A stretch of 64,000 nt of DNA, taken from the NCBI GenBank assembly GCA_964477545.1, contig CAYZEJ010000001.1, positions 11 to 64,010 of the forward strand. Direction: 5' to 3'. This stretch comes from an uncultured Anaerolineaceae bacterium. GTDB lineage: Bacteria; Chloroflexota; Limnocylindria; Limnocylindrales; CSP1-4. The position numbers and the translations under genes are program-made. This document shows positions 1-64,000 of this stretch, piece by piece. Each line of letters opens with the position of its first letter. The first letter of the stretch is position 1. The notes under the pieces were generated by a model, which saw only the letters and a list, made by a program, of their open reading frames with translations, had not been told where the DNA came from and searched no databases.

Positions 1-1
1 C

Positions 2-55
2 GTCAAGCGCAAGCGCAAGGAAGCGAAGCGCAAGAAGGCCGCTCGGTCCGAGTGA
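2..55 (+). CDS. 3' end of a very basic protein (VKRKRKEAKRKKAARSE*), probably the C-terminus of ribosomal protein S21 (5' partial)
   Basis: Frame-2 translation gives a Lys/Arg-rich tail ending at TGA 53-55. A GatB/YqeY gene immediately downstream fits the conserved rpsU-yqeY linkage. Confidence 0.35.
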   Translation, partial: VKRKRKEAKRKKAARSE

Positions 56-59
56 CCGT

Positions 60-75
60 GCGGGCACGTGCCCGC
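60..75. terminator. Perfect 16-nt palindrome GCGGGCACGTGCCCGC between the upstream partial CDS and yqeY; possible terminator or attenuator hairpin
   Basis: Exact palindrome (6-bp GC stem, ACGT loop) located 5 nt after the stop at 53-55. No U-tract, as expected in a high-GC genome. Confidence 0.3.
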
Positions 76-601
76 CGACGACTCGGAACACGACCGCGGC
101 GCTGAAGCCCAAGGAACGCCGACGGTGACCCTCTCAAGCAGGCTCCAGGAAGATATGACGAACGCCATCCGGGCGCGCGACGAGCTTCGTCGCGACACCC
201 TGCGGATGGTGATTGCCGCTGCCTACAACGTCCAGAAAGCGGCCGGCCGTGAACTGACCGACGACGAGGTGTTGCAGGTGCTTGCGCGCGAGGTGAAGAC
301 GCGCCGCGAGTCTATCGAGGCATATTCCGCCGCCGGCCGGGACGAGGCGGCAGCGCGCGAGCAGGCCGAGATCGACATCGTCTCGGCGTACCTGCCCGCG
401 CAATTGAGCGAGGCCGAGGTCGAGGGGATCGTCAAGAAAACGATCGACGAGATTGGCGCGTCATCGCCACGCGACATGGGCAAGGTCATGGCCGCGCTCG
501 TCCCCAGGACCAGGGGCCGGGCGGATGGCAAGCAGGTCAGCGCCGCGGTTGCGCGTGAGCTTGCAGCCCGTGACCTCGCCGGCCACGATCAAGGCCATTA
601 G
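68..601 (+). CDS. GatB/YqeY domain protein
   Basis: Conserved YqeY-like N-terminus (LSSRLQEDMTNAIRARDELRRDTLRMV). Start uncertain: GTG at 125 or ATG at 155 fit the family length better than 68. Confidence 0.8.
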   Translation: MPADDSEHDRGAEAQGTPTVTLSSRLQEDMTNAIRARDELRRDTLRMVIAAAYNVQKAAGRELTDDEVLQVLAREVKTRRESIEAYSAAGRDEAAAREQAEIDIVSAYLPAQLSEAEVEGIVKKTIDEIGASSPRDMGKVMAALVPRTRGRADGKQVSAAVARELAARDLAGHDQGH

Positions 602-628
602 GCGCCGAGCCAGGAGCCCAGGACACCG

Positions 629-2782
629 ATGCTCGCCAGATCCGCCGCAGTTCGCCGCTTCGCGCGCACGGATGCCGTACGGCTCGTCGTCGCCGCCTTC
701 CTTTTCACCTTGGCGCTGGGCGGAGTGCTCGCAATCGACGCCCTGCCCGGTCCGCTTGCCAGCCCCGGCGCAATCGTCAATGACGTGGCTACCGCGGATA
801 TCCGGGCGCCGCGCGCGATCAAGTACGAGAGCACTGAGGAGACGCGGGTGCGTCGGGACGCCGCGCGGGCACAGGTCCAGCCTCAGTATGACTACTCGGC
901 GGATCGTGGCCAACTAATCGCCGGCCAGCAGTTGGCCGAGCTCGAGCGAGTCCATGCACCGGTCGACGCCGTGTACGCCGCGGTTCTGACGCCAGAGGCG
1001 CGCGAGGCTGCATTGCGCGCGGCGATGCCGGGTTTGAGCGCAACCGCCCAGGAAACCCTGAGCCAACTCGATGGCAGCCAGTGGGCCGCGCTCCGTGCGG
1101 AACTCGTACGAGTGCTCGACGCGACGGAACGCGGCGAAGTCAGGGACACGCTTTTGACCGACGTCCGCGCTGAGCTCGGCGACGAGATGAGCATCCGTTT
1201 CTCTGTCGACCAGCGCGCGCTCGCCCAGGAGATCCTGGCTCCGCTGGTGATTCCGAACTCGACATTCGATGCCGCCGCCACGGAGCGTGCCCGGGCAGAG
1301 GCCGCAAACCTCATCGCGCCGGTGAGCATCTCGATCGCCCGCGGCGAGATCATCGTCCAGCGCGACCAGCGCATTGACGACCTGGCCCGCGAGAAGCTCT
1401 CCCTCTTCGGCCTGCTTGATCCGCGCCCCGATCCGCTCCGTGCCGCCGGATGGCTGATGCTGGCCGGCCTTGTGGTCGTGCTCCTGCTCGCATGGGTGTG
1501 GCGCTTCCGATCGCAGATCTGGCACCGCAGCAGCGCCCTGCTGTTGATCGCGCTGGTGTTGCTTGGCGCGTCTATCGCACTGAAGGTGACCGGAGATCGG
1601 TCGGTCCTTCCATACGTCGTGCCCACCGCGGCTGTCGGCCTTCTCCTGGCCGTCCTGCTCGATGCCGGGGCCGCCCTGATGGTCATGGGCGTACTGGCGC
1701 TGCTCGGCGGCGCGATCATCGGCAGCGTCGAGTTCGCGACCTACGTGCTTTTCGGGGGAGTCGCCGGAATCATCGTCGTGCGCCGCGGCGAGAAGCTCAG
1801 CCACTTCGTCCAGGCAGCGGCGGCGGTCGCCGTCGTCCAGATCGCCGTCGTGACGATGTTCACGCTGCTCGGCGACCGCGACTTCACGGGCTTCTTCGAG
1901 CTTGCCGGGGCAGCCATAGCATCCGCCGCTGGCTCAGCCGTCGCGGCGCTGGGATCGTTCGTGATCCTGGGCAACGCATTCGGCATCACGACGTCATTCC
2001 GACTGCTGGAACTGGCCAACCCGTCCCAGCCGCTGCTGCGCAGGTTGCTGCTCGAGACGCCGGGCACGTACCACCATTCACTGATGGTCGGCAACCTCGC
2101 CGAGCGTGCGGCGGAGGCAATCGGCGCCGACCCGCTGCTGGTCCGCGTCGCCGCCTACCACCACGACGTCGGCAAGCTGGACAACCCGCAGGCCTTCATC
2201 GAGAACCAGGCCGCCAACGACAACGTCCACGACGAGCTGGAGCCGGAGCAGTCCGTCGCCCTGCTCAAGGCTCACGTCGCCAATGGCATCGACCTCGCCT
2301 ACAAGTACAAGCTGCCCAAGCCGCTGATCGCCTTCATCCCGCAGCACCACGGCACGGCGCTGATGAGCTACTTCTACGCGCGCGCCCAGGAGCAGGCCAT
2401 CGCCGACGCCGGTGCGCTGCCCGGAACGCCACTGGCGCAGGAGGCGGCCGCCAGCGTGGATGCGGGGCGCTTCCGACACGCCGGCCCCAAGCCGCAGTCG
2501 AAGGAGGCGGCCATCCTGATGCTCGCCGACAGCGTCGAGGCGTCCGTTCGATCGCTGGGCACGCCAGATGAGCCGGCCATCCGGGCGATGGTCTCGCGCA
2601 TCATCCGCGAGCGGCTCGAAGACGGGCAGTTCGACGAGTGCGACCTGACGTTGCGCGACCTCGACCGGATCCGCGAGGCCTTCGTCGCCCAGTTGCTGGG
2701 CATGTACCACCGCCGGATCGAGTACCCGCAGAACAAGATCGTAGAGATCGAGTCTCGCCGCGCGGCCGGTGGCTCGGCCTAA
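629..2782 (+). CDS. 7TM receptor with intracellular HD hydrolase domain (7TMR-HD, PgpH-like)
   Basis: Multiple TM helices followed by an HD domain (HHSLMVGNLAERAAEAIGAD...HHDVGK). Conserved position upstream of ybeY. Confidence 0.85.
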   Translation: MLARSAAVRRFARTDAVRLVVAAFLFTLALGGVLAIDALPGPLASPGAIVNDVATADIRAPRAIKYESTEETRVRRDAARAQVQPQYDYSADRGQLIAGQQLAELERVHAPVDAVYAAVLTPEAREAALRAAMPGLSATAQETLSQLDGSQWAALRAELVRVLDATERGEVRDTLLTDVRAELGDEMSIRFSVDQRALAQEILAPLVIPNSTFDAAATERARAEAANLIAPVSISIARGEIIVQRDQRIDDLAREKLSLFGLLDPRPDPLRAAGWLMLAGLVVVLLLAWVWRFRSQIWHRSSALLLIALVLLGASIALKVTGDRSVLPYVVPTAAVGLLLAVLLDAGAALMVMGVLALLGGAIIGSVEFATYVLFGGVAGIIVVRRGEKLSHFVQAAAAVAVVQIAVVTMFTLLGDRDFTGFFELAGAAIASAAGSAVAALGSFVILGNAFGITTSFRLLELANPSQPLLRRLLLETPGTYHHSLMVGNLAERAAEAIGADPLLVRVAAYHHDVGKLDNPQAFIENQAANDNVHDELEPEQSVALLKAHVANGIDLAYKYKLPKPLIAFIPQHHGTALMSYFYARAQEQAIADAGALPGTPLAQEAAASVDAGRFRHAGPKPQSKEAAILMLADSVEASVRSLGTPDEPAIRAMVSRIIRERLEDGQFDECDLTLRDLDRIREAFVAQLLGMYHRRIEYPQNKIVEIESRRAAGGSA

Positions 2783-3317
2783 GCCCCCCGCTGCAACCGT
2801 CCGCGCCGTATACCTCCGGCCGTGGCGGATCGACATCTCCGCGAGGCCGGGGGTGAAGGCGCCGGTTTCCATGCGCGTCCTGGCCGCGACTGCGGCGAAA
2901 GCCATGACGGCGGCAGGCGCTCCCTCGCCGGCGAGCGTCGCGCTGATCCTTTCCGACGACCGTGAGCTGGCCGAGCTCAACGCGGAGCACATGGGCGAAT
3001 ATGGGCCGACCGATGTGCTCTCTTTCCCCCTGCTTCCGCCGTCCGCCTTCCCGAACCACCCGGGCAAGACGTCCGAGCCATCTGCTGCTCGCCCGATCGA
3101 GCCCGCGTACCAGGCGCCTCATCGGCAGCGCACGCACCTGGGCGACATCGTGATCTCGGTCGAGCGCGCCATCGCGCAGGCGGCCGAGACGCCGGCTGAC
3201 GAGATGCGTCAACTAGTCGTCCACGGTGTCCTGCATATCTGCGGCTGGGACCACGCCCACCCCGAGGAGAACGAACACATGGGGGCGCTCGAGAAGGAAG
3301 TGTTGAGCCACCGATGA
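2769..3317 (+). CDS. ybeY: rRNA maturation endoribonuclease YbeY
   Basis: HGVLHICGWDHAHPEE zinc-binding motif. Follows the 7TMR-HD gene as in the conserved phoH-pgpH-ybeY neighbourhood. Confidence 0.85.
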   Translation: MARPKPPAATVRAVYLRPWRIDISARPGVKAPVSMRVLAATAAKAMTAAGAPSPASVALILSDDRELAELNAEHMGEYGPTDVLSFPLLPPSAFPNHPGKTSEPSAARPIEPAYQAPHRQRTHLGDIVISVERAIAQAAETPADEMRQLVVHGVLHICGWDHAHPEENEHMGALEKEVLSHR

Positions 3318-3901
3318 CGGACGAACATGGCGAACACGAGCACGTCCACACCTTCGACTGGCAGGCCGAGCTGGAGGGCATGCGCGATGGCGCCAAGCAT
3401 TTCTACGAGCACGAGTTCGACTGGAAAGGCCACGGCCCGCCGCCGGGTTTCGACGGCCCGCGCTACTACGCTGCATCCGCCGATTGGCGGCTCCTCGCCC
3501 GACTGGATCGAACGGCGCCTGGCGCCGGTGACCACGTAACCCTGGCGACCTCGACAGGCCAGGTGCGCGAGATGGTGGTTGCGGGCCAGCTCGTGTTCCT
3601 GTTCGAGGCGAGCGAATATCGGCTCACCGGCTTCCTGACACACGACGCGGAGGGCTACGAGGTCATATTCCTGCCGTTCCGCGACGGAACGTCAGGCAAG
3701 GAAACATACGGCGCCGGTCGCTACGTGGAGGTCCCCTACGACTCGGGCGAGCAGGAATTCGAGCTCGACTTCAACCTGGCCTACAACCCGTCGTGTGCGT
3801 TCAGCCCCGCGTACGACTGCCCATTTCCGCCGCCCGGCAATCGGCTGTCGATCGATGTTCGTGCGGGTGAGAAACTGCCGTCCGGCAAGGCGACCAGCTG
3901 A
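3314..3901 (+). CDS. DUF1684 domain protein
   Basis: Conserved NPSCAFSPAYDCPFPPPGNRLSIDVRAGEK block typical of DUF1684. ATGA overlap with ybeY. Confidence 0.75.
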   Translation: MTDEHGEHEHVHTFDWQAELEGMRDGAKHFYEHEFDWKGHGPPPGFDGPRYYAASADWRLLARLDRTAPGAGDHVTLATSTGQVREMVVAGQLVFLFEASEYRLTGFLTHDAEGYEVIFLPFRDGTSGKETYGAGRYVEVPYDSGEQEFELDFNLAYNPSCAFSPAYDCPFPPPGNRLSIDVRAGEKLPSGKATS

Positions 3902-4039
3902 GCGTTTCCTCCGCAGTCGGCCTGCGGCCGCTGCTGCGCGCGAAGCGGTCAGCTCCCGGCTGGCGCCGGGGTCTGACCGTCGCTTGCTAGAGATTGCCGG
4001 TGAAGTAGGCCAGGCCACTGGTCACCCAGATGGCAACGA

Positions 4040-4070
4040 AACAGACGGCCACGAAACAGACGGCCACGAT
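4040..4070. repeat. Tandem direct repeat, 15-nt unit x2 (CGAAACAGACGGCCA-like)
   Basis: Seen directly in the 294-nt intergenic region upstream of the TA module. Confidence 0.5.
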
Positions 4071-4145
4071 GCGGCCGATCCACGGCGCGGGGGAGGTCTT
4101 AGCAGGAGTCGTCGCTTCCGTTCAAACCTCCTCGGCCCGAATCGT

Positions 4146-4195
4146 AATAGGTGATGTAAAGTGGTCACCAAAGTAGTCACGGAGGTGAGCGGCGA
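4146..4195 (+). promoter_or_regulatory. Putative TA promoter/operator: TAATAG box, palindrome GTGGTCAC plus repeated GTCAC half-site, RBS GGAGG
   Basis: AT-richer stretch with GTGGTCAC (4161-4168) and GTCAC (4176-4180). GGAGG at 4181-4185, then 10 nt to ATG at 4196. Confidence 0.4.
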
Positions 4196-4432
4196 ATGGC
4201 GGAAATCGGCATCAAACAGCTGAAAGCCGAGGCGTCCGAGGTTGTCGGGCGCGTCCAGGACGGGACTGCCTACGTGGTCACGAAGCGCGGCCGGCCCGCC
4301 GCGGTCATCCTTCCGATCGAGGATGCCGAGGACATCGTTCTCGCGAGTGCAAACGAATACATCCGTATGCGTCGCGAAGGTCGCGCGGCGTACAAGAATC
4401 GGCTGACGACGAGTCTCGAAGACGTCAAATAG
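4196..4432 (+). CDS. Phd/YefM-family antitoxin
   Basis: 78 aa, YefM-like sequence (AYVVTKRGRPAAVILPIEDAEDIV). Immediately upstream of a RelE/ParE toxin. Confidence 0.8.
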   Translation: MAEIGIKQLKAEASEVVGRVQDGTAYVVTKRGRPAAVILPIEDAEDIVLASANEYIRMRREGRAAYKNRLTTSLEDVK

Positions 4433-4433
4433 G

Positions 4434-4724
4434 CCCTACCGCGTCGAGCTCGCGCCTCGCGCTCTCAAGGCCTACGAGACTCTCACCGGCGATGAGAGGG
4501 CGCGCATACGAGCCGCACTCGTGAAGCTCGCCGCTCAGGTCGTTACCCCGGCTGGCCGAGGAGCCAAGTCCGTGAAGAGCATTCGCGGCGCGCGCGACGA
4601 TTTCTGGCGTCTTCGGGTCGGCGATTACCGAGTGATGTACGACGTGATCCGCGAAGACGAAGTGATCCTTGTCCTAGGCATCATCAACAGGCGAGATCTC
4701 GAGGCCTGGCTCCGCCACCGCTGA
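4434..4724 (+). CDS. RelE/ParE-family toxin (no canonical start codon at the homologous N-terminus)
   Basis: Frame beginning right after the antitoxin stop translates to PYRVELAPRALKAYETL...LRVGDYRVMYDVIREDEVILVLGIINRRD (RelE/ParE fold). The first in-frame start codon is GTG at 4521, which would remove about 29 N-terminal residues. Confidence 0.65.
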   Translation, partial: PYRVELAPRALKAYETLTGDERARIRAALVKLAAQVVTPAGRGAKSVKSIRGARDDFWRLRVGDYRVMYDVIREDEVILVLGIINRRDLEAWLRHR

Positions 4725-4816
4725 CAGGCACTCAAATGGAGCCGACATCACCGACGGACCAGATCTCGCCTGTGCGGCAATCGATCTGCGCACGACCGCT
4801 ACGATCTCATCCTAGT

Positions 4817-4838
4817 GGCCGGTCGACCGTGACCGGCC
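4817..4838. terminator. GC-rich hairpin GGCCGGTC-gaccgt-GACCGGCC after the TA module
   Basis: 8-bp perfect stem with a 6-nt loop, between the toxin stop and the pth start. Confidence 0.3.
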
Positions 4839-4865
4839 CGTCAGCATGCCTGCCGATCCGTAGTC

Positions 4866-5579
4866 GTGGGTGAGATGAAGATCGTTGTCGGCCTCGGAAA
4901 CCCGGGTCGCCAGTACGAGGAAACGCGCCACAACGTGGGCTGGATGGTGCTCGACCGGTTGGTCGAGCGCGCCGGCTGGACCGGCCATGCCCGCGCGCGC
5001 GATGCGGCGGCAACCGTCTACGGGCGGTACAAGGGCCTGGACCTGATGCTCGTCAAGCCCACGACGTACATGAACCTCTCGGGCGTGGCCGTGCGCAAGG
5101 TGCTCGCGCGCCAACGCGCGCCGCTCGAGGACCTGCTCGTCGTCGTCGACGACTTCGACCTGCCGCTGGGCAAGTTACGGCTGCGCGAGAAGGGCAGCGC
5201 CGGAACCCACAACGGCCTCCGCTCGATCATCGCCGAGCTGGGCAACCAGGACTTCGCCCGCCTTCGCGTGGGCATCGGCCAGCCGTCGCGCGAGGCGATC
5301 GACCACGTACTCACGCGCTTCACCAAGAGCGAGCAGCGCGTCCTCGACGTGGTCATTAACGCCGCTGCCGATGCGGTCGAGGACTGGGCTCGCCTTGGCA
5401 CGTACCGCGCCGCCAACAAGTGGAACGCATGGGCGGCAAGCGAGGCGGACGGCACGCCGACGTCCGGCCCACAGCCCACGGCCGACGAGGGCAGAACAGT
5501 CGATCCGTCCGATCCGACCATCGTCAGGACGACCACGGGTTGGCGCCGGCTCCTGCCGCGGCGCGGGAGCGAGCGCTAA
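4866..5579 (+). CDS. pth: Peptidyl-tRNA hydrolase with a ~45-aa Pro/Thr/Gly-rich C-terminal extension
   Basis: MKIVVGLGNPG...HNG canonical Pth motifs. Likely true start is ATG at 4875. Confidence 0.9.
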   Translation: MGEMKIVVGLGNPGRQYEETRHNVGWMVLDRLVERAGWTGHARARDAAATVYGRYKGLDLMLVKPTTYMNLSGVAVRKVLARQRAPLEDLLVVVDDFDLPLGKLRLREKGSAGTHNGLRSIIAELGNQDFARLRVGIGQPSREAIDHVLTRFTKSEQRVLDVVINAAADAVEDWARLGTYRAANKWNAWAASEADGTPTSGPQPTADEGRTVDPSDPTIVRTTTGWRRLLPRRGSER

Positions 5580-5582
5580 CCG

Positions 5583-8500
5583 ATGCCCGAATCAACTGTC
5601 CGCATCCGCGGCCGAAGCACGCGCGACAGGCGCATCGCGGCCGAACTCGAGCAGCTCCACCAGACCGCGACGGCGTCGCCGTCGGGCCGTTCGCGCCTGC
5701 CCGATCTCTCGGCGCTGCCGCGCCTGCTGGCCGAGTCGGCCGAGATCCAGGCCCTCGCGGACAGGTACCGCATGGTCAAGGAGGGCCGAGTCGGCCAGAA
5801 CCTGCGCCACGTCACCTACGCAGCCATGCCCCATGGCGCGAAGTCATTCCTCGCCGCGGCCCTCGTCCTGGCCACAGGCGAGCGCCTCATTTGGATCGCG
5901 CGTGACGCGGAGATCGCTGATCGCGTGGCAGAGGAGCTCGCGGCGTGGCTCGGCGGCCCGGAGATCGTGGTGACGCTGGAGCCGCGCACCTCGCTTGCGT
6001 ACGAGCGTTCCGAGCTCATCCGCGATGAGAGCGCGGCGAGGGTTGCGGCTCTGGCCAACTGGCGTTCGGGTGGACCGAGGGTCCTGGTGGCCAGCGTGCA
6101 GGCTCTCTTCCAGCACACGCTCGCTCCGGCAGATATCCCGGCAAAGCCCGTGGCTCTCAATCCCGGACAGCGCATGTCCCAGGAGCGGGTGCTACGCGAG
6201 TTGATCGACCTCGGCTACGAGGCCCTGCCCGAGGTGGCCGGCCGTGGCGAGTTCGCGCGACGCGGCGGCATCGTGGACGTGTTTCCGGCCGGCCAGCCGC
6301 TGCCGGTGCGGATCGAGTGGTTCGGTGACACGATCGAGTCGCTCCGCGCCTTCGACCCGGCCACCCAGCGTGGAGTCCGGCCCGTCGACGAGATCAGCCT
6401 GCTGCCGGCCAGCGAGTTTCTCCTCGGCGGCGGCGGCGGTGCCGACGCAGGCGCAGACAAGCTCCGCCAGGCTCTCGGCACGCAGGTCAATCGGCTGCCA
6501 GCGGATCTGTCGGCCGACCTGGTGCGCCTCGAGCAGGGCCAGCTGGTCGACGCTGCCGAGATCTGGGCCGGCCACCTTGCGCCGGCGACCGGTCTCGACC
6601 ACGTCGCCGACGAGATCTGGTTGCTCGACGAACCAGGTGACGTGGAGGCCTCGGCCGATTTCCTGTGGACGCAGGCCGACGAGCGTCGGGCTGAGCTCGA
6701 GCGCGCCGGCACGCTGCCCAAGAGCTGGCCGACCGCCTACGTGCAGCGTCGCGACTGGAAGGCGCGTCTGTCCGCAGCCCGGACGCTCGAGCTGACCTGG
6801 GAGAGCGAAGCGCCCGAGGCGCCTCCCGGTGGCAATCCCTTCGGCTGGCACGAGCCGGTGCTGCCGCCGGCGCCGATCGGCGATCTGGCCCAAACCGTCA
6901 AGCGGTGGCGCCGGGAGAACCTGCGCGTCGTGCTCGCCTCGGACCAGTCAGCGCGCCTGTCGGAGATCCTAGGCGAGGCGGACATCATCGCCGCGCCCAC
7001 CGCGACTATCACCGAGGCACCGCCGCCGGGAGGCCTGGCCCTGATCGAGCGCAGCCTCAACTCGGGCTTCGCCGGTGGACCGGAGAACCTCGTCGTGGTG
7101 ACGGACCGGGAGCTCTTCGGGACCGTCCGCGTCCGTCGTCCGCGTGTGCTGCGCCGCGTCGTGCCCAAGGACCTCCTCGAACGTCTCCAGCCGGGCGATC
7201 TCGTCGTCCACATCGACCATGGCATCTCGCGCTACGGCGGCATGGCCCGCCGCAACGCGGGCGGCGACGGCACCGAGGAGCGCGACTTCCTCGAACTCCA
7301 GTTCGCCGAGGGCGGTCGGATCTGGGTGCCCGTCGAGCAGATCGAGCGCGTCTCGCGCTATGCCGGCGGAGAGAGCCCGCACCTGTCGCGGCTCGGCGGC
7401 GGCGAGTGGCAGCGGACCAAGACGCGTGTCCGCAAGGCGGTCACGGACCTGGCCAAGGACCTGCTCGACCTGTACACGTCGCGCGAGCGGGCGCAGGGGC
7501 GCCCGATCGGCCCCGATTCGCCCTGGCAGCAGGAGATGGAGGCGGCCTTTCCGTACGAGGAGACGCCCGACCAACTGCGCGCGACCGCCGAGGTCAAGGC
7601 CGACCTGGAGCGCGGGCGGCCGATGGACCGGCTGGTGGTCGGCGACGTTGGGTACGGCAAGACCGAAGTCGCGCTGCGGGCCGCGTTCAAGGCCATCGCC
7701 GACGGGATGCAGGTCGCGGTGCTTGTCCCGACGACGGTTCTCGCGGCCCAGCACCTGGAGACCTTCAGGCAGCGCTTCGCGGCGTATCCGTTCACGGTGC
7801 GCATGCTCAGCCGCTTCGTGCCGGTCGAGCAGCAGCACGAGATCGTCGCAGGGCTGGCCGCCGGATCGGTGGACCTCATCATCGGGACCCACCGGCTACT
7901 TTCCAGGGACATCGCGTTCCGCAACCTCGGACTCGTAGTGGTCGACGAGGAGCAGCGCTTCGGAGTGGCCCACAAGGAGCGCCTGAAGCAGATGCGCACC
8001 GAGGTGCACGTGTTGACGCTGTCTGCGACGCCGATCCCGCGGACTCTCAACCTCGCGCTCGCCGGTGTGCGCGACATGAGCGTCATCGAGACGCCTCCTG
8101 AGGATCGGCTGCCGATCCAGACGCGGGTCGCCGAGGCGTCTGCAGGCCTGGTCCGAGACGCCATCTTGCGCGAGCTCGATCGGGGAGGGCAGGCGTTCTT
8201 CGTCCATAATCGCGTGGAGACGATCGAGGCCCAGGCTGAGCAACTGCGCCAACTGCTACCCGCGGCACGGATCGTCGCCGCCCACGGCCAGATGGCCGAG
8301 GGGGCACTGGAGCGGGTGATGGTCGCCTTCGCGCGCGGCGAGTACGACGTCCTCGTGTGCACGACGATCATCGAGTCCGGGCTCGACATCCCCAATGCGA
8401 ACACGATCGTCATCGACCGCGCCGATGCGCTCGGCCTGGCGCAGCTCTACCAACTGCGAGGTCGCGTGGGCCGATCCTCGCGCCGCGCGTATGCCTACCT

Positions 8501-9233
8501 CCTGTATCGCCGCCGCGGCCAGCTTTCGGAAATTGCGCGCAAGCGGCTCCAGGCGATCTTCAACGCGTCCGAGCTCGGCGCCGGTTTCCAGATCGCGCTG
8601 TCCGACCTCGAGATCCGCGGCGCGGGCAACATCCTCGGCGCCGAACAGCACGGCCACCTGACGGCCGTCGGATTCGACCTCTATACGCGCCTGCTGGCGG
8701 AGGCCGTCGAGGAGCAGAAGGCCGTCAGGGAGGACCGCGAACCGATCAGGCCGCGCGCACAGACCGTGATCGATCTGCCGATCGACGCCTATCTGCCCGA
8801 TGACTACGTGGCCGAGGAGCCACAGAAGCTCGAGCTCTACCGGCGCCTGGGGCGCACGGCGGTCGATTCGGAGGTAGAGACGATTCGGGCCGAGCTGGTC
8901 GACCGCTTCGGCGCGCTACCGGCGCCAGTTGAGAGGCTGCTCGAAGTCGCGCGGCTGCGCATCTATGCCGAGGCAGCGGGGATTGCCTCACTGGCGAGGG
9001 AGGGACACGAGCTGATCGTTCGGTTCCAGGCCGATTGGTCGCGCTCGGCGGCGATGCGTGCGCTGGCCCCCACCGGACCGGCCGACCGGCTGCCCGGCGT
9101 TCCGGCCGGTGGCCTGACCTACGGGTCGAACCAGGTCAGGGTCAGGTTGGCGCGAGATGCCGCCTCGGCCTGGCAGACGACCCGCGCCGTCGTCGAGCGC
9201 CTCGCGACCAGAATGGAGCGCCGCGCCGCCTAG
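5583..9233 (+). CDS. mfd: Transcription-repair coupling factor Mfd
   Basis: 1216 aa. UvrB-homology N-terminal region, DEAD/DEAH helicase motifs (GDVGYGKTEVALRAAF, VVDEEQRFGV) and TRCF C-terminal domain. Conserved pth-mfd linkage. Confidence 0.9.
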   Translation: MPESTVRIRGRSTRDRRIAAELEQLHQTATASPSGRSRLPDLSALPRLLAESAEIQALADRYRMVKEGRVGQNLRHVTYAAMPHGAKSFLAAALVLATGERLIWIARDAEIADRVAEELAAWLGGPEIVVTLEPRTSLAYERSELIRDESAARVAALANWRSGGPRVLVASVQALFQHTLAPADIPAKPVALNPGQRMSQERVLRELIDLGYEALPEVAGRGEFARRGGIVDVFPAGQPLPVRIEWFGDTIESLRAFDPATQRGVRPVDEISLLPASEFLLGGGGGADAGADKLRQALGTQVNRLPADLSADLVRLEQGQLVDAAEIWAGHLAPATGLDHVADEIWLLDEPGDVEASADFLWTQADERRAELERAGTLPKSWPTAYVQRRDWKARLSAARTLELTWESEAPEAPPGGNPFGWHEPVLPPAPIGDLAQTVKRWRRENLRVVLASDQSARLSEILGEADIIAAPTATITEAPPPGGLALIERSLNSGFAGGPENLVVVTDRELFGTVRVRRPRVLRRVVPKDLLERLQPGDLVVHIDHGISRYGGMARRNAGGDGTEERDFLELQFAEGGRIWVPVEQIERVSRYAGGESPHLSRLGGGEWQRTKTRVRKAVTDLAKDLLDLYTSRERAQGRPIGPDSPWQQEMEAAFPYEETPDQLRATAEVKADLERGRPMDRLVVGDVGYGKTEVALRAAFKAIADGMQVAVLVPTTVLAAQHLETFRQRFAAYPFTVRMLSRFVPVEQQHEIVAGLAAGSVDLIIGTHRLLSRDIAFRNLGLVVVDEEQRFGVAHKERLKQMRTEVHVLTLSATPIPRTLNLALAGVRDMSVIETPPEDRLPIQTRVAEASAGLVRDAILRELDRGGQAFFVHNRVETIEAQAEQLRQLLPAARIVAAHGQMAEGALERVMVAFARGEYDVLVCTTIIESGLDIPNANTIVIDRADALGLAQLYQLRGRVGRSSRRAYAYLLYRRRGQLSEIARKRLQAIFNASELGAGFQIALSDLEIRGAGNILGAEQHGHLTAVGFDLYTRLLAEAVEEQKAVREDREPIRPRAQTVIDLPIDAYLPDDYVAEEPQKLELYRRLGRTAVDSEVETIRAELVDRFGALPAPVERLLEVARLRIYAEAAGIASLAREGHELIVRFQADWSRSAAMRALAPTGPADRLPGVPAGGLTYGSNQVRVRLARDAASAWQTTRAVVERLATRMERRAA

Positions 9234-9329
9234 ATACCGGCGAGCCGTCCTTGTTCGGAAAGTAGATCCGAGCGCAGACACGTTCGGAGACGGTGGCCGA
9301 CGGACCTGGGCTGCGCCAGTGGCCTCGAC

Positions 9330-9611
9330 CTAGGACGACGCCACGTCACGGCCATCGCTTGTACGCCAGAAGACGAGCCGCCGCTCGATCCGCTCGATCA
9401 GCGCGAAGAGGAGCAAGCCGATCAGTCCGAGGTACATGAAGGCGAAGACACGGTCGATACGCAGCTGCTGGGACGCGATGCGCACCAGCTCGCCGACGCC
9501 GCCACCTCCCCCAAGATACTCGCCGACGACAGCGCCGACGACGCTGAAGACGGCGGCCGTCTTCAGGCCCGCGAAGATGTAGGGCAGGGCCGACGGCAAC
9601 TTCAGCTTCAC
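9330..9611 (-). pseudogene. C-terminal ~90-aa remnant of an SsuC/TauC-type ABC permease (truncated gene)
   Basis: Matches only the last two TM segments and EAA-downstream region of binding-protein-dependent permeases (PYIFAGLK...GAVVGEY). No upstream coding continuation. Resembles the intact permeases at 55338-57052. Confidence 0.55.
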
Positions 9612-9777
9612 GAGGTTCGATGCCTTCCGTGGCCGGGCCGGGACGGGTCACTGACGGCCGGTTCGTACTGCGCGAATGCTTCTGCCCCGACTGCGGCACT
9701 GCCCTCGACGTGGAGGCTGCGCTGCCCGACGATCCGGTGCTCCACGACACGATCCGCGACTGGCCTACGGGATCGCC

Positions 9778-10401
9778 TTAGGGCAAGTCTGGATCCTCCG
9801 GCCGCGCTTCCGCTCGACCTGAGCTTCCCGGAGCCTGTCCGCGGGTACCGGCCCAGCGCTTGACTTTGGGCGAGCGCAGGCCGAACTGGTCGAGCATCCG
9901 GCCGACGAGGTGGTCGATCGCCTCGTCGAGCGAGGCCGGGTGGTTGTACCAAGCCGGCACGGGCGGAAAAATGACCACGCCCATTCGGCTCAACCCGAGC
10001 ATGTTCTCGAGGTGAACCTCGTTGAACGGCGTCTCGCGCGGCACGAGCAACAGCTTGCGGCGCTCCTTGAGGCATACGTCGGCAGCACGCCCGATCAGGT
10101 CGTCGGCGTAGCCGGTGCGAATGCCGGCCAGCGTCTTCATGCTGCACGGCACGATGATCATGCCGTCGGTCAGGAACGAGCCGGACGAAACCGGCGCGGC
10201 CTGATCGCCCGGCGCATAGACGACGTCGGCCAGCGCGGCGACGTCATCGGCCGAACGCGAGGTCTCGAGCTCGATCGTCGCCCGGGCCCAGCGGCTCAGG
10301 ATTAGGTGCGTCTCGACGTCGGGCATCGCGCGCAGCGTCTCGAGCAGGCGCACGCCAAGTGGAGCACCGGTGGCTCCGGTCATGGCGACGATCAGGCGCA
10401 T
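9778..10401 (-). CDS. ubiX: Flavin prenyltransferase UbiX (prFMN synthase)
   Basis: MRLIVAMTGATGAPLGVRLLE...IVPCSMKTLAGI hallmark UbiX/Pad1 sequence. Confidence 0.9.
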   Translation of the reverse strand: MRLIVAMTGATGAPLGVRLLETLRAMPDVETHLILSRWARATIELETSRSADDVAALADVVYAPGDQAAPVSSGSFLTDGMIIVPCSMKTLAGIRTGYADDLIGRAADVCLKERRKLLLVPRETPFNEVHLENMLGLSRMGVVIFPPVPAWYNHPASLDEAIDHLVGRMLDQFGLRSPKVKRWAGTRGQAPGSSGRAEARPEDPDLP

Positions 10402-10437
10402 CGGCCTAGCCTAACGGCGGTTTCGGTGCAGGCGTGG

Positions 10438-11175
10438 CTACCAGGCCGACACGTGGAGCGCCTGCCCGGTTACCTTAGCCGACTCGTCCGAGGCCAAGAA
10501 CAGGATCGCGTTGGCCACGTCGACCGGATCGGCGATCGACTTGAACGGGTTCAGATCGATACGCATCTGGCGATACTTCTCTTCCATGTTGACGAGCCGC
10601 GGGTTGTCGACGAAGCCCGGCACCACGCAGTTGACGTTGACCTTGTAGCGCGCCATTTCGCGCGCCAGCGCACTGGTGAAGCCGATGATCCCCGCCTTGG
10701 CCGTCGCGTAGTTGACCTGGCCGATGTTGCCCTGGTACGAGCGCGACGACATCAACACGATCTTTCCGTAGCTGCGCTCCATCATGTGCGGCACGACCGC
10801 CCGACAAGCCAAAAACGTCGTGCGCAGGTTGAGGTCGATGACCGAGTCCCATTGCTCGTCGGTCATCTTGTAGAGCAGCGCGTCCTTGGAACCGCCGACG
10901 AGCGGCACCAGGATGTCCAGCTGGCCAAGGTCGCTGACGACGCTGTCCACAAGCGCGCGGACATCGGCGTCGTCGCGGGCGTTGGTGGTGCGGAAACCGA
11001 CCTTCGACCGGTCGGGCACGTTCAGCCCGGCAACGAAGGTCCCCGACTTTGACTTGTCCAGGTCGGCTACGACGACGTGCGCGCCCTCCTGGCAGAAGCG
11101 CTCGACGATCGTGCCGCCGATTGCGCCAGCGCCGCCGGTGATGACTGCCACGCGCCCATCTAGGCGACCGCTCAC
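10438..11175 (-). CDS. Short-chain dehydrogenase/reductase (3-hydroxyacyl-CoA dehydrogenase-like)
   Basis: TGGAGAIG Rossmann motif and YxxxK catalytic motif. In an operon with thiolase and DUF35. Confidence 0.85.
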   Translation of the reverse strand: MSGRLDGRVAVITGGAGAIGGTIVERFCQEGAHVVVADLDKSKSGTFVAGLNVPDRSKVGFRTTNARDDADVRALVDSVVSDLGQLDILVPLVGGSKDALLYKMTDEQWDSVIDLNLRTTFLACRAVVPHMMERSYGKIVLMSSRSYQGNIGQVNYATAKAGIIGFTSALAREMARYKVNVNCVVPGFVDNPRLVNMEEKYRQMRIDLNPFKSIADPVDVANAILFLASDESAKVTGQALHVSAW

Positions 11176-11204
11176 TCGATCCTCCGACTAACGGCTGGCG
11201 GGTT

Positions 11205-12341
11205 CTAGCTGACCAGGATGTGGACGGCGGCGGCGCCGGTGCCGATACCCGGCGTCGAGCCACCCTGCACGTGCGCCAGTGCGGCCTTGGCGCCTGGCGC
11301 CTGGCGGAGGCCGGCACGTCCCTGGAGCTGGCGTGTCAGCTCCACGACCTGGACCACGCCCGTGGCACCCAGCGGATGGCCGAGCGATAGACGACCGCCG
11401 CTCGGGTTGACCGGCAGCCGGCCGCCGAGCGCCGTGACGCCTTCGTCCACGAGCCGACCTCCTTCGCCTTTCGCGCAGAAGCCGAGGTTCTCGTAGGCGA
11501 GGATCTCGCCGATGGTGAACGCGTCGTGGACCTCGGCGACGTCAATGTCCTCGGGACCGATGCCGGCCATCTCGTACGCCTTCTGCGCCGCGCGCGCGCC
11601 GACGTCGTCGTCCTGGCCGGGCTCGCCCTTGGCCGGGTTGGTGTATCGGCCCGACGTGACCGCCGACGCGGCCACTCGGATCGCGTTCGCCTTGCCATTG
11701 GCGAGTGTCTCGCGGCTGGCGAGCACGACCGCGGCGGCGCCATCGGTGGTCGGGCAGCACTGGAGCAGCGTCAGCGGCTCGGCGATCATACGCGAGCCGA
11801 GCACCTCCTCGATCGTCATGTGCTCCTGGTAGTGGGCATTCGGGTTGAGCGCGCCGAACTGGTGCGCTTTGACCGACACCTGGGCCATCTGCTCGGGCGT
11901 CAGGCCATACGTGTCCATGTGCTTGCGCGCGCGAAGGGCGTACTTGGCCGGCAGTGTCTTGCCCAGGGCAGCCTCGTACTCCCCCGGATTGGACGGGATG
12001 AGGCCCTTCTCCATCTTCTCCATGCCGACCACGAGCGCAACGTCGTGCATCCCCGAGGCCACGGCCATCCAGCCGATATGCAGCGCCGAGCCACCGCCCG
12101 CGCAGGCATTCTCGACGTTGAGGATCGGCATCCCGGTCAGGCTCAGCTCGCGCAGCACGCGCTGGCCGGCAACGCGGCCGCCGTTCGAGTTGCCGAAGAC
12201 GGCGATCCCCACCCGGCCGGCGTCGATGCCGCTGTCCTCCAACGCCGCCGTCACGGCCCGGGGGACGAAGTCCTCGAGCAGCTGATCTGGATAACGGCCG
12301 AACTTGATCTGGCCGGTGCCGGCGACGAATACGTCACGCAT
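11205..12341 (-). CDS. Thiolase-like protein, SCP-x / BbsB type (lipid-transfer-protein family)
   Basis: MRDVFVAGTGQIKFGRY N-terminus and a C-terminal thiolase domain. Paired with a DUF35 protein. Confidence 0.85.
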   Translation of the reverse strand: MRDVFVAGTGQIKFGRYPDQLLEDFVPRAVTAALEDSGIDAGRVGIAVFGNSNGGRVAGQRVLRELSLTGMPILNVENACAGGGSALHIGWMAVASGMHDVALVVGMEKMEKGLIPSNPGEYEAALGKTLPAKYALRARKHMDTYGLTPEQMAQVSVKAHQFGALNPNAHYQEHMTIEEVLGSRMIAEPLTLLQCCPTTDGAAAVVLASRETLANGKANAIRVAASAVTSGRYTNPAKGEPGQDDDVGARAAQKAYEMAGIGPEDIDVAEVHDAFTIGEILAYENLGFCAKGEGGRLVDEGVTALGGRLPVNPSGGRLSLGHPLGATGVVQVVELTRQLQGRAGLRQAPGAKAALAHVQGGSTPGIGTGAAAVHILVS

Positions 12342-12753
12342 TTCTTGGTTCGCCTTGCTCCGCTGGGGCGAAACGGTAGGTGACGAACGGCGTTCCGTCG
12401 GCCGATACGCTGGTCGTGCCCTCGGTGACGCGGATGGCCATGCCCGTGGCCAGCTGATCGACCGGTGCATCGATCGGGGCAAGCACGACGGCGTCGCCGG
12501 GGAACACGCCGTAACCCACCGCCATCGGCGTCGTGAAGCCGGCCGGCGCCTGGTGAACCACAGTGTAGCTCAGCAACCGGGCCGGACCCTCGAGGCGCAT
12601 TGGCTCGACTTCGGTGCTCCGACAGCGCGGGCAGAACTCGCGCTCGGGAAACGTGACCTCGCCGCACGTGAGGCAGCGGATGCCGTGGAGCGTTACCTTG
12701 CCGCTCTGCGAGGTGGTCCAGCGGCCGATGCGTAAAGCCAAGTATGTCCTCAC
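12334..12753 (-). CDS. DUF35 OB-fold/zinc-ribbon protein (thiolase partner, BbsA-like)
   Basis: CxxC...CxxC ribbon (CLTCGEV...CPRCRS) followed by an OB fold. Start placed at GTG 12753 so that the conserved promoter motif at 12789-12840 lies upstream. The track ORF extends to 12819. Confidence 0.7.
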   Translation of the reverse strand: MRTYLALRIGRWTTSQSGKVTLHGIRCLTCGEVTFPEREFCPRCRSTEVEPMRLEGPARLLSYTVVHQAPAGFTTPMAVGYGVFPGDAVVLAPIDAPVDQLATGMAIRVTEGTTSVSADGTPFVTYRFAPAEQGEPRNA

Positions 12754-12788
12754 TCTGTTCGTGCCGGGTCGTCCGATCGACGCCGTGC

Positions 12789-12802
12789 GCAACGATTGTT
12801 GC
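12789..12802. promoter_or_regulatory. Inverted-repeat motif GCAACGATTGTTGC (site 1), start of a conserved promoter block shared with 47337-47390
   Basis: Exact GCAAC-N4-GTTGC in the divergent region between the DUF35 operon and MFS gene 1. The downstream block GAGCATGACAnTATCnGTTCCA is conserved in the paralogous promoter. Confidence 0.5.
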
Positions 12803-12887
12803 ACGGACTCGCGGAGCATGACACTATCGGTTCCAGTGGAACCCAGCGGATTCGTGACTGACGCCGACCAGTGGCTCGGCCCCTAAC

Positions 12888-14096
12888 GTGAGGCGGCCCC
12901 GCCTCAGGCCAGAAGCGCCGCCAGATCCGGCGCCCGGTGGAAACGCGGGTACCGGCCCTCCCGCGGACGGTGCCAGAGACCGCGCGTTCTCGATGCTGTC
13001 GATCGCGGGTTTCTCAGTTTCACTTGGCGCGTCAAGTCTCGTCCTGCCGCTGCTCGCAGTCGCGGCCGGGTACGACATCGCTGCCGTCGGTCTGTTCACG
13101 GCGATCTCGGCCGTCTCGCAGCTGCTGTTCAGGCTATGGCTGCCCTGGCTACTGACGCGCTTCCCCGACCGGAACCTGGTCATTACCGCCAACGTGATGA
13201 TGGTTGGTTCATTCGCCGCGCTTCTTTTCAGCACCGCGCTGCCGGCGTTTGTCACCGCACAACTACTCCAGGGCACGGCGCGCGCCCTTTTCTGGACAGC
13301 CACGCAGACGCACGCTGTGCGAAGTGCCGGGGGCCCTGTCCGGGCGCTCTCGATGGTCAACGCAGTCGGGAACCTCGGCCAGCTGGTTGCTCCCGCCATC
13401 GCTGGCGTGGTCGCGGCACAGTCGCTCGAGTGGGGCCTGGCGCTGTGTGCAGCGGCATCCGCGATCGGCCTCTTCACCGGCTTTGGCATGGCGCTGCTGC
13501 CGCCCTTTACCAAGCAGGCACGGCACGGCGAGCTGCGTATCTGGCGCCGGCCCGGCGTCGATGTAGCCTGCTGGGCCTCGTACAGTGCCGGCGGCTGGCG
13601 GGCCATGGTCATGTCGCTCGTACCTGCGGCGCTCGAAGCTGCGGGCCAGCCACGCGCGGTGATCGGGGTGCTGATGATGACGTCGGAGGCGACCGGCCTG
13701 GCCACAGCTGCCGTGCTCGTCCGCTTCCGCGTGCCTAACGTCCCGGCCGCCATCCAGCTCGCCGTTCTGATGCTCACCACCGCCCTTGTGTTGTTCCCGT
13801 TTGTGGCCTCGAACCCCGTCACCGCGGCGCTGGCGATGGCGCTCGGCGGGCTCGGGTCAGGCCTGCTGATGAGCCTCGGTCCGGCGCTGGCGACGATGTC
13901 CGTCCGACCCGAGGAGCGGGGCGAGGCGATCGCCGTGGCCGGTACGTTTCGCGCGGTGTCACTGCTGATCACGCCCGGAGCCGCCGCGATCGCCATCGGC
14001 GTCGTCACCCTGCCCGTGGGCATGGTCGTGGCTGGCCTGGTCATCGGCATTCCGCCGATCGTCGCTGGGCTTCTTCGGGCGACGCGCGCAACCTGA
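12888..14096 (+). CDS. MFS transporter (paralog 1)
   Basis: 12 predicted TM segments. About 70% identical to 47485-48678. Confidence 0.8.
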   Translation: MRRPRLRPEAPPDPAPGGNAGTGPPADGARDRAFSMLSIAGFSVSLGASSLVLPLLAVAAGYDIAAVGLFTAISAVSQLLFRLWLPWLLTRFPDRNLVITANVMMVGSFAALLFSTALPAFVTAQLLQGTARALFWTATQTHAVRSAGGPVRALSMVNAVGNLGQLVAPAIAGVVAAQSLEWGLALCAAASAIGLFTGFGMALLPPFTKQARHGELRIWRRPGVDVACWASYSAGGWRAMVMSLVPAALEAAGQPRAVIGVLMMTSEATGLATAAVLVRFRVPNVPAAIQLAVLMLTTALVLFPFVASNPVTAALAMALGGLGSGLLMSLGPALATMSVRPEERGEAIAVAGTFRAVSLLITPGAAAIAIGVVTLPVGMVVAGLVIGIPPIVAGLLRATRAT

Positions 14097-14138
14097 TTCG
14101 ATCACACCCACCCGAGCTGCCGACCAGAACGCATTAGG

Positions 14139-15122
14139 TCAGACGGGTTCGGGCAGCGGAAGCCCAACGCCCGACTCGATCGCGCGGCGATAGACAAGCT
14201 CGGCGACGGCCACGTCGTAAAGACCCATCCCGAAGCATTTGAACAACGTGACTTGGTCCTCACTGGTGCGGCCGGGCGTCCGGCCGGCGATGATCGCCCC
14301 GAGCTCGACGGCACGGCCGGAGGCGACCGCCTCGCCCACCTCGGGCGTCTCCTGCTCACGGGCCTGCTCGAGCGAGTCGACCGCGACAACCCCCGCAAGA
14401 GCGACCGTCGCGTCGTCAATCTCACGCCGCTCGCGGCCGGAAGCGATGTCGAGGCGGTACGACGAGCGAATTGAGACGACGTGCGTGCCTGGCGACAGCC
14501 ACTCCCCACGAAACACCGGCTGGGTCGCGCTGGTCGCGGCGATTACGATCTCGCACCCGCTCGCGGCGTCACGCACGTCGCTCACGGGATGAACTTTGAC
14601 TCCGAGCCGCTCGCCCATCTCGGAGGCAAACCGATCACGCCGGTGGGGAGTCGGGCTGAAGATCCGCACTTCGCTCAGCCGCCGTGCCGCCGCAGCCGCG
14701 AGCAACTGGGTCCGCGCTTGACGTCCGGCCCCGATCAGGCCCACAACGCTCGCCGACGGCCGCGCCATGTGGCGTACCGATACGCCGCCTGCCGCACCCG
14801 TCCGGTAGTCGGTGATCAGGTCGGACCAGAAGAGAGCCAACAGCTCGCCGGTGTCGGTGCTGTAGAGCACCTGGACGGACTCCTTGGTGACGCCGGGCGC
14901 GAAGTCGAAGCTCTGGATACCGGCCTTGGTGCCCATGACGCCACGGCTCGGCAGCGCGCCACTCATCGAACGGAACACGCCTTTTGGCACGCGCAATCGC
15001 TGGCGCGGCAGGTTGATCGCCGTGCCCTCGCATTGCTCGCGCAGCGCGGTCTCGACAGCGTCGAGCGCCTCGTCCATGCGCAGCAGCCGACCGACGTCGG
15101 CGTGCGACAGGAAGATCGCCAC
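14139..15122 (-). CDS. Ornithine cyclodeaminase / mu-crystallin family protein (paralog 1)
   Basis: OCD/mu-crystallin Rossmann region (VGLIGAGRQARTQL). Adjacent to UbiD 1. Confidence 0.85.
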   Translation of the reverse strand: MAIFLSHADVGRLLRMDEALDAVETALREQCEGTAINLPRQRLRVPKGVFRSMSGALPSRGVMGTKAGIQSFDFAPGVTKESVQVLYSTDTGELLALFWSDLITDYRTGAAGGVSVRHMARPSASVVGLIGAGRQARTQLLAAAAARRLSEVRIFSPTPHRRDRFASEMGERLGVKVHPVSDVRDAASGCEIVIAATSATQPVFRGEWLSPGTHVVSIRSSYRLDIASGRERREIDDATVALAGVVAVDSLEQAREQETPEVGEAVASGRAVELGAIIAGRTPGRTSEDQVTLFKCFGMGLYDVAVAELVYRRAIESGVGLPLPEPV

Positions 15123-15147
15123 TCCCTAGATCAGGCCTCCAAGCTGG

Positions 15148-16683
15148 TCACGCTCGGGCGCCCTCCTCCACCACGCCCGTTCCGTTGCCGGCCGAACTGT
15201 CAGCAGCCGTGCCATCAGTTGCGCCGCGGGCCGCGCCATCTCCGCTGCCATCGTTGGCCGGCTTGTTCAGGATCCAGCCCCAACGCTTGCGCGTTTCGCG
15301 CTTGGTCTCGACGTCCGGCCCGATCGTCCGCGGAAACCTGTCGCGCCACTCCCACGGGATCGTCGCGTCGTACAGCATCCGCGAGTTGAAGCCCTTGTGG
15401 TCGGGATGGATGGCGGGGTCGAGCGGGCCCGAATATGCGCGTTTAATGAGGTCGATCGAGCGCTCCGGATCGCCGCGCGTGACCATCGCCCAGACCACGT
15501 CCTCCAGGTCCGTCACGTCGATGTCTTCATCGACGACCACGACGATGCGCCCGAGGTAGGCCCCGGTGTGGCACATCGCTGCGACGTGCAGCGCCTGCCG
15601 GGAATGGCCAGCGTAGCGCTGCTGGATCGAGATGACGTTGAAGAGCCGCGTACCGCCCAGCGCGAAACACCATGCGTCGACCACGCCCGGCACGCCGGCC
15701 CGCTTGAGGTCGCGCAGCAGGAGGGCCGAGCGCAGGTGATCGCGGTAGCGCATCGGCTCCCAGGGCGGCTTGTTGGGCGGCACGCCGAGCAGGATGGGGT
15801 CGTTGCGGTGGTAGACCGCCTCGACCTCCATGAACGGCTCCTCATGCTCTCCTGAGGCGTAGTAGCCATGCCACTCGCCGAACGGGCCTTCCATCATCCA
15901 CTGGTCGTGGCGCAGGAAGCCCTCGAAGACGATTTCAGCGTGCGATGGGATCGGCAGCCCGGTAATAGGCCCCTTGACGACCGGATAAGGCTCGCCGCGA
16001 ATGCCGCCGAGCCAGTCGTACTCGGACACGCCGTAGGGCACCTCCAGCGTCGAGGCCATGAACAGCAGCGGATCCATGCCCAGGATGATCGCCACGGGCA
16101 TGGGCTCCTGGCGTTTGAAGTACACGTCACGGAACTGGATGCCGTGCTTGCCGGGCGAGATGTAAACGCCTACCCGCTTGTCATCGTGGACCTGCACACG
16201 GTATGTCCCGACGTTGATCCAATCCGAGTCGGGGTCCTTGATCACGACGCCGACGCCCGTGCCGATATAGCGGCCGCCATCGTGCGGATGCCACCACGGC
16301 GAGGGGAACTTCAGGACGTTGACATCGGCGCCCTTGTCGACGTTCTCGAAAACCTCGCCGCCATCCTGCACGGACGGTGGCACTGCGCGTCCGGCCTCCG
16401 TGAGCTCGAGGAAGCGGTCCATCAGTGGGCGCCGCTCGATGTCCTCCGGCAGGCCCAGTGTGAGCGCGAGCCGTGGCCGGGTGGCCAGGGCGTTGGCCAG
16501 GATGCGGTAGCCCGCTGGATAGTCCGGGATCTGATCAAAGATCACCGCGGGCGCGTCATCAGTGTGGTGGAGCATCTCGGTAACACGGCCGATATCCTCC
16601 TGCCACGAGGCTTCGGTAACCTCGCGCAGCTCGCCGCGCTGACGTACGCGCTCGATCCAGTCGCGCAGGTCGCGATACTCCAC
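15148..16683 (-). CDS. UbiD-family (prFMN-dependent) decarboxylase, paralog 1, with a Gly/Ala/Ser/Asp-rich C-terminal tail
   Basis: UbiD family with the EGPFGEWHG motif. 511 aa. Confidence 0.9.
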   Translation of the reverse strand: MEYRDLRDWIERVRQRGELREVTEASWQEDIGRVTEMLHHTDDAPAVIFDQIPDYPAGYRILANALATRPRLALTLGLPEDIERRPLMDRFLELTEAGRAVPPSVQDGGEVFENVDKGADVNVLKFPSPWWHPHDGGRYIGTGVGVVIKDPDSDWINVGTYRVQVHDDKRVGVYISPGKHGIQFRDVYFKRQEPMPVAIILGMDPLLFMASTLEVPYGVSEYDWLGGIRGEPYPVVKGPITGLPIPSHAEIVFEGFLRHDQWMMEGPFGEWHGYYASGEHEEPFMEVEAVYHRNDPILLGVPPNKPPWEPMRYRDHLRSALLLRDLKRAGVPGVVDAWCFALGGTRLFNVISIQQRYAGHSRQALHVAAMCHTGAYLGRIVVVVDEDIDVTDLEDVVWAMVTRGDPERSIDLIKRAYSGPLDPAIHPDHKGFNSRMLYDATIPWEWRDRFPRTIGPDVETKRETRKRWGWILNKPANDGSGDGAARGATDGTAADSSAGNGTGVVEEGARA

Positions 16684-16785
16684 GGTTTGCTACCTCCACA
16701 CGGTGGCACGGCCGATGCTTGCCTCGCCGGGACATCGTACAGAGTGTCACGATGTAGTGCGCAATCCAGTGCAGAAACGGTTGAC

Positions 16786-16831
16786 AGCAGCAATTGTTGT
16801 GTCAGCATCCTGTCAGGGGAGCAACCGTTGC
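16786..16831. promoter_or_regulatory. Divergent promoter region with GCAGCAATTGTTG and GCAACCGTTGC inverted repeats and TTGACA/TGTCA arms
   Basis: Variants of the GCAAC/GTTGC arm motif in the 261-bp divergent region between UbiD 1 and LLM 1. Confidence 0.4.
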
Positions 16832-16944
16832 GTGACGCGCACTTCAAGCCACTCAAATGGCATCGCGGCTGAGCGCGAGCAACACTCCGTCGGGCTGCTC
16901 GTAGCCAGATTGATGGAACAACTGCCACCGGGAGGACGTGCGTC

Positions 16945-18033
16945 GTGAAAGTGTCGATCGCCGAGCTGGGCGAAATGCCGCACGGCCGCTATCTGGACTT
17001 CGTGCGTCTGTGCGAGCTCCTGCGCTTCGACGGTTTCTACCACGCTGATGAGAAGTGGACTCGGGACGTCTGGTCGCGGCTGGGCATGGCGGCGACAGTC
17101 ACCAGCCGTATCCGCCTTGGACCGAGTGTCACCGACCCCGTAACTCGTCACCCGGCGCTGACCGCCCAGGCCGCGGCGACCTTGGCCGAGGCTACCCAGG
17201 GGAGGTTCCACCTGATGCTCGGAGCCGGAAGCCACTTCGAGACTCTGCCCGGGTTCGAGGTCAACCGGCCCGCCGCCGCCATCCGCGAAGCCATCGAGCT
17301 TTGCCGCCGGCTGTGGACGGGTGAGCGGGTCACGTACGAGGGCGAGATCGTGCGCTTCCTCGGCGGCAAGCTCGACTTCCCCCTTAGCCCGGAGTTGACG
17401 CCCAAGATATGGGTGGCGACGCGCGGCGTCCAGGTGCTGCGCATGGCCGGTGCTGTCGCCGATGGCGTCCTCGTCGGCAGCTTCGCGACCGACTGGGGCA
17501 TCAATTACGCGCGGGCCGAGATCGCCAAGGGCCTTGAGCGGTCGGGCCGCAGCTGGCAGGACATTACCCTCGCCAGCTGGCTGTACGTGTGCATCCTGCC
17601 GAATGCGGACGATCCTGTGCCCGAGGGCATCCGACGCGGCGTCAGCCACGCCCTGTGGAGCAGCCGGCCGATCATGGAGCCGCTCATCGACGCGCTTGCC
17701 GGCGAGGTTCCTGATGAGTTCCGCCGCTTCGTACGCGAAGCGCCGCACGAGTGGTCGCCGGAGGTGCTGGGTGAGTTGCGCCGCTTGATTCCGCGCAACC
17801 TGATCGACCAGATGTCCGTTGTAGGCACGGCCGAGCAGGTGACCGAGAAGCTGCTCAACCTCGAGCGTCTTGGCGTCCAGGAAATCGTGGTCTGGCCGTT
17901 CCCTCACGACGCCGGCGTCCAGACCACGGCCGACACGTCGGACGTTGAGGATTTCGTGGTCGACTTCGCCCAGAACGTCCTGCCACGGGTGCGACGCCAC
18001 GAGTCGCGCGGTGAATACACGCTGGTCGACTGA
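16945..18033 (+). CDS. LLM-class (luciferase-like) F420/flavin-dependent oxidoreductase (paralog 1)
   Basis: Luciferase-like monooxygenase fold. RBS GGGAGGA 7 nt before GTG. About 65% identical to 49756-50820. Confidence 0.85.
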   Translation: MKVSIAELGEMPHGRYLDFVRLCELLRFDGFYHADEKWTRDVWSRLGMAATVTSRIRLGPSVTDPVTRHPALTAQAAATLAEATQGRFHLMLGAGSHFETLPGFEVNRPAAAIREAIELCRRLWTGERVTYEGEIVRFLGGKLDFPLSPELTPKIWVATRGVQVLRMAGAVADGVLVGSFATDWGINYARAEIAKGLERSGRSWQDITLASWLYVCILPNADDPVPEGIRRGVSHALWSSRPIMEPLIDALAGEVPDEFRRFVREAPHEWSPEVLGELRRLIPRNLIDQMSVVGTAEQVTEKLLNLERLGVQEIVVWPFPHDAGVQTTADTSDVEDFVVDFAQNVLPRVRRHESRGEYTLVD

Positions 18034-18048
18034 GCAGGCGCCGGAATC

Positions 18049-19035
18049 ATGCTTCGATTGACCATTGCTACCGGCCTGTACGACCGCACTGCGGCGCTAC
18101 ACGATGGGCGCATCCGCCCGGAGGGCGTCGACGCCACTTGGCTGGCGCTCAACGTGGAGCAGATCTTCTGGCGCATGCTCCAGCACGGCGAGTTCGACGC
18201 CAGCGAGCTGTCGCTGGCGAGCTATGTGATCAGGCGCGATCAGGGCCATCGAGACCTGGTCGCCATCCCGGTCTACCTCTCGCGCACGTTCCGCCACGAC
18301 TGCATCTACGTCAACGCCGACGCGGGCATCAGCGAGCCTCGGGAGCTTGTCGGGCGGCGCGTGGGGGTGCCCGAGTACCAGATAACGGCGGCGGTCTTTG
18401 CCCGCGGCCTGCTGTCGGATGACTTCGACATCGATCCTCGTCAACTGGAGTGGCTGCAGGGTGGGCTCGAGGAGCCCGGCCGCGTGCCGCACACGAAGGT
18501 CGAGCTTCCCGCTGACATCCGCGTCTCCATGATCGGCGAGGACAAGACACTGGCGCGCATGCTCGAGGAGGGCGAGATCGACGCGCTGATCAGCCCACGT
18601 GTGCCCTCTACTTTCCGAAGCGGTCGGGGCAAGGTCGTACGGCTCTTCGAGAGCCCGTGGGCGCAAGCGCGCGACTACTACAGCCGAACCGGGATCTTCC
18701 CGATCATGCACCTGGTCGCGGTTCGTTCGGAGCTGGTCGAGGCCAACCCATGGCTGCCGCAGACGCTTGCACGGGCGTTCGGCGCGGCCAAGGCGATAGC
18801 TGACGCCAACCTGCGCGAGACAGCCGCGCTGCCGATCAGCCTGCCGTTCCTCGTGGAGCACTTCGAGCAGACCGCCGCTTTGATGGGCGCCGACTTCTGG
18901 CCGTACGGGGTGGAGGCCAACCGGCCGACGCTGGAGGCGTTCATCCGCTACGCCCACGAGCAAGGGCTTATCAAGGAGCGTCCCGCTATCGAGGAGCTCT
19001 TTCCGGCCAGCACCCAGCGAACGTCGCGACTATGA
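18049..19035 (+). CDS. PhtD-like protein (4,5-dihydroxyphthalate decarboxylase family, NMT1-related PBP fold), cytoplasmic, paralog 1
   Basis: N-terminus MLRLTIATGLYDRTAALHDGRIRPEG without a signal peptide. Family assignment is from memory of similarly annotated proteins. Confidence 0.65.
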   Translation: MLRLTIATGLYDRTAALHDGRIRPEGVDATWLALNVEQIFWRMLQHGEFDASELSLASYVIRRDQGHRDLVAIPVYLSRTFRHDCIYVNADAGISEPRELVGRRVGVPEYQITAAVFARGLLSDDFDIDPRQLEWLQGGLEEPGRVPHTKVELPADIRVSMIGEDKTLARMLEEGEIDALISPRVPSTFRSGRGKVVRLFESPWAQARDYYSRTGIFPIMHLVAVRSELVEANPWLPQTLARAFGAAKAIADANLRETAALPISLPFLVEHFEQTAALMGADFWPYGVEANRPTLEAFIRYAHEQGLIKERPAIEELFPASTQRTSRL

Positions 19036-19065
19036 AAACTGGCGCAGCAGCATTACTCTCAGGCA

Positions 19066-19079
19066 GCAACTCTTGTTGC
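19066..19079. promoter_or_regulatory. Inverted-repeat motif GCAACTCTTGTTGC (site 3) plus half-site CGCAACGATTG at 19093-19103
   Basis: Exact GCAAC-N4-GTTGC upstream of tctC. Confidence 0.5.
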
Positions 19080-19141
19080 AGGCTCGTATGATCGCAACGA
19101 TTGCGGCCGCGAGGTCGCGCAAGCGAGGAGGTCCTGTCCCG

Positions 19142-20221
19142 ATGTCGTGGAGCACAAGCCGAGCACGGGGAGCAGCATCGCTCCTGGCTGTGTTCACTCT
19201 GATTCTTGCCGGCTGTTCGGCCACGCCGGCGGCAACGACCACGCCAACCGCCCCAACTTCGACGGTCGCCCCGGCGACCATAGCGGCCACCCCGGACGCA
19301 TGTGCCGGCTTTCCGTCACGCGACATCGAGTTCGTCATTCCCTATGGGCCCGGCGGTGGCTTCGACACATGGGTGCGTCTCGTGGCTCCGGCCCTGCAGG
19401 GCCACCTGCCGAACGACGTCAACGTCGTGCCGGTCAACCGTGAAGGTGCCGGCGGCCTCGTCGGCGTGACCGAGGTGCTGAATACCGAGCCAGACGGTTA
19501 CACCATCGTCATCACCGAACCGGGCGTGCTGGCCACGCAACAGATCGCAGGCACGACTGACGCTAACTTCCGGGAACTGCGCGCAATCGGCCGGCTCACG
19601 GTCGGACCCGAGACCATCGTGGTGGCGAGCACGTCAGAGTGGCAGACGATCGAAGACGTGCAGGCGGCCGTTGACGAGGCGAATCCGCTGCTGATGGCGT
19701 CCGGCGGCATCGCGGCCATCAACATTGTCTCCTTCGACCAGCTTGAACTGCCCTACAATGACGTGGCGCACGACACGAGCTCCGACGCGCTGCTCAGCCT
19801 CATCCGCGGCGACACCGACATCGCGTTGTACCCGCTCACCTCTGTCGCGTCCGGAATCGAGGGCGGTGACCTCCGTCCGCTGGTCCTCATCGGCCCGGCG
19901 CCCGAGGCTGGCCAGCCCAACGCCGAACTGGCAGAAGGCGTGCCCAGCCTTGACGAATTAACGGGCAACGAGGGCATCGGCGATGCCCTGGCCCAGACGC
20001 GCATCGTGGCCGCGCCCCCGGCAACGCCCGACTGCGTGCTCGAGATTCTCGACCAGTCACTCGCTGACACATTCGCCGACGAGGACTTCCTCGCTCAGCT
20101 CGACGGGGCCGGGTTCATTCCCGTCCACGGTTCGGCCGAGACGGCGCAGGGCGTCATCGAGATCACCTACGAGACGCTCGAGCAGTACGAGGACCTGATT
20201 CGCGAGAACCTGGCCGAATAG
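19142..20221 (+). CDS. tctC: Tripartite tricarboxylate transporter substrate-binding protein TctC (Bug family), lipoprotein
   Basis: Lipobox LAGC and Ala/Thr/Pro-rich linker. RBS GAGGAGG 10 nt before ATG 19142. The track ORF starts earlier at 19073. Confidence 0.8.
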   Translation: MSWSTSRARGAASLLAVFTLILAGCSATPAATTTPTAPTSTVAPATIAATPDACAGFPSRDIEFVIPYGPGGGFDTWVRLVAPALQGHLPNDVNVVPVNREGAGGLVGVTEVLNTEPDGYTIVITEPGVLATQQIAGTTDANFRELRAIGRLTVGPETIVVASTSEWQTIEDVQAAVDEANPLLMASGGIAAINIVSFDQLELPYNDVAHDTSSDALLSLIRGDTDIALYPLTSVASGIEGGDLRPLVLIGPAPEAGQPNAELAEGVPSLDELTGNEGIGDALAQTRIVAAPPATPDCVLEILDQSLADTFADEDFLAQLDGAGFIPVHGSAETAQGVIEITYETLEQYEDLIRENLAE

Positions 20222-20261
20222 CGTTACGGCCTGAGGCTGTTCGGGGCGCGGGAAGAGCCGC

Positions 20262-21770
20262 GTGATCGAAGGCCTAGCAAGTGCGGCAGCGGACCTGCTC
20301 GTGTGGCCAGGTCCGCTGCTCATCCTTGCCGGGGTCCTGATCGGGCTGTTTGTCGGCATCCTTCCCGGGCTGGGCGGCTCGGCGGGCATGGCCCTCCTTC
20401 TGCCGCTCACCTTCGGGATGTCGGCGACCCACGCCGTGGCCTTCCTGATGGCCATCGGCACGAGCTCAGGCCTGGGCGGCCAGATGACCTCGATCCTCGT
20501 CAGCGTGCCGGGCGATCCGCCCAACGCGGTGACGACGATCGATGGCTACCAGATGACGAAGAAGGGGAAAGCGGCCGAGGCGATCGGGGCTGCCACCTTC
20601 GGCTCCGTCTTTGGGGCCGTCTTCGGCATCATCCTGTTCCTGGCGCTGCTGCCGTTTGCGCGCACCCTCGTGCTGTCCGTTTCGTACCCCGAGTTCTTCA
20701 TGATCGCGCTGGTCGGCCTGTTGCTCATTGCAGCCATGACCGGCGGCACCATCGTCAAGGGCTTCGTCTCGGTCGGTGCAGGGCTGATGGTGGCGTTCAT
20801 CGGGCTGGATCCCGTCGTCGGCAATCCGCGCTTCACCTTCGGCCAGTTATACCTCTGGGACGGCATCGACATCGTGCCCGCGCTGATCGGGCTCTTCGCC
20901 GGGGGCGAGATGCTGGCGCTGTTCAGTGCCGGCCGCGACACGTCCCTCGCTCAGGTGGTGCCCGTGGGCAAGGCGTCGCGCATCGTAGACGGCCTGTGGT
21001 CCACGGTGCGCGCTTGGAGGATAGTCCTGGTCAGCTCGGTCATCGGCTTCATTGCCGGGCTCATACCGGGCATCAGCGGCACGTTGGCGTCGTTCTTGGC
21101 GTACGGCCAGGCGAAGCGCATGTCGAAGCATCCCGAGGAGTTCGGGCGTGGCTCGGTCGAGGGCGTCATCGCGCCGGAGACCGCGAACGACTCGGACAAG
21201 GGCGGTGCCATGCTGCCGACACTGGCCTTCGGCATCCCCGGCGGCGTGCTGTGGGCCGTGCTGCTGGCCGGGCTGCTGATCCACGGCGTCCCGGCCGGTC
21301 CCACGCTGTTGCGCGGCGACCTTCATATCGTCTATGTGATCGTCGTCGCCGCGCTCGTACCGCGCCTGATCGCCGCGATGCTGATGCTGATCGTTGGCGC
21401 CCGCGCCGTTGCCATCGCACGAATGCGGGGCGACGTGCTGGCGCCGCTTATCGCGGTGATCGCAATCGTCGGGGTCTACGCGATCCGGACCGACATCCTC
21501 GATGTTGTTGTGCTGCTCATCTTCGGCTACGTCGGCTACGCGATGGAGGTCTACGGATTCTCGCGCCTGGGCTTCATCATCGCGCTGGTGCTGGGTGGCC
21601 TGATCGAGCAGACGTTGCACCAGACACTGGCGACTTTCGGGCCGACCGGCTTCTTCAGCCGCCCAATCTCGCTGGTACTGCTGGTAGTCGCGGTGGTTAT
21701 CGTCGCAGTGCCCGCCATCGGCTGGCTTCGCCGGATGGCTGCGCCGTCAGCGCGCGAAATCGGACCATGA
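20262..21770 (+). CDS. tctA: Tripartite tricarboxylate transporter large permease TctA
   Basis: Roughly 500-aa polytopic membrane protein of the TctA family. Confidence 0.85.
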   Translation: MIEGLASAAADLLVWPGPLLILAGVLIGLFVGILPGLGGSAGMALLLPLTFGMSATHAVAFLMAIGTSSGLGGQMTSILVSVPGDPPNAVTTIDGYQMTKKGKAAEAIGAATFGSVFGAVFGIILFLALLPFARTLVLSVSYPEFFMIALVGLLLIAAMTGGTIVKGFVSVGAGLMVAFIGLDPVVGNPRFTFGQLYLWDGIDIVPALIGLFAGGEMLALFSAGRDTSLAQVVPVGKASRIVDGLWSTVRAWRIVLVSSVIGFIAGLIPGISGTLASFLAYGQAKRMSKHPEEFGRGSVEGVIAPETANDSDKGGAMLPTLAFGIPGGVLWAVLLAGLLIHGVPAGPTLLRGDLHIVYVIVVAALVPRLIAAMLMLIVGARAVAIARMRGDVLAPLIAVIAIVGVYAIRTDILDVVVLLIFGYVGYAMEVYGFSRLGFIIALVLGGLIEQTLHQTLATFGPTGFFSRPISLVLLVVAVVIVAVPAIGWLRRMAAPSAREIGP

Positions 21771-22282
21771 ACGCGACCCATCAGCGCCCGGTCGGTCGGT
21801 CGATAGGCGCGATCGTCTTCAACCTCATCGTGATCGGCTTCGTCGGTCTTCTCGTTACGAACGCCCTGGGCCTTCGCCCGGGTGCCGCGTTGGTGCCACT
21901 GCTCATCGGCGTGCCGACACTGATCGCGGCGGCGATCATCTTCGTGCTCGACCTGTTCCCGGGCCTGCGCCGGGCGTCCGGAGCCGACGAGGGGAAGGGT
22001 GGCATGGCACGCCTGGCTGCTATGCGCGAAGCCGACGACGAGAGCGAGCTCGAACTTGCGGCCGACCCCGCGTCGCTACGCCGTCAGGCCGCCTTCGCCC
22101 TTTGGGTCGGGGGCTTCGCCCTGCTGGTCGCGCTCACCAACATCTACGTCGCGATGCCCGTGGCGTTGGTGGCCATCTTCCTTGTCATCCGCGTGCCATT
22201 GCTGCACATCGCGGTCATCGTGGGCGTGACCGGGCTGGGCTTCTACGGCCTCCTCCACTACCTCCTCCACGTCCGTCTCTAG
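21767..22282 (+). CDS. tctB: TctB-like small membrane subunit
   Basis: 171-aa protein with 4 TM segments and ATGA overlap with tctA. It lies in the C-terminal part of the shadow ORF 20303-22282. Confidence 0.6.
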   Translation: MNATHQRPVGRSIGAIVFNLIVIGFVGLLVTNALGLRPGAALVPLLIGVPTLIAAAIIFVLDLFPGLRRASGADEGKGGMARLAAMREADDESELELAADPASLRRQAAFALWVGGFALLVALTNIYVAMPVALVAIFLVIRVPLLHIAVIVGVTGLGFYGLLHYLLHVRL

Positions 22283-22752
22283 GTCGCTACGGCACGCCGA
22301 ATAGCGTCCACCTGCGACTGCCAGCGCGCCACGGCGCGCTCGGTGTTGGCCAGCTCGATGGTCGGGCCGCTGCTCAGGCGCGCGTAGCTGACTTCGTCGC
22401 GGACGGTGCTCTCCACCGTGGCCGAGAAGAGAGCCAGCTTGCTGCCGCCAAGGTCATCGGCGAGCGGACGCGCGGCGAGTCTCAGCCGATAGGCCGCACC
22501 GTGTAGGTAGATCTGGAGAACCGCGCGTCCCGACCGTTGCAGGTTGTCTGTGGTCGTGCTCGCCGGCCAGAGGGCCAGCCCGACCGAATGCTCGTCGAGG
22601 GCGACCACCTCGCCCACGCTCAGCAGGGCGACATGCGGCCAGCCCGACGGCGCAACCGTTACGAGCTCGAAGACGAGCGACGCCCGGGCGGCAAGGTCTT
22701 CTCCGTCGAGCACCTGCCGGATCTCGTCGGGCAATCCTGGTGGGTCTTTCAT
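22279..22752 (-). CDS. Pyridoxamine 5'-phosphate oxidase-like FMN/F420-binding protein
   Basis: 157 aa from MKDPPGL. Split-barrel-like sequence. Start chosen at the internal ATG because the region upstream holds a regulatory motif. Confidence 0.45.
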   Translation of the reverse strand: MKDPPGLPDEIRQVLDGEDLAARASLVFELVTVAPSGWPHVALLSVGEVVALDEHSVGLALWPASTTTDNLQRSGRAVLQIYLHGAAYRLRLAARPLADDLGGSKLALFSATVESTVRDEVSYARLSSGPTIELANTERAVARWQSQVDAIRRAVAT

Positions 22753-22781
22753 CGCTGGATGACTCCATGGCCTGGTGTGAT

Positions 22782-22795
22782 GCAATCGTGGTTGC
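22782..22795. promoter_or_regulatory. Inverted-repeat motif GCAATCGTGGTTGC (site 4, one mismatch)
   Basis: Lies in the divergent region between the PNPOx-like gene and the 13-gene CoA operon. Confidence 0.4.
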
Positions 22796-22829
22796 AGCGA
22801 GCCTAGGTGGGTGAAACAATCGATGTCAA

Positions 22830-23996
22830 ATGTTCCTGGCGCCGACGGCCGACGAACGACTCCTGCGCGATTCCGTCGGCGCGATCTGCGCACAATTCGC
22901 CGATGACTATTGGCGGCAGGCCGACGCTGCACGGGAGTACCCAAGCGAATTCGTCGACGCGCTGACAGCGGCCGGCTGGCTAGCGATGCTCGTGCCCGAG
23001 GAGCACGGCGGTGCCGGCCTCGGCATCAGCGAGGCAGCCATCGTCCTCGAGGAGATCAATCGGTCCGGTGGCAACTCCGCCGCCTGTCACGCCCAGATGT
23101 ACATCCTCGCCGCGCTCGTCCGCCACGGCACGGACGAGCAGCGCCGACGGTACCTGCCGGAGATCGCCGCCGGGCGGCTCAGGCTGCAGGCATTTGGCGT
23201 GACCGAACCGTCCGCCGGGTCGGAGACGACTCGTATCCAGACGTTCGCGCGGCGCGTCGGCAATCACTATGTCGTAAACGGCCAGAAGATCTGGGCATCG
23301 CGCGCGGCGCACTCCGACCTGATGCTGCTACTGGCGCGCACCACGCCCTACGAGGAGCTGACCGACAAGACGCGAGGCCTTTCACTCTTCATCGTCGACC
23401 TTCGCACCGCCGTCGCCGCGGGCCGAGTGACGATCCGGCCGATTGACACGATGCTGAACCACTCGACGACCGAAGTCTTCATCAACGACCTCGAGGTCCC
23501 CGCCGACGACCTGGTGGGCGAGGAGGGGTTGGGCTTCCGCTACATCCTCGACGGCTGGAACGCCGAGCGCATCCTGATCGCAGCCGAGTGCGTCGGCGAT
23601 GGGCGCTGGTTCGTAGAGCACTCGGCGGCCTACGCGCGCGAGCGGGTGGTCTTCGGGAGGCCGATTGGACAGAACCAGGGCGTGCAGTTTCCGATCGCCC
23701 GCGCCTATGCCGCGGTCGTGGCAGCCGACCTCGTGCGCCGCCGCGCCGCGGAGCTGTACGACGCCGGCGAGAGGTGCGGCCCGGAGGCGAACATGGCCAA
23801 GTACCTCGCTGCCGAGGCCAGCTGGGAGGCGGCCAACGTGTGCCTCGACGTGCATGGCGGGTTCGGCTTCGCACGCGAGTACCACGTCGAGCGCAAGTTC
23901 AGAGAGACGCGGCTGTACCGTGTGGCGCCGATCAGCCAGAACCTCGTCCTCGCCTATCTCGGACAGCACGTGCTGAACCTGCCGCGCTCCTACTGA
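22830..23996 (+). CDS. Acyl-CoA dehydrogenase
   Basis: ACAD N-terminal, middle and C-terminal domains. Confidence 0.9.
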   Translation: MFLAPTADERLLRDSVGAICAQFADDYWRQADAAREYPSEFVDALTAAGWLAMLVPEEHGGAGLGISEAAIVLEEINRSGGNSAACHAQMYILAALVRHGTDEQRRRYLPEIAAGRLRLQAFGVTEPSAGSETTRIQTFARRVGNHYVVNGQKIWASRAAHSDLMLLLARTTPYEELTDKTRGLSLFIVDLRTAVAAGRVTIRPIDTMLNHSTTEVFINDLEVPADDLVGEEGLGFRYILDGWNAERILIAAECVGDGRWFVEHSAAYARERVVFGRPIGQNQGVQFPIARAYAAVVAADLVRRRAAELYDAGERCGPEANMAKYLAAEASWEAANVCLDVHGGFGFAREYHVERKFRETRLYRVAPISQNLVLAYLGQHVLNLPRSY

Positions 23997-25132
23997 TGCC
24001 TGGTCCGCCTCTGGCCGGTCTGCGCGTCGTTGCCGTCGAGCAAGCGGTCGCCGCGCCGCTGTGCACCCGCCACCTTGCCGACCTCGGCGCAGACGTGGTC
24101 AAGGTCGAGCGACCAGGTGGGGGAGACTTCGCCCGCCATTATGACGGAGTGGTGCTGGGCCAGTCGGCGTACTTCGTCTGGCTCAACCACGGCAAGCGCA
24201 GCGTCACGCTCGATCTCGGTCGCGATGACGAACGGGCCGCGCTGGAGCGACTGCTCGACCGCGCCGACATTTTCGTCCACAACCTGGCGCCGGGCGCCGC
24301 CGACCGGCTGGGTATTGACCATCGCTCCGTCCGCGCCCATCGGCCGACTCTCGTCTCGTGCGCGATCAGCGGCTACGGCCCGGGCGGACCCTACAGCGAT
24401 CGCAAGGGGTTTGACCTGCTGCTGCAGGGCGAGAGCGGCCTGATGTCGGTCACCGGCACGCCCGAGGCGCCGGCCAAGGTGGGCATATCCGTCGCCGACC
24501 TGTGCGCCGGGATGTACGCACTTTCGGCCGTGCTCGCCGCCCTACATCGCCGGGAACGCGCGGGCGGCGGCGCGACCATCGACATCAGCCTGCTCGACTG
24601 CCTCGCCGAGTGGATGAGCGTGCCCTCACTGCAGCTGCGTTACGGCGGCAAGGCGCCGGCGAGGGTCGGCGCGCGACACGCCTCGATTGTGCCGTACGGG
24701 CCGTACCGCACCGCCGACGGAATGGTCAACCTGGCCGTCCAGAACGAGAGCCAGTGGCGCCGCTTCTGCGCCACGGTGCTGCGGCGGCCGGCGCTGGGTG
24801 ACGACCCTGAACTCGCCGGTAACGAGCGGCGCGTGCGCGATCGCGCGCGTTTAGAGGAGTTGATCGATGAGTGCCTGGCCGACGTCACGACGACCGAGGT
24901 GGAGCGGCGGCTGGCTGCCGCCGACGTGCCATGCGGGGCGCTGAACGACGTGCAGGGGTTGCTCGACCATCGCCAGCTCGCGGCGCGCGATCGCTGGTGG
25001 GATGTTGCCTCGCCGGCGGGGCCTGTGCGCAGCGTGCGACCACCCTTCAACATCGACGGCATGGCCGCCCATGCAGGTCGTGTGCCTGACCTCGGCGAGC
25101 ACACCGCCGAGGTGCTGGAGGAGATCGCATGA
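23996..25132 (+). CDS. Family III CoA-transferase (CaiB/BaiF/Frc-like)
   Basis: MPGPPLAGLRVVAVEQAVAAPLCTRHLADLGADVVKVE N-terminus. TGATG overlap with the ACAD gene. Confidence 0.85.
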   Translation: MPGPPLAGLRVVAVEQAVAAPLCTRHLADLGADVVKVERPGGGDFARHYDGVVLGQSAYFVWLNHGKRSVTLDLGRDDERAALERLLDRADIFVHNLAPGAADRLGIDHRSVRAHRPTLVSCAISGYGPGGPYSDRKGFDLLLQGESGLMSVTGTPEAPAKVGISVADLCAGMYALSAVLAALHRRERAGGGATIDISLLDCLAEWMSVPSLQLRYGGKAPARVGARHASIVPYGPYRTADGMVNLAVQNESQWRRFCATVLRRPALGDDPELAGNERRVRDRARLEELIDECLADVTTTEVERRLAAADVPCGALNDVQGLLDHRQLAARDRWWDVASPAGPVRSVRPPFNIDGMAAHAGRVPDLGEHTAEVLEEIA

Positions 25133-25677
25133 GCGAGGCGCGGCCGAACTCGGGGCCGACTGATGGTCAGGCATCGGTCAGCGGTGGCCGCTGCCTGGAG
25201 GACTTCGAGGTTGGCGCGGTCTACCGGCATCCACTCGGCCGCACGATCAGCGCGGTCGACAACAGCTGGTTCACGCAGCTCACTCTCAACACCAACCCAC
25301 TCCACTTCGACAGGCACTATGCGGCTCAGACCCGCTTCGGGCGACCCCTAGTGAACTCGACGCTGACACTCGCCCTGGTGACGGGCCTATCGGTACGGGA
25401 TGTGAGCCAGAACGCCATCGCCAATCTGGGCTGGGACGAGGTGCGCCTGCTCAAGCCGGTGTTCGAGGGAGACACGCTGTATGGCCAGAGCGAGGTGCTC
25501 GCGGCGAGACCGTCGCGCACCCGCCCCGACGCCGGGCTGGTCAGCGTCCGCACCACGGGCTACAACCAGGATGGCGAGGTGGTCATCACCTTCCGCCGCG
25601 AGATGATGGTCTACCGTCGCGGTTACGTGCCGCAGCCGCCGGCGCCGAGAGAGGAGCCGTCGGAAGAAGTGAAATGA
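25129..25677 (+). CDS. MaoC-like (R)-specific enoyl-CoA hydratase/dehydratase
   Basis: Hot-dog fold (NPLHFD). Overlaps neighbours on both sides. Confidence 0.8.
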   Translation: MSEARPNSGPTDGQASVSGGRCLEDFEVGAVYRHPLGRTISAVDNSWFTQLTLNTNPLHFDRHYAAQTRFGRPLVNSTLTLALVTGLSVRDVSQNAIANLGWDEVRLLKPVFEGDTLYGQSEVLAARPSRTRPDAGLVSVRTTGYNQDGEVVITFRREMMVYRRGYVPQPPAPREEPSEEVK

Positions 25678-26825
25678 ACGGTATCGCTGCTGTTTCCGCT
25701 CGAACTGGTTGGCTGTGGGCGCAGCCGGTCATCCTAAGCGTGCCGGCGACCGACAGTCTGCTTGTCGGAAAGGCGGTAGAGCGGCGAAACGACGCCCTGG
25801 CCAGGCTGCTCGAACGCGCGTTCGTCACGCCGGGCGACGTTGCCGTGCGCCTAGAGATCGGGCGCGACAAGGTCGACACGATGCTGCGTGCTGCCCGCCC
25901 GACGCCGGCGGTCATGCTGGACGGCGAGGATGCCGCCCGGGGCACGCCAGAGGAGGTCGCCCACGCGGTCGCCGTCGCATTGCTTGATTCCGCATGGCAG
26001 ACGGGCACGCTGCGCCTGGTGCGCCTGGCCGCGGGCACGACCGGTTCGCACCAGCTCGAGGTGATCGCGCGTCAGTTGGCCGGCGCGGGAGCAAGTGCTG
26101 CGCCCCACAGCGTCGTCCTGCCGAAGGTTACTCACCCGGCATACGTGCGCGCCGCGATCGGTACGCTCGAGCGTTTTGAGGACGCGGTCGGAATCCCGCG
26201 AGAGCATGTTGGCATCCATCTGCTGATCGAGAATGCGGCCGGCATGGCAGCCATCAACGAGCTGGCACACGCGGCAGGATCGCGTCTTGCCGGTATGTTG
26301 TTCGGCGCGCTTGATTACGCTGCCGACATCGGCCTGCCCGATCCGGCCGATCACGCCGGCGCCAGTGCGTCCTGGGCGCGCATGCAGGTGGCCAACGCAG
26401 CGGCGGCCGCCGGGGTTCCGGCGCTTGACGGCATGACCACGGCATTCCCGCCGCGGCCTGGGACGGGCAAGGATCTCGCAGATGGACTGCTGACCGCTAT
26501 TGAGGTCACCTATCGAGACACGCTGCGCGCCGCCAGCCAGGGCATGTCGGGCAAGTTGGTAGGTCATCCGGCGCAACTGCTGGCCGCGCTGCTCGCATTT
26601 GACGAAACCTATTCGCCGCAAGCGCAGCAGCGCTGGCGGAGCGTCATCGCGGCATACCAGGCCAACACGAAGGGGGGCGCCATGACGCACGAGGGACAGA
26701 TGATCGACCAGGCGTCGGTGCACCACGCACGAATGATGCTCGAGCGAGCACGCGCGGGCGGCTTTGTTCAGGCCGCGATGGTGCGCGACGAAAGGAGTTC
26801 GATCGCGGCAGGGTCAGCACAGTGA
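25674..26825 (+). CDS. HpcH/HpaI aldolase / citrate-lyase beta (CitE)-like acyl-CoA lyase
   Basis: CitE-like core (MLDGEDA...ENAAG...DYAADIG). Confidence 0.7.
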   Translation: MNGIAAVSARTGWLWAQPVILSVPATDSLLVGKAVERRNDALARLLERAFVTPGDVAVRLEIGRDKVDTMLRAARPTPAVMLDGEDAARGTPEEVAHAVAVALLDSAWQTGTLRLVRLAAGTTGSHQLEVIARQLAGAGASAAPHSVVLPKVTHPAYVRAAIGTLERFEDAVGIPREHVGIHLLIENAAGMAAINELAHAAGSRLAGMLFGALDYAADIGLPDPADHAGASASWARMQVANAAAAAGVPALDGMTTAFPPRPGTGKDLADGLLTAIEVTYRDTLRAASQGMSGKLVGHPAQLLAALLAFDETYSPQAQQRWRSVIAAYQANTKGGAMTHEGQMIDQASVHHARMMLERARAGGFVQAAMVRDERSSIAAGSAQ

Positions 26826-28267
26826 CCGTCGCCGCGACCGCAGCCCGGCCTATATTCGTGGGGGGCCGCTGGGAAACCGGCGAGGACCTGCTCGAGGTGG
26901 CCAACCCGGCACGGGCGGACGAGCTAGCCGGGACAACCTACCAGGCCAGCGCAGACCAGCTCGAGCGTGCGATCGTGGCTGCTGAAGCGGCGTTCGCCGA
27001 GACGCGCCGCTCGCCCGCGTACGAGCGTGGCGCCCTGCTGCGGCGCATCAGCGCGGGAGTGCTCGCGCGACGCGACGAGCTCGCGCGCCTGCTGGCCCTT
27101 GAGATTGGCAAGCCCATTCGCGACTCGGTCATCGAGGCGGAGCGCACGGCCCTGGCTTTCCGCATCGCCGGCGAGGAAGCCGAGCGACTGCACGGCGAGC
27201 TCATCCCACTTGACCTGAACGCGGCTTCGCGCGGGCGTGTCGGCGTGACCCGACGCTTCCCTATCGGTCCGATAGCGGCGATCAGCCCGTTCAACCTGCC
27301 GCTCGGGCTGGCCGTCCACAAGCTGGCACCAGCGATGGCCGTAGGCGCACCGATCGTGCTCAAGGTGCCGTCGCGCGCGCCGCTGGCGCTGCTGGCACTG
27401 GCCGAGGTCATCGAAGCGGCTGGCGCGCCGGCTGGTTCGGTCAGCATCATGCCCATGAGCCGCAGCGTGGGCGACCGGATGATCAGCGACGAGCGGTTCA
27501 AGCTCCTCACCTTCACCGGCAGTCCCGCGGTCGGCTGGGACATGAAGGCACGTGCCGGCAAGAAGAAGGTCGTGCTCGAGCTGGGCGGCAACGCCGCGGC
27601 GATCGTCGACGCGTCAGCCGACATTGAATGGGCAGTAACCCGCTGCCTGACAGGCGCGTTCAAGTTCGCTGGCCAGCTGTGCGTGAGCGTCCAGCGCCTG
27701 CTGCTTCACGACGACATCGCCGACGACTTCCTCGCGCGCTTCGGCGAGCGCGCCGCGAAGCTGCGCATGGGCGACCCGCTCGATCCGGCGACCGAGCTCG
27801 GGCCGGTCATCGACCGAGACGTCGTCGAGCGGACGCAGGGCTGGATCGAAGAGGCCGTGTCGCTGGGAGGGCGTGTGCTGATGGGCGGGGAGCCTCATGG
27901 TCAGTTCTTCCCGCCGACCCTTCTTGCCGACGTGCCCGCCCAAGCGCAGATCTGCACCGAGGAGGCTTTCGCGCCGGTGGCCGTCGTCAGTCGGTTTGCG
28001 ACCTTCGAAGAGGCGATCGAGCGTGTCAACGAGTCCCGTTTCGGACTGCAGGCTGGCGTGTTTACGAGTGGGCTGGCCAATGCCTGGCGCGCCTTTGACG
28101 AACTCGAGGTCGGCGGGGTGATGATCAACGACATCCCCGGCTATCGCATCGACCACATGCCGTTCGGTGGCGTGAAGGAGTCCGGACTGGGGCGCGAGGG
28201 GCTGCGCTGGGCGATGGAGGATATGACCGAGCTCCGGCTGATGGTCGTGGCGCCCGTCGGAGGCTGA
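26822..28267 (+). CDS. NAD(P)-dependent aldehyde dehydrogenase
   Basis: ALDH superfamily with catalytic Cys (FAGQLCVSVQR) and Glu (LELGGN) motifs. Confidence 0.9.
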   Translation: MTVAATAARPIFVGGRWETGEDLLEVANPARADELAGTTYQASADQLERAIVAAEAAFAETRRSPAYERGALLRRISAGVLARRDELARLLALEIGKPIRDSVIEAERTALAFRIAGEEAERLHGELIPLDLNAASRGRVGVTRRFPIGPIAAISPFNLPLGLAVHKLAPAMAVGAPIVLKVPSRAPLALLALAEVIEAAGAPAGSVSIMPMSRSVGDRMISDERFKLLTFTGSPAVGWDMKARAGKKKVVLELGGNAAAIVDASADIEWAVTRCLTGAFKFAGQLCVSVQRLLLHDDIADDFLARFGERAAKLRMGDPLDPATELGPVIDRDVVERTQGWIEEAVSLGGRVLMGGEPHGQFFPPTLLADVPAQAQICTEEAFAPVAVVSRFATFEEAIERVNESRFGLQAGVFTSGLANAWRAFDELEVGGVMINDIPGYRIDHMPFGGVKESGLGREGLRWAMEDMTELRLMVVAPVGG

Positions 28268-28389
28268 GAGGAGGTCAGCTCGGCGACAGTGGCAACAACG
28301 AGTGTTCCAATCACGGGGCACCCGTGCTATGTTTCGTTGCATCGTTGGCGAGGGCGCGAGCCACTCGGACAAGGGGAGTTGGAGCGGAC

Positions 28390-30159
28390 ATGCGAGTTGT
28401 CGACGCTGTTGCGGAGTGGTTCGAGACAGTTGGGCTGACGCACTACTTCGGCTACGCGGGGGGCGCCATTTGGCCGCTGCTCGACGCCTTCGTCGACAAG
28501 CCCAACATACGCGGCATCCAAGCCAAGAACGAGGGTCATGCGGTGCACATGGCCGACGTTTACTACCGCATTACCGGCAGCATCGCGCCGGTGCTGGTGA
28601 GCAAGGGTCCCGGTCTGCTGAACACCGTTGGCGCGACGGCCAGTGCGATGCACGACAGCTCGGCGGCGCTGATCCTGGCCGGCTCGGGCTCGACTCACTT
28701 CCTCGGCCGTGCCGGGATGCAGGAGATGTTCTACCGCGGCTTTGAGAGCGCCGTCGATGTGTTCCGGCCGATCACCAAGGGCGCTTGGCTGGTCGTGCGC
28801 CCCGACCAGGTGATCGACGTTCTGAACGCTGCGCTCAAGGGGGCTACCAGCGGTCGACCGGGCCCGGTCTTCGTGCAGATCCCGTATGACATCCAGCTTG
28901 CAGAGGTAGAGGGCGAGGTCGAGCACATCGGGCGGCGCAGCGCGCTGCCGGGCATGCGCGCTGCGCCGGAAAACATCGAGCGTGTCGTCGCCCTGCTCGA
29001 GCAGGCCGAACGGCCGATGCTGCTGGCGGGCGGCGGCGTGGCTCGCTCACGCGCAGCCGACAAGCTGTGCACCACCGCGGAGAGACTCGGCGTGCCGGTC
29101 GTCACCACACTGCCCGCCAAAGGCATCTTGCCCGAGGATCATGCGCTGTCGCTCGGGCCAGTGGGGCGCTCGGGTACTAATGCCGCCGCACGCGCGACGC
29201 GCGAGGCGGACCTTGTAATTGCGGTCGGCGCACGCTTCTCGGACAACCACACGGGGAACTGGCGCGAGGGCATGATCTACGACGTGCCACGTACCAAGAT
29301 CGTGCAGGTCGATGTCGACCCCGCCGAGGTCGGGCGCAACTATCCGGTCGAAGTGGGCCTTCTGTCCGACGCCGGAGCCTTCCTTGACGACCTTCGCAAT
29401 GCCGTAGGCGACGGTAGCCCAGCGCGCCACGCGGGCTGGGCCAAGTCCGTGGAGGGCTACCGCGACGACTGGCGAGCTGAGATCGAGGAGGTCATCAAGC
29501 ACGCCGGCTCGCCAATTCACCCGGGCCGGCTGTGCTACGAGGTAGGCGAGGCACTGCCCGCCAACGGCCACGTGCTGATCGACGTGGGCGACGTGATTCA
29601 GTATGCCGAGCCGTACATGACCATCCGCCGCCCCGGCTCGTGGCACATCAACTCGGGCATGGCCGAGATGGGTTGGGCGACACAGGGCGGCCCCGGCGCT
29701 GTGATTGCGGATCCCGGCAGCATCGCCGTCGTGCTGACCGGTGATGGTGCGTTCCTGATGGGGCCCCAGATCGTCGCCACCGCGGTCGAGTACGGCCTGC
29801 CGGTGGTCTGGGTGATCCTGAACAACAATGAGCTGGGCATTGAGCGCAAGGGCGCAACGGCGGCATTGGGCCGTCCTCACCCGTGGTACTCGTTTACCCG
29901 TCACGATACCGGCGAGCCGTACAACCCCGACTTCGCTGCCGCCGCACAGGCGTACGGAGCCGGGGGCGAGCGCGTCGAGAACGCGGATGACTTCCGCCCG
30001 GCGCTCGAGCGAGCGATCGACAGCGGCCGCCCGTACGTCCTCGACGTGCCCATCGATGTCTCAGTCCCGACGTTTTTCGTCAAGGGTCTCGATCGCGCCT
30101 ACCCCAACAAGTGGGCTCAGAGCTATCCCGGCTACGGGCTGCTGAGGAACAAGCAATGA
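28390..30159 (+). CDS. Thiamine-diphosphate-dependent enzyme (acetolactate synthase / oxalyl-CoA decarboxylase / 2-hydroxyacyl-CoA lyase family)
   Basis: TPP-binding GDGAFLM motif and three-domain architecture. RBS AGGGGAG upstream of ATG 28390. Confidence 0.85.
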   Translation: MRVVDAVAEWFETVGLTHYFGYAGGAIWPLLDAFVDKPNIRGIQAKNEGHAVHMADVYYRITGSIAPVLVSKGPGLLNTVGATASAMHDSSAALILAGSGSTHFLGRAGMQEMFYRGFESAVDVFRPITKGAWLVVRPDQVIDVLNAALKGATSGRPGPVFVQIPYDIQLAEVEGEVEHIGRRSALPGMRAAPENIERVVALLEQAERPMLLAGGGVARSRAADKLCTTAERLGVPVVTTLPAKGILPEDHALSLGPVGRSGTNAAARATREADLVIAVGARFSDNHTGNWREGMIYDVPRTKIVQVDVDPAEVGRNYPVEVGLLSDAGAFLDDLRNAVGDGSPARHAGWAKSVEGYRDDWRAEIEEVIKHAGSPIHPGRLCYEVGEALPANGHVLIDVGDVIQYAEPYMTIRRPGSWHINSGMAEMGWATQGGPGAVIADPGSIAVVLTGDGAFLMGPQIVATAVEYGLPVVWVILNNNELGIERKGATAALGRPHPWYSFTRHDTGEPYNPDFAAAAQAYGAGGERVENADDFRPALERAIDSGRPYVLDVPIDVSVPTFFVKGLDRAYPNKWAQSYPGYGLLRNKQ

Positions 30160-31055
30160 ACGCACAGTCGACCGAAGTCAACGCCGACGCGGATGTCATT
30201 TCGGCACTGCGCCACAGCTACGACGAGCTGACGCGCTCGCAGAAGCGAATCGCCGAGGCGATCGTCGACGATCCCGAGTTCGTTGCCTTCGCAACCGTCG
30301 ACAAGATGGCCAGCCGGCTGGGTGTCAGCCCATCGACCGTGGTGCGCTTCACGTATCGATTAGGGCTCAACGGCTACCAGGATCTGCAGGAACGCGTTCG
30401 GTTGCTGGTCCGGTCACAGATGCGTTCGGCCGCGGGCGATGGTGATGAAGCCCAGGTTATCGCCCACCTCGGCGATACCGCCTTCGCACGATCGTTCGAG
30501 CGCGACCTGGACCATCTCCGCCGGACGATCGCTGGGCTCGACCGCGACGCGCTCGAACGTGCCGTCGAGCTGCTGGTTGCCGGCAGGCGTGTGCTGGTGA
30601 CCGCGGACGCGACGGCCCGCAGCGTTGCGTATTTCACGATGCTCGCGCTCGATCGCATGCGTGGCGCGACCGACCTTGTACGTGCCGACGGTGACAGCGT
30701 GGGCCGGCTGGTAGACATCTCACCGGAAGACGTCGTACTGGCCTTCACCTTCCCACCCTATGCCTCGAGCGTCCTTCGGATGGTCCGCTGGGCACACGAG
30801 CGGCGAGCCCGCATCATCGCCGTGACCGACTCGCCGATCTCGCCCGTCGGCCAGCTGGTGGATGTCGTGTTGCCTGCTCTGTCGTCCGGCATCGGAGCCC
30901 ACAACACGCTGGTTCCGGCGTTGGCGATTGCCAACGCACTGACTAACGCCTTCGCCGTGCACGAGCGCGCAACCGCCCTCGACCGCTACGGCACCGCTAA
31001 CCAGTTGATGGAGCAGTGGGACCACTACGTGCTGAAGTCCGGCGATGAGCGATGA
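30156..31055 (+). CDS. RpiR-family transcriptional regulator (HTH + SIS domain)
   Basis: HTH rpiR-type N-terminus and SIS domain. ATGA overlap with the TPP enzyme. Its 3' end overlaps the next gene by 11 nt. Confidence 0.75.
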   Translation: MNAQSTEVNADADVISALRHSYDELTRSQKRIAEAIVDDPEFVAFATVDKMASRLGVSPSTVVRFTYRLGLNGYQDLQERVRLLVRSQMRSAAGDGDEAQVIAHLGDTAFARSFERDLDHLRRTIAGLDRDALERAVELLVAGRRVLVTADATARSVAYFTMLALDRMRGATDLVRADGDSVGRLVDISPEDVVLAFTFPPYASSVLRMVRWAHERRARIIAVTDSPISPVGQLVDVVLPALSSGIGAHNTLVPALAIANALTNAFAVHERATALDRYGTANQLMEQWDHYVLKSGDER

Positions 31056-32277
31056 GCCAAACGCCCTCGCTGGCCTCCGCGTAATCGACGCCAGCGGTGA
31101 GCTGGCGGCGTATGCAGCACGGTTGCTGGGGGACCTGGGGGCCGAGGTTATCCGGGTGGAGCCACCCACCGGATCGCCCGTCCGCATCCGGTCGCCGCTC
31201 GTTAGCGAGCCACACGGGCGTGGCACCAGTGCCTTCGACCTGTTCGTAAATGCGGGCAAGCTCTCGGTCACGCTCGACCTCGGCCATGCCGATGGCCGGT
31301 CGCTGCTCGTGCGCCTGGCCGAGCAGGCCGACATCCTGCTCGAGACATTCGAGCCGGAGTGGGCCGACGCAGTGGGTCTCTCGCCCTCCGAGTTGCGGCG
31401 CGTCAATCCGCGCCTCATCCACGTCTCGGTCACGCCTTATGGGCGATCGTTGAGTGCCGCGGCGAACGACGACGATCTGACCATCCTGGCCGCTGGCGGA
31501 CTGCTTCACCTCGGCGGCTATCGCGATGCCGAGCCGGTCGCCGCGTATGGCGGCCAGAGTCGCTTCGCCGCATCTCTCTTTGCGACTACGGCGGCGTTGA
31601 TCGGTGTGCTCGACCGCGAGCGTACCGGTCAGGGCTGCTGGGTCGATGTCTCGGCGCAAGAGTGCGTGGCGCAGGCGCTCGAGGACTCGGTGGCTACATA
31701 CGACCTCACCGGTGAGGTGCGCGAGCGGCTGGGGTCCGAGCCACGCGAGGCGGGCAGCGGCATCTATCGCTGCGCCGACGGCTACGTGGCCATGATGGCC
31801 GGTCGGCTGGGCACCGCTAAGGCCTGGCAGTCACTCATCGATTGGCTGGTAAAGGAGGAGGTCGACGGAGCGACCGAGCTGCAGGATCCGTGGTGGTCGC
31901 AGCTGCCCAATCGGCAGAGCGACCGCGGCATCAGCCGCTTCGGCGAGATCTTCGGCCGATTTACCGCAGGTCGGCCGCGCGCCGACCTGTATGCGGAGGC
32001 GCAGCGGCGCGGCATCGCACTGTCGCCGGTCAACGACGTGGCGGCAGTACTGGCCGACGCCCAGCTCGCGGCGCGCGGGTTCTGGGTCCTGGTCGACGAT
32101 CCGCAGGCGGGCCGCACCATGACCTATCCCGGGCCGCCATACCGCCTGTCGGCGACGCCGCCCCGGGCAGCGCGGCCCGCGCCCCGCCCGGGGGAGCACA
32201 ACGTGGCCGTGCTCCGCGATCGGCTGGGTCTTACCAGCGAACAGTACGAGCAACTGCTGGAGGCGGGGGTGGTATGA
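31045..32277 (+). CDS. Family III CoA-transferase subunit (BbsE/SptA-like)
   Basis: CaiB/BaiF family. First of two adjacent CoA-transferase genes. Confidence 0.85.
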   Translation: MSDEPNALAGLRVIDASGELAAYAARLLGDLGAEVIRVEPPTGSPVRIRSPLVSEPHGRGTSAFDLFVNAGKLSVTLDLGHADGRSLLVRLAEQADILLETFEPEWADAVGLSPSELRRVNPRLIHVSVTPYGRSLSAAANDDDLTILAAGGLLHLGGYRDAEPVAAYGGQSRFAASLFATTAALIGVLDRERTGQGCWVDVSAQECVAQALEDSVATYDLTGEVRERLGSEPREAGSGIYRCADGYVAMMAGRLGTAKAWQSLIDWLVKEEVDGATELQDPWWSQLPNRQSDRGISRFGEIFGRFTAGRPRADLYAEAQRRGIALSPVNDVAAVLADAQLAARGFWVLVDDPQAGRTMTYPGPPYRLSATPPRAARPAPRPGEHNVAVLRDRLGLTSEQYEQLLEAGVV

Positions 32278-33497
32278 GCCAGCGCTCCGTCTTCCTGAGC
32301 GAGCTTCGCGTGCTCGACTTCGCGTGGGTGGGCGCCGGCGCGTTGGTGACCAAGCTCCTGGCGGATATGGGCGCCGAGGTGATCAAAGTCGAGTCGCGCG
32401 CCCGGCCGGACAACCTGCGCATGGCGCCGCCCTACCGGCCGGGCGGCGAGGGGCTTGAGGGATCGGGATACTTTGCCTCACGCAACACGAACAAGAAGAG
32501 CTTCGCTCTCGACATGCGGCAACCGGAGGCGCGCGAGATCGCCCTCGCCTTGGCCGAGCGCTGCTCGATCGTCACCAGCAATTTCCGGCCCGGCGTGATG
32601 GAGCGCTGGGGTCTCGCCTACAGCGACATTCGGGAGCGCAACCCATCGGTCATTTACCTGACGATGCCGATGCAGGGCTCTGACGGCCCCCACGCCGCCT
32701 ACACCGGCTTTGGCTCAACCATTGCCGCGCTGTCTGGCCTCGTTCACCTTTCGGGGCGTCCTGACCGTCCTCCCGTCGGCACCGGCACTCACTACCCGGA
32801 CCACGTGCCCAGCCCCGGGCATGCGCTCGTCGCACTGCTCGCCGCTCTGCGCCATCGGGAACGAAGCGGCGAGGGCCAGGCGATCGAGGTTGCCCAGTTG
32901 GAATCAACCGTCAACGTCGTTGGCCAGGCGTTCCTCGATGATGGCCAGACCGAAGGCACGCGCGACCGCAGCGGCAACCGACTTCCCGGCGCCAGCCCGC
33001 GCGGCGTTTTCCCGTGCGCAGGGCCTGAGAGCTGGGTGGCGATCGCCTGCTTGACGGAGAGCAACTGGCGCAACCTGTGCGACGTGCTGGGTCGGCGGGA
33101 ATGGGCCAATGACGGACGGTTTGCCACGCTGCTCGCCCGCAAGGCGAACGAAGACGAGCTGGAGGCCCTGCTGGCGATCGAGACGCGTGTCCAGCAACGC
33201 GCCGAGCTGGTCGCCTCGCTCCGTGCCTGCAACGTGCCGGCGTCTCCGGTGAACAGCAGCCGCGATGTGCTCGGCGACGACGCCCTCGCGGCACGGGAGT
33301 ATTGGCAGCGCGTCAGCCATCCCGTGATTGGGGAGATGGCGATTGCTCGGCCGCCGTTCCGCATCGATGACTGGTCACGGCCCGACCTTGGCCGCGCGCC
33401 GCTGCTCGGCGAACACACGCGCCAGATCGCGAGTGAGCTGTTGGCGATGGACGACGCCGCGATCGACAGGCTCATTGAAGCCGGGGTTCTGGCGTGA
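32274..33497 (+). CDS. Family III CoA-transferase subunit (BbsF/SptB-like)
   Basis: MSQRSVFLSELRVLDFAWVGAGALVTKLLADMGAEVIKVES N-terminus. ATGA overlap with the previous gene. The track ORF has an N-terminal shadow extension. Confidence 0.85.
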   Translation: MSQRSVFLSELRVLDFAWVGAGALVTKLLADMGAEVIKVESRARPDNLRMAPPYRPGGEGLEGSGYFASRNTNKKSFALDMRQPEAREIALALAERCSIVTSNFRPGVMERWGLAYSDIRERNPSVIYLTMPMQGSDGPHAAYTGFGSTIAALSGLVHLSGRPDRPPVGTGTHYPDHVPSPGHALVALLAALRHRERSGEGQAIEVAQLESTVNVVGQAFLDDGQTEGTRDRSGNRLPGASPRGVFPCAGPESWVAIACLTESNWRNLCDVLGRREWANDGRFATLLARKANEDELEALLAIETRVQQRAELVASLRACNVPASPVNSSRDVLGDDALAAREYWQRVSHPVIGEMAIARPPFRIDDWSRPDLGRAPLLGEHTRQIASELLAMDDAAIDRLIEAGVLA

Positions 33498-34276
33498 CGG
33501 CGGACGCCGGAGGCGGTCTGCTGGTCGAGCGCAACGGGCACGTTCTCTGGCTGACATTCAACCGACCTGAGCGGCGCAACGCCATCGATCGCGCCATGCG
33601 CATCGCGTTCGGCACAGCCTGCGCGGAAGCCGACTCCGACGACGAGGTGCGCGTAGTCGTGCTGACAGGAGCGGGCGAGGCATTCTGTGCTGGGACCGAT
33701 CTCAAGGAGGCGCCGCGCGCCGATCCACCGCACCCGCTGGCCGATCGCACGGAGCCGATCGCGGCACCCATCGAGCGGCTAACCAAGCCGGTCATTGCCG
33801 CCATCAATGGGCCAGCGGCGGGCGGCGGGCTGGAAGTCGCGCTGGCTGCTGACCTGCGCATCTGCTCGACAACCGCGATGTTCGCCCTGCCCGAGGTGCG
33901 CGTCGGGAGCCTGCCCGGTAGCGGCGGCACACAGCGGCTCATCGCTTCCATCGCCCCCGCGGTCGCGTGGAAGATGCTGCTGACCGGTGATCCGATTGAC
34001 GCCGAAGAGGCGCTGCGCGTGGGCCTGGTCAGCGACGTGGTCCCGCGCGAAAAGCTGCCTGCGCTGGCCCAGGCACTCGCCGAGCGCGTGGCCGCCAATG
34101 CGCCACTGTCGGTGCGTGCGGCCAAGGTCGCCGGTCGGGCCGCAACGGAGCATCCCATAGCCAGCGGGCTGGCGCTCGAGCGGATGCTGTGGGCGCTGCT
34201 CGCGACCACTGAGGACCGCACGGAGGGCCGCGCCGCGTTTCGAGAGCGGCGCAAGCCCGACTACAAGGGACGGTAG
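33494..34276 (+). CDS. Enoyl-CoA hydratase/isomerase (crotonase)
   Basis: Crotonase fold with catalytic region (CAGTDLKE). Confidence 0.9.
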   Translation: MTADAGGGLLVERNGHVLWLTFNRPERRNAIDRAMRIAFGTACAEADSDDEVRVVVLTGAGEAFCAGTDLKEAPRADPPHPLADRTEPIAAPIERLTKPVIAAINGPAAGGGLEVALAADLRICSTTAMFALPEVRVGSLPGSGGTQRLIASIAPAVAWKMLLTGDPIDAEEALRVGLVSDVVPREKLPALAQALAERVAANAPLSVRAAKVAGRAATEHPIASGLALERMLWALLATTEDRTEGRAAFRERRKPDYKGR

Positions 34277-34286
34277 ACCCCGGCCG

Positions 34287-35426
34287 ATGGCATGGCGCAG
34301 GGCCGCGATCGTTGGCGTGGGTGTCAGCCGGCTGGGCAGGCTGCCTGGTGAGACGCCGCTCAGCCTCGCCGCCGAGGCCGTCCGCGACGCGTTGGCGGAC
34401 TCGGGCCTCGAGAAGGACGAGATCGACGGACTGCTCACCATGCCCGGCACGACCTCTCCCGATGGCGCGAAGCACTACCTGGCGTTGGGCGAGCGCCTGG
34501 GCATCAACCCGCACCTGACAGGGTCGCTGTACATGGGCGGCGCCACGGCCGGCGCGCTCATCCAGCAGGCGGCGCTGGCGGTCGACGCCGGGATGGCGAG
34601 CGTCGTTCTGTGCGTGTTCGGGGATACCGCGCGGAGCGGCGGCAATCGCTTCGACTCGGCCGCCGGTGCTGGTGATTCGTGGGGCATCTGGGGCATGTTC
34701 GGCAACGCCGCGAACAGCGCGTTCGGGGCACGGCGCCACATGGAGCTCTATGGCACCACCAGCGAGCAGCTCGGCTGGGTTGCAGTCACATGTCGACGGC
34801 ACGCTCGGCTCAATCCGCAGGCGACCATGCAGGAGGCCATGACGATCGGGGACCACCAGGCGTCGCGCATGATCGTCGAGCCGCTCCACCTGCTCGATTG
34901 CTGCGTCATCAGCGACGGAGCGGTTGCGATACTTGTCGCTAGTCCCGAACGCGCGGCCGACACTCGAAAGCCGTCGGTGATGCTGTGGGGCATGGGCCAG
35001 GGTCATACGCTCCAGAATCTCGAGGCCCCTGAGTGGTGGTACGTGCCCCACCAGGCTGACGCGCTCAGCCGAACCTACCGCATGGCCGGTGTGCGCCCGT
35101 CGGATATCGACCTCGCACAGCTCTACGACAACTTCACCATCTCGGTCCTGTTCTGGCTGGAGCACGCCGGCTTCGTCGGCCGCGGCGAGTCAGGACCCTT
35201 CGTCGAGGGTGGTACGCGCATCACGCTCGGCGGCGAGCTGCCCGTCAACACGGCGGGCGGCAACCTCTCAGAGGCGTACATGCAGGGCTGGCTGCACATC
35301 GTCGAGGGCGTGCGTCAGATCCGGGGCGAGGCCGGCCCTCGCCAAGTCGAGGGCGCCGAGCTGTGCCTTGTCACCGGTCGCGGCATGATCCTCAACACCG
35401 CGAGCGCGCTGATCCTGGGGAAGTGA
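34287..35426 (+). CDS. Thiolase-like protein, SCP-x / BbsB type (paralog 2)
   Basis: Thiolase fold. Immediately followed by a DUF35 gene. Confidence 0.85.
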   Translation: MAWRRAAIVGVGVSRLGRLPGETPLSLAAEAVRDALADSGLEKDEIDGLLTMPGTTSPDGAKHYLALGERLGINPHLTGSLYMGGATAGALIQQAALAVDAGMASVVLCVFGDTARSGGNRFDSAAGAGDSWGIWGMFGNAANSAFGARRHMELYGTTSEQLGWVAVTCRRHARLNPQATMQEAMTIGDHQASRMIVEPLHLLDCCVISDGAVAILVASPERAADTRKPSVMLWGMGQGHTLQNLEAPEWWYVPHQADALSRTYRMAGVRPSDIDLAQLYDNFTISVLFWLEHAGFVGRGESGPFVEGGTRITLGGELPVNTAGGNLSEAYMQGWLHIVEGVRQIRGEAGPRQVEGAELCLVTGRGMILNTASALILGK

Positions 35427-35427
35427 A

Positions 35428-35859
35428 GTGAGCGCTGGGGTCAAGCCGATCCTGCCCACGATCAGCGACCTGAACAGGTCGTTCTGGGAGGGTTGCGCCG
35501 CGGGCGAGCTGCGCATGCAGGGGTGCGTCCGGTGCGGACATGTGCGCTACCCGATCGCGCCGATCTGTCCGCGCTGCCTATCGCCCGACGACGAGTGGCG
35601 TCGCTTGTCGGGTCGAGGCGAGATCCTGTCGTGGGTCTATTTCCGGCGTTCGTACAACGCGGCATGGGAGCACCGGCTCCCATACAACGTCATCCTCGTG
35701 CAGCTCGAGGAGGGGCCGCGGATGTTCTCCAACGCCGTGCCGCTTGGGCGCGATGACCTGCACGTGGGCATGGCGGTTGGGGTCGAGTTCGTCGAAGAAG
35801 ACGGCGTGACGCTCCCACGCTTCAGGCCGCACGCTCATTTCGGGTCCCCCAAGCCTTGA
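35428..35859 (+). CDS. DUF35 OB-fold/zinc-ribbon protein (thiolase partner)
   Basis: CVRCGHVRYPIAPICPRC ribbon followed by an OB fold. Confidence 0.8.
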   Translation: MSAGVKPILPTISDLNRSFWEGCAAGELRMQGCVRCGHVRYPIAPICPRCLSPDDEWRRLSGRGEILSWVYFRRSYNAAWEHRLPYNVILVQLEEGPRMFSNAVPLGRDDLHVGMAVGVEFVEEDGVTLPRFRPHAHFGSPKP

Positions 35860-35880
35860 CCTGCAACGGATGTTGCGACC

Positions 35881-36114
35881 GTGGTCTTCCGCGGCGGCAC
35901 AACCTCTGGCTGCGTCCGGGCATCCGTGGTCGACGCCTACTCGGCTGGCTTTCAGCCTGTCGTGGCCGAGGAGGCAACGTTCGATCGCGCTCTCTCGCCG
36001 CATCTCGCGAACTTGTTCGACATCCACGCCAAGTACGGCCAAGTCATGCTGACCGCCGACATCGTTGCCCAGCTCACGCCCGAAGCCGACCGAGTGCCGA
36101 TCGGCACAGCCTAG
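35881..36114 (+). pseudogene. C-terminal remnant (~77 aa) of an isochorismatase-family hydrolase
   Basis: Matches only the region from the catalytic-Cys segment ([15 protein letters not shown]) to the C-terminus. An in-frame stop lies immediately upstream, so the N-terminal ~110 aa are absent. Confidence 0.45.
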
Positions 36115-36128
36115 ACGCGAGCGGAGTG

Positions 36129-36155
36129 GGCCCGCGGGGGGACTCCGCGCGGGCC
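36129..36155. terminator. GC-rich hairpin (8-bp stem GGCCCGCG / CGCGGGCC, 11-nt loop) between convergent genes
   Basis: Seen directly. Lies between the stop at 36114 (+) and the stop at 36166 (-). Confidence 0.35.
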
Positions 36156-36165
36156 GGTGTGCGGT

Positions 36166-37344
36166 CTACGCTGCGGGAGTCGCCGCCGAGGCTTCGCCGT
36201 CGACGAAGGCCAGCTTCTGGTAGCGCTGACGAGTCCGGTTGGTGTCGAACCACCGCATGAACGCGATGAGCATTGCCTTGGCGACGTCCTGGTTGCGGTC
36301 GCCGGTGGGCTGTCCGTAGAGGTCGGTGCGCATCAGGCCGCGCAGGACCGCGACCTCCGAGTCCGACAACTCCATGTCGATCGGGCGCCGCCTCGGGAAG
36401 GGGCGGAACTCGGGCTTGTAGGACGGGTCCGGGCGCAGCTCGCGCTCCGCCAGAATCTCCTTGACTTTGAAGTCGGCCCACGTCTTCTGCATCTTGAGCC
36501 CGCCCCATTGCTGGTTGACGAGCTCGACCAGCTCGCTCGTGTGCTCGGTCTTATCGTGGACGGCGATCAGAACGGGCTGCGGGTCGAAGTTATTGATCGG
36601 GTGAACCTCGGCCGGGCAGGACACCGGGACGGCAAGCATGTCCATCGTCGCCACCAGGTCGACGTAGTCACCCTTTACCGACCGGCCGTGGCCGAAGTTA
36701 CGCCGGCCGGTCGCGTCCATGATCGACTTCATCCAGAAGTTGTACGAGGTGTGGACGTCGTCAGCGGTCAGCCGGTACTCGCGGATCGCCTCGGTAAACG
36801 CGTCCTCGCAGCTGGCGTGATCGACGAGCCCGTACTCCTTCTCGTACAGCACGCCGTTACAGCGGTTGCCGGCGTAGTACTGGTCGCAGGACTCGGAGGC
36901 GTCGCGGATGACGAAGATCGGCCGGCCGTGCGGTGAGTTGGTGAATACGACCGTGCCCGGGCCCGTCACGAATCCGCGCTGCCGGTTGAAGCCGCAGTCG
37001 AGGTACTCCTTGTAGTCGTGCAGGTTGTAGGCGTTGAAATCGATGCACTGGCCGCCCACCAGTTGCGACATGCGCAGCACTTCACCCTTGTATACGGGGA
37101 TCGCCTTGCCTTCCCCGGGCTGGAGGACGATGTCGTACCGTTGCGGTCCGTACGCGGGGCGCTTGGCCTCGACCTGCGTCCACGGCGCCGGGTCGTCAGT
37201 CCCGCCGCCAGCCAGGATGTACGCGGCATGGTCGAGGGCGACCGCGCGTAGCACGTCAACCCTTTCTTTGCCGTAGGTGCCTGTGGCGACGACCTCATCG
37301 AGCAGCTGCAGCTGTGTTTCCAAAAATGGGACGCTTACTTTCAT
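36166..37344 (-). CDS. DUF1989 domain protein (urea-carboxylase-associated family fold) with N- and C-terminal extensions
   Basis: Conserved blocks VGGQCIDFNAYNLHDY and GDYVDLVATMDMLAVPVSCP recall DUF1989. 392 aa is longer than typical family members. Confidence 0.6.
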   Translation of the reverse strand: MKVSVPFLETQLQLLDEVVATGTYGKERVDVLRAVALDHAAYILAGGGTDDPAPWTQVEAKRPAYGPQRYDIVLQPGEGKAIPVYKGEVLRMSQLVGGQCIDFNAYNLHDYKEYLDCGFNRQRGFVTGPGTVVFTNSPHGRPIFVIRDASESCDQYYAGNRCNGVLYEKEYGLVDHASCEDAFTEAIREYRLTADDVHTSYNFWMKSIMDATGRRNFGHGRSVKGDYVDLVATMDMLAVPVSCPAEVHPINNFDPQPVLIAVHDKTEHTSELVELVNQQWGGLKMQKTWADFKVKEILAERELRPDPSYKPEFRPFPRRRPIDMELSDSEVAVLRGLMRTDLYGQPTGDRNQDVAKAMLIAFMRWFDTNRTRQRYQKLAFVDGEASAATPAA

Positions 37345-37413
37345 CGGTACTCCCTCGCATTACTTGACGTGACCACTGGGGGCACGCGATCGGGTGGCCC
37401 GCGGACCACCGCC

Positions 37414-37734
37414 CTACTCCGCTACTCGCGCGCGATCTCGCAACGGCATGAAGCCACGATGGACTGCGATCGTGCGTGGCGCGACTGGGCCACGCACGAG
37501 CTGGTCCTCGGTGGCGAGCCGCTCGACCAGGGCGTCGAGCTGGGCAGCGAAGGAGGCGGCGTCCGAGGTGACGACGACGGCGGCATCGGCGGGGACGTCG
37601 GAGGCCGGATGCAGATCCAGGCGTGCGGCGTAGCCGGCACGCTCAATGGTGCGGCGCGCGCGGCGGACGGCCTGGAACAGCGGCCCGGGGAGCGCGCCGT
37701 CGGGGTAGGTGACGACAATGTGAAGCACGCTCAC
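37414..37734 (-). CDS. Hypothetical 106-aa protein, translationally coupled to the XDH-family FAD subunit
   Basis: GTGA start/stop overlap with the upstream gene. No recognisable family. Confidence 0.5.
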   Translation of the reverse strand: MSVLHIVVTYPDGALPGPLFQAVRRARRTIERAGYAARLDLHPASDVPADAAVVVTSDAASFAAQLDALVERLATEDQLVRGPVAPRTIAVHRGFMPLRDRARVAE

Positions 37735-38735
37735 TGTTGGGCCAAATCCAGCAGCGTCCGTTCCAACACCGTGGCCATGACCTCGAGCTTCCAGGCGTTT
37801 CGCGTCATCGGCCGAGCCGCGGCGCGCAACGCTGCGACGGCGTCGGGCACTGAGTCCCCCACTCGACGGCCAGCGAGCGCCTGCTCAACCACCACCGCGC
37901 GCCAAGGCACTGGCGCGACGGCGCCGAGGACAACGCGTCCCTCATGCCAGACCCCGTCCGAGATCGAGGCCAGTGCCGCAACGGACGCGATGGCGAAGTC
38001 CCACGTCGGCAGGCCCTTCTCATTGACCTTGACCCAGGTCTGCCGGGCGCCGGCCGCAACAGGCGGCACCGTTACCTCGACCAGCAACTCGTCTGGCGCC
38101 AGTGCCGTCTCCGCCACCAGATTCTCGGCCGGGCTGACGAAGTAGTCGTCGAACGAGATGACCCGCTCGCCATTCGGCGACGCCACCCGGGCAGAACCGC
38201 CAAGAGCCATCAGCGCCGACCCCAGATCGGAGGGATGGACGATAAAGCAGATGTTGCCCTCGAGGATCGCGTTGTAGCGGTTGTCGCCCTTGACCGCGTA
38301 GCAGATCGCGCCGCCCTTCTTGATGCAGTCGAAATCCTTGTTGCGGAAGAACCAGCAGCGCGGCCGCTGGTGGAGGTTGCCGCCGAGCGTGCCGACGTTG
38401 CGGATCTCCGGCGTCGCTACCAGCCCAGCCGCCGCCGCCAGCAGCGGCCATGAACGGCGCACCTCGGCCGACTCGGCGATGTCGGCGAGCGTCGTCGCCG
38501 AGCCGATCACCAGCTCGCCCCGATCACCAACCCGGATGTCGCGCAGCTCGCGTAGCCGCGCAACGTCGATGAGCTCGGTGGGGTAGGGCATCGCCGAGCC
38601 GATCAGCTGGTCGCGCATCACGCCCGCCACGAGGTCGGTGCCCCCGCCCAGGGGCCGCCCCTCCAGCCCGGCCTCGGCGAGCATCGCCACGGCCTCATCC
38701 ACGGTGGCCGGCTCGTGCAGCCGGAACGACCTCAC
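37731..38735 (-). CDS. Xanthine dehydrogenase / CO dehydrogenase family FAD-binding (medium) subunit
   Basis: PCMH-type FAD-binding N-terminus (RPLGGGTDLV) and CO-dehydrogenase flavoprotein C-terminal domain. Confidence 0.85.
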   Translation of the reverse strand: MRSFRLHEPATVDEAVAMLAEAGLEGRPLGGGTDLVAGVMRDQLIGSAMPYPTELIDVARLRELRDIRVGDRGELVIGSATTLADIAESAEVRRSWPLLAAAAGLVATPEIRNVGTLGGNLHQRPRCWFFRNKDFDCIKKGGAICYAVKGDNRYNAILEGNICFIVHPSDLGSALMALGGSARVASPNGERVISFDDYFVSPAENLVAETALAPDELLVEVTVPPVAAGARQTWVKVNEKGLPTWDFAIASVAALASISDGVWHEGRVVLGAVAPVPWRAVVVEQALAGRRVGDSVPDAVAALRAAARPMTRNAWKLEVMATVLERTLLDLAQQ

Positions 38736-41731
38736 TCAGCCGCTCCAAGTGCGGCCAGCACCCGCATCCTCGAAAGCGGCAGGTCCGTGAGCCAGACGCC
38801 TGTCGCGTTGTGGAAGGCATTGGCGAGTACGGGCCCAACCGGCGGCGTCGAGGCCTGCCCGATGGCCAGCGCCCCGTACGGCCCGTAGTCCTGCGGCACT
38901 TCGACGAAGTCGACGATGATCGGCGGCACCTCGCCGAAGGCCATCGGCTTGTAGTCGAGGATGTTGGCGTTGACGGGCAGCCCGGTGCGCTCGTCGATCA
39001 ACAGCTCCTCGTACAGCGCGCCGCCGAGGCCCATCCCGACTCCGCCTTCAACCTGTTGCTCGAGCATGAGCCGGTTGAGCACCTTGCCCACATCGTGGAC
39101 GGCGACGTAACGACGGATGTCAATCTTGCCCATGTGGGTGTCGACCTCGATCTCGACCGCGTGCGCTCCGGTGGCAACCGATTCGCTGGTCAACTGCCGG
39201 CGGCGGTCGGAGGCACCGACTATCGGCTCGGCGAGCCCCGCCACGACCTCCCGAACCGCCACTCGGTGTCCGTTGCCGGGCACCGACACCCAGCCGTCGC
39301 GGATCTCCAGCGACTCTGGCTCGATCGAGGCGCCGTTTGACAGTATCGGCGCGGCCAGGCGGCGAACCTCGTCGCGCACCTGCTCTGCGGCGTCGACGAC
39401 GGCCCAGCCGCCGACATTCATCTGCAGTGATGAGTTGGATGGTCCGGTGTTGGTATTGAATGCGGTGTCGACGCCGGGCAGGATGCTCACTTCGTCGAGC
39501 GGGATGCCCGTCGTCTGCGCCGCGAGCATGGCCAGCAGCGTGCGCTGGCCGGCGCCCACCTCGGTGCTGCCCGAGCGTACCTCGAGCGTGCCGTCGGGGT
39601 GGAGCAGCACCTGGCCGGTCGAGGGCGGCGGCAGGCCGTCCTTGGAAGTACCGCCCTGCTTGCCGCCGCCACGGTCGATCGCCGAGACGATGGCCATGCC
39701 GTGGAACACGCCTGGACGCACCTCGCGCGCCGCCGGTGGATGCCACTTCTCGCGCCAATCGATCAGCTCGGCCGCGCGCTCGAGCGACTGGCGGTGGCCG
39801 CCGACCCGACCAAAAGGCAGGCCCGGCTTCTCACCTGTCAGCTCGTCGAAGAGGGAGCCGACCTCGTTGAGATTCTGCAGCCGGAAGTCGAGCGGGTCGG
39901 CTCCGATCGCGTTGGCGGCACGCTCCATGGCTGTCTCGAGCGCGAACAGGCCGTAGTGGCGGCCCACGCCGCGCATGGGCCCGGCGCGGAAGTTGTTGGT
40001 CCAGACCTCGGTTCCGGCGTAACGCTGGTTGTCGTACGTGTACAGGATCTGGAACGGGTACCAGCCGCCCAGCACGCCGACGCCGGTCAGGCCGCGAGCC
40101 GCCGCGGCGCTGGGCGGCAGCCCGGCGTTCGTACCGCCGTCGTAGAGCACATCGACCGACAGGCCTGTGAGCTTGCCGTCGCGAGTGAGGCCCATCTTGA
40201 CGTTCGTCCTCGTCCGGCCGCGATGGGCCGACGTCAGGAAGCTTTCTTCGCGGCTGAGCATCGCTCGCACCGGCCGCTCAACGATCCTGGCCATGACCGC
40301 CGGGAGTGCCAGCTCCTCGACCAGCTGATCGGCCGAGCCGTACGACGAGCCCATGTAGCCGGTCTGGATGACGCGGACCTGCTCCTCGGGCAGCGACAGC
40401 CACTTGGCCAGCTCGCGCCGCACGTCGAAGGTGCGGTGTGTCGTTTGCCACGTCGTCAGGGTGTCTGCCTCCCAGGAGTACAGGCCCGTGCGCAGCTCGA
40501 GCGGCAGGTGCTGCTGGTAGGGAGTGGTCGAAGTCGACTCGACCAGCACCTCTGCCTCGGCCAGTGCGGTCTCCGGGTCGCCGATGACGACCGGGCCGAG
40601 CACGTTGCGTATGGTGCCGGGGTAGATGTTGTCCCACTGCTGTTCGGCGCCGGTGGCCTTCTCGAAATCGAGCGCCGGCTCGAGAGCCTCGTACTCGACC
40701 TCGATCTTTGACAGCGCGTCCTCGGCGAGATGCTCAGACTCCGCCGCCACGACCGCGACGGGCATGCCGACGTGAATCACCTCCTTGTTGAGCAGCCTGC
40801 GCTCGGGCGGTCCCTCGATGACGATCGAGCGGTATGGCTCGGGCAAATTGAAGGCGTGCAGGACGCGCACGACGCCGGGCATCCGCTCCGCGGTCGCGGA
40901 GTCCACGCGCAGCACGCGCGCCCGCGGGTAGGGCGAGCGAAGGGTGCGCACGAAGACCTGGTTGGGCAGCGACATCAGGCTGACGAAGTCGGCCTCGTCG
41001 GTGATCTGGGCACGGCCGTGGATGCGCGGCACGCGCGTGCCTAGCACCTCCGACGTGTGCGGCATCAATGTCTCGCGCGGCGCCGGCGCGGACGTCGGAT
41101 CGCGCATCTCCACCGCTGCCCGCTGAACGGCGCGCACGATGCGCTCCTGCTCACCGCAGCGGCACAGGATGCCCGACAGCGCGTCCTTGATCTCGGACTC
41201 GGACGGGTCCGGGTTGCGCTCGAGGAGTGCGAGCGAGGTCATCAAAAAGCCCTTGGTGCAGATGCCGCACTGGAACGCACCGTCTTCCCAGAATGTGCGC
41301 TGAAGCGGGTGCAGGCCGGATATGCCGGGACCGCTCGCCAGCCCGGCGGCGGTGCGCACCTCGCAGCCGTCAAGACGTGCAGTGAGCAAGGCACAGCTGT
41401 TGACGGAGCGACCGTCGACGATCACGTTGCACGCGCCGCACTGCGCCCGGTCACAGCCGAGGTTGGCGCCACGCTCGCCGAGACGCAGCGCGAGCGTCTC
41501 CCACAGGCTCTCGCGTGGCTCGACTTGAAGAGCGTGGACGACGCCGTCAATCGTCAAAGAAGCAGAGTGCCAGGACGACGCTGAGTCGTTGGCGGCTCGT
41601 GCTGCTGTGGTGCGCGGACCAGTGGGACGCTTCAAGGCGCCTCGCAACATTGGATCGAAATCTCGGCGGGCGCTACGCGTGACGAAGGGGACCTCGGCAA
41701 CGGATCCGCCACTATGGCATTCTCGGCGCAA
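38732..41731 (-). CDS. Fused [2Fe-2S] small subunit + molybdopterin-binding large subunit of a xanthine dehydrogenase / aldehyde oxidase family enzyme
   Basis: N-terminal ferredoxin-like and 4-helix FeS motifs (CDRAQCGACNV; CGICTKG...CRCG) followed by about 850 aa of aldehyde oxidase/XDH Moco domains. True start may be the ATG at 41650. Confidence 0.85.
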   Translation of the reverse strand: MRRECHSGGSVAEVPFVTRSARRDFDPMLRGALKRPTGPRTTAARAANDSASSWHSASLTIDGVVHALQVEPRESLWETLALRLGERGANLGCDRAQCGACNVIVDGRSVNSCALLTARLDGCEVRTAAGLASGPGISGLHPLQRTFWEDGAFQCGICTKGFLMTSLALLERNPDPSESEIKDALSGILCRCGEQERIVRAVQRAAVEMRDPTSAPAPRETLMPHTSEVLGTRVPRIHGRAQITDEADFVSLMSLPNQVFVRTLRSPYPRARVLRVDSATAERMPGVVRVLHAFNLPEPYRSIVIEGPPERRLLNKEVIHVGMPVAVVAAESEHLAEDALSKIEVEYEALEPALDFEKATGAEQQWDNIYPGTIRNVLGPVVIGDPETALAEAEVLVESTSTTPYQQHLPLELRTGLYSWEADTLTTWQTTHRTFDVRRELAKWLSLPEEQVRVIQTGYMGSSYGSADQLVEELALPAVMARIVERPVRAMLSREESFLTSAHRGRTRTNVKMGLTRDGKLTGLSVDVLYDGGTNAGLPPSAAAARGLTGVGVLGGWYPFQILYTYDNQRYAGTEVWTNNFRAGPMRGVGRHYGLFALETAMERAANAIGADPLDFRLQNLNEVGSLFDELTGEKPGLPFGRVGGHRQSLERAAELIDWREKWHPPAAREVRPGVFHGMAIVSAIDRGGGKQGGTSKDGLPPPSTGQVLLHPDGTLEVRSGSTEVGAGQRTLLAMLAAQTTGIPLDEVSILPGVDTAFNTNTGPSNSSLQMNVGGWAVVDAAEQVRDEVRRLAAPILSNGASIEPESLEIRDGWVSVPGNGHRVAVREVVAGLAEPIVGASDRRRQLTSESVATGAHAVEIEVDTHMGKIDIRRYVAVHDVGKVLNRLMLEQQVEGGVGMGLGGALYEELLIDERTGLPVNANILDYKPMAFGEVPPIIVDFVEVPQDYGPYGALAIGQASTPPVGPVLANAFHNATGVWLTDLPLSRMRVLAALGAAE

Positions 41732-41741
41732 AAGTTGTTGC
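41728..41741. promoter_or_regulatory. Inverted-repeat motif GCAAAAGTTGTTGC (site 6, one mismatch)
   Basis: Lies in the divergent region between the molybdoenzyme operon and ridA. Confidence 0.4.
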
Positions 41742-41800
41742 AGTCAACCACCATGCTCGGCGAGAACTTCCAAAAGCAGCGAGCCACAAGGGGAGTCGTG

Positions 41801-42184
41801 ATGCCACCTGAGACCATTTCCGTACCGGGTATCCACCGACCCGTCGGTTATTCGCATGCGAGCGGCGCGGACAAGATCGTGTATGTCGCGGGCCAAGTCG
41901 CAACGAGCGCCGACGGCCGCACGGTCGGTGTCGGGGACTTTGAGGCGCAGGTTCGCCAGGTGTACGCCAACCTGGCAACGGTCATCGAACAGGTGGGCGG
42001 TTCGTGGGCAAGCATTGCCAAGACGACCGCCTATCTGACCGACGCTCGCTTCATCAACGACTTTCGAAACATCCGACGCGAGCTCATGGCGGGTCACGAG
42101 CCGCCCAACACGCTGGTCATCGCGGCGGCACTCGGCTCACCCGAGCTACGGGTCGAGGTCGATGCGATCCTGGCATTGGATTAG
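41801..42184 (+). CDS. RidA/YjgF/TdcF enamine-imine deaminase
   Basis: 127-aa RidA fold. RBS AAGGGGAG 5-6 nt before ATG 41801. The track ORF starts earlier at 41714. Confidence 0.85.
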   Translation: MPPETISVPGIHRPVGYSHASGADKIVYVAGQVATSADGRTVGVGDFEAQVRQVYANLATVIEQVGGSWASIAKTTAYLTDARFINDFRNIRRELMAGHEPPNTLVIAAALGSPELRVEVDAILALD

Positions 42185-42373
42185 ATCGCCCGGCGTCGTC
42201 GATTTCGCGCAGCACCAAATTTTGCGTCAGAGCCCTGTGTCTGCCAAAAACCGTTGCAGAGGCGCGTAGTATCTGCGCAGCCGAGGCGGCCCCGCTCCGG
42301 CGCAGGCTGCCATTCCGCGGCACGTCGCTGGGCTCGGTCCACGCGGCCAGCAGCACAAACGAGGAGGAGCCAG

Positions 42374-43657
42374 ATGCATCAGCGGTTCCGTTTCCGCGTC
42401 TCGGCCTTGGCGATCGCCGCGCTCGTCGTGGCGGCCTGCCAGGCTGGCGCACCAACGCCAGGCGCGACGAGCACGCCCGCCGATGCCACCGCCTCGCCCC
42501 CGGCAGCAACGGCGACAGCGCCGACTACCGGCGAGCCAATTCGCATCGGTGCGGCCATGGCGCTGACCGGTGACTTCTCGCCCGACACCGAGCTCGTTCA
42601 CGACGGCTACGTTTTCGCCGTGAACCGCATCAACGAGATGGGTGGCATCGAGGTCGGTGGCCAGATGCGGCCTGTCGAACTCGTGGTACGTGACGACGGC
42701 TCCGACCGTGAGGTTTCTGCTCGCTTGCTCGAGCAGTTGATCGCCGAGGACGAGGTTGATCTGCTGCTTGCCCCCTGGGGCTCGGGCAACACGAACGCCG
42801 TCGCGCCCATCAATGAGCGCTACGGACGCCCGATGATCGCTCCACTGGCCGCCTCAGATTCGATTTGGGAGCAGGGCTACGAGTACCTGTTTGGGATGCT
42901 GCCGCTGGGAAGCGACAACGAGCGCCCCATGGTCCAGATGGCGCAGGAGCTTGGCGCCGAACGCATCGCCCTGATTACGACAGACGATCTGTTCCCGGGA
43001 CTTGCCCATGAGGGCGCGGTCGATGAGGCGGAGACACTCGGCCTCGAGGTCGTCGTGAATGAGATCTATCCCCCCGGCACTGTTGATTTGGGGGCGCTCA
43101 TCACGCGCCTTGAGCAGGCCGAGCCCGACTTCGTCATCGCTCCCGTAGATGTTGCCGATGCGATCGTCCTCATCCGCCAGCTGAAGGAACGCGACTTCCG
43201 TCCGCCGGGGCTCGCGCTCTCGGGAGCCACGTTCGTGCCCGACTTCCTGGACAACGTCGGCAACGACGCGGAAGGCCTGTTCGGGATCGTTCACTGGTTC
43301 CCAACGCTGCCCTGGAGCGACGACATCTTCGGGACGGCCGAGCAGTACGCGCAGGACTTCGAAGCAGAGATGGGATATCCGCCAACCCACGACAACGCTG
43401 CGGCCTCAGGTGCCGTGGAGGTGCTCAAGCTGGCAGTCGAATCGGCCGGCAGCCTGGAGCAGGATGCCGTTCGCGACGCCCTCCGTCAGATCGACCTCGA
43501 AACGTTCTTTGGTCCAGTCAACTTTGACGACACGACCGGGCGAAACATTGGGCTCGAGTACCCAGTTCAAATCCAGGGCATGGCACCGGTGATCGTGTAC
43601 CCGGATGACGCGGCCGGTGCCGAGCCCATCTATCCCATCACCGAATGGAGCGAATAG
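42374..43657 (+). CDS. LivK/UrtA-type ABC substrate-binding lipoprotein
   Basis: Lipobox VAAC with Ala/Thr/Pro linker. Periplasmic-binding-protein type I. Confidence 0.8.
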   Translation: MHQRFRFRVSALAIAALVVAACQAGAPTPGATSTPADATASPPAATATAPTTGEPIRIGAAMALTGDFSPDTELVHDGYVFAVNRINEMGGIEVGGQMRPVELVVRDDGSDREVSARLLEQLIAEDEVDLLLAPWGSGNTNAVAPINERYGRPMIAPLAASDSIWEQGYEYLFGMLPLGSDNERPMVQMAQELGAERIALITTDDLFPGLAHEGAVDEAETLGLEVVVNEIYPPGTVDLGALITRLEQAEPDFVIAPVDVADAIVLIRQLKERDFRPPGLALSGATFVPDFLDNVGNDAEGLFGIVHWFPTLPWSDDIFGTAEQYAQDFEAEMGYPPTHDNAAASGAVEVLKLAVESAGSLEQDAVRDALRQIDLETFFGPVNFDDTTGRNIGLEYPVQIQGMAPVIVYPDDAAGAEPIYPITEWSE

Positions 43658-43704
43658 TCCTCGATCTTCCCGCCAAGCTCAGGAGCTGAGCACAGAACCC
43701 GCCC

Positions 43705-44568
43705 GTGAGCCAGGCACTCATCAATGCCCTGCTCACGGGCGGGCTTTACGCATCGCTGGGCATCGGGCTGTCGCTCGTCTACGGCGTCACCAAGGTCATC
43801 AATGCCGCGCACGGCGCCTACATCGTCCTCGGTGCGTTTCTTGCTTGGGCGGCGTGGAGCGCGTGGGGCATCGATCCATTTGCATCGATCCCGTTCTTGC
43901 TGGTCGTCGGTTTCGTGCTCGGCTATCTCGTCCAGCGCCTGCTGGTCAATGCGGTGGTCAAGAGATCGACGCTAATGACGGTTGCCATGACGTTCGGCAT
44001 CGACCTGGTCATCGTTACCGCCATACTCGTCGTCTGGGGCGCCGATTTGCGCATCGTCGATGTCGACTATGCCGCCGCTGGGTTCTCCGTCCTGGATGCG
44101 CGCGTCTCATGGGTACGGCTGGGCATCTTCGGCGTCGCCTTGGGGATGGCCGTGGCCCTAGAGGGTGTCATCCGGAGAACCAGGGTCGGTGCTCAGATTC
44201 GCGCGGTATCGCAGGATCGGCCCGCGGCCGAGCTCCTGGGCATCGACGTCGGCCACACATACGGAGTCGCCCACGGACTGGCGGCGGGTGTCGCGTGTGG
44301 CGCGGGGGCGATGGTCTCGATGATCACGCCGCTCCAGCCATTCCTGGGCGTTTCGTTGCTGCTTATCGCCTTCGCAGTGGTCGTACTGGCTGGCTTCGGG
44401 CCGATTGCACCGGTCATCGTCGCCGGCGTCCTGCTCGCGCTGTCCGAGCAGGTGGCCGGGCTGTACCTCGGCACGCAGTACCAGCGCCTGGCTATCTTCG
44501 TCGTGTACCTGGCCGTCGCGACGCTGCGTCCGCATGGCCTGTTCGGTCGCCGTTTCTATGCCCACTGA
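43705..44568 (+). CDS. LivH-type ABC permease
   Basis: Branched-chain amino acid transport permease family. Confidence 0.85.
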   Translation: MSQALINALLTGGLYASLGIGLSLVYGVTKVINAAHGAYIVLGAFLAWAAWSAWGIDPFASIPFLLVVGFVLGYLVQRLLVNAVVKRSTLMTVAMTFGIDLVIVTAILVVWGADLRIVDVDYAAAGFSVLDARVSWVRLGIFGVALGMAVALEGVIRRTRVGAQIRAVSQDRPAAELLGIDVGHTYGVAHGLAAGVACGAGAMVSMITPLQPFLGVSLLLIAFAVVVLAGFGPIAPVIVAGVLLALSEQVAGLYLGTQYQRLAIFVVYLAVATLRPHGLFGRRFYAH

Positions 44569-44571
44569 CGG

Positions 44572-45570
44572 GTGGAACTCGTGATCGCGGTCAAGGAGCG
44601 GCGGGCCGCCTTACGCCTGCTGATCGTCGTTGCGCTGATCGTGCTGCTGACGGCTCTGCCGTTCGGTCTGAACAACTTCTGGCTGCGCGTCATGACGACC
44701 GGCCTGATGTTCGCCGGCCTCGGACTCGCGATGCAGATCATGATCGGGTTGACCGGCTGGCCGGCCCTCGGCAATGTCGTGTTCTTTGGCGTAGGCGCTT
44801 ACGGCGCGGCACTCGTCAACCTGCGTCTGGACGCGCCCGTATATCTCGCCATTCCGTTCGGAGGGCTGGTTGCGGCATTGCTGGCGATCATCGCGGCGCG
44901 AGCGATGCTCTCGCTGCGCGGCTCGTACTTCCTGATGGCAACGGTGGCGCTCAACTTTGCGATGCTCGAGCTGGTACTGACTGCGCGCGGCGTGACGAAC
45001 GGGCCGCAAGGTTTGACTCTTGCCCCAGTTGTCTCCGGCTCGCCGCATTTCGTCTACACGTTCTTCTACATGCTCTTCCTCGCCGTGTTGGCGGGGGCCG
45101 CGCTGGTTCTGCTGCTGATGCGGCGCAGCAGGCTCGGCTACGGCCTTCTGGCAATAAAGGGAAATGAGGACGCCGCCCTGATGCTTGGCGTACCGACCTT
45201 CCGGTACAAAGCGATCGCCTGGGCCGCAAGCGCGGCCGTGACCGGCGTCATCGGCGGCGTCTACGCGTTCTGGATCGGATACATCGATCCCGAGTCCGTA
45301 TTCGACCTGCTCATCTCGCTGGCGGTCATCCTGATGGTCCTCCTGGGTGGCAGGTTGCTCATCTTCGGCCCGATTTTGGGCGCTCTCGCCTACGAATTGG
45401 TCGACGTCGTCGCCTGGCGTGAGTTCAATGAGCTTCGCCTGGCAGTGCTCGGCATCACCCTGATTGCCATCGTGCGCTTCCTGCCGGGCGGGCTGCCAGA
45501 GCTGTGGGATCACGTCGTCCGCCTTCGCCACCGTCGCCGCGCACGAGCCGAGGCGCGCCGTGCTGCTTGA
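44572..45570 (+). CDS. LivM-type ABC permease
   Basis: Branched-chain amino acid transport permease family. Confidence 0.85.
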   Translation: MELVIAVKERRAALRLLIVVALIVLLTALPFGLNNFWLRVMTTGLMFAGLGLAMQIMIGLTGWPALGNVVFFGVGAYGAALVNLRLDAPVYLAIPFGGLVAALLAIIAARAMLSLRGSYFLMATVALNFAMLELVLTARGVTNGPQGLTLAPVVSGSPHFVYTFFYMLFLAVLAGAALVLLLMRRSRLGYGLLAIKGNEDAALMLGVPTFRYKAIAWAASAAVTGVIGGVYAFWIGYIDPESVFDLLISLAVILMVLLGGRLLIFGPILGALAYELVDVVAWREFNELRLAVLGITLIAIVRFLPGGLPELWDHVVRLRHRRRARAEARRAA

Positions 45571-46288
45571 GCTCGACAATGTCTCGCGACACTTCGGCGG
45601 CGTGCGCGCCGTGGACGGAGTCAGCGGCGGCGTGGAACACGGCAAGATCCTGGGCCTGATCGGGCCGAACGGCTCGGGCAAGACGACGCTACTGTCGATG
45701 ATCTCTGCAGCGCTGGCCCCCAGCAGTGGCGAGATCCGGCTTGACGGCCGCTCGATGCGCGGGTGGTCGCCGCGCGACGCTGCCAAAGGGAGCGTCGCGC
45801 GCGCCTTCCAGGTACCCCAACACGCGGCCGACCTGACCGTTCTCGAAAACGTGATGCTGGGAGCGATGTTCGGCAGCCGGTGGGTGTCGCAGCGTGAAGC
45901 GGCGGAGGAAGCGCGCCACAACCTGGCCCAAGTCGGTCTTAGCTGGCTTGCCGACAAACATCCATATGAGGCATCCCTGGGCGAGCGCCGCGGCATCGAG
46001 CTTGCCCGGCTGCTGACGATGCGGCCGACGCTGGCGCTCATGGACGAGGTGATGGGTGGCCTGTCGGCAAAGAACGTCGAGATGACCGAGCAGATCATCC
46101 TGCGCCTCCGCGATGAGGGAGTCACGCTCATCGTCGTTGAGCACGTGGCAGGCGTGATAGCGCGGCTTGCGGATGAGATCTGCGTTCTACACGAGGGCCG
46201 CGTTCTGCGCTGGGGACCCCCAGCCGAGGTGCTCGCCGACCGTCAGGTCATCGACGTCTACCTTGGTCGCGACGTCGCGCATGACTGA
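45560..46288 (+). CDS. LivG-type ABC ATPase
   Basis: Walker A GPNGSGKTT. GTG start at 45560 overlaps the permease stop. Confidence 0.85.
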   Translation: MLLELDNVSRHFGGVRAVDGVSGGVEHGKILGLIGPNGSGKTTLLSMISAALAPSSGEIRLDGRSMRGWSPRDAAKGSVARAFQVPQHAADLTVLENVMLGAMFGSRWVSQREAAEEARHNLAQVGLSWLADKHPYEASLGERRGIELARLLTMRPTLALMDEVMGGLSAKNVEMTEQIILRLRDEGVTLIVVEHVAGVIARLADEICVLHEGRVLRWGPPAEVLADRQVIDVYLGRDVAHD

Positions 46289-47021
46289 CGGCCTGCTCCA
46301 GATGCGCAGCGTCTCAGCTGGCTACGAAGCAGACCGGCCCAGCTGGGATCGACCGGTCATCAGCGAATTCGAACTGGACGTCGCTCTGGGCGAGCTGGTC
46401 ACGCTACTGGGTGCCAATGGCTCGGGCAAGTCTTGTGTTCTTCTCGCCACGGCCGGTCTGATCCGTCTGGCTGGTGGCTCGATCAGGTTCAACGGAAGCG
46501 ACCTGACGCGCTCCTCGGCCACAGACAGGGCGCGCAGGGGCATCAGCCTCGTGCCCGAAGGTCGCCGCCTTTTCCCCGGGATGACCGTTCGCGAGAATCT
46601 GGTCCTGGCCGCTGTATCACTGCATCGACCCGTTGACGAGGGGATCGAGACCGTTCTCGATCTGTTCCCTCAGCTACGCAATCTGCTCGACAGCGTCTCC
46701 GGGTCGCTGTCAGGGGGTGAGCAGCAGATGTGCGCAATCGGCCGTGGCTTGATGGCTCGCCCACGGCTCTTGCTTATCGACGAGCTTTCACTTGGACTGG
46801 CTCCGGTCATGGTCGAACGACTCGTGGATGCCCTCAAGCGAATTCACAGTGAGATGGGGATCACGGTCCTATTTGTCGAGCAGGCGGCAGATCTTGCCAT
46901 CGACATCGCCGACCGCGTGGTAGTCCTCTCGCTGGGCCGGAAGGTGTTCGATGGCACTTCGGCTGAGGCGGCCGCATCGCGCGACCTCATCGAACGCGCC
47001 TACCTCGGCCTACCCGTCTGA
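46281..47021 (+). CDS. LivF-type ABC ATPase
   Basis: Walker A GANGSGKS. ATG at 46281 overlaps the LivG stop. Confidence 0.85.
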   Translation: MTDGLLQMRSVSAGYEADRPSWDRPVISEFELDVALGELVTLLGANGSGKSCVLLATAGLIRLAGGSIRFNGSDLTRSSATDRARRGISLVPEGRRLFPGMTVRENLVLAAVSLHRPVDEGIETVLDLFPQLRNLLDSVSGSLSGGEQQMCAIGRGLMARPRLLLIDELSLGLAPVMVERLVDALKRIHSEMGITVLFVEQAADLAIDIADRVVVLSLGRKVFDGTSAEAAASRDLIERAYLGLPV

Positions 47022-47336
47022 CAGCTGAGTGGGTGTCGCGGGGGCAGCGGCAGACCGTGACCTCCACGGCGTTACGCGCGCGTGAAGGCCGCGCCATAGA
47101 AATGCCGAATCACTTGAGCGGCGTGGGAGGTTCGGCGCAGGGCGCGCTCAGGGAACGAGACCTCGCCACATATACGGCAGCGATTTCCGAGGAGAGTGAC
47201 CTCGCCCTCCGGCCCCACTGTCCAGCGTCCTATTCGCGGTTGCGCCAACTCGCCTCCCAGTCATGCCCCAGCGAGCGAACGGCTCCCTGACACTTTGGGC
47301 AAGTGGAGCGCAGTCTAGGAGCAGCCGGCGGACATC

Positions 47337-47350
47337 GCAACGATTGTTGC
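47337..47350. promoter_or_regulatory. Inverted-repeat motif GCAACGATTGTTGC (site 7), start of conserved promoter block 47337-47390
   Basis: Exact copy of the site-1 motif plus the downstream GAGCATGACAGTATCCGTTCCA block. 135 nt upstream of MFS gene 2. Confidence 0.5.
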
Positions 47351-47484
47351 AGCGTGTTGCAGAGCATGACAGTATCCGTTCCACGCCTCCCGGAGCCCTG
47401 GCTGCCCGGTGATCCGGCAAACACCTCGGAGGGTCCCACCGTTCATCGAATCACGACGGCCATTACCAACCGGGACGCGCGAGC

Positions 47485-48678
47485 GTGACTGAAGAACCAA
47501 AACCGGAAGAAAGCCCGGAAACGGACAGCGACCAGGGCGGGCAGGTCGACCGAACCTTCTCGGTGCTGTCTATCGCCGGGTTCTCCCTGTCGTTGGGGGC
47601 CGCTGGACTCGTTATGCCACTCGTGGCTCTCGCGTCTGGTTACGACCTGGCCGCGGTTGGCGTCCTGGCCGCGATCTCGGCGGTTTCGCAGCTCGGCTTC
47701 CGGCTGCTGCTGCCGTGGCTCCTGACGCGGTTCTCCGATCGCGACCTGATCGTCGCCGCCGAGATCATGATGGTCGGCTCTTTCGCCCTGCTCGTGGTCA
47801 GCCGCGAGCTGCCGGCGTTCGTTCTGGCGCAGCTGCTCCAGGGCGGAGCCCGAGCGCTCTTCTGGACGGCGAGCCAGACGCACGCGGTCCGTGGCTCTGG
47901 CGGCGTTGTCCGGTCCTTGGCGATGGTGCAGGCGGTGGGGAATGTCGGGCAGCTGATCGGCCCGGTCGTGGCCGGGATCGTGGCCGCCGAATCGCTCGAC
48001 CTCGCCCTCATCGTGTGTGGTGTGGCGGCGGCAGTAGGGCTAGTTTCCGGGTTCGCCATGACGACGCTGCCGACGTTCCCGAAACAGGTCCGTCACGACG
48101 GTCAGCGGATCTGGCGACGCCCAGGGGTGGACGTCGCCTGCTGGGCTTCCTACAGCGCAGGCGGCTGGCGCGCCATGCTCTCGTCGTACGTTCCCGTCGC
48201 CCTGGCGGCGGCCGGGCAACCTCCCCAGGTCATCGGCGTGCTGATGATGGTGGCCGAGGGGACTGGCGTGGCGGCGTCGGGGCTCCTCCTCCGGCGCCGC
48301 CCGCTCGAAGTCGGGACCGCGATCCAGCTGGCGGTCCTCATCGTCACCGCCAGCCTGATTGCATTCCCGTTCGTTGCCGCGAACGCGGCCGGAGCCGGAC
48401 TGGCGCTGGCGCTGGGCGGCCTGGGCTCTGGCCTGCTTATGAGCCTGGGGCCCGCGCTGGCGACCCAATCGGTGAGCGTCGAAGAGCGTGGCGAGGCGAT
48501 CGCGGTGGCCGGAACCTTCCGCGCCGTTGCCCTCCTCGTCACCCCCGGCGTGACAGCCGCCGCGCTCACGGTCGTCAGTCTCCCGGTCGGGCTGGTCGTG
48601 GCTGCGCTGGCCATTGGAGTTCCGCCCATAGCGGCTGCACTCCGAAGGACGCCTGCGCCCGCGTCGTCGAGCGGATGA
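47485..48678 (+). CDS. MFS transporter (paralog 2)
   Basis: About 70% identical to 12888-14096. Confidence 0.8.
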   Translation: MTEEPKPEESPETDSDQGGQVDRTFSVLSIAGFSLSLGAAGLVMPLVALASGYDLAAVGVLAAISAVSQLGFRLLLPWLLTRFSDRDLIVAAEIMMVGSFALLVVSRELPAFVLAQLLQGGARALFWTASQTHAVRGSGGVVRSLAMVQAVGNVGQLIGPVVAGIVAAESLDLALIVCGVAAAVGLVSGFAMTTLPTFPKQVRHDGQRIWRRPGVDVACWASYSAGGWRAMLSSYVPVALAAAGQPPQVIGVLMMVAEGTGVAASGLLLRRRPLEVGTAIQLAVLIVTASLIAFPFVAANAAGAGLALALGGLGSGLLMSLGPALATQSVSVEERGEAIAVAGTFRAVALLVTPGVTAAALTVVSLPVGLVVAALAIGVPPIAAALRRTPAPASSSG

Positions 48679-48770
48679 AACGTCCGTTGCACGTCGAGGT
48701 CTGTCGTGCATGTACGATTGCATCGGGTCCACGCGTGCGGGCCCGGGGGTAGCTGGGAGGCCTCTGAACC

Positions 48771-49754
48771 GTGCTGCGCATGACGATCGCGACTGGTCGG
48801 TACGACCGGACCGCCGCCCTCCACGACGGTCGTGTCCGACCCGAGGGCATTGACGCCACCTGGCTGGCACTCAACGTGGAGCAGACCTTCTGGCGCATGT
48901 TCCGCCACCAGGAGTTCGACGCGTCCGAGCTATCGCTGTCGGGAACGCTCGTCCGATTGGGCCGCGGTGTCACCGACTTCGTGCCGATCCCGGTCTTCCT
49001 GTCGCGCACGTTCCGCCACGAATGCATCTACGTCAACACGCGCGCTGGGCTGAAGGGGCCCGAGGATCTGGCGGGGCGCCGGGTCGGCTTGCCCGAGTTC
49101 CAGCTCACCGCCTGCGTCTGGGCACGCGGCCTCCTCGAGGACGAGTATGGGGTGCGCCAAGAGGACATCACGTGGATACAGGGCGGCCTCGAGCAGCCCG
49201 GCCGCCGACCCCAGGAGCCGGTGTCGCCACCTGGCGTGACGATCGAGGACGCGCCTGCCGGGGCAACGCTGTCCGCGATGCTTGCCGCGGGAGAGATCGA
49301 CGCACTGATAAGCCCGCGCCGGCCTTCAGTGTTCGGCGATGGAACCGGGCGTGTCGAGCGTTTGATCCCCAATGTCTGGGAGGCCAGCCGGGCGTATTAC
49401 GAGCGCACCAGGATCTTTCCGATCATGCACCTCGTCGCTATCCGGCGTCCGATCGTCGAGGCAAACCCCTGGGTCCCCCAGACGCTGTCGAACGCCTTCC
49501 TCGCGGCCAAGCGGCTGGCGGACGCTGACCTGAGAGACACAACAGCCTTGCCCATCGGGCTGCCGTTCCTGGTCCAGCACGCCGAGGAAACCGCCGAGTT
49601 GATGGGCGACGACTTCTGGCCGTACGGAGTCGAAGCCAATCGAGCGACGCTCGAGGCGTTCGTGCGCTACTCGCACCGTCAGGGCCTGATCCCGGAACTT
49701 CCGGACATCGACTCGCTCTTCCCGGCTTCAACACGCGAGGTCTCCCGGATCTGA
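48771..49754 (+). CDS. PhtD-like protein (paralog 2)
   Basis: MLRMTIATGRYDRTAALHDGRVRPEG N-terminus. About 65-70% identical to paralog 1. Confidence 0.65.
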   Translation: MLRMTIATGRYDRTAALHDGRVRPEGIDATWLALNVEQTFWRMFRHQEFDASELSLSGTLVRLGRGVTDFVPIPVFLSRTFRHECIYVNTRAGLKGPEDLAGRRVGLPEFQLTACVWARGLLEDEYGVRQEDITWIQGGLEQPGRRPQEPVSPPGVTIEDAPAGATLSAMLAAGEIDALISPRRPSVFGDGTGRVERLIPNVWEASRAYYERTRIFPIMHLVAIRRPIVEANPWVPQTLSNAFLAAKRLADADLRDTTALPIGLPFLVQHAEETAELMGDDFWPYGVEANRATLEAFVRYSHRQGLIPELPDIDSLFPASTREVSRI

Positions 49755-49755
49755 G

Positions 49756-50820
49756 ATGAGGTTCTCGATCGCATCTCTCGGCGAAGAGCCGGCCGACCGC
49801 TTCGTCCCGTACGTCCGCCTGTGCGAAGGACTGGGCTTCGACTCCTTCTGCCATGCCGACGAGAAATGGACCCGCGATGTGTACGTGCGCCTCGCACTGG
49901 CCGGCGCGGCGACCTCGCGGATCGGTCTCGGCATCACGGTTACCGACCCGTACACGCGACATCCGGCGCTGACTGCCCAGGCCACGGCGACGCTTTCGGA
50001 GGCGACAGGTGGCCGTCTGCGAGTCGTCCTCGGCGCGGGCAGCCACTTCGAGACGCTTCCTGGTTACGCGTCGGTCAGGCCCGCCGTCGGCATCCGCGAG
50101 TCGGCGGAGCTCATGCGCCGGCTGTGGGCCGGCGAACGCGTGACGGTCGACGGCGAGATGGTCAAGTTCACGAACGGGACCTTGGACTTCGAGCTGGCTC
50201 CTGAGCACCGGCCAGCGCTTTGGGTGGCGGGCCGCGGGGAATTCGTCCTGCAGTCGGGCGGCGCCGTCGGCGACGGGGTGCTCATCGGAAGTTTCGCGAC
50301 GCCCGAGGGCATTCGATGGGCCAAGTCGAAGATCGAGAAAGGCATGGCCTCGTCTGGACGGTCGTGGTCCGATGTGAGCCTGGCGTCGTGGCTCTATGTC
50401 GCCGTCCTGGAAAACGAAGACGATCCGGTGCCCGAGGGGGTGCGGCGCGGCGTCAGCCACGCGCTCTGGAGTAGCCGCGCAGTCGTTACCCCACTGCTCG
50501 AGGGCGTCGAGATGAAGAACGCCGACGAGTTCCGGCGGTTTCTGACCGATGCGCCGCACGAATGGTCGCCCGAGATCATGGCCGAGCTCCGCCGCCTCAT
50601 CCCGCGCGAGGTGTTCGATGTCCTTGCGCTGGTCGGAACCGCCGACCAGGTTGCAGGCCGGCTGGCGGCTCTCGAGGCGGAGGGCATCGAGGAGTGCATT
50701 GCGTGGCCATTCCCGCCGGACGGGATGGACGTCGAGGACTATGCGATCCGCCTGGGCAGCGAACTGCTGCCGCGCGTCCGTGGGATTCGCTCGCGGGGCG
50801 AATACCGACTCGTCGACTAG
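49756..50820 (+). CDS. LLM-class F420/flavin-dependent oxidoreductase (paralog 2)
   Basis: About 65% identical to 16945-18033. Confidence 0.85.
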   Translation: MRFSIASLGEEPADRFVPYVRLCEGLGFDSFCHADEKWTRDVYVRLALAGAATSRIGLGITVTDPYTRHPALTAQATATLSEATGGRLRVVLGAGSHFETLPGYASVRPAVGIRESAELMRRLWAGERVTVDGEMVKFTNGTLDFELAPEHRPALWVAGRGEFVLQSGGAVGDGVLIGSFATPEGIRWAKSKIEKGMASSGRSWSDVSLASWLYVAVLENEDDPVPEGVRRGVSHALWSSRAVVTPLLEGVEMKNADEFRRFLTDAPHEWSPEIMAELRRLIPREVFDVLALVGTADQVAGRLAALEAEGIEECIAWPFPPDGMDVEDYAIRLGSELLPRVRGIRSRGEYRLVD

Positions 50821-50830
50821 CCTTGAAACC

Positions 50831-51361
50831 ATGGTTCTGACCGCTGCGAAGCCCCGCCCCATCTACCTTGCCGGGCAGTGGGTCGAATCGCCCGATGTGC
50901 TTGAGGTCAGCAATCCGGCCGAGCCCTCGGGCTCAGCGGGAACCACCTACAACGCCACTCCCGACCAGTACGAGCAGGCCGTGCAGGCCGCAGTGGCCGC
51001 CTTTGAGGTGACGCGGTCGCTTCCGGCATACGAACGCGGCCGAGCGCTGCGCGAGATAAGCGCCGGCCTCACCGCCCGCAGGCTCGAGCTGGGCGCCCTC
51101 ATCCGCTCGGAGATCGGCAAGATCACTGCCGACGCCGTCCTCGAGGTTGACCGAACCGCCCTGACGTTCCGGCTGGCGGCCGAGGAAGCGGAGCGAATGG
51201 TCGGCGAGGTCATTCCACTCGACCTGCTGCCCAGTTCGAAGGGGAGGGTGGGAATCACGCGTCGCTTTCCGATCGGTCCCGTGGCGGGAATCAGCCCGTT
51301 CAACCTGCCTGGCACCCGCTCGACGGCGGCCGCTACATCGGCACCGGCGTCGCCGTGGTGA
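50831..51361 (+). pseudogene. N-terminal ~177-aa fragment of an aldehyde dehydrogenase (homolog of 26822-28267), fused to UbiD remnant DNA
   Basis: Aligns to ALDH residues 1 to about 170 and stops matching at ISPFNLP. The next nucleotides read WHP(L)DGGRYIGTG, which is UbiD sequence, in another frame. Confidence 0.6.
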
Positions 51362-52238
51362 TCAAGGACCCCGACTCAGACTGGATCAACGTCGGGACGT
51401 ACCGGGTCATGATCCACGACGACAAGCGGATCGGGATCTACATCGCGCCGGGCAAGCACGGCAAGCAGTTTCAGGACGCCTACTTCAAGCGCGGTGAGCC
51501 CTGTCCGATCGCGATCGTCTGCGGAATGGACCCGTTGCTGTTCCTGGCCTCAACGCTCGAGGTGCCGCAGGGCGTGTCCGAGTACGACTGGGTGGGCGGG
51601 ATCCGCGGTGAGCCCTATCCGCCACCGGCCGCAAGGACGAGCCGATGATGGAGGTCGCAGGTCTATATCACCGCAACGACCCGATCATCCTCGGCGTCCC
51701 CCCGAACAAGCCGCCGTGGGAGCCGATACGCTACCGCGAGTACCTCCGGTCCGCGCTGCTCCTCCGGAACATGAAGGCAGCCGGGGTCCCCGGCGTCGTG
51801 GACGCGATGTGCTATGCGTTCGGCGGAAACCGACTGTTCACCGTCGTCTCCATCCAGCCGCGCTACGCCGGCCACGCCCGGCAGGCGATGCACGTCGCAG
51901 CAATGGGCCACGCCGGCGCGTACATGGGCCGCATCGTGGTCGTCGTCGAGGACGACATCGACGTCACCGACATCACCGAGGTGCTATGGGCGATGGTCAC
52001 CCGCGGCGACCCGGAACGCTCGATCGACATGATCAAGCGCGCTTGGTCCGGCCCGATCGACCCGGCCATCCATCCGGACCTCAAGGGCCACAACTCGCGG
52101 CTGCTGTACGACGCGACGCGGCCATGGGAGTGGCGCGACAAGTTCCCACCGGCGATCGGTCCTGATCCCGAGACGAAGGCCCGCACCCGCGAGCAATGGG
52201 GCTGGATCCTCTCCGGCGGCGAGCCGCCTTCACGGTGA
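51355..52238 (+). pseudogene. UbiD-family decarboxylase remnant (homolog of 15148-16683) lacking the N-terminal ~150 aa, with an internal frameshifting deletion
   Basis: Two consecutive frames (51355-51648 and 51645-52238) match UbiD 1 middle and C-terminal regions at about 80% identity. About 50 aa between GEPYP and EPMMEV are deleted, which shifts the frame. Confidence 0.6.
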
Positions 52239-52245
52239 CGATCCC

Positions 52246-53235
52246 ATGAACCCGGTGGAGTTGACTCTCGCCATGCACGACTACGACCACACCCGCGACG
52301 TCGTCACGGGCAAGGTTCCGGTCGAGGGAGTTCGGCTGCGCACGGTCGAGCTGACACCGCCCGAGCTGAACGCCAGGTTCTCCAAGCTGCGTGAGTGGGA
52401 GATCTCCGAGTTCGGCTTGGGCAAGTACATCGCCCTTCGCGCCGGCGGCGACGACGGCATAACCGCGATCCCCGTCTTTCCGGCGCGCGCCTTTCGCCAG
52501 TCGGCCATCTACGTTGCGGCCGACAGCTCGCTCGAGGCGCTGGAGGAGCTGGCCGGAAAACGTGTCGGCATCCCGGAGTGGGCGCAGACAGCGGTGGTGT
52601 GGGCGCGCGGTCTGTTGGCCGATCACCACGGCGTCGATCTCACCACCATCGACTGGTATCAGGCTGGAGTCGACGAGCCCGGCCGTGCCGAGAAGGTGGC
52701 CATCCAGCTACCGGCCGGGGTGCGGCTCACCGCGCGCCCGGACGCGACCCTTCAGGAGCTGCTCCTCGGCAGCGAGCTCGACGCGATCATCACTGCCCAG
52801 CCGCCGAAGGCGTTTGCCAGCACTGACGGCCGCATCAGGCGGTTGCTTCGTGAGCCACGCGCGGCTGAGGAGGCGTACTTTCGCGCCACCGGCATTTTCC
52901 CGATCATGCACCTGATCGCGATCCGGCGCGACGCGTACGACGCGGATCCGTGGATCGCGCGCAATCTGCTCACCGCTTTCGAGACTGCCAAGCAACGCAG
53001 CGACGAGCGCCTCGCCGACCCGATGTCGCCGCGCATGCCGCTGCCCTGGAGCGCCGACGACGCATCCCGGGCTCGTCACGTCTTCGGGGGCGATCCCTAT
53101 GCGTACGGCATCGAGCCGAACCGCCGGACGCTCGACGCACTGCTCGATTACGCAACCGCCCAGGGCATCGCTGCGCGCCGCCTGGAGGTCGATGAGCTAT
53201 TCGCCCCGACCGTGCGGGAGACAATCCGACGGTGA
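52246..53235 (+). CDS. PhtD-like protein (paralog 3)
   Basis: MNPVELTLAMHDYDHTRDVVTGKVPVEG N-terminus, same family as the other paralogs. Confidence 0.65.
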   Translation: MNPVELTLAMHDYDHTRDVVTGKVPVEGVRLRTVELTPPELNARFSKLREWEISEFGLGKYIALRAGGDDGITAIPVFPARAFRQSAIYVAADSSLEALEELAGKRVGIPEWAQTAVVWARGLLADHHGVDLTTIDWYQAGVDEPGRAEKVAIQLPAGVRLTARPDATLQELLLGSELDAIITAQPPKAFASTDGRIRRLLREPRAAEEAYFRATGIFPIMHLIAIRRDAYDADPWIARNLLTAFETAKQRSDERLADPMSPRMPLPWSADDASRARHVFGGDPYAYGIEPNRRTLDALLDYATAQGIAARRLEVDELFAPTVRETIRR

Positions 53236-53244
53236 GGCGTGTGT

Positions 53245-53340
53245 AATTTCCAGGAAATGGAAGATTCACGTGCGAAAAACGTTGACGGCAACATTTGTTG
53301 CTGGCAGACTCGCCCGGCGCACGGAATTTTCCGCGCATTC
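53245..53340. promoter_or_regulatory. AT-richer regulatory region with palindromes ATTTCCAGGAAAT and GGAATTTTCC, GTTGAC box and GCAACATTTGTTGC (site 8, 53288-53301)
   Basis: A perfect 13-nt palindrome at 53246-53258, an exact GCAAC-N4-GTTGC at 53288-53301, and a second TTCC/GGAA inverted repeat at about 53321-53330. Upstream of the ABC operon, whose RBS GAGGAGG is at 53376-53382. Confidence 0.45.
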
Positions 53341-53390
53341 GCTTGCGGTCTGCGGCATCGGAACGGAACCGCTTTGAGGAGGAATGTCGA

Positions 53391-54473
53391 GTGAATATGG
53401 CCCGCGCGGGCGCCCTGGTGGCGACCGCAATCATGATGGTGGCGTGTGCGGCACCAGCCGCGCCGACACAGGCGCCTGCCACAGCGGCACCGGCCACAGC
53501 GGCACCGGCGACTCCGGACGCCAATCCGAGCCCCGGCGCACCTGAAAAGACGACGCTCCGTATCGTCCAGGGGTCTAGCCCGGACTACACCCAGATCGCA
53601 TTGACCAAGGCGATCGAGTATCTGAACGAGCGTGGCATCCAGACCACGTTCGAAAGCGTCGACGATACCGACGTCGCCACCCGCGCGGTCATCGCCGGCC
53701 AGGCCGACATCGTTGTCAACTCGCTCTTCTTCGGCATCAACGCCGTCAAGGAGGGCATCCCGCTCGTGACGATCATGGCCGACGCGCAGACGCTCGACTA
53801 TCTGCTCGTCAGCACGCCCGACGTCACCGATCCCAAGCAGCTCGAGGACGGCGGAACGATGGGCATCAACCAGCCCGGCGACCTGGGCGCAACCGTGGCC
53901 GACCAGTGCCTCAAGTTCCTCGACGTGGACGTGACGACGGTGCAGTTCGTGCAGGTCGGCGGCACCGGCGCGCGCATGGCGGCACTCCTTGCCGGCCAGA
54001 TCCAAGCCGCTCCTGCGCACGCTGCAGAGGCTCTTGCCGCGGTAGACGAGGGCGGTTTGACCGTGCTGGCCGACTGCGGCGAGGCGATCGGCTCGTTCCT
54101 CCAGACTGGCGCCACGGTTGACTCCAACTGGCTCGCCGCTAACCCGAACCTGGCACAGCACTTCGTCGATGCCTACATCGACGCCCTGCGCTGGGCGGAG
54201 GACAACAAGGACGAATACATGGAGCTGTCCCGGACAGTTCTGCCCGAGATGCCGGAGGCACAGCGCAGCCCGGCCTATGACGTCTTCAAGAACGTCGGCC
54301 TCTTCGCTGTCAACGGCGGGCTCAGCCCGGCGAGCATCCAGAAGCTGACCGACATCGGCCTCGACGCCAGCTCGATCGAGGAGCCGGTGCCGGATAACTG
54401 GTACACGATGGATCTGATCGAGAACTACCTCGCCCGCAACGACGAGGTCGATCAGCCGAACTTCCGACCGTAG
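53391..54473 (+). CDS. NMT1/THI5/SsuA-like ABC substrate-binding lipoprotein
   Basis: Lipobox VAC with Ala/Pro/Thr linker. Start GTG 53391 or ATG 53397. Confidence 0.75.
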   Translation: MNMARAGALVATAIMMVACAAPAAPTQAPATAAPATAAPATPDANPSPGAPEKTTLRIVQGSSPDYTQIALTKAIEYLNERGIQTTFESVDDTDVATRAVIAGQADIVVNSLFFGINAVKEGIPLVTIMADAQTLDYLLVSTPDVTDPKQLEDGGTMGINQPGDLGATVADQCLKFLDVDVTTVQFVQVGGTGARMAALLAGQIQAAPAHAAEALAAVDEGGLTVLADCGEAIGSFLQTGATVDSNWLAANPNLAQHFVDAYIDALRWAEDNKDEYMELSRTVLPEMPEAQRSPAYDVFKNVGLFAVNGGLSPASIQKLTDIGLDASSIEEPVPDNWYTMDLIENYLARNDEVDQPNFRP

Positions 54474-54564
54474 TCGGCGAGCGGTAATTCGATCCAGGGT
54501 CAATCACCTGCAGTGTGGCCGGCGAGAGCCGGCCACACTGCACTTCTAACGGAGAAGGCCAGCC

Positions 54565-55341
54565 GTGCTTGAGATGGTGAAGGTCAACAAGGCGTTCGCC
54601 ACGTCGGCCGGCAAGGTCCTGGACGACTTCACCCTGTCGGTCAAGCCTGGCGAATTCGTCAGCCTGATCGGGCCATCCGGCTGCGGCAAGACGACTGCAC
54701 TGAGGATCGTGGCCGGGCTGCTCTCCCCCTCCAGCGGGAAGGTCGTCGTCAACGGCAAGGAGAGTCTCGGACCATCGCGCGAGAAGGCCATCGTCTTCCA
54801 GCACTTCAACCTGTTCCCGTGGCGGACGGCGATCGACAACGTTGCGTACGGCCTCGAGATCCACGGTGTCAAGAAACAAGAGCGCCTTAAGATCGCGCGC
54901 GAATACCTCGATCTGGTTGGCTTGAGGGCGTCCGAGAAGCAGTTCCCCGCCCAGCTGTCGGGCGGAATGCGTCAGCGCATCGGTATCGCGCGCGCACTCG
55001 CGATCAACCCGAAGCTGCTGCTGATGGACGAGCCCTTCGGGGCCCTCGACGCCCTTACGCGGGAGTACCTACAGGGTCAGCTGGCGCGGATCTGCGAGGA
55101 GCGCAACCTCACGACGCTGTTCGTGACCCATTCGATCGACGAGGCGATCTACCTGTCCGACCGTGTCGTGGTGATGGGCGTACAACCCGGGCGCATAATC
55201 GCGGAGTTCCCCATCAGCCTGCCCAAGCCGCGGGCTGACTACAACTTCCGGGCTGAGGCGGTGTACGCGAAGGTGCGCGAGGAGATCTGGCAGCTGCTCG
55301 AGCAGCAGATCAGCAAGACGGCCGAGGCGGTTCCCGTATGA
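54565..55341 (+). CDS. ABC transporter ATPase (SsuB/TauB/NrtD type)
   Basis: Walker A GPSGCGKTT, signature LSGGMRQR, Walker B LLLMDEPF. Confidence 0.9.
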   Translation: MLEMVKVNKAFATSAGKVLDDFTLSVKPGEFVSLIGPSGCGKTTALRIVAGLLSPSSGKVVVNGKESLGPSREKAIVFQHFNLFPWRTAIDNVAYGLEIHGVKKQERLKIAREYLDLVGLRASEKQFPAQLSGGMRQRIGIARALAINPKLLLMDEPFGALDALTREYLQGQLARICEERNLTTLFVTHSIDEAIYLSDRVVVMGVQPGRIIAEFPISLPKPRADYNFRAEAVYAKVREEIWQLLEQQISKTAEAVPV

Positions 55342-56171
55342 CCGCGGTCGCACGGCCGATCAACGCGGGGGGCTCGCCCAACCCGGTCGTCGAAGCGGCC
55401 GGTCGCCTGGCCGGCAGGATCTTCAGCCGCAAGAACGGCTTGCGGCTGGCGTCGCTGATCGTCGTCTTCGGCGTGTGGGAGCTGTGGGGGTCGGCCAACC
55501 CGTTCTTTGCCTCACATCCCTCGGCAATCTTCGAGGCGGCCCGCGAGGATCTTCTCCGGGTGGTCCTGCCTGCCTTCGTCACGACCATCACAGCGCTGCT
55601 TGTTGGCCTCGCGATCGCCACGCCGATCGGCATCGCTATTGGGTTCGCGATGGGTCGCGTCCGGCTGCTTGACGTGGCATTGACGCCGTACGTCAACGCG
55701 ATCTACGCGACACCGCGTATCGCGCTCATCCCCGTGCTGGTGCTGTGGCTCGGCATCGGGTTCGAAATGCGGATCACGATCGTCGCGCTGGGCGCGGTCT
55801 TCCCACTGATCATCAACACCTACGCCGGAGCGAAGCACGTCGATCCCGAACTGCTCGACACCGGCCGGTCCTTCATGGCCAGCCCCGGTCAGATGCTGCG
55901 CACCATCGTCATGCCGTCGTCGCTGCCGTTCATGTTCGCTGGCTTCCGCATCGGCATCGGCCGCGGCGTGTCGGGCGTGATCGTCGCCGAGATGACATCG
56001 GCGCTGACCGGGCTCGGGCGGATCATGATCGAGAACGCCAAGTACCTTCAGATCGCCGAAGTGTTCGTCAGCATCATGGTGCTGGGCATCTTCAGCCTTT
56101 TCCTCTTCGAGGGCGTCGCGCGAGTCCAGAAGAGGCTCACGCCGTGGGGCAATGTGGAGCGCCTGAAGTGA
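55338..56171 (+). CDS. ABC permease (SsuC/TauC type), first of two
   Basis: Binding-protein-dependent transport system inner-membrane component. ATGA overlap with the ATPase. Confidence 0.85.
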   Translation: MTAVARPINAGGSPNPVVEAAGRLAGRIFSRKNGLRLASLIVVFGVWELWGSANPFFASHPSAIFEAAREDLLRVVLPAFVTTITALLVGLAIATPIGIAIGFAMGRVRLLDVALTPYVNAIYATPRIALIPVLVLWLGIGFEMRITIVALGAVFPLIINTYAGAKHVDPELLDTGRSFMASPGQMLRTIVMPSSLPFMFAGFRIGIGRGVSGVIVAEMTSALTGLGRIMIENAKYLQIAEVFVSIMVLGIFSLFLFEGVARVQKRLTPWGNVERLK

Positions 56172-57052
56172 CGGTCCGCAATCCGGCCAGCGAGGCCGGC
56201 ATCGCCACCCCGAGTCTGGCCGAGAGTCCGGAGCTCGCAGCGTCGCCGATCGAGGAACTCGATCCGACGAAGAAGCCGGGCTTCCTCTACACCCGCACAG
56301 GGATGCTCATCGTCCGCATCGCGACCGCTGTGCTTATCTTTGGCGCCTGGGAATGGTACGGCCAGGGCGTAAGCCGGGCACTGTTGGCGCCTCCGTCGCG
56401 GATCGTGGCCAAGGCCTTCGAGCTCCTTCAGAACGGCGAGATCATCGCAGCGCTGAGTCAGAGCGTTACGACGATGCTCATCGGACTCTCCATATCGATC
56501 GCCGTCGGCATTCCGCTGGGCATGGTCATGGGTCGATTCAAGACCGTTGAGTCGGTGCTCGACCCGTACGTGCTTTTCCTGTACGTGCTGCCGAGTGTCG
56601 CGTTCGTGCCGGTGTTCGTGGTGATGTTCGGGCTCGACATCAAGCTGCGCCTCGCCTTGATCGTCATGTCGGCGGCCTTCCCATTGATCATCAACACGAT
56701 CGCCGGGGTGAAACACGTGGACAGCGAGCTGATCGACGGCGGCAAGGCATTTACCGCGAACGAGCGGCAGATCATGTGGACGGTGCTGCTGCCCGGATCG
56801 CTGCCGTTCATATTTGCCGGCCTGCGCATCGGCTTCTCGGCGGCCTGGGTGGGCTGCATCGTGGCCGAGATGACGGCGCTGATCACCGGCGTCGGCGGGC
56901 TGCTCCTCGAGGCCTCTGCCCGGTTCCGCACTGCGGACGTATTCGTGGCGATATTTGGCATCATGGCCGTTGCGGTCACGATTCAATGGTTCACGGCTCG
57001 CCTCGAAGTCTGGCTCACGCCGTGGGCACGCACTGGGAACGAAGCGACCTAG
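56168..57052 (+). CDS. ABC permease (SsuC/TauC type), second of two
   Basis: GTGA overlap with the first permease. The track ORF 55745-57052 carries a shadow N-terminal extension. Confidence 0.85.
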   Translation: MTVRNPASEAGIATPSLAESPELAASPIEELDPTKKPGFLYTRTGMLIVRIATAVLIFGAWEWYGQGVSRALLAPPSRIVAKAFELLQNGEIIAALSQSVTTMLIGLSISIAVGIPLGMVMGRFKTVESVLDPYVLFLYVLPSVAFVPVFVVMFGLDIKLRLALIVMSAAFPLIINTIAGVKHVDSELIDGGKAFTANERQIMWTVLLPGSLPFIFAGLRIGFSAAWVGCIVAEMTALITGVGGLLLEASARFRTADVFVAIFGIMAVAVTIQWFTARLEVWLTPWARTGNEAT

Positions 57053-57107
57053 GGATCGCGCAGCCGGCCGCAGCACGTTCGGCAACGCTGCGCTAGAAGG
57101 AGGACCG

Positions 57108-58619
57108 ATGTCGATGCTGGACCTGCGCGACTTCGTCGCGGCAGTCGAGAGAGAGCTGCCGGACAAGGTGGTTCACGTCGATCGGCCGGTGAATCCCGCC
57201 GACTTCGAGGTGACGGCGATCCTGCAGCAGCTCGAGGATGCCGGCCGCAATCCGATGGCGCTGTTCCATCGGCCTCTCAACCTCTTCGGCGAGGTCTCGA
57301 AGTTCCCGCTCCTGACCAATGTCTTTGCCGAGCGCGAACGGTGCGCCCTCGCCCTCGGGATGCCGCCGTCGGAGTCGAAGTTCCCGCTCAGTCTCGAGTA
57401 CGGCCGGCGCGAGAAGGAACGCATTCCGCCCACGGTGGTGCCGGTGTCCGAGGCACCCGTCAAGGACGTCGTGCAGTTCGGCGACGAGGCCGACCTGCGC
57501 CAGTTCCCCATAGTCCGACACCACCACATGGACCCGGCGGCCTACATTGACATGACCCCGATCATGCGCGACCCGGACACGGGCGCGTACAACGCCGCGT
57601 ATCTGCGCATGATGTACAAGGGCCCGCGTCGGCTGGGGCTGCACATGTCGCCGCGACACAACTGGCAGATCACCCGAAAGCACGAGGAGCGCGGCCTGCC
57701 GACTCGCGTTGCGATCGTGGTCGGCCACCACCCGGCGTTCTTTCTGGGGACGCTCAACGTCGCGCCGTTCGGTGACGACGACTACGAGGTCATCGGCGCG
57801 GTGGCCGGCCAATCGCTTCGGCTCACGCCGTCGGCCACCTGGGGCGACGAGTTCATGATCCCGGCCGACGCGGACATAATCATCGAGGGTGAGATCCCTC
57901 CGGGTGTGCGCGAGGTCGAGGGCCCCTTCGGCGAGTTCCCGGGGACCTACGGGCCGCAGCGCCTGCGCTGGGTCATCGACGTGACGGCCATCAACCACCG
58001 CCACAATGCGATCTACCAGGACGTGTTCGTCGGCCACGCCGATGACTGGATCCAGGGCGGCCTGCCCAAAGAGGCCAGGATCTACAACCGGATCAAAGGC
58101 GTCGTGCCCTCAGTCACCGCCGTGCATCTGCCGGTTTCGGGCGTCTGCAGGCTGCACTGCAACGTTTCCATTGACAAGAAGGTCGATGGTGAGTCGAAGC
58201 AGGCCGCCTTCATCGTCCTCGGCGAAGTCGACATGATCAAGCACGTCTTCATCGTCGATGCGGACATCGATGTGTTCGACGATCGCCAGGTGCTGTGGGC
58301 CGTAGCGACGCGCGTTCAGGCAGATCAGGCCATCGACATCATCAAGAATGTCAAAGGCAATACGCTCGACCCGTCCCAGACGGACCCGATCATGACGACC
58401 AAGATGATCGTGGACGCCACGAAGCCGGTGCAGCGCCCATTCTCGGAGCGCATCATGGTCCCCGAAGAGGCGAAGCAGCGGGTGCCGATCGCGGAATTCG
58501 TCAGGGAGAGCGGGGAGCAGCCAGCATACGAGCCAGACACGGGCGCGGACTCGCAGGACGAGGCAGGGGAGGCAAGCGCTGCCGAGCCCGTGGTGGCGAC
58601 GCGCGGCGGGGGGGCCTGA
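57108..58619 (+). CDS. UbiD-family decarboxylase (paralog 3; VdcC/BsdC-like hydroxyarylic acid decarboxylase type)
   Basis: EGPFGEFPG motif. RBS GAAGGAGG 7 nt before ATG 57108. Followed by a small Cys-rich ORF. Confidence 0.9.
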   Translation: MSMLDLRDFVAAVERELPDKVVHVDRPVNPADFEVTAILQQLEDAGRNPMALFHRPLNLFGEVSKFPLLTNVFAERERCALALGMPPSESKFPLSLEYGRREKERIPPTVVPVSEAPVKDVVQFGDEADLRQFPIVRHHHMDPAAYIDMTPIMRDPDTGAYNAAYLRMMYKGPRRLGLHMSPRHNWQITRKHEERGLPTRVAIVVGHHPAFFLGTLNVAPFGDDDYEVIGAVAGQSLRLTPSATWGDEFMIPADADIIIEGEIPPGVREVEGPFGEFPGTYGPQRLRWVIDVTAINHRHNAIYQDVFVGHADDWIQGGLPKEARIYNRIKGVVPSVTAVHLPVSGVCRLHCNVSIDKKVDGESKQAAFIVLGEVDMIKHVFIVDADIDVFDDRQVLWAVATRVQADQAIDIIKNVKGNTLDPSQTDPIMTTKMIVDATKPVQRPFSERIMVPEEAKQRVPIAEFVRESGEQPAYEPDTGADSQDEAGEASAAEPVVATRGGGA

Positions 58620-58623
58620 TCAC

Positions 58624-58872
58624 TTGGCCACGATCTTCTACGTCCATTGCCCGCGCTGCAACGGCAAGTTTCCCTGCCACCAGGAGTTGTGGCAGGTCGA
58701 GTACTCGCTGCTCTGTCCGTTCTGCCAGCTGAGCTTCCACCAGGAAGAGAGCCCGCTGATCATCTCCGCGACTGGCGAACGGAAGCCTGGTTCGCGCATC
58801 AAAAGCTTCGCCGCGATCGCTGCGCCGGTCGATGGCGACGTTGACCCGTCGGCGAACGCCGAGTCCATGTAG
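58624..58872 (+). CDS. Small Cys-rich zinc-ribbon protein (82 aa), candidate BsdD/VdcD-like partner of the UbiD decarboxylase
   Basis: TTG start 4 nt after the UbiD stop. CPRCNGKFPC...CPFCQ motifs. Analogy to the small D subunits of bsdBCD/vdcBCD-type operons is inferred from position and size, not from sequence recall. Confidence 0.5.
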   Translation: MATIFYVHCPRCNGKFPCHQELWQVEYSLLCPFCQLSFHQEESPLIISATGERKPGSRIKSFAAIAAPVDGDVDPSANAESM

Positions 58873-58909
58873 CCCCGCCTCGTCAGTCGCCGATCAAACG
58901 TTGGCGGGC

Positions 58910-60013
58910 TCAGGGATGGACGTCCTCCAGGAACCAGTCGGTGGGGATCTCCCTGCCTATGCCGCGTTCGCGTGCCCGCTCATAGGCGAGCGCGGCCACT
59001 GCCGCGAACTGGAGGCCCGTGCCAATGGTGTTAACAAAGCAGGTGTGAGCTGCTGACTGCGGTGCAGGCACCCGGCCGCTGATGAGCTCGGCGAGGTCGG
59101 GCTGGCGGGTCAGGTCGACCGTGCCTGCCTGCCGCTGGGCACGCAGTGACTTCGCGTCGTCGTTCACGCCCTCTTCCGGATCATGGGCATAGATCGGTTG
59201 CTCGCCCATGCCCACAACATAGTTGGCCGGTCGATCCGCACGCGTGTGGACGACAACCTGCGCGGCGCGCTCCAGCACTCCGGGACCCAGTTCCAGCTCC
59301 TTCACGCACGTGACATGGGCATGGGGCTTCAGCCAATCCGCCTCGATCACCGGGGTGATGCTGTTCGTGGCGCTGCCGACGATGTCTGCGCCCTCGGCAG
59401 CCTCGCGCGCAGATCCCGCCGGCCTCACACTGATGCCCAGCTCCTGGGCGAGCTCTGCCGCGACGCGCTCGCGATTGGCTCGATTCGGGCTGAAGACGCG
59501 GATCTCCTTGATCGGTCGCACCGCGCACATGGCCCACGCCTGAGCGTGCGCCTGCCAGCCTGATCCCAGGAGGCCGTACGTTTCGGCTCGCTCGACGGCC
59601 ATGTAGCGCGCCGCAAGCGCGTTCGTGCCGGCGACGCGCATCCGTTGCATCACGCCGTCGGGCATGATGGACAGGGGCTCGCCGGTTCGCGTACTGAACA
59701 GCAGGACGAGTCCGACGTACTTGCCGTTGCCGGCCGCCGGGTGCTTCTCCTTGCGAACGCCGTCCTTGGCCACCCGCCAGCGGATCACGTCGGAGTTGAG
59801 CCGAAGGACGGCCACCTCGCGGATCGGGAGCATGCCGTCCATGGTTTTGAAGACGTACCTGCCGTTCTCGTCGCTCGGACCGAACATGTCGCTTCGTGGC
59901 CTGCTGATCGCGCGCCGTTCGGCCAGCTCAACGTAGCTCTCGTGGAGGCGCTCGATGCATTGATCGATGTGAAGGAGCGCGGCTATTTCGTCGTTGTCCA
60001 GCAACAGCGTCAT
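58910..60013 (-). CDS. Ornithine cyclodeaminase / mu-crystallin family protein (paralog 2)
   Basis: OCD family (LLGSGWQAHAQ Rossmann region). Confidence 0.85.
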   Translation of the reverse strand: MTLLLDNDEIAALLHIDQCIERLHESYVELAERRAISRPRSDMFGPSDENGRYVFKTMDGMLPIREVAVLRLNSDVIRWRVAKDGVRKEKHPAAGNGKYVGLVLLFSTRTGEPLSIMPDGVMQRMRVAGTNALAARYMAVERAETYGLLGSGWQAHAQAWAMCAVRPIKEIRVFSPNRANRERVAAELAQELGISVRPAGSAREAAEGADIVGSATNSITPVIEADWLKPHAHVTCVKELELGPGVLERAAQVVVHTRADRPANYVVGMGEQPIYAHDPEEGVNDDAKSLRAQRQAGTVDLTRQPDLAELISGRVPAPQSAAHTCFVNTIGTGLQFAAVAALAYERARERGIGREIPTDWFLEDVHP

Positions 60014-60060
60014 GACTCAGTCCACCTCCTTCACTCCGAGCGATTGATACCAAGGCTCGC

Positions 60061-61089
60061 CTATTCGGCGGGCTCCCACGCGATCGTGCTCGGCGCGAAC
60101 AGATCCTCGAGCGCGATATCCGTTGTCGTGAGCCCCTGCTCGCGACTGTGCCGTATCAACCGCTCCAGTGCCACGCGGTTGGCCCTGATCCCGTAGGGGA
60201 ATGGATCCGGCCCAAACCACGACTTCACCTGGGCAAGGAACTCCCAGCGAAACACGAGACCCAGCGGCACGGACTCGACCGGGTCCTTTTCGGCCAGCGC
60301 CTTTGCCTCCAGGAACGCCTGGTAGATGTTGAGCGCGAGCCAGGGATGTTTCCGCGCGAGCTCGCCGCGGATCACGTACGTGTGGTTAATCGGGATGAAC
60401 CCGTGCGCTTCGAAGAAGCGCCGGCCCTCGGCGATCCCGTCGCCGAACGCGGGAACGACCGTGCTCCAGTCGCCCGAGCCCTGGATGCGCTGCGAACGCT
60501 CGATGACGTTGTCGGCGCCGACCGTCCGGTTGGGGCGGACGAAAGCCGCGTCCAGCTTGCCACCGAGGAGCATCGAGGCGAGGCTCTCGTCGGGCGGAAT
60601 TCGCTTGAGCGAGATGCCCATAGGTGGGGCGAAGCCGGTCGCCCCGCCGTGACTCGTCGACTCGCCACGCTCCATGAACCAGCTGATCGACGACGGCTTA
60701 ACGCCGAAGTCGTGCTCGAGCACCGCCCGAAGCCAGACGGCCGCGGTCTGCTGATACTCCGGTACGCCGACCCGCTTGCCGGCCAGATCGGACGGCTTGT
60801 GGATGTTGGCGTCCGCGCGGGCGTCGAGCTCGATCTGGAAGAAGCGCCGTGACGGAAACGCGGGGATCGCGACGAGGTCGATCCCGCGCTCTTTAGCCAT
60901 CAGGAACGACGACAGGGACATCTCCGAAACGTCGAAGTCGGCGAACCGGAGTTGGCGCCAGAAGATCTCACCGGGGTGGCCGATGGTGGGGATCAATTCG
61001 ACCCCGTCAGGACGGACGATGCCGTCGACGAGAGGTCGGACGCGCTCGTTGATTCGCGTCGCGAAGGAAAGCTGCAAGCGCTTCATCAA
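60061..61089 (-). CDS. PhtD-like protein (paralog 4)
   Basis: Same NMT1-related family as the other three paralogs. No signal peptide. Confidence 0.65.
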   Translation of the reverse strand: MMKRLQLSFATRINERVRPLVDGIVRPDGVELIPTIGHPGEIFWRQLRFADFDVSEMSLSSFLMAKERGIDLVAIPAFPSRRFFQIELDARADANIHKPSDLAGKRVGVPEYQQTAAVWLRAVLEHDFGVKPSSISWFMERGESTSHGGATGFAPPMGISLKRIPPDESLASMLLGGKLDAAFVRPNRTVGADNVIERSQRIQGSGDWSTVVPAFGDGIAEGRRFFEAHGFIPINHTYVIRGELARKHPWLALNIYQAFLEAKALAEKDPVESVPLGLVFRWEFLAQVKSWFGPDPFPYGIRANRVALERLIRHSREQGLTTTDIALEDLFAPSTIAWEPAE

Positions 61090-61117
61090 ACCTCCTGTCA
61101 GGCACTCTCGATGGGAA

Positions 61118-62476
61118 TCAGAGCGAGACGGCGGCGGTCAACGCGGCGATCGACGGCGACGACTCGAGTGAATCGACGGCTGCGACGATCGACGAGACGC
61201 GGTCGCTGAAGCCGATCGCGACGGCGGACCGGTCGAGCTTCTGCCGGACCTCGTCGGCCGAGAGTGGCCGCCGCGGATCGCCCGGTGGGATGTCCACCTG
61301 TTGCACGAACTCTCGGCCCGCCCGGTCGCGCAGAGTCACCCGGGCGCCGGTCGTTGCCAGGGTTGCGTCCTCCGCGACGACAACGGACTCCGTAGCGAAG
61401 AGTCCGACTCCCGCATCGGCTCGCCGCTCGTCGGCCGTCTGATCGAGCCATGCCTCGCCGTCCGCGAGGACAACCGCAACGGTCCAGCGCGCCGACTGGA
61501 GCGCGGCGAGGCGTGTCTGCCAGCCTGAGCTGCCGTTCAGGGAGAAGGCGCGCGGCGGAAGGTTGACGCGCACGTCGGCAACAGTGGCAAGCCCGGCGGC
61601 CCCAATGGGCAAACCGAGCTGGCCGCGTATGGCGAGCGTGGCATCAATGACCGGCTGAAGCGAGCTCGCGCCCGGCCAGCGCCGCAGCGCTATCGACTCA
61701 AGGAGGTAGTCCGAGCCCAAGCGGTCTGTGAGGCGTTCCATGCGGCCGGTATCGGCGTACGCCGCGAGGAGCCCGCCGCGAGTGGCCGTCAGAGCCGCTT
61801 CCGAGGCGTCGATGCCCGCAGCAGCGAGCTCTGCCGAAAGTAAGCCCGACACCCCGCCGCGGGCCTGATGAACCTTGACACCGCTCGTGCCCAGCGCCGC
61901 AAAGGTGCCGGCCGCTTGACTCGCCGCATGCCCAATCGCGAAGCGGACGCCGCGCCCGTCGAGCCGTGCCACGCGCGCGGCGGCGCATGCTGCGCCGATC
62001 GCGCCCGCGATGCCAGGGTTGTGCCACCCGCGCGCCTCATACGCGTCAGTGTGCAGAGCCTCAGCGACACGGACGGAGACCTCCATCCCCGCCGCAATAC
62101 CGGCGAGCACATCAGCGCCGGTGGCTCCATGCAGCTCGGCGGCGGCAAGTGAGGCGGGCAAGACTTCAGGCAACACGTGCGTCAGCGTCTCGCGGTGCAC
62201 GTCGCCCAGCGTCGGGGCCGCGATCTGGAAACCGTTGAGCATCGCGGCGCCGCCAGCAGCTCTCGGTGTCCCGGCCAGCACCGTCGACGTGCCAGTTCCG
62301 AACACAGACTCGGCCACCGACTCCATCTCGGAATGGTGCTCGGCGAGCACTCCGGCCAGACCGCACGCGAGGGCATCCAAGATGTGCAGCCGTACGCGCT
62401 CCAGGATGCCCGGAGGCATGTCCGCCGGCCGAAGGCTGGAGACGAACTCGGACAGAGTTTCCTCGGCGGTCGTCAC
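61118..62476 (-). CDS. MmgE/PrpD family protein (2-methylcitrate dehydratase / cis-aconitate decarboxylase family)
   Basis: MmgE/PrpD N-terminal region (LHILDALACGLAG). GTGA overlap with the upstream LLM gene. Confidence 0.85.
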   Translation of the reverse strand: MTTAEETLSEFVSSLRPADMPPGILERVRLHILDALACGLAGVLAEHHSEMESVAESVFGTGTSTVLAGTPRAAGGAAMLNGFQIAAPTLGDVHRETLTHVLPEVLPASLAAAELHGATGADVLAGIAAGMEVSVRVAEALHTDAYEARGWHNPGIAGAIGAACAAARVARLDGRGVRFAIGHAASQAAGTFAALGTSGVKVHQARGGVSGLLSAELAAAGIDASEAALTATRGGLLAAYADTGRMERLTDRLGSDYLLESIALRRWPGASSLQPVIDATLAIRGQLGLPIGAAGLATVADVRVNLPPRAFSLNGSSGWQTRLAALQSARWTVAVVLADGEAWLDQTADERRADAGVGLFATESVVVAEDATLATTGARVTLRDRAGREFVQQVDIPPGDPRRPLSADEVRQKLDRSAVAIGFSDRVSSIVAAVDSLESSPSIAALTAAVSL

Positions 62477-63411
62477 ATTGAGAAGGATTCGCGGACGGCG
62501 TCGGCGAGCTCGCGCTGCGCGCTCCGGTACGGCCCGACCACATCCACCTGGAATCGGCGCATCACATGCTGCATGTCGTCCGAATCGGAGTTGGCCTCGA
62601 ACACGACAACGAACTCGTCCACGCCGATCTCATCGAACGCAAGCAGCTCCTGAACCATTGTCTGAGGGGCGCCGTGGAGGCTGTAGACCGGACCTGGCGG
62701 GGCGTCGAACCTGACCCTGGAGCGGACCGACAGTGCGGGCCGCGGCCGACCGGCCGCGCGCGCCCGTTCCAGCAGGACGCGCCACCGCTCGCGCAGGTCC
62801 TGAGGCCCCGTTTGGCTGGCGTGGTAGCCGTCGCACAGCGTCGCGGCACGGGTGAGGGCAGCGTCGGAGCGCCCACCCATCCAGATCGGCAGCGCCGCCC
62901 CCTGGGGTGGCAGGGGATCGAATACGAACCCGTCCAGTCGGTGAAACCGACCCTCGAACGGCTCGGTCCGACCGGCCCACAGGTGCCGCCACAGCGCGAT
63001 TGTCTCGTCCAGGTAGGCACCCCGATGGTTCATGCGATCGGCCTTGCCGAGGTTGCCCCACTCCGGTGCGTCCGTCCGGTCGCCGACGCCCACGCCCACG
63101 ATCAGCCGCCCGCCGCTGAGAACGTCGATCGTGGCAAGCTCCTTGGCCAACTGCGGTGCATCCCGCATCGCTGGGACGACGACGCTCGTGCCGATACGCA
63201 GGGAAGAGTGACGCCCCGCAACCCATGCGAGGGTCGTGACAGCCTCGAGGATGGAGCCATAGGTCGCCGCTTCGGCTCTGGGTGAAACAAGCATGTGATC
63301 CGTCGCCCAGACACTCGACCAGCCGAGGCTCGAGGCAGTCGCAGCGGCGTCATCGACGGCCGCCGGGGACACCCGTTTACCCATGGTCGGGAGGATGAGG
63401 CCGAAGCGCAT
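62473..63411 (-). CDS. LLM-class F420/flavin-dependent oxidoreductase (paralog 3, Rv2161c-like)
   Basis: MRFGLILPTMG start at 63411. The track ORF extends to 63462. Confidence 0.8.
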   Translation of the reverse strand: MRFGLILPTMGKRVSPAAVDDAAATASSLGWSSVWATDHMLVSPRAEAATYGSILEAVTTLAWVAGRHSSLRIGTSVVVPAMRDAPQLAKELATIDVLSGGRLIVGVGVGDRTDAPEWGNLGKADRMNHRGAYLDETIALWRHLWAGRTEPFEGRFHRLDGFVFDPLPPQGAALPIWMGGRSDAALTRAATLCDGYHASQTGPQDLRERWRVLLERARAAGRPRPALSVRSRVRFDAPPGPVYSLHGAPQTMVQELLAFDEIGVDEFVVVFEANSDSDDMQHVMRRFQVDVVGPYRSAQRELADAVRESFSM

Positions 63412-63456
63412 GTGCTGACGAGCTCCCACTCGATGCTGCCAAATTGTGCGCGTCTG

Positions 63457-63470
63457 GCACAAAGGCGGAA
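63457..63470. promoter_or_regulatory. Inverted-repeat motif GGAACGATTGTTGC (site 9, one mismatch)
   Basis: About 50 nt upstream of the LLM-PrpD-PhtD-OCD operon start, in the region shared with divergent apt. Confidence 0.45.
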
Positions 63471-63755
63471 CGATTGTTGCACGCGCGCGCGGGGCTCGGC
63501 GCGCTCACCCTAGGTCGGGGCCTGGGGCGAGCATATGGAGGCCACCCGCGTGGGCCAGACGGCGGCTGTGAGCGCGGTCGAAATGATCCGCTGGGAGCTG
63601 CGGCGACGCTAGTCGCGCGATCGACCACGCGAAATCGTGGAAATCCACAGACTATTGACCTGCCGGGCGTGCGAGGCGCTGCGCTAGACTGACGCCGCCC
63701 AAAGACCCAGCCGGGCATATCCATCCTGGCCCCATTCGAGAGGCGATCCCAGCCC

Positions 63756-64000
63756 GTGTCCGCCGACGACCTGCGCGCGAAGATTCGCGAGATCCCCGAC
63801 TTCCCCAAGCCGGGCATCCTCTTCTACGACATCACCACCCTGCTCAAGGACGCCGGCGCGTTCAAGGAATCGATCCAGCTGATGCTCGAGCCATTCCGCG
63901 GCAAGCACGTGGATCTCGTCGTGGGCATGGAATCGCGCGGTTTCATCTTCGCCGCTCCGATGGCGACCGAGCTTGGCGCAGGCTTCGTGCCGGTCCGCAA
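63756..64000 (+). CDS. apt: Adenine phosphoribosyltransferase (3' partial)
   Basis: GTG start. [25 protein letters not shown] and [14 protein letters not shown] PRTase motifs. Runs off the window end. Confidence 0.8.

Follow-up and report, generated by a model that had tools for sequence, protein, structure and literature searches.

Several described molybdoenzymes resemble the product of the locus analysed here. PaoABC of E. coli (5g5g) and the Methylobacillus aldehyde oxidase (5y6q) belong to the same family; their FeS and Moco subunits are separate polypeptides and their FAD subunits (PaoB and 5y6q_B) share a four-Cys insertion. PaoA carries a Tat signal and the PaoABC enzyme is periplasmic. 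D. gigas MOP (1sij/1vlb) has the FeS and Moco parts fused, in this order, in a single chain and is not known to have an FAD subunit. The YgfN(XdhD)/YgfM group, represented by the NCBIfam models TIGR03313 and TIGR03312, has its Mo/Fe-S-binding parts fused in one subunit and the FAD subunit encoded by a gene of its own; neither a [4Fe-4S] loop nor a small partner protein is known to us in this group. 4-Hydroxybenzoyl-CoA reductase of Thauera aromatica (4-HBCR, HcrCAB; 1rm6) acts on a CoA thioester and consists of three separate subunits, of which HcrB is described by Unciuleac et al. (2004) as having an extra [4Fe-4S] loop. The catalytic Glu of the family normally deprotonates Mo-OH (PMC4726530). 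XdhC-type chaperones are usually co-transcribed with their enzymes, and the pao operon includes one of them, PaoD (PMC2997495), but no member of the 106-aa family described below.

Operon layout

The window (the whole 64,000-nt stretch of DNA analysed) contains a minus-strand operon of four genes, all found at the coordinates given in the earlier note (Table 1). The operon is real and conserved and encodes a molybdenum enzyme that belongs to the xanthine oxidase family. The first gene codes for a fused subunit with the Pfam domains Fer2, Fer2_2, Ald_Xan_dh_C, MoCoBD_1 and MoCoBD_2, and the second for an FAD subunit with FAD_binding_5 and CO_deh_flav_C. The first three genes are linked by GTGA stop/start overlaps, GAGTGAGG at the Moco/FAD junction and CAGTGAGC at the FAD/106-aa junction, and the DUF1989 gene is located behind the 106-aa gene after a gap of 69 nt.

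Table 1. Features of the molybdoenzyme operon and its surroundings in the window
Feature	Position	Strand	Basis or remark
TPP enzyme, RpiR/SIS regulator, two family-III CoA-transferases, enoyl-CoA hydratase	28324..34276	+	Conserved partner module
Long-form DUF1989 protein, 392 aa	36166..37344	-	Own RBS GAGGGAG
C-terminal ribbon-helix-helix-like module, residues 316-372	36229..36399	-	AF2 model, hhalign
DUF1989 catalytic core	36559..37128	-	Alignment with TMAO demethylase
N-terminal ribbon-helix-helix-like module, residues 1-45	37210..37344	-	AF2 model
106-aa accessory protein, undescribed family	37414..37734	-	GTGA overlap with FAD stop codon
Conserved basic C-terminal tail of the 106-aa protein (VAPRTIAVHRGFMPLRDRARVAE)	37417..37485	-	Predicted unstructured alone
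FAD-binding subunit, 334 aa	37731..38735	-	Pfam; start overlaps fused-gene stop (GTGA)
Insertion loop C127, C137, C145, C163; predicted [4Fe-4S] site, PaoB/5y6q_B type	38247..38357	-	Alignment
Fused 2x[2Fe-2S]+Moco subunit	38732..41650 (longest ORF to 41731)	-	Pfam
Gln932 codon, position of family catalytic Glu (D. gigas Glu869, PaoC Glu692)	38855..38857	-	Pairwise alignments, codon checked
GSSYGSAD, replacing family Moco-contact motif GGGFG(G/S/A)(K/R)x	40328..40351	-	Alignment, codons checked
His405 codon, position of Mo-proximal Gln (PaoC, 5y6q_C, QorL, 4-HBCR)	40436..40438	-	Alignment, codon checked
Sigma70-like promoter match TTGACT-17-GAGAAT, 5' of fused subunit gene	41719..41747	-	Consensus match only
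RidA-family gene, 127 aa, divergent from operon	41801..42184	+	RBS AAGGGGAG
Liv-type ABC importer: binding protein, two permeases, two ATPases	42254..47021	+	

The longest ORF of the fused gene (999 aa) starts with a TTG which falls within the sigma70-like promoter match. The ATG at 41650 fits better as the start, since the resulting length of 972 aa agrees with the 936-986 aa of the homologues. Two sigma70-like sites were found vs 0.5 expected in shuffles. The divergent region between the operon and ridA (true start at 41801) spans about 150 bp and holds the promoter match.

The earlier note regarded the FeS+Moco fusion as unusual, but D. gigas MOP aligns with the fused subunit end to end (query residues 32-969 vs MOP 6-906 of 907) and the YgfN/YgfM models show the same layout with a separate FAD subunit, so this architecture is already catalogued. 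The enzyme nevertheless lies outside the characterised clades, as had been proposed. Every NCBIfam equivalog scores far below its cut-off on the fused subunit (265 bits vs 1180 for PaoC, 312 vs 1100 for MOP, 271 vs 1102 for the YgfN type), and the scores for HcrCAB likewise stay far short of their cut-offs. The best solved relatives of the Moco part, 4-HBCR alpha (2e-64), MOP (4e-62) and PaoC (2e-59), are about equidistant. For the FAD subunit these are 5y6q_B, PaoB and HcrB, its top NCBIfam match being 4-HBCR beta (152 vs a cut-off of 405), while YgfM gives E = 3e-4.

Active site, cysteine loop and the 106-aa protein

Domain content and alignments show that the three coupled genes encode a molybdo-iron-sulfur flavoprotein of the xanthine oxidase family, predicted to be cytoplasmic, with a non-canonical active site. 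When the protein is aligned pairwise with 1sij, 5g5g_C or 1rm6_A, Gln932 stands opposite the catalytic Glu in each case (residue 869 in D. gigas; Glu1261 in the bovine enzyme). This Gln belongs to the fused clade: all 59 fused homologues listed (at least 56% identity) have IGQA, whereas the next two clades, at 44% and 33% identity, retain Glu as G(I/V)GE. The listed fused homologues (about 60) also have His in place of the Mo-proximal Gln and GSSYG in place of GGGFG, and comparison with four or five solved enzymes confirmed both changes; PaoC has all three canonical elements, and 4-HBCR still has its Glu and Gln. Asp441 of GSSYGSAD is invariant within the clade. As several Moco-contact motifs have diverged (GSSYG, GAGQ, SSLQ), Moco binding is deduced here from domain conservation. 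All eight FeS cysteines (C66, C71, C74, C86, C128, C131, C163 and C165) are invariant in 24 orthologues. No twin-arginine motif was found at the N-terminus of the fused subunit; the Glu-retaining sister clade has a separate FeS subunit with the Tat-type sequence RRDFLIGAGAG.

The only cysteines of the FAD subunit are the four located in its insertion loop. Each of the four has a Cys opposite it in 5y6q_B and in PaoB, and three have one in HcrB; they are invariant in 10 orthologues and occur in the sister clade as well. By this alignment, the loop should hold a [4Fe-4S] cluster. Judging from these comparisons, the unusual features of the enzyme are, besides its small partner protein, the Glu to Gln and Mo-proximal Gln to His replacements and the predicted [4Fe-4S] loop, not the fusion. 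With both residues replaced, the classical base-assisted hydroxylation cannot run unchanged. Loss of the catalytic Glu, the additional FeS cluster site and the constant small partner together suggest that the chemistry of this enzyme has probably not yet been described for the xanthine oxidase family. Both replacements and the loop had escaped the earlier note.

The 106-aa ORF has no Pfam or NCBIfam match, but by its codon statistics it is coding and not a chance ORF: GC3 is 0.82 vs 0.51 for GC2, and comparison with the L001 orthologue gives 17, 12 and 45 differences at the three codon positions, where 33 codon changes are synonymous and 26 are not. Thirteen homologues (36-94% identity) were recovered. 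Wherever a locus carries the enzyme, the gene comes after the FAD gene, and in each of the nine further loci examined its start still overlaps the FAD stop codon as (A/G)TGA (10/10 with the window). The earlier view of a real, translationally coupled protein of an undescribed family thus holds; the family is rare (61 representatives among 1.84 billion). In the sister clade its homologue is located two genes 3' of the FAD gene, and since this clade retains Glu, the protein is not there to compensate for the lost residue. The predicted core is beta-alpha-beta-beta-alpha, for which no fold match reached significance (best Foldseek E = 0.25; TM 0.53 to a PTS IIB domain). R87, A90, H92, R93, G94, R101, A102 and R103 are invariant in the tail (pLDDT 50-63), and its (H/Y)RG motif is common to distant members. 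Most likely the protein is a stoichiometric accessory that docks through this His-Arg-Gly/Arg-rich tail, and its role might be that of a fourth subunit, or of a maturation factor replacing the missing XdhC-type chaperone.

Pathway context and alternative readings

Orthologues of the partner module (48-64% identity) adjoin the enzyme genes in other loci. All five genes are present in L001, L006 and L012, and in L014 the RpiR, both CoA-transferase and the enoyl-CoA hydratase genes were seen, but no TPP gene. The conserved partners also include UbiD decarboxylases, accompanied by UbiX; for the UbiD paralogues, similarity is highest to subunits of hydroxyarylic-acid decarboxylase and phenylphosphate carboxylase. 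The divergent ridA and Liv-type genes upstream were found where the earlier note placed them; in L007, L013 and L014 a similar transporter lies immediately 5' of the enzyme genes. RidA is annotated in none of the other called-gene neighbourhoods. The conserved CoA-transferases, hydratase, TPP enzyme, UbiD and importer point to CoA-dependent catabolism of (hetero)aromatic acids, for which an N-heterocyclic acid is a possible substrate. Two ornithine-cyclodeaminase/mu-crystallin genes are located within the same island, and in L002-L005 an Amdase-family gene accompanies the operon. The Amdase family is the one in which the maleate isomerases of pyridine pathways are usually placed.

Overall, we expect, with a probability of about 0.6, that a non-canonical Mo enzyme with a small accessory acts here on a (hetero)aromatic acid or its CoA thioester. 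The first polypeptide would carry two [2Fe-2S] clusters and the Moco domains, the second FAD and the PaoB-type loop with its predicted [4Fe-4S] cluster, and the third, small, basic and always co-encoded, would accompany them. On the model of PaoABC and 4-HBCR, electrons would pass from Mo through the two [2Fe-2S] clusters, FAD and the [4Fe-4S] cluster to an external partner. The alternative base/acid may be His405, Asp441 (invariant in the clade) or a carboxylate of the substrate, or else the enzyme may work reductively. The conserved neighbours, among them a two-subunit CoA-transferase, suggest as the most likely substrate an aromatic or heteroaromatic acid with a carboxyl group, or the CoA thioester of such an acid, whose ring would be hydroxylated or dehydroxylated.

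That the Gln-bearing protein is merely an inactive paralogue, a structural or regulatory relic, could be proposed from the lost Glu and the diverged Moco contacts. We consider this highly improbable, as more than 200 columns, including all FeS ligands, do not vary among 24 orthologues that reach down to 58% identity, the variant motifs are themselves invariant, the electron-transfer chain is encoded complete and conserved, and the genes lie within catabolic clusters of three lineages. Reductive dehydroxylation of a phenolic acyl-CoA, with low-potential electrons entering at the [4Fe-4S] cluster as in 4-HBCR, would suit the top solved match of the Moco part and the top NCBIfam match of the FAD subunit, the loop itself, the conserved CoA-transferases and the kind of UbiD paralogues present; the loss of the general base would also fit a non-hydroxylating direction. 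However, 4-HBCR, the one reductive member, retains Glu as well as Gln, so Gln alone does not indicate a reductase; the scores (325 vs 995 and 152 vs 405) are far below the equivalog cut-offs, the Cys spacing is of the PaoB/5y6q and not the HcrB type, and no ferredoxin or other low-potential donor gene adjoins the operon in the loci seen. Carrier lineages, moreover, are considered for the most part aerobic soil bacteria, and a reductase of the 4-HBCR kind is unlikely on balance.

The earlier note suggested oxidation of an N-heterocycle or amide-bearing compound followed by enamine/imine handling. In this reading the enzyme would hydroxylate the free compound, and DUF1989 and RidA would open the ring or deaminate an imine/enamine product. 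The divergent RidA, the intact metal ligands of the DUF1989 protein, the adjacency of its closest homologues to the same enzyme family, and the cyclodeaminase and Amdase-family genes agree with this, but the proposal relies on RidA, annotated in the window and in none of the other called-gene neighbourhoods, and on DUF1989, present in 3 of about 12 loci, whereas the conserved partners indicate CoA thioesters. The characterised N-heterocycle hydroxylases of solved structure (QorL, nicotinate dehydrogenase and 7dqx) are no closer than the aldehyde oxidoreductases. We therefore regard this pathway as overstated and rather doubtful. It is quite possible, though not our preferred reading, that the 106-aa protein acts transiently in maturation or assembly, substituting for XdhC/PaoD, and does not form part of the mature enzyme. 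Its gene occupies the operon position of xdhC and paoD (PMC2997495), no XdhC-type gene was matched among the scanned window ORFs or the annotated neighbourhoods, and the family also occurs with the sister clade, whose FeS subunit has the Tat signal and whose homologue is uncoupled and devoid of a signal peptide, as expected of a cytoplasmic helper. Against this, no similarity to XdhC was found, the protein has no Cys whereas XdhC proteins share a conserved one (PMC2997495), and the coupling in 10/10 loci suggests equimolar synthesis.

The DUF1989 protein

In the lineage of the window, the preferred reading would add a Zn-type DUF1989 enzyme downstream. Characterised relatives of this protein cleave C-N bonds, which together with RidA would be in keeping with a substrate variant that contains nitrogen. 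The gene is linked to such operons in a subclade, namely in L011, L021 and L020, which hold its closest relatives, so the linkage described earlier is confirmed. The Pfam match is limited to residues 73-237, and the core resembles TMAO demethylase (Tdm) and CgdAB (Foldseek E = 8e-16 to 3di4). D102, C162, H176, C179 and C243 align with Tdm D198, C263, H276, C279 and C343, so the Asp, three Cys and His of the metal site (roles from PMC12560246) are all kept. The GcvT domain of Tdm is missing, as are the second DUF1989 partner and the carboxylase of CgdAB (carboxyguanidine deiminase), and the NCBIfam cut-offs are not reached (74 vs 285). The earlier remark that urea carboxylase is absent agrees with our scan of the window ORFs, in which neither a urea nor a guanidine carboxylase was found.

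The protein is indeed longer than typical members, but the long form is a populous subfamily, with about 90 clusters covering at least 90% of the query. The additional length includes two ribbon-helix-helix-like modules, absent from the solved DUF1989 members and homologous to each other (hhalign probability 96.8%). In the AF2 model the N-terminal one consists of a beta strand (2-8) and two helices (9-21 and 28-44) with pLDDT of about 97, and the best PDB sequence matches of the module are ParD/CopG antitoxins (E = 0.02-0.9).

Operon organisation and family placement of the enzyme

The operon consists of four minus-strand genes arranged head to tail and coding for a fused 2x[2Fe-2S] and Moco subunit, an FAD subunit, a 106-aa protein (the small protein) and a DUF1989 protein. 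GTGA overlaps are present at both junctions among the first three genes, while the DUF1989 gene starts 69 nt after the small-protein gene and has its own RBS, GAGGGAG. A five-gene Liv-type ABC importer and ridA are located upstream and transcribed divergently. This layout, including the GTGA coupling of the 106-aa ORF to the FAD gene, was described correctly in the earlier note, made from the sequence alone. The longest ridA ORF begins at 41714, 87 nt ahead of the RBS-bearing start at 41801. Initiation at the ATG at 41650 gives a fused subunit of 972 aa, its homologues being 936-986 aa long; residues of this subunit are numbered from this ATG.

Coordinates of the operon and other features of the window
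Feature	Coordinates	Strand	Remarks
UbiX-like flavin prenyltransferase gene	9778-10401	-	
Two ornithine-cyclodeaminase/mu-crystallin genes and a PrpD/MmgE-family gene	14139-15122, 58910-60013, 61118-62476	-	
Intact UbiD paralogues	15148-16683 (-), 56955-58619 (+)		
Three proteins of ~328 aa	18049-19035, 48771-49754, 52246-53235	+	no Pfam family
TPP enzyme - RpiR/SIS regulator - CoA-transferase - CoA-transferase - enoyl-CoA hydratase module	28324-34276	+	
DUF1989 ORF	36166-37344	-	392 aa
106-aa ORF	37414-37734	-	
FAD-subunit ORF	37731-38735	-	334 aa
Fused FeS+Moco ORF	38732-41731	-	999 aa counted from TTG
Sigma70-like promoter match	41747-41719	-	contains TTG start of fused ORF
ridA	41801-42184	+	RBS AAGGGGAG; divergent, upstream of operon

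The fused ORF matches the Pfam families Fer2, Fer2_2, Ald_Xan_dh_C, MoCoBD_1 and MoCoBD_2, with the Moco domains PF01315, PF02738 and PF20256 each above the gathering score (E = 6e-21, 2e-52 and 1.5e-55), and the FAD ORF matches FAD_binding_5 and CO_deh_flav_C. Of the features of the xanthine oxidase family, the operon has the Moco domains, two [2Fe-2S] sites and an FAD subunit with PF00941 and PF03450. The eight [2Fe-2S] cysteines (C66, C71, C74, C86, C128, C131, C163 and C165) show no variation across 24 orthologues.

Every NCBIfam equivalog cut-off was missed by the fused subunit at least two-fold (score/cut-off: XdhA 386/780, MOP-type 312/1100, PaoC 265/1180, CoxL 147/991), and none was reached for 4-hydroxybenzoyl-CoA reductase, 4-HBCR (alpha 325/995, beta 152/405, gamma 111/258). 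Grouping of the Moco subunit within a well-characterised xanthine or CO dehydrogenase clade, an outcome considered in the earlier note, is therefore not seen. The best solved relatives are about equally distant from the fused subunit: 4-HBCR alpha (221 bits), MOP, the D. gigas aldehyde oxidoreductase (214), PaoC of the E. coli periplasmic aldehyde oxidoreductase PaoABC (205), 6-hydroxypseudooxynicotine dehydrogenase (187) and QorL (185). By these scores, the enzyme is a member of the xanthine oxidase family outside every characterised clade.

The fusion itself had been presented as unusual, but it is not new: MOP aligns end to end with the fused subunit, and the YgfN-type NCBIfam model already covers Mo/Fe-S subunits in one chain whose FAD subunit is encoded separately, as found here. 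The MOP type, however, works without a flavin subunit, whereas the window has a coupled one, and MOP carries Glu869 where the window enzyme has Gln, which sets the latter apart from the MOP type. PaoABC has a Tat signal on its FeS subunit, separate subunits and the chaperone PaoD, while the window enzyme has no N-terminal RR motif, fused subunits and no XdhC-type gene. No gene for the XdhC-type chaperone that inserts sulfurated Moco in this family was found by Pfam in the scanned window ORFs or in five annotated neighbourhoods, and one may be located elsewhere in the genome.

The FAD_binding_5 match covers 222 residues for 168 profile positions. The sole four cysteines of the FAD subunit (127, 137, 145 and 163) are all located in the extra loop, are invariant in 10 orthologues and correspond one for one to cysteines of PaoB and of 5y6q_B, the medium subunit of Methylobacillus aldehyde oxidase. 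PaoB is said to bind a [4Fe-4S] cluster. Three of the four also align with HcrB of 4-HBCR, and the spacing is closer to PaoB and 5y6q_B than to HcrB. The loop suggests a [4Fe-4S] site in the FAD subunit, similar to the [4Fe-4S] loop in the FAD subunit of 4-HBCR, whose extra cluster was reported by Unciuleac et al. (2004).

Loss of the catalytic glutamate and the small partner protein

PMC4726530 speaks of a "conserved catalytic Glu residue" in the family; it is located beside Mo-OH (Glu1261 in the bovine enzyme, Glu869 in D. gigas). In pairwise alignments with 1sij, 5g5g_C and 1rm6_A, Gln932 of the fused subunit (motif AIGQASTPP) stands opposite MOP Glu869, PaoC Glu692 and the matching Glu of 4-HBCR, respectively. 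IGQA is present in 59 of the 59 fused homologues listed (56-96% identity); GIGEPP stands there in the next clade (unfused, ~44% identity) and GVGEI in the clade beyond that (fused, ~33%). Other active-site motifs are changed as well. His405 replaces the Gln of the (S/T)Q motif found in PaoC, 5y6q_C, QorL and 4-HBCR, GSSYGSAD with a clade-invariant Asp441 stands where the family has GGGFG(G/S/Q/A)(K/R)x, GQG has become GAGQ and the S-R motif SSLQ. The bovine sequence presumably reads GGGF798-G-G-K-E802, in which case Asp441 would match the Glu802 position; this is a lead only.

Loss of the Glu might be expected in a catalytically dead paralogue, but such an explanation is unlikely because the fused subunit is under strong constraint, with all eight [2Fe-2S] cysteines kept and more than 200 invariant columns in 24 orthologues down to 58% identity. 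As far as the active-site motifs tell, classical base-assisted hydroxylation cannot run unchanged in the Gln-bearing clade. A literature search for a characterised xanthine-oxidase-family member without the catalytic Glu gave nothing relevant. The Glu beside molybdenum has been treated as a constant of the family mechanism, yet here it is replaced throughout a clade that evolves under purifying selection and keeps the cofactor ligands readable from sequence (the eight [2Fe-2S] cysteines, the four-Cys loop and the FAD domains), which makes the clade a natural test of the role of this Glu.

Nearly all members of the fused Gln-bearing clade derive from metagenomes of soil type. Scanning one genome per species (185,579) with the clade-motif pattern has found four loci, all in MAGs and none in a cultured host: one in Limnocylindrales (80% identity), two in a single MAG of Solirubrobacteraceae (71-72%) and one in Acidimicrobiaceae (67%). 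In L008, one of the related loci used for comparison, a canonical three-subunit xanthine-oxidase-family enzyme with a CoxG gene (14054-18411, minus strand) is separated from the Gln-bearing operon by ~2 kb; both types occur side by side there, neither replacing the other.

The 106-aa ORF was previously proposed to be a real, coupled gene of no recognised family, and this is confirmed. It has GC3 of 0.82 and GC2 of 0.51, like the adjoining genes, and differs from the L001 orthologue at 17/12/45 sites in codon positions 1/2/3 (33 synonymous and 26 non-synonymous codon changes). A word-indexed search found 13 homologues (36-94% identity), and 61 of 1.84 billion cluster representatives matched its profile at E <= 1e-3, 26 of them at E <= 1e-10; by these counts the family is real but rare. 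In every fused-enzyme locus long enough (L001, L002-5, L006, L007/L015, L008, L011, L012, L013 and L014), a homologue starts at the FAD stop with an (A/G)TGA overlap. The reading of the ORF as the frameshifted end of the FAD gene was rejected, given that 10 loci preserve both overlap and frame. Neither Pfam nor NCBIfam gave a match for the protein, and Pfam at E <= 1 found no family among 58 relatives, with one weak PTS_IIB match (E = 0.01).

In the AlphaFold2 model (14 sequences, mean pLDDT 81), a beta-alpha-beta-beta-alpha core precedes a tail of low confidence in which the most conserved residues are located (R87, A90, H92, R93, G94, R101, A102 and R103). Foldseek of this model against PDB gave no significant match, the best being flavodoxins (E = 0.25) and a mannitol PTS IIB domain (1vrv, TM 0.53). 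Having no Cys, the window protein can be neither a PTS-type phospho-carrier nor an XdhC-like sulfur carrier. A PTS EIIB/flavodoxin-like fold was thus rejected for want of a significant match and of a phospho-accepting Cys, and membership in the XdhC/PaoD chaperone family was rejected as none of the 58 relatives matched XdhC_CoxI or XdhC_C at E <= 1 and the conserved Cys typical of XdhC proteins (PMC2997495) is missing. P0281, a 90-aa relative, matches UbiX/Flavoprotein over its N-terminal 38 residues (Pfam E = 5e-9), and its C-terminal half consists of the tail half that is conserved in the small protein. This apparent chimera may have arisen by genuine recombination or be an artefact of assembly or gene calling.

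The sister clade (L018/L019) keeps the Glu and has a separate FeS subunit with a twin-arginine signal, RRDFLIGAGAG. Its FAD subunit contains the four-Cys loop as in the window, and genes for cytochrome b and a 4Fe-4S protein are found nearby. Two genes downstream of the FAD gene, after an inositol-monophosphatase gene, a 190-aa homologue of the small protein is encoded (E = 8e-16 with the clade-1 profile), and a more distant relative, P0289, is located in a neighbourhood of the sister-clade type. Hence the small-protein family travels with the whole [4Fe-4S]-bearing branch and not with the Gln variant alone. Compensation for the lost Glu by the tail is therefore rejected as the raison d'etre of the protein. 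The (H/Y)RG motif is common to distant relatives, the ERARVAE end being restricted to the fused clade. Both sister-clade loci (Chloroflexota MAGs; L018 6197-12758) have a YRCV loop where the family normally has (F/M)RG(F/H)G, presumably reminiscent of the active-site Cys loop of CO dehydrogenase.

The DUF1989 protein

The DUF1989 protein was noted earlier as longer than typical members. The length is borne out; the Pfam domain matches residues 73-237 only (98.9 bits against a gathering score of 27). Long members are common, however, with ~90 clusters (39-94% identity) aligned over 90% or more of the query. The core matches the solved structure 3di4 (Foldseek E = 8e-16) and TMAO demethylase (Tdm, 9q59). 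Allowing for a 22-residue offset between chain and published numbering, D102, C162, H176, C179 and C243 align with D198, C263, H276, C279 and C343 of Tdm, a set that comprises the Zn-binding Cys triad together with residues to which a part in Fe binding has been ascribed (PMC12560246). Since all five are invariant in 50 homologues, the protein looks like an active metalloenzyme. NCBIfam scores place it outside the UAAP1/2 and CgdAB (carboxyguanidine deiminase) types (74 vs 285 and 55 vs 206), and the DUF1989 gene is single. Urea carboxylase, the usual companion of such proteins, had been reported missing, and indeed no carboxylase was found among the scanned window ORFs.

AlphaFold2 (50 sequences, pLDDT 88) predicts beta-alpha-alpha modules at residues 2-44 and 319-370, with pLDDT of ~97 where the secondary structure fits a ribbon-helix-helix (RHH). 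The two modules are mutually homologous (hhalign probability 96.8%, E = 3e-10), and ParD and CopG/Arc/MetJ antitoxins make up six of the nine best sequence matches of their profile in PDB (E = 0.02-0.9). We read the ends as a duplicated RHH-like module which might pair within the chain. Pfam RHH_1 matches only one of 38 end segments, so that the evidence for this reading is the structure prediction, the internal repeat and the weak ParD matches. With two activities known for the DUF1989 family (TMAO demethylation and carboxyguanidine deimination), the long form is a candidate enzyme-regulator hybrid.

In L011 (81% identity) and L021 (62%), the DUF1989 gene comes after that of the small protein, and in L020 (67%) it is located between a Liv-type ATPase gene (product 82% identical to that of the window) and the gene for a canonical 293-aa FAD subunit. 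The linkage to molybdoenzymes holds for the closest homologues; those of 53% identity or less are found in other nitrogen-compound contexts (amidases, Amdase, RidA, Rieske oxygenase).

Conserved neighbours and proposed function

Neighbourhoods were compared using gene calls and blastp against the window proteins. The five-gene TPP/RpiR/CoA-transferase/hydratase module adjoins the enzyme genes in the window and in L001, L006 and L012; L014 has RpiR, both CoA-transferases and the hydratase, with no TPP gene seen. In L007, L013 and L014, the genes directly upstream of the enzyme genes code for a Liv-type ABC importer and for an oxidoreductase of the luciferase-like (F420/LLM) type, joined by a UbiD decarboxylase in L007 and L013, and four UbiD paralogues surround the enzyme genes in L008. 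The window contains three UbiD genes (one broken) and genes for a UbiX-like flavoprotein, TctC/TctA, an acyl-CoA dehydrogenase, a third CoA-transferase, a CitE/HpcH-like lyase and aldehyde dehydrogenases. By similarity, the UbiD paralogues come nearest to subunits of hydroxyarylic-acid decarboxylase and phenylphosphate carboxylase. Assignment of a substrate by NCBIfam failed, as the TPP enzyme, the CoA-transferases, the hydratase and the UbiD paralogues are below all equivalog cut-offs, the exception being the generic UbiD subfamily TIGR00148.

From these neighbours we infer that the pathway handles carboxylated aromatic or heteroaromatic acids as CoA thioesters. A literature search for a molybdoenzyme/UbiD pathway of this kind gave nothing relevant. 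The furoate route combines a UbiD/UbiX decarboxylase, a Mo-dependent furoyl-CoA dehydrogenase and a crotonase-type hydrolase. Its resemblance to the window pathway, for which we also draw on PMC8091172, may serve as a lead only.

Building on the observed gene anatomy, cofactor-ligand conservation, active-site substitutions and co-occurrence patterns, we propose a cytoplasmic enzyme with the electron chain Mo - 2x[2Fe-2S] - FAD - [4Fe-4S] that would transform the ring of a (hetero)aromatic acid or of the corresponding CoA ester, with acid-base chemistry provided by a group other than the family Glu. The reaction may be a hydroxylation or a reductive dehydroxylation. For a ferredoxin-driven dehydroxylation of an aroyl-CoA, as in 4-HBCR, the CoA-transferase and UbiD genes conserved nearby offer context. 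The small protein would dock via its basic tail and be either a fourth subunit or a maturation factor that takes the place of the missing XdhC-type chaperone (for such chaperones see PMC2997495), and is a candidate new component of the [4Fe-4S]-bearing branch. In the window lineage, the DUF1989 protein as a C-N-cleaving enzyme and RidA could adapt the route to a nitrogen-containing substrate. The overall interpretation of the earlier note, oxidation of an N-heterocycle or amide-bearing compound followed by enamine/imine handling, is supported in part.

In its strongest form, to which we give a probability of roughly one in five, the Gln-bearing clade and its obligate small partner would constitute a mechanistically new branch of the xanthine oxidase family, performing ring chemistry on (hetero)aroyl-CoA or acids without a Glu base, by means of His405/Asp441 or of the partner's His-Arg-Gly tail placed in the active site or the electron-transfer interface, and the small protein would be a new type of fourth subunit for [4Fe-4S]-containing members. 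The real interest of the operon is the clade-wide loss of the catalytic Glu together with an undescribed partner protein, not the subunit fusion. The replacement of the Glu may be a sign of new molybdenum chemistry acting on aromatic acids in Actinomycetota and Chloroflexota of soil that are uncultured.

The catabolic island apparently starts right after housekeeping genes (pth and mfd at 4866-9233) and extends to the window end. At 50831-52238 (plus strand), aldehyde dehydrogenase codons 1-160 run into UbiD codons 128-234, followed after a frame change by 276-473. Read from the sequence, this is a rearrangement scar; intact orthologues of the two genes are far apart in L006. Each ~328-aa gene is located beside a luciferase-like oxidoreductase or UbiD gene, orthologues adjoin the molybdoenzyme cluster in L006 and L008, and one of the three products has a weak Phosphonate-bd match (E = 5e-4). 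The ornithine-cyclodeaminase/mu-crystallin and PrpD/MmgE-family genes are further, as yet unexplained, evidence of nitrogen-containing or branched acids being handled in the island. The longest ORFs of the TPP enzyme (28324-30159) and the RpiR regulator (30111-31055), both on the plus strand, overlap by 49 nt, and the true start of the regulator is probably further downstream.

Follow-up and report, generated by a model that had tools for sequence, protein, structure and literature searches.

Positions 50831-52238 on the plus strand of the window, the whole 64,000-nucleotide stretch of DNA that was analysed, very probably hold a genuine, recently formed and non-functional mosaic pseudogene, in which the 5′ third of an aldehyde dehydrogenase (ALDH) gene stands joined, out of frame, to an incomplete UbiD gene, and which would have arisen through two illegitimate, homology-independent events. 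The pieces of both parent genes can be placed to the nucleotide against intact orthologs in related genomes and, apart from the two structural lesions, their codons are still those of genes under purifying selection.

Three-frame translation of 50800-52260 resolves the locus into three open segments in three different frames (Table 1). The ALDH segment reads MVLTAAK...GISPFNLP in the frame of 50831. The first UbiD segment, in the frame of 51310, reads WHPLDGGRYIGTG...WVGGIRGEPYP and is a portion of the prFMN-binding domain, with the NVGTYR motif included, while the second, in the frame of 51621, reads ATGRKDEPMMEVAG...GGEPPSR up to a stop codon at 52236-52238 (its opening is also given as ATGRKDEPMMEVAGLYHRNDP in the same frame) and comprises the end of the prFMN domain together with the complete UbiD_C domain. 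The same translation revealed no extra stops or frameshifts within any of the three segments. Gene calling does not follow these boundaries, as the called ALDH ORF continues for 16 nonsense codons past the join before a TGA at 51359-51361, and the 197-aa ORF starts at an ATG that shares bases with the TGA closing the frame before it (ATGA).

Table 1. Coordinates of the mosaic locus, its two joins, its immediate neighbours and its paralogs in the window
Feature	Position	Strand	Description
Luciferase-like monooxygenase (LLM)	49756..50820	+	upstream neighbour; Pfam Bac_luciferase E=3e-48
ALDH 5′ remnant	50831..51309	+	codons 1-159 and two bases of codon 160, of about 480
176-aa ORF as called	50831..51361	+	ALDH residues 1-160 and a 16-residue out-of-frame tail, GTRSTAAATSAPASPW
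ALDH-UbiD join	51307..51314	+	CC then TGGCAC; break between 51309 and 51310; out of frame
UbiD remnant, first segment	51310..51621	+	residues 131-234 of the 482-aa ortholog
Internal deletion join	51619..51622	+	124 nt lost (41 codons and 1 nt); frame shifted
UbiD remnant, second segment	51621..52238	+	residues 276-482 and the stop codon
197-aa ORF as called	51645..52238	+	starts at the ATG at 51645; lies within the second UbiD segment
329-aa 4,5-dihydroxyphthalate-decarboxylase-like gene	52246..53235	+	downstream neighbour; PDB 9jp7 E=1e-64
ALDH paralog	26822-28267		59% identity to the ALDH remnant (tBLASTN)
UbiD1	15148..16683	-	intact paralog; Pfam UbiD_N, UbiD and UbiD_C
Third, distant UbiD	56955-58619		about 30% identity to the remnant (tBLASTN)

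The homology of each segment is not in doubt. Pfam Aldedh matches the ALDH segment (E=2e-27, profile positions 1-146 of 461), Pfam UbiD the first UbiD segment (E=1.5e-31, profile positions 31-133 of 206) and Pfam UbiD_C the second (E=1.6e-26), all three far beyond chance, and the amino acid identity to intact orthologs is 81-98%. Measured against those orthologs the frame is disrupted and the sequence truncated, with 320 ALDH codons, 130 codons from the 5′ end of UbiD and a 124-nt internal UbiD block missing.

At the first join, codon 160 of the ALDH meets codon 131 of the UbiD out of frame. In a DNA alignment, two intact ALDHs keep register with the window up to ...TTCAACCTGCC and then read GCTGGG, where the window reads TGGCACCCGCTCGAC; at the break the intact genes thus have AACCTGCC-GCTGGG, and divergence from the window begins past AACCTGCC. 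Intact UbiDs aligned over the same point read CC(A/G)TGG-TGGCA(T/C)CC, so that the UbiD codon TGG opens with the T at 51310, and the BLASTN match of the intact ALDH ortholog L054 ends at window position 51309. Against these intact relatives no microhomology is detectable at the join (0 nt).

The second lesion is a single gap of 124 columns in a DNA alignment with five intact UbiD homologs, and the protein alignment concurs. Here, the window reads ...GAGCCCTATC[CG]CCACCGGC..., where the CG (51620-51621) can be assigned to either side and constitutes a 2-nt microhomology. The deleted stretch runs VVKAPITGLPIPATAEIVLEGYLH..PEGPFGEWHGYY and, by protein alignment, the lost block encodes the 41 residues VVKAPITGLPIPATAEIVLEGYLHxDQVxPEGPFGEWHGYY, so that the conserved EGPFGEWHGYY loop is gone with it.

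Joins with no or minimal homology, as found here, fit illegitimate recombination. Mobile elements and long repeats were found at neither join, where only short repeats at chance level are present, and the region from 49 to 54 kb gave no Rfam match to a structured RNA. An 18-nt direct repeat (at 51490 and 51604) that abuts the deletion was considered as its cause and rejected, since each copy consists of native UbiD codons and its partner lies on the wrong side. Programmed frameshifting is likewise ruled out as a reason for the changes of frame, because the DNA itself lacks 41 conserved codons and 130 N-terminal ones.

The first-pass annotation of this locus, made by reading the DNA and its translations, had recognised a mosaic of an ALDH N-terminus and a UbiD remnant with a second internal lesion, had assigned the WHP... 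sequence in another frame to UbiD, and had described the junction as an illegitimate-recombination scar; frames, Pfam matches and alignments bear out the mosaic, the UbiD assignment holds with a segment that starts at 51310, and the scar agrees with the homologies of 0 and 2 nt at the two joins. Its finer placements need revision. The ALDH match was said to end at about 51320, and ends at 51309 in both the DNA alignment and the L054 BLASTN match. The second lesion was put at 51645-51648, about 25 nt from where it lies, at what is merely the TGA of the shifted frame meeting the ATG of the next ORF, and was thought to have removed about 50 codons rather than the 41 codons and 1 nt counted against five intact homologs. 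Of the gene parts described as deleted, the 3′ two-thirds of the ALDH are indeed gone, but the 5′ loss from UbiD amounts to 130 of 482 codons (27%) and not to a third.

Both halves of the mosaic can be found intact in relatives, in two different settings. To the left, the LLM gene is the last intact gene of a cluster ordered MFS, PhtD-like, LLM, ALDH, and the ALDH remnant shares 81% amino acid identity with the intact orthologs in L054, L055 and L115. In L055 and L115 this conservation extends to the PhtD-like gene (83%) and the LLM (87%), alongside the ALDH (81% over the retained part), and a full-length ALDH follows the LLM, which in L054 too directly adjoins a full-length ALDH. L115 is the closest relative for the left flank; its ALDH is complete at 480 aa and ends its operon, being followed by a convergent 132-aa ORF, an FAD-binding subunit and a molybdenum hydroxylase, with a TPP enzyme next. 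Homologs of these post-ALDH genes do occur in the window, at 37.7-41.7 kb (minus strand) and at 28.3-30.2 kb. Two proteins that might have been further truncated copies of this ALDH, P0007 and P0112, were discarded, as their contigs carry several fragmented gene calls (ALDH, HerA, acyl-CoA dehydrogenase) in an unrelated context.

To the right, the 329-aa gene is the first intact gene of a cluster that consists of UbiD, the 329-aa gene, an SBP, an ABC gene, two permeases and a second UbiD. The remnant is 90-98% identical at the amino acid level to the intact UbiDs of L006, L007 and L008 over its first segment and 92-95% over its second, and the 329-aa protein is 78-79% identical to its counterpart encoded after the intact UbiD in L006 and L008. 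The most complete counterpart is the JGI contig L006, which carries an ECH, a flavin reductase, UbiD (482 aa), the 329-aa gene, an NMT1-type SBP, an ABC ATPase, two permeases and the second UbiD, and beyond it a small ORF and, on the minus strand, a 341-aa gene, PrpD and an LLM; it is colinear with window positions 51.3-63.5 kb at 60-92% amino acid identity, the sole exception being an extra OCD-family gene in the window. The order ECH, flavin reductase, UbiD recurs in L008, in L114 and in the Limnocylindrales MAG contig L009, the first two genes directly preceding UbiD in L006, L008 and L114 and doing so with spacing in L009; in L114 the end of a CoA-transferase-like gene, judged by eye from the translation, lies before the ECH. 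The single most similar UbiD, that of L007 (98% and 95% over the two segments), is found behind a UbiX-like gene. The 197-aa ORF falls into a 90%-identity cluster of 67 proteins; nine of these were examined in full and have lengths of 482-506 aa, all retaining PEGPFGEWHGYY. The UbiD remnant is the ortholog of this widespread lineage.

In none of the relatives sampled, in searches of genomes, of metagenome contigs and of proteins with their gene context, are ALDH and UbiD adjacent; the first event would therefore have joined two separate gene clusters. The first-pass annotation had proposed that comparison with related genomes would uncover an intact ancestral ALDH-UbiD arrangement, whereas what these genomes hold is each half intact, never the two side by side. 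The mosaic site lacks both the flavin reductase and the ECH that accompanies it, genes with no ortholog-level match within the window, and neither a C-terminal ALDH piece nor an N-terminal UbiD piece, nor a flavin reductase, was found elsewhere in its 64 kb.

The shared strand of the two pieces makes one deletion the simplest reading of the first join, and we infer a deletion rather than another rearrangement. Such a deletion would have run from ALDH codon 160 to UbiD codon 131, removing the 320 3′ codons of the ALDH and the 130 5′ codons of the UbiD along with the DNA between them, which would have included the flavin reductase and ECH at a minimum. The separate, independent 124-nt deletion within UbiD accounts for the loss of 41 codons, with the EGPFGE(W)H loop, and for the second shift of frame. 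Deletion is the commonest route to bacterial pseudogenes of such shape. The best-placed alternative, though an unlikely one, is that the join was made by inversion, by translocation or by insertion of the UbiD cluster, with the missing halves, or else the flavin reductase and ECH, preserved at another place in the genome. The lack of any relative with the two clusters adjacent would suit it, as would the visible rearrangement of the window with respect to L115, whose post-ALDH genes are represented here by the distant molybdenum-hydroxylase and TPP-enzyme homologs noted above; set against this are the common strand of the two remnants, the lack of any reciprocal fragment or flavin reductase in the 64-kb window, and the general prevalence of deletion as an origin of such bacterial pseudogenes.

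With a deletion as its origin, the locus resembles the deletion-type (fusion) pseudogenes of bacteria formed by illegitimate recombination: two unrelated genes, both truncated, an out-of-frame join, microhomology of 0-2 nt and intact orthologs in relatives, to which a second, internal and frame-shifting deletion is added. Nothing about it is unusual in kind, and it is notable only in that the join bridges two operons and that point decay has not yet set in.

As the source is a metagenome-assembled contig, we also considered that the mosaic could be an artefact of assembly or sequencing, either a chimeric join between 51309 and 51310 or a collapse of 124 nt, with the real genes intact. Two Logan contigs from run SRR6868923 cover the locus at 100% identity: L003 corresponds to window 46753-51350 and crosses the ALDH-UbiD join by 40 nt, and L001 corresponds to 51332-61929 and spans the 124-nt deletion, although both may share their run with the deposited contig and so represent an independent assembler and not independent data. 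Because this independent assembly reproduces both joins, a simple sequencing error at either seems unlikely. The break between the two Logan contigs does fall at 51332-51350, within 22-40 nt of the ALDH-UbiD join, which could be taken as a sign of a misassembly; UbiD1 has no more than about 20 bases in common with the region of the break, and other UbiD-bearing organisms in the sample are a likely cause. It also counts in favour of an artefact that the mosaic products have come from a single contig and a single sample: the exact 176-aa and 197-aa products are recorded on an NCBI contig of 64,030 bp, evidently that from which the window was taken, and the 176-aa product is the sole member of its protein cluster in the NCBI protein collection. 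On the other side, ALDH and UbiD have no common sequence at the join and thus offer no repeat for false joining in an assembly graph, homopolymer indels produce neither a 124-nt loss nor the joining of one gene to another, and GC content and GC3 are the same either side of the join. Together with the agreement of the second assembler, these points leave an artefact very improbable.

Neither product is expected to work. The ALDH remnant aligns over residues 1-160 to the start of the NAD(P)-dependent ALDH superfamily profile (PF00171) and is 81% identical to the 480-aa orthologs that likewise follow an LLM, but lacks two-thirds of the protein. Working members carry a catalytic cysteine and a general-base glutamate within a domain of about 460 residues, and in the ortholog L054 the corresponding ELGGNA (Glu) and GGQLCIS (Cys) motifs lie past residue 160 and are thus absent from the remnant; because these catalytic residues lie beyond the truncation, no working ALDH is predicted.

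The UbiD remnant is similarly incomplete. In comparison with the UbiD family (PF20695, PF01977 and PF20696; closest structure PDB 7pda, model enzyme Aspergillus niger Fdc1), residues 131-234 and 276-482 align to orthologs at 90-98%, and the remnant keeps its C-terminal domain entire, along with the NVGTYR arginine motif, yet it is without the N-terminal domain and the start of the prFMN domain (130 residues) as well as the EGPFGE(W)H loop, and its frame is broken. Of the three domains UbiD_N, UbiD and UbiD_C, the first is therefore absent, the second partial and the third present. The active site of the family is a Glu-Arg-Glu/Asp network, for which the remnant supplies the arginine motif, the EGPFGEWH loop falling wholly within the deletion; all intact homologs examined retain PEGPFGEWHGYY. 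The spacing of this loop, E-x4-E-x-H, matches Glu277, Glu282 and His284 of A. niger Fdc1, to which its residues probably correspond. The Glu-Arg-Glu network is needed for the activity of Fdc1, where E282Q is inactive and E277Q nearly so (PMC5818171). With neither the N-domain nor either of the catalytic glutamates, no working UbiD is predicted.

The remnant codons nevertheless show no sign of relaxed selection. Over 308 shared codons the UbiD remnant has a dN/dS of 0.06-0.09 against intact orthologs, with 0.06-0.11 between intact genes, and the ALDH remnant has 0.14 against 0.20 for intact pairs, such that values across the mosaic (0.06-0.14) are equal to or below those of intact pairs. The UbiD remnant carries no private change at sites invariant among 11 intact orthologs and four private, conservative changes, all at variable sites, and Tajima relative-rate tests on it were not significant (chi-square <=2.8). 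The nearest sampled ortholog stands at a dS of about 0.55; by a rough estimate, neutral evolution over as little as a tenth of the terminal branch would have brought in more replacements than the 17 differences observed altogether. As the remnant codons still look purifying-selected, inactivation appears to have been very recent relative to the divergence from the nearest sampled orthologs.

The same figures could be read to mean that the remnant is not dead, with the 197-aa UbiD_C ORF, or the split pieces together, under selection or the fusion kept for its upstream promoter. A low dN/dS with no private change at invariant sites is what such retention would produce, the ATGA overlap at 51645 resembles that of coupled genes, the next gene begins only 7 nt from the remnant, and no terminator-like site was found on the plus strand between 47.0 and 54.6 kb. 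However, the low dN/dS covers the whole divergence from the orthologs and is therefore expected of any very recent pseudogene, the pieces are without the UbiD N-domain and both catalytic glutamates, and the intact gene itself has this ATG-ATG, as its native P-[LVM]-M. Moreover, the shorter members of the protein cluster, among those read, sit on contigs of about 1-2.5 kb, in contrast to the 482-506 aa of the nine examined in full. Continued function of the remnant is accordingly highly improbable, and it is just as hard to credit an adaptive operon fusion in which the deletion brought the 329-aa gene, the ABC transporter and the second UbiD under control of the MFS/PhtD-like/LLM cluster's promoter, with the remnant ORFs, and the 197-aa ORF especially, under selection.

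A recent duplication of UbiD1 did not give rise to the remnant, an origin ruled out by their identity of 76% overall (82% over the first segment and 76% over the second; tBLASTN) and a dN of 0.17, where orthologs differ from the remnant at a dN of 0.035-0.06. UbiD1 is of the same family and subfamily, the top NCBIfam model being phenylphosphate carboxylase beta, below its cutoff, but it is an old paralog with a separate 90% cluster, a different gene context and orthologs of its own. A similar picture emerges from the two paralogous gene sets of the window, at 12.9-19.0 kb (MFS, OCD, UbiD1, LLM and PhtD-like) and at 47.4-50.8 kb (MFS, PhtD-like and LLM). The sets are 60-68% identical and differ in gene order, and each has closer orthologs elsewhere, the first in L063 at 87-89% and the second in L055 and L061 at 83-91%, which makes the duplication old. 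The first-pass annotation had taken the mosaic as direct evidence of ongoing gene decay in a duplicated module. Neither half of this is supported, as no decay is measurable apart from the two structural lesions, and the remnant, at 76% identity to UbiD1 and 90-98% to its orthologs, belongs ancestrally to the downstream cluster, its true neighbours being the 329-aa gene, the ABC transporter and the second UbiD.

Mosaic pseudogenes are an ordinary phenomenon, and this one is mainly a matter for annotation. An annotation should mark its three ORFs (176 aa, about 97-104 aa and 197 aa) as a single pseudogene and leave them out of the ALDH and UbiD gene counts when the aromatic-acid metabolism of the organism is inferred. 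Beyond this, the locus, which combines two large lesions with an absence of point decay, offers a clean and datable case of gene loss at a very early stage in an uncultured lineage of Chloroflexota, and the many UbiD and PhtD-like genes of the window are to be read as old paralogs and not as recent duplicates.

Some further features of the region may be recorded. By taxonomy, the best hits of the ALDH and of the 329-aa protein point to Candidatus Limnocylindrales in the Chloroflexota, and the genome probably belongs to Candidatus Limnocylindria. It is rich in genes for non-oxidative decarboxylases, with three UbiD-family genes, one of them dead, and four 4,5-dihydroxyphthalate-decarboxylase-like genes (PDB 9jp7, E=1e-64 for the one tested), and a UbiX-like flavoprotein is encoded at 9778-10401 on the minus strand. 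Its transporters include TctC and TctA, MFS and ABC systems, it also holds CoA-transferase, ECH and thiolase genes, and the genome is high in GC.

At the deletion of 124 nt inside the UbiD remnant, the sequence carries an 18-nt direct repeat, CGCGGTGAGCCCT(G/A)TCCG, with copies at 51490-51507 and 51604-51621, and the deletion begins exactly where the second copy ends. As both copies are native UbiD codons, encoding RGEPCP and RGEPYP, this abutment is probably a coincidence. The two SRR6868923 Logan contigs that tile the locus overlap by only 19 nt (51332-51350), placing the contig break on the UbiD side of the join between the ALDH and UbiD pieces, 22-40 nt away from it; a possible cause is a branch in the assembly graph, created either by further UbiD genes present in this sample or by a co-existing allele.

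Among relatives, a metagenome contig (JGI Ga0499862_0634518; L054) holds an ALDH ortholog in which codon 224 is an in-frame TAG (VED*RFKLL), the paralogs having GAG, and all 479 residues of which align in a single frame. Either this lineage of ALDH genes was disrupted independently a second time, or the TAG reflects a sequencing error. In two further records, ENA ERZ25039524 and ERZ25039575, the ALDH, HerA and acyl-CoA dehydrogenase genes are each split into at least two called fragments, which looks like the product of uncorrected assembly indel errors, and truncation cannot be argued from short proteins in these records.

Coordinates of features in the window and in the relative's contig L054
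Feature	Location	Strand	Remark
327-342-aa paralog	18049-19035	+	
327-342-aa paralog	48771-49754	+	
327-342-aa paralog	52246-53235	+	
327-342-aa paralog	60061-61089	-	
UbiX-like flavoprotein	9778-10401	-	PF02441, E=3e-41
Ornithine-cyclodeaminase/mu-crystallin-family gene	58910-60013	-	between second UbiD and 342-aa gene
ALDH ortholog	L054:654-2093		81% identity to ALDH remnant

In the closest relative (contig L115, region compared 8628-14978), genes for a FAD-binding subunit, a Mo-hydroxylase and a TPP-enzyme lie directly 3' of the intact ALDH. In the window their counterparts, at 28324-30159 and 37731-41731 (-), precede the ALDH remnant by 10-20 kb, which indicates larger rearrangements between the two genomes. 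The ornithine-cyclodeaminase/mu-crystallin-family gene is missing from a contig with an intact UbiD (L006), which is otherwise colinear at this locus, and a paralog of it with 29% identity, at 14139-15122 (-), adjoins the intact UbiD paralog, UbiD1.

The window also encodes four 4,5-dihydroxyphthalate-decarboxylase-like paralogs of 327-342 aa sharing 30-63% identity; the single one compared gives E=1e-64 against 9jp7, a 4,5-dihydroxyphthalate decarboxylase of solved structure. None of the four reaches the cutoff of any Pfam or NCBIfam model, the weak matches being to NMT1, phosphonate-binding and SsuA models, and a curated model for this family appears to be absent. The UbiX-like flavoprotein is likely the prFMN synthase for the UbiD enzymes of this region.
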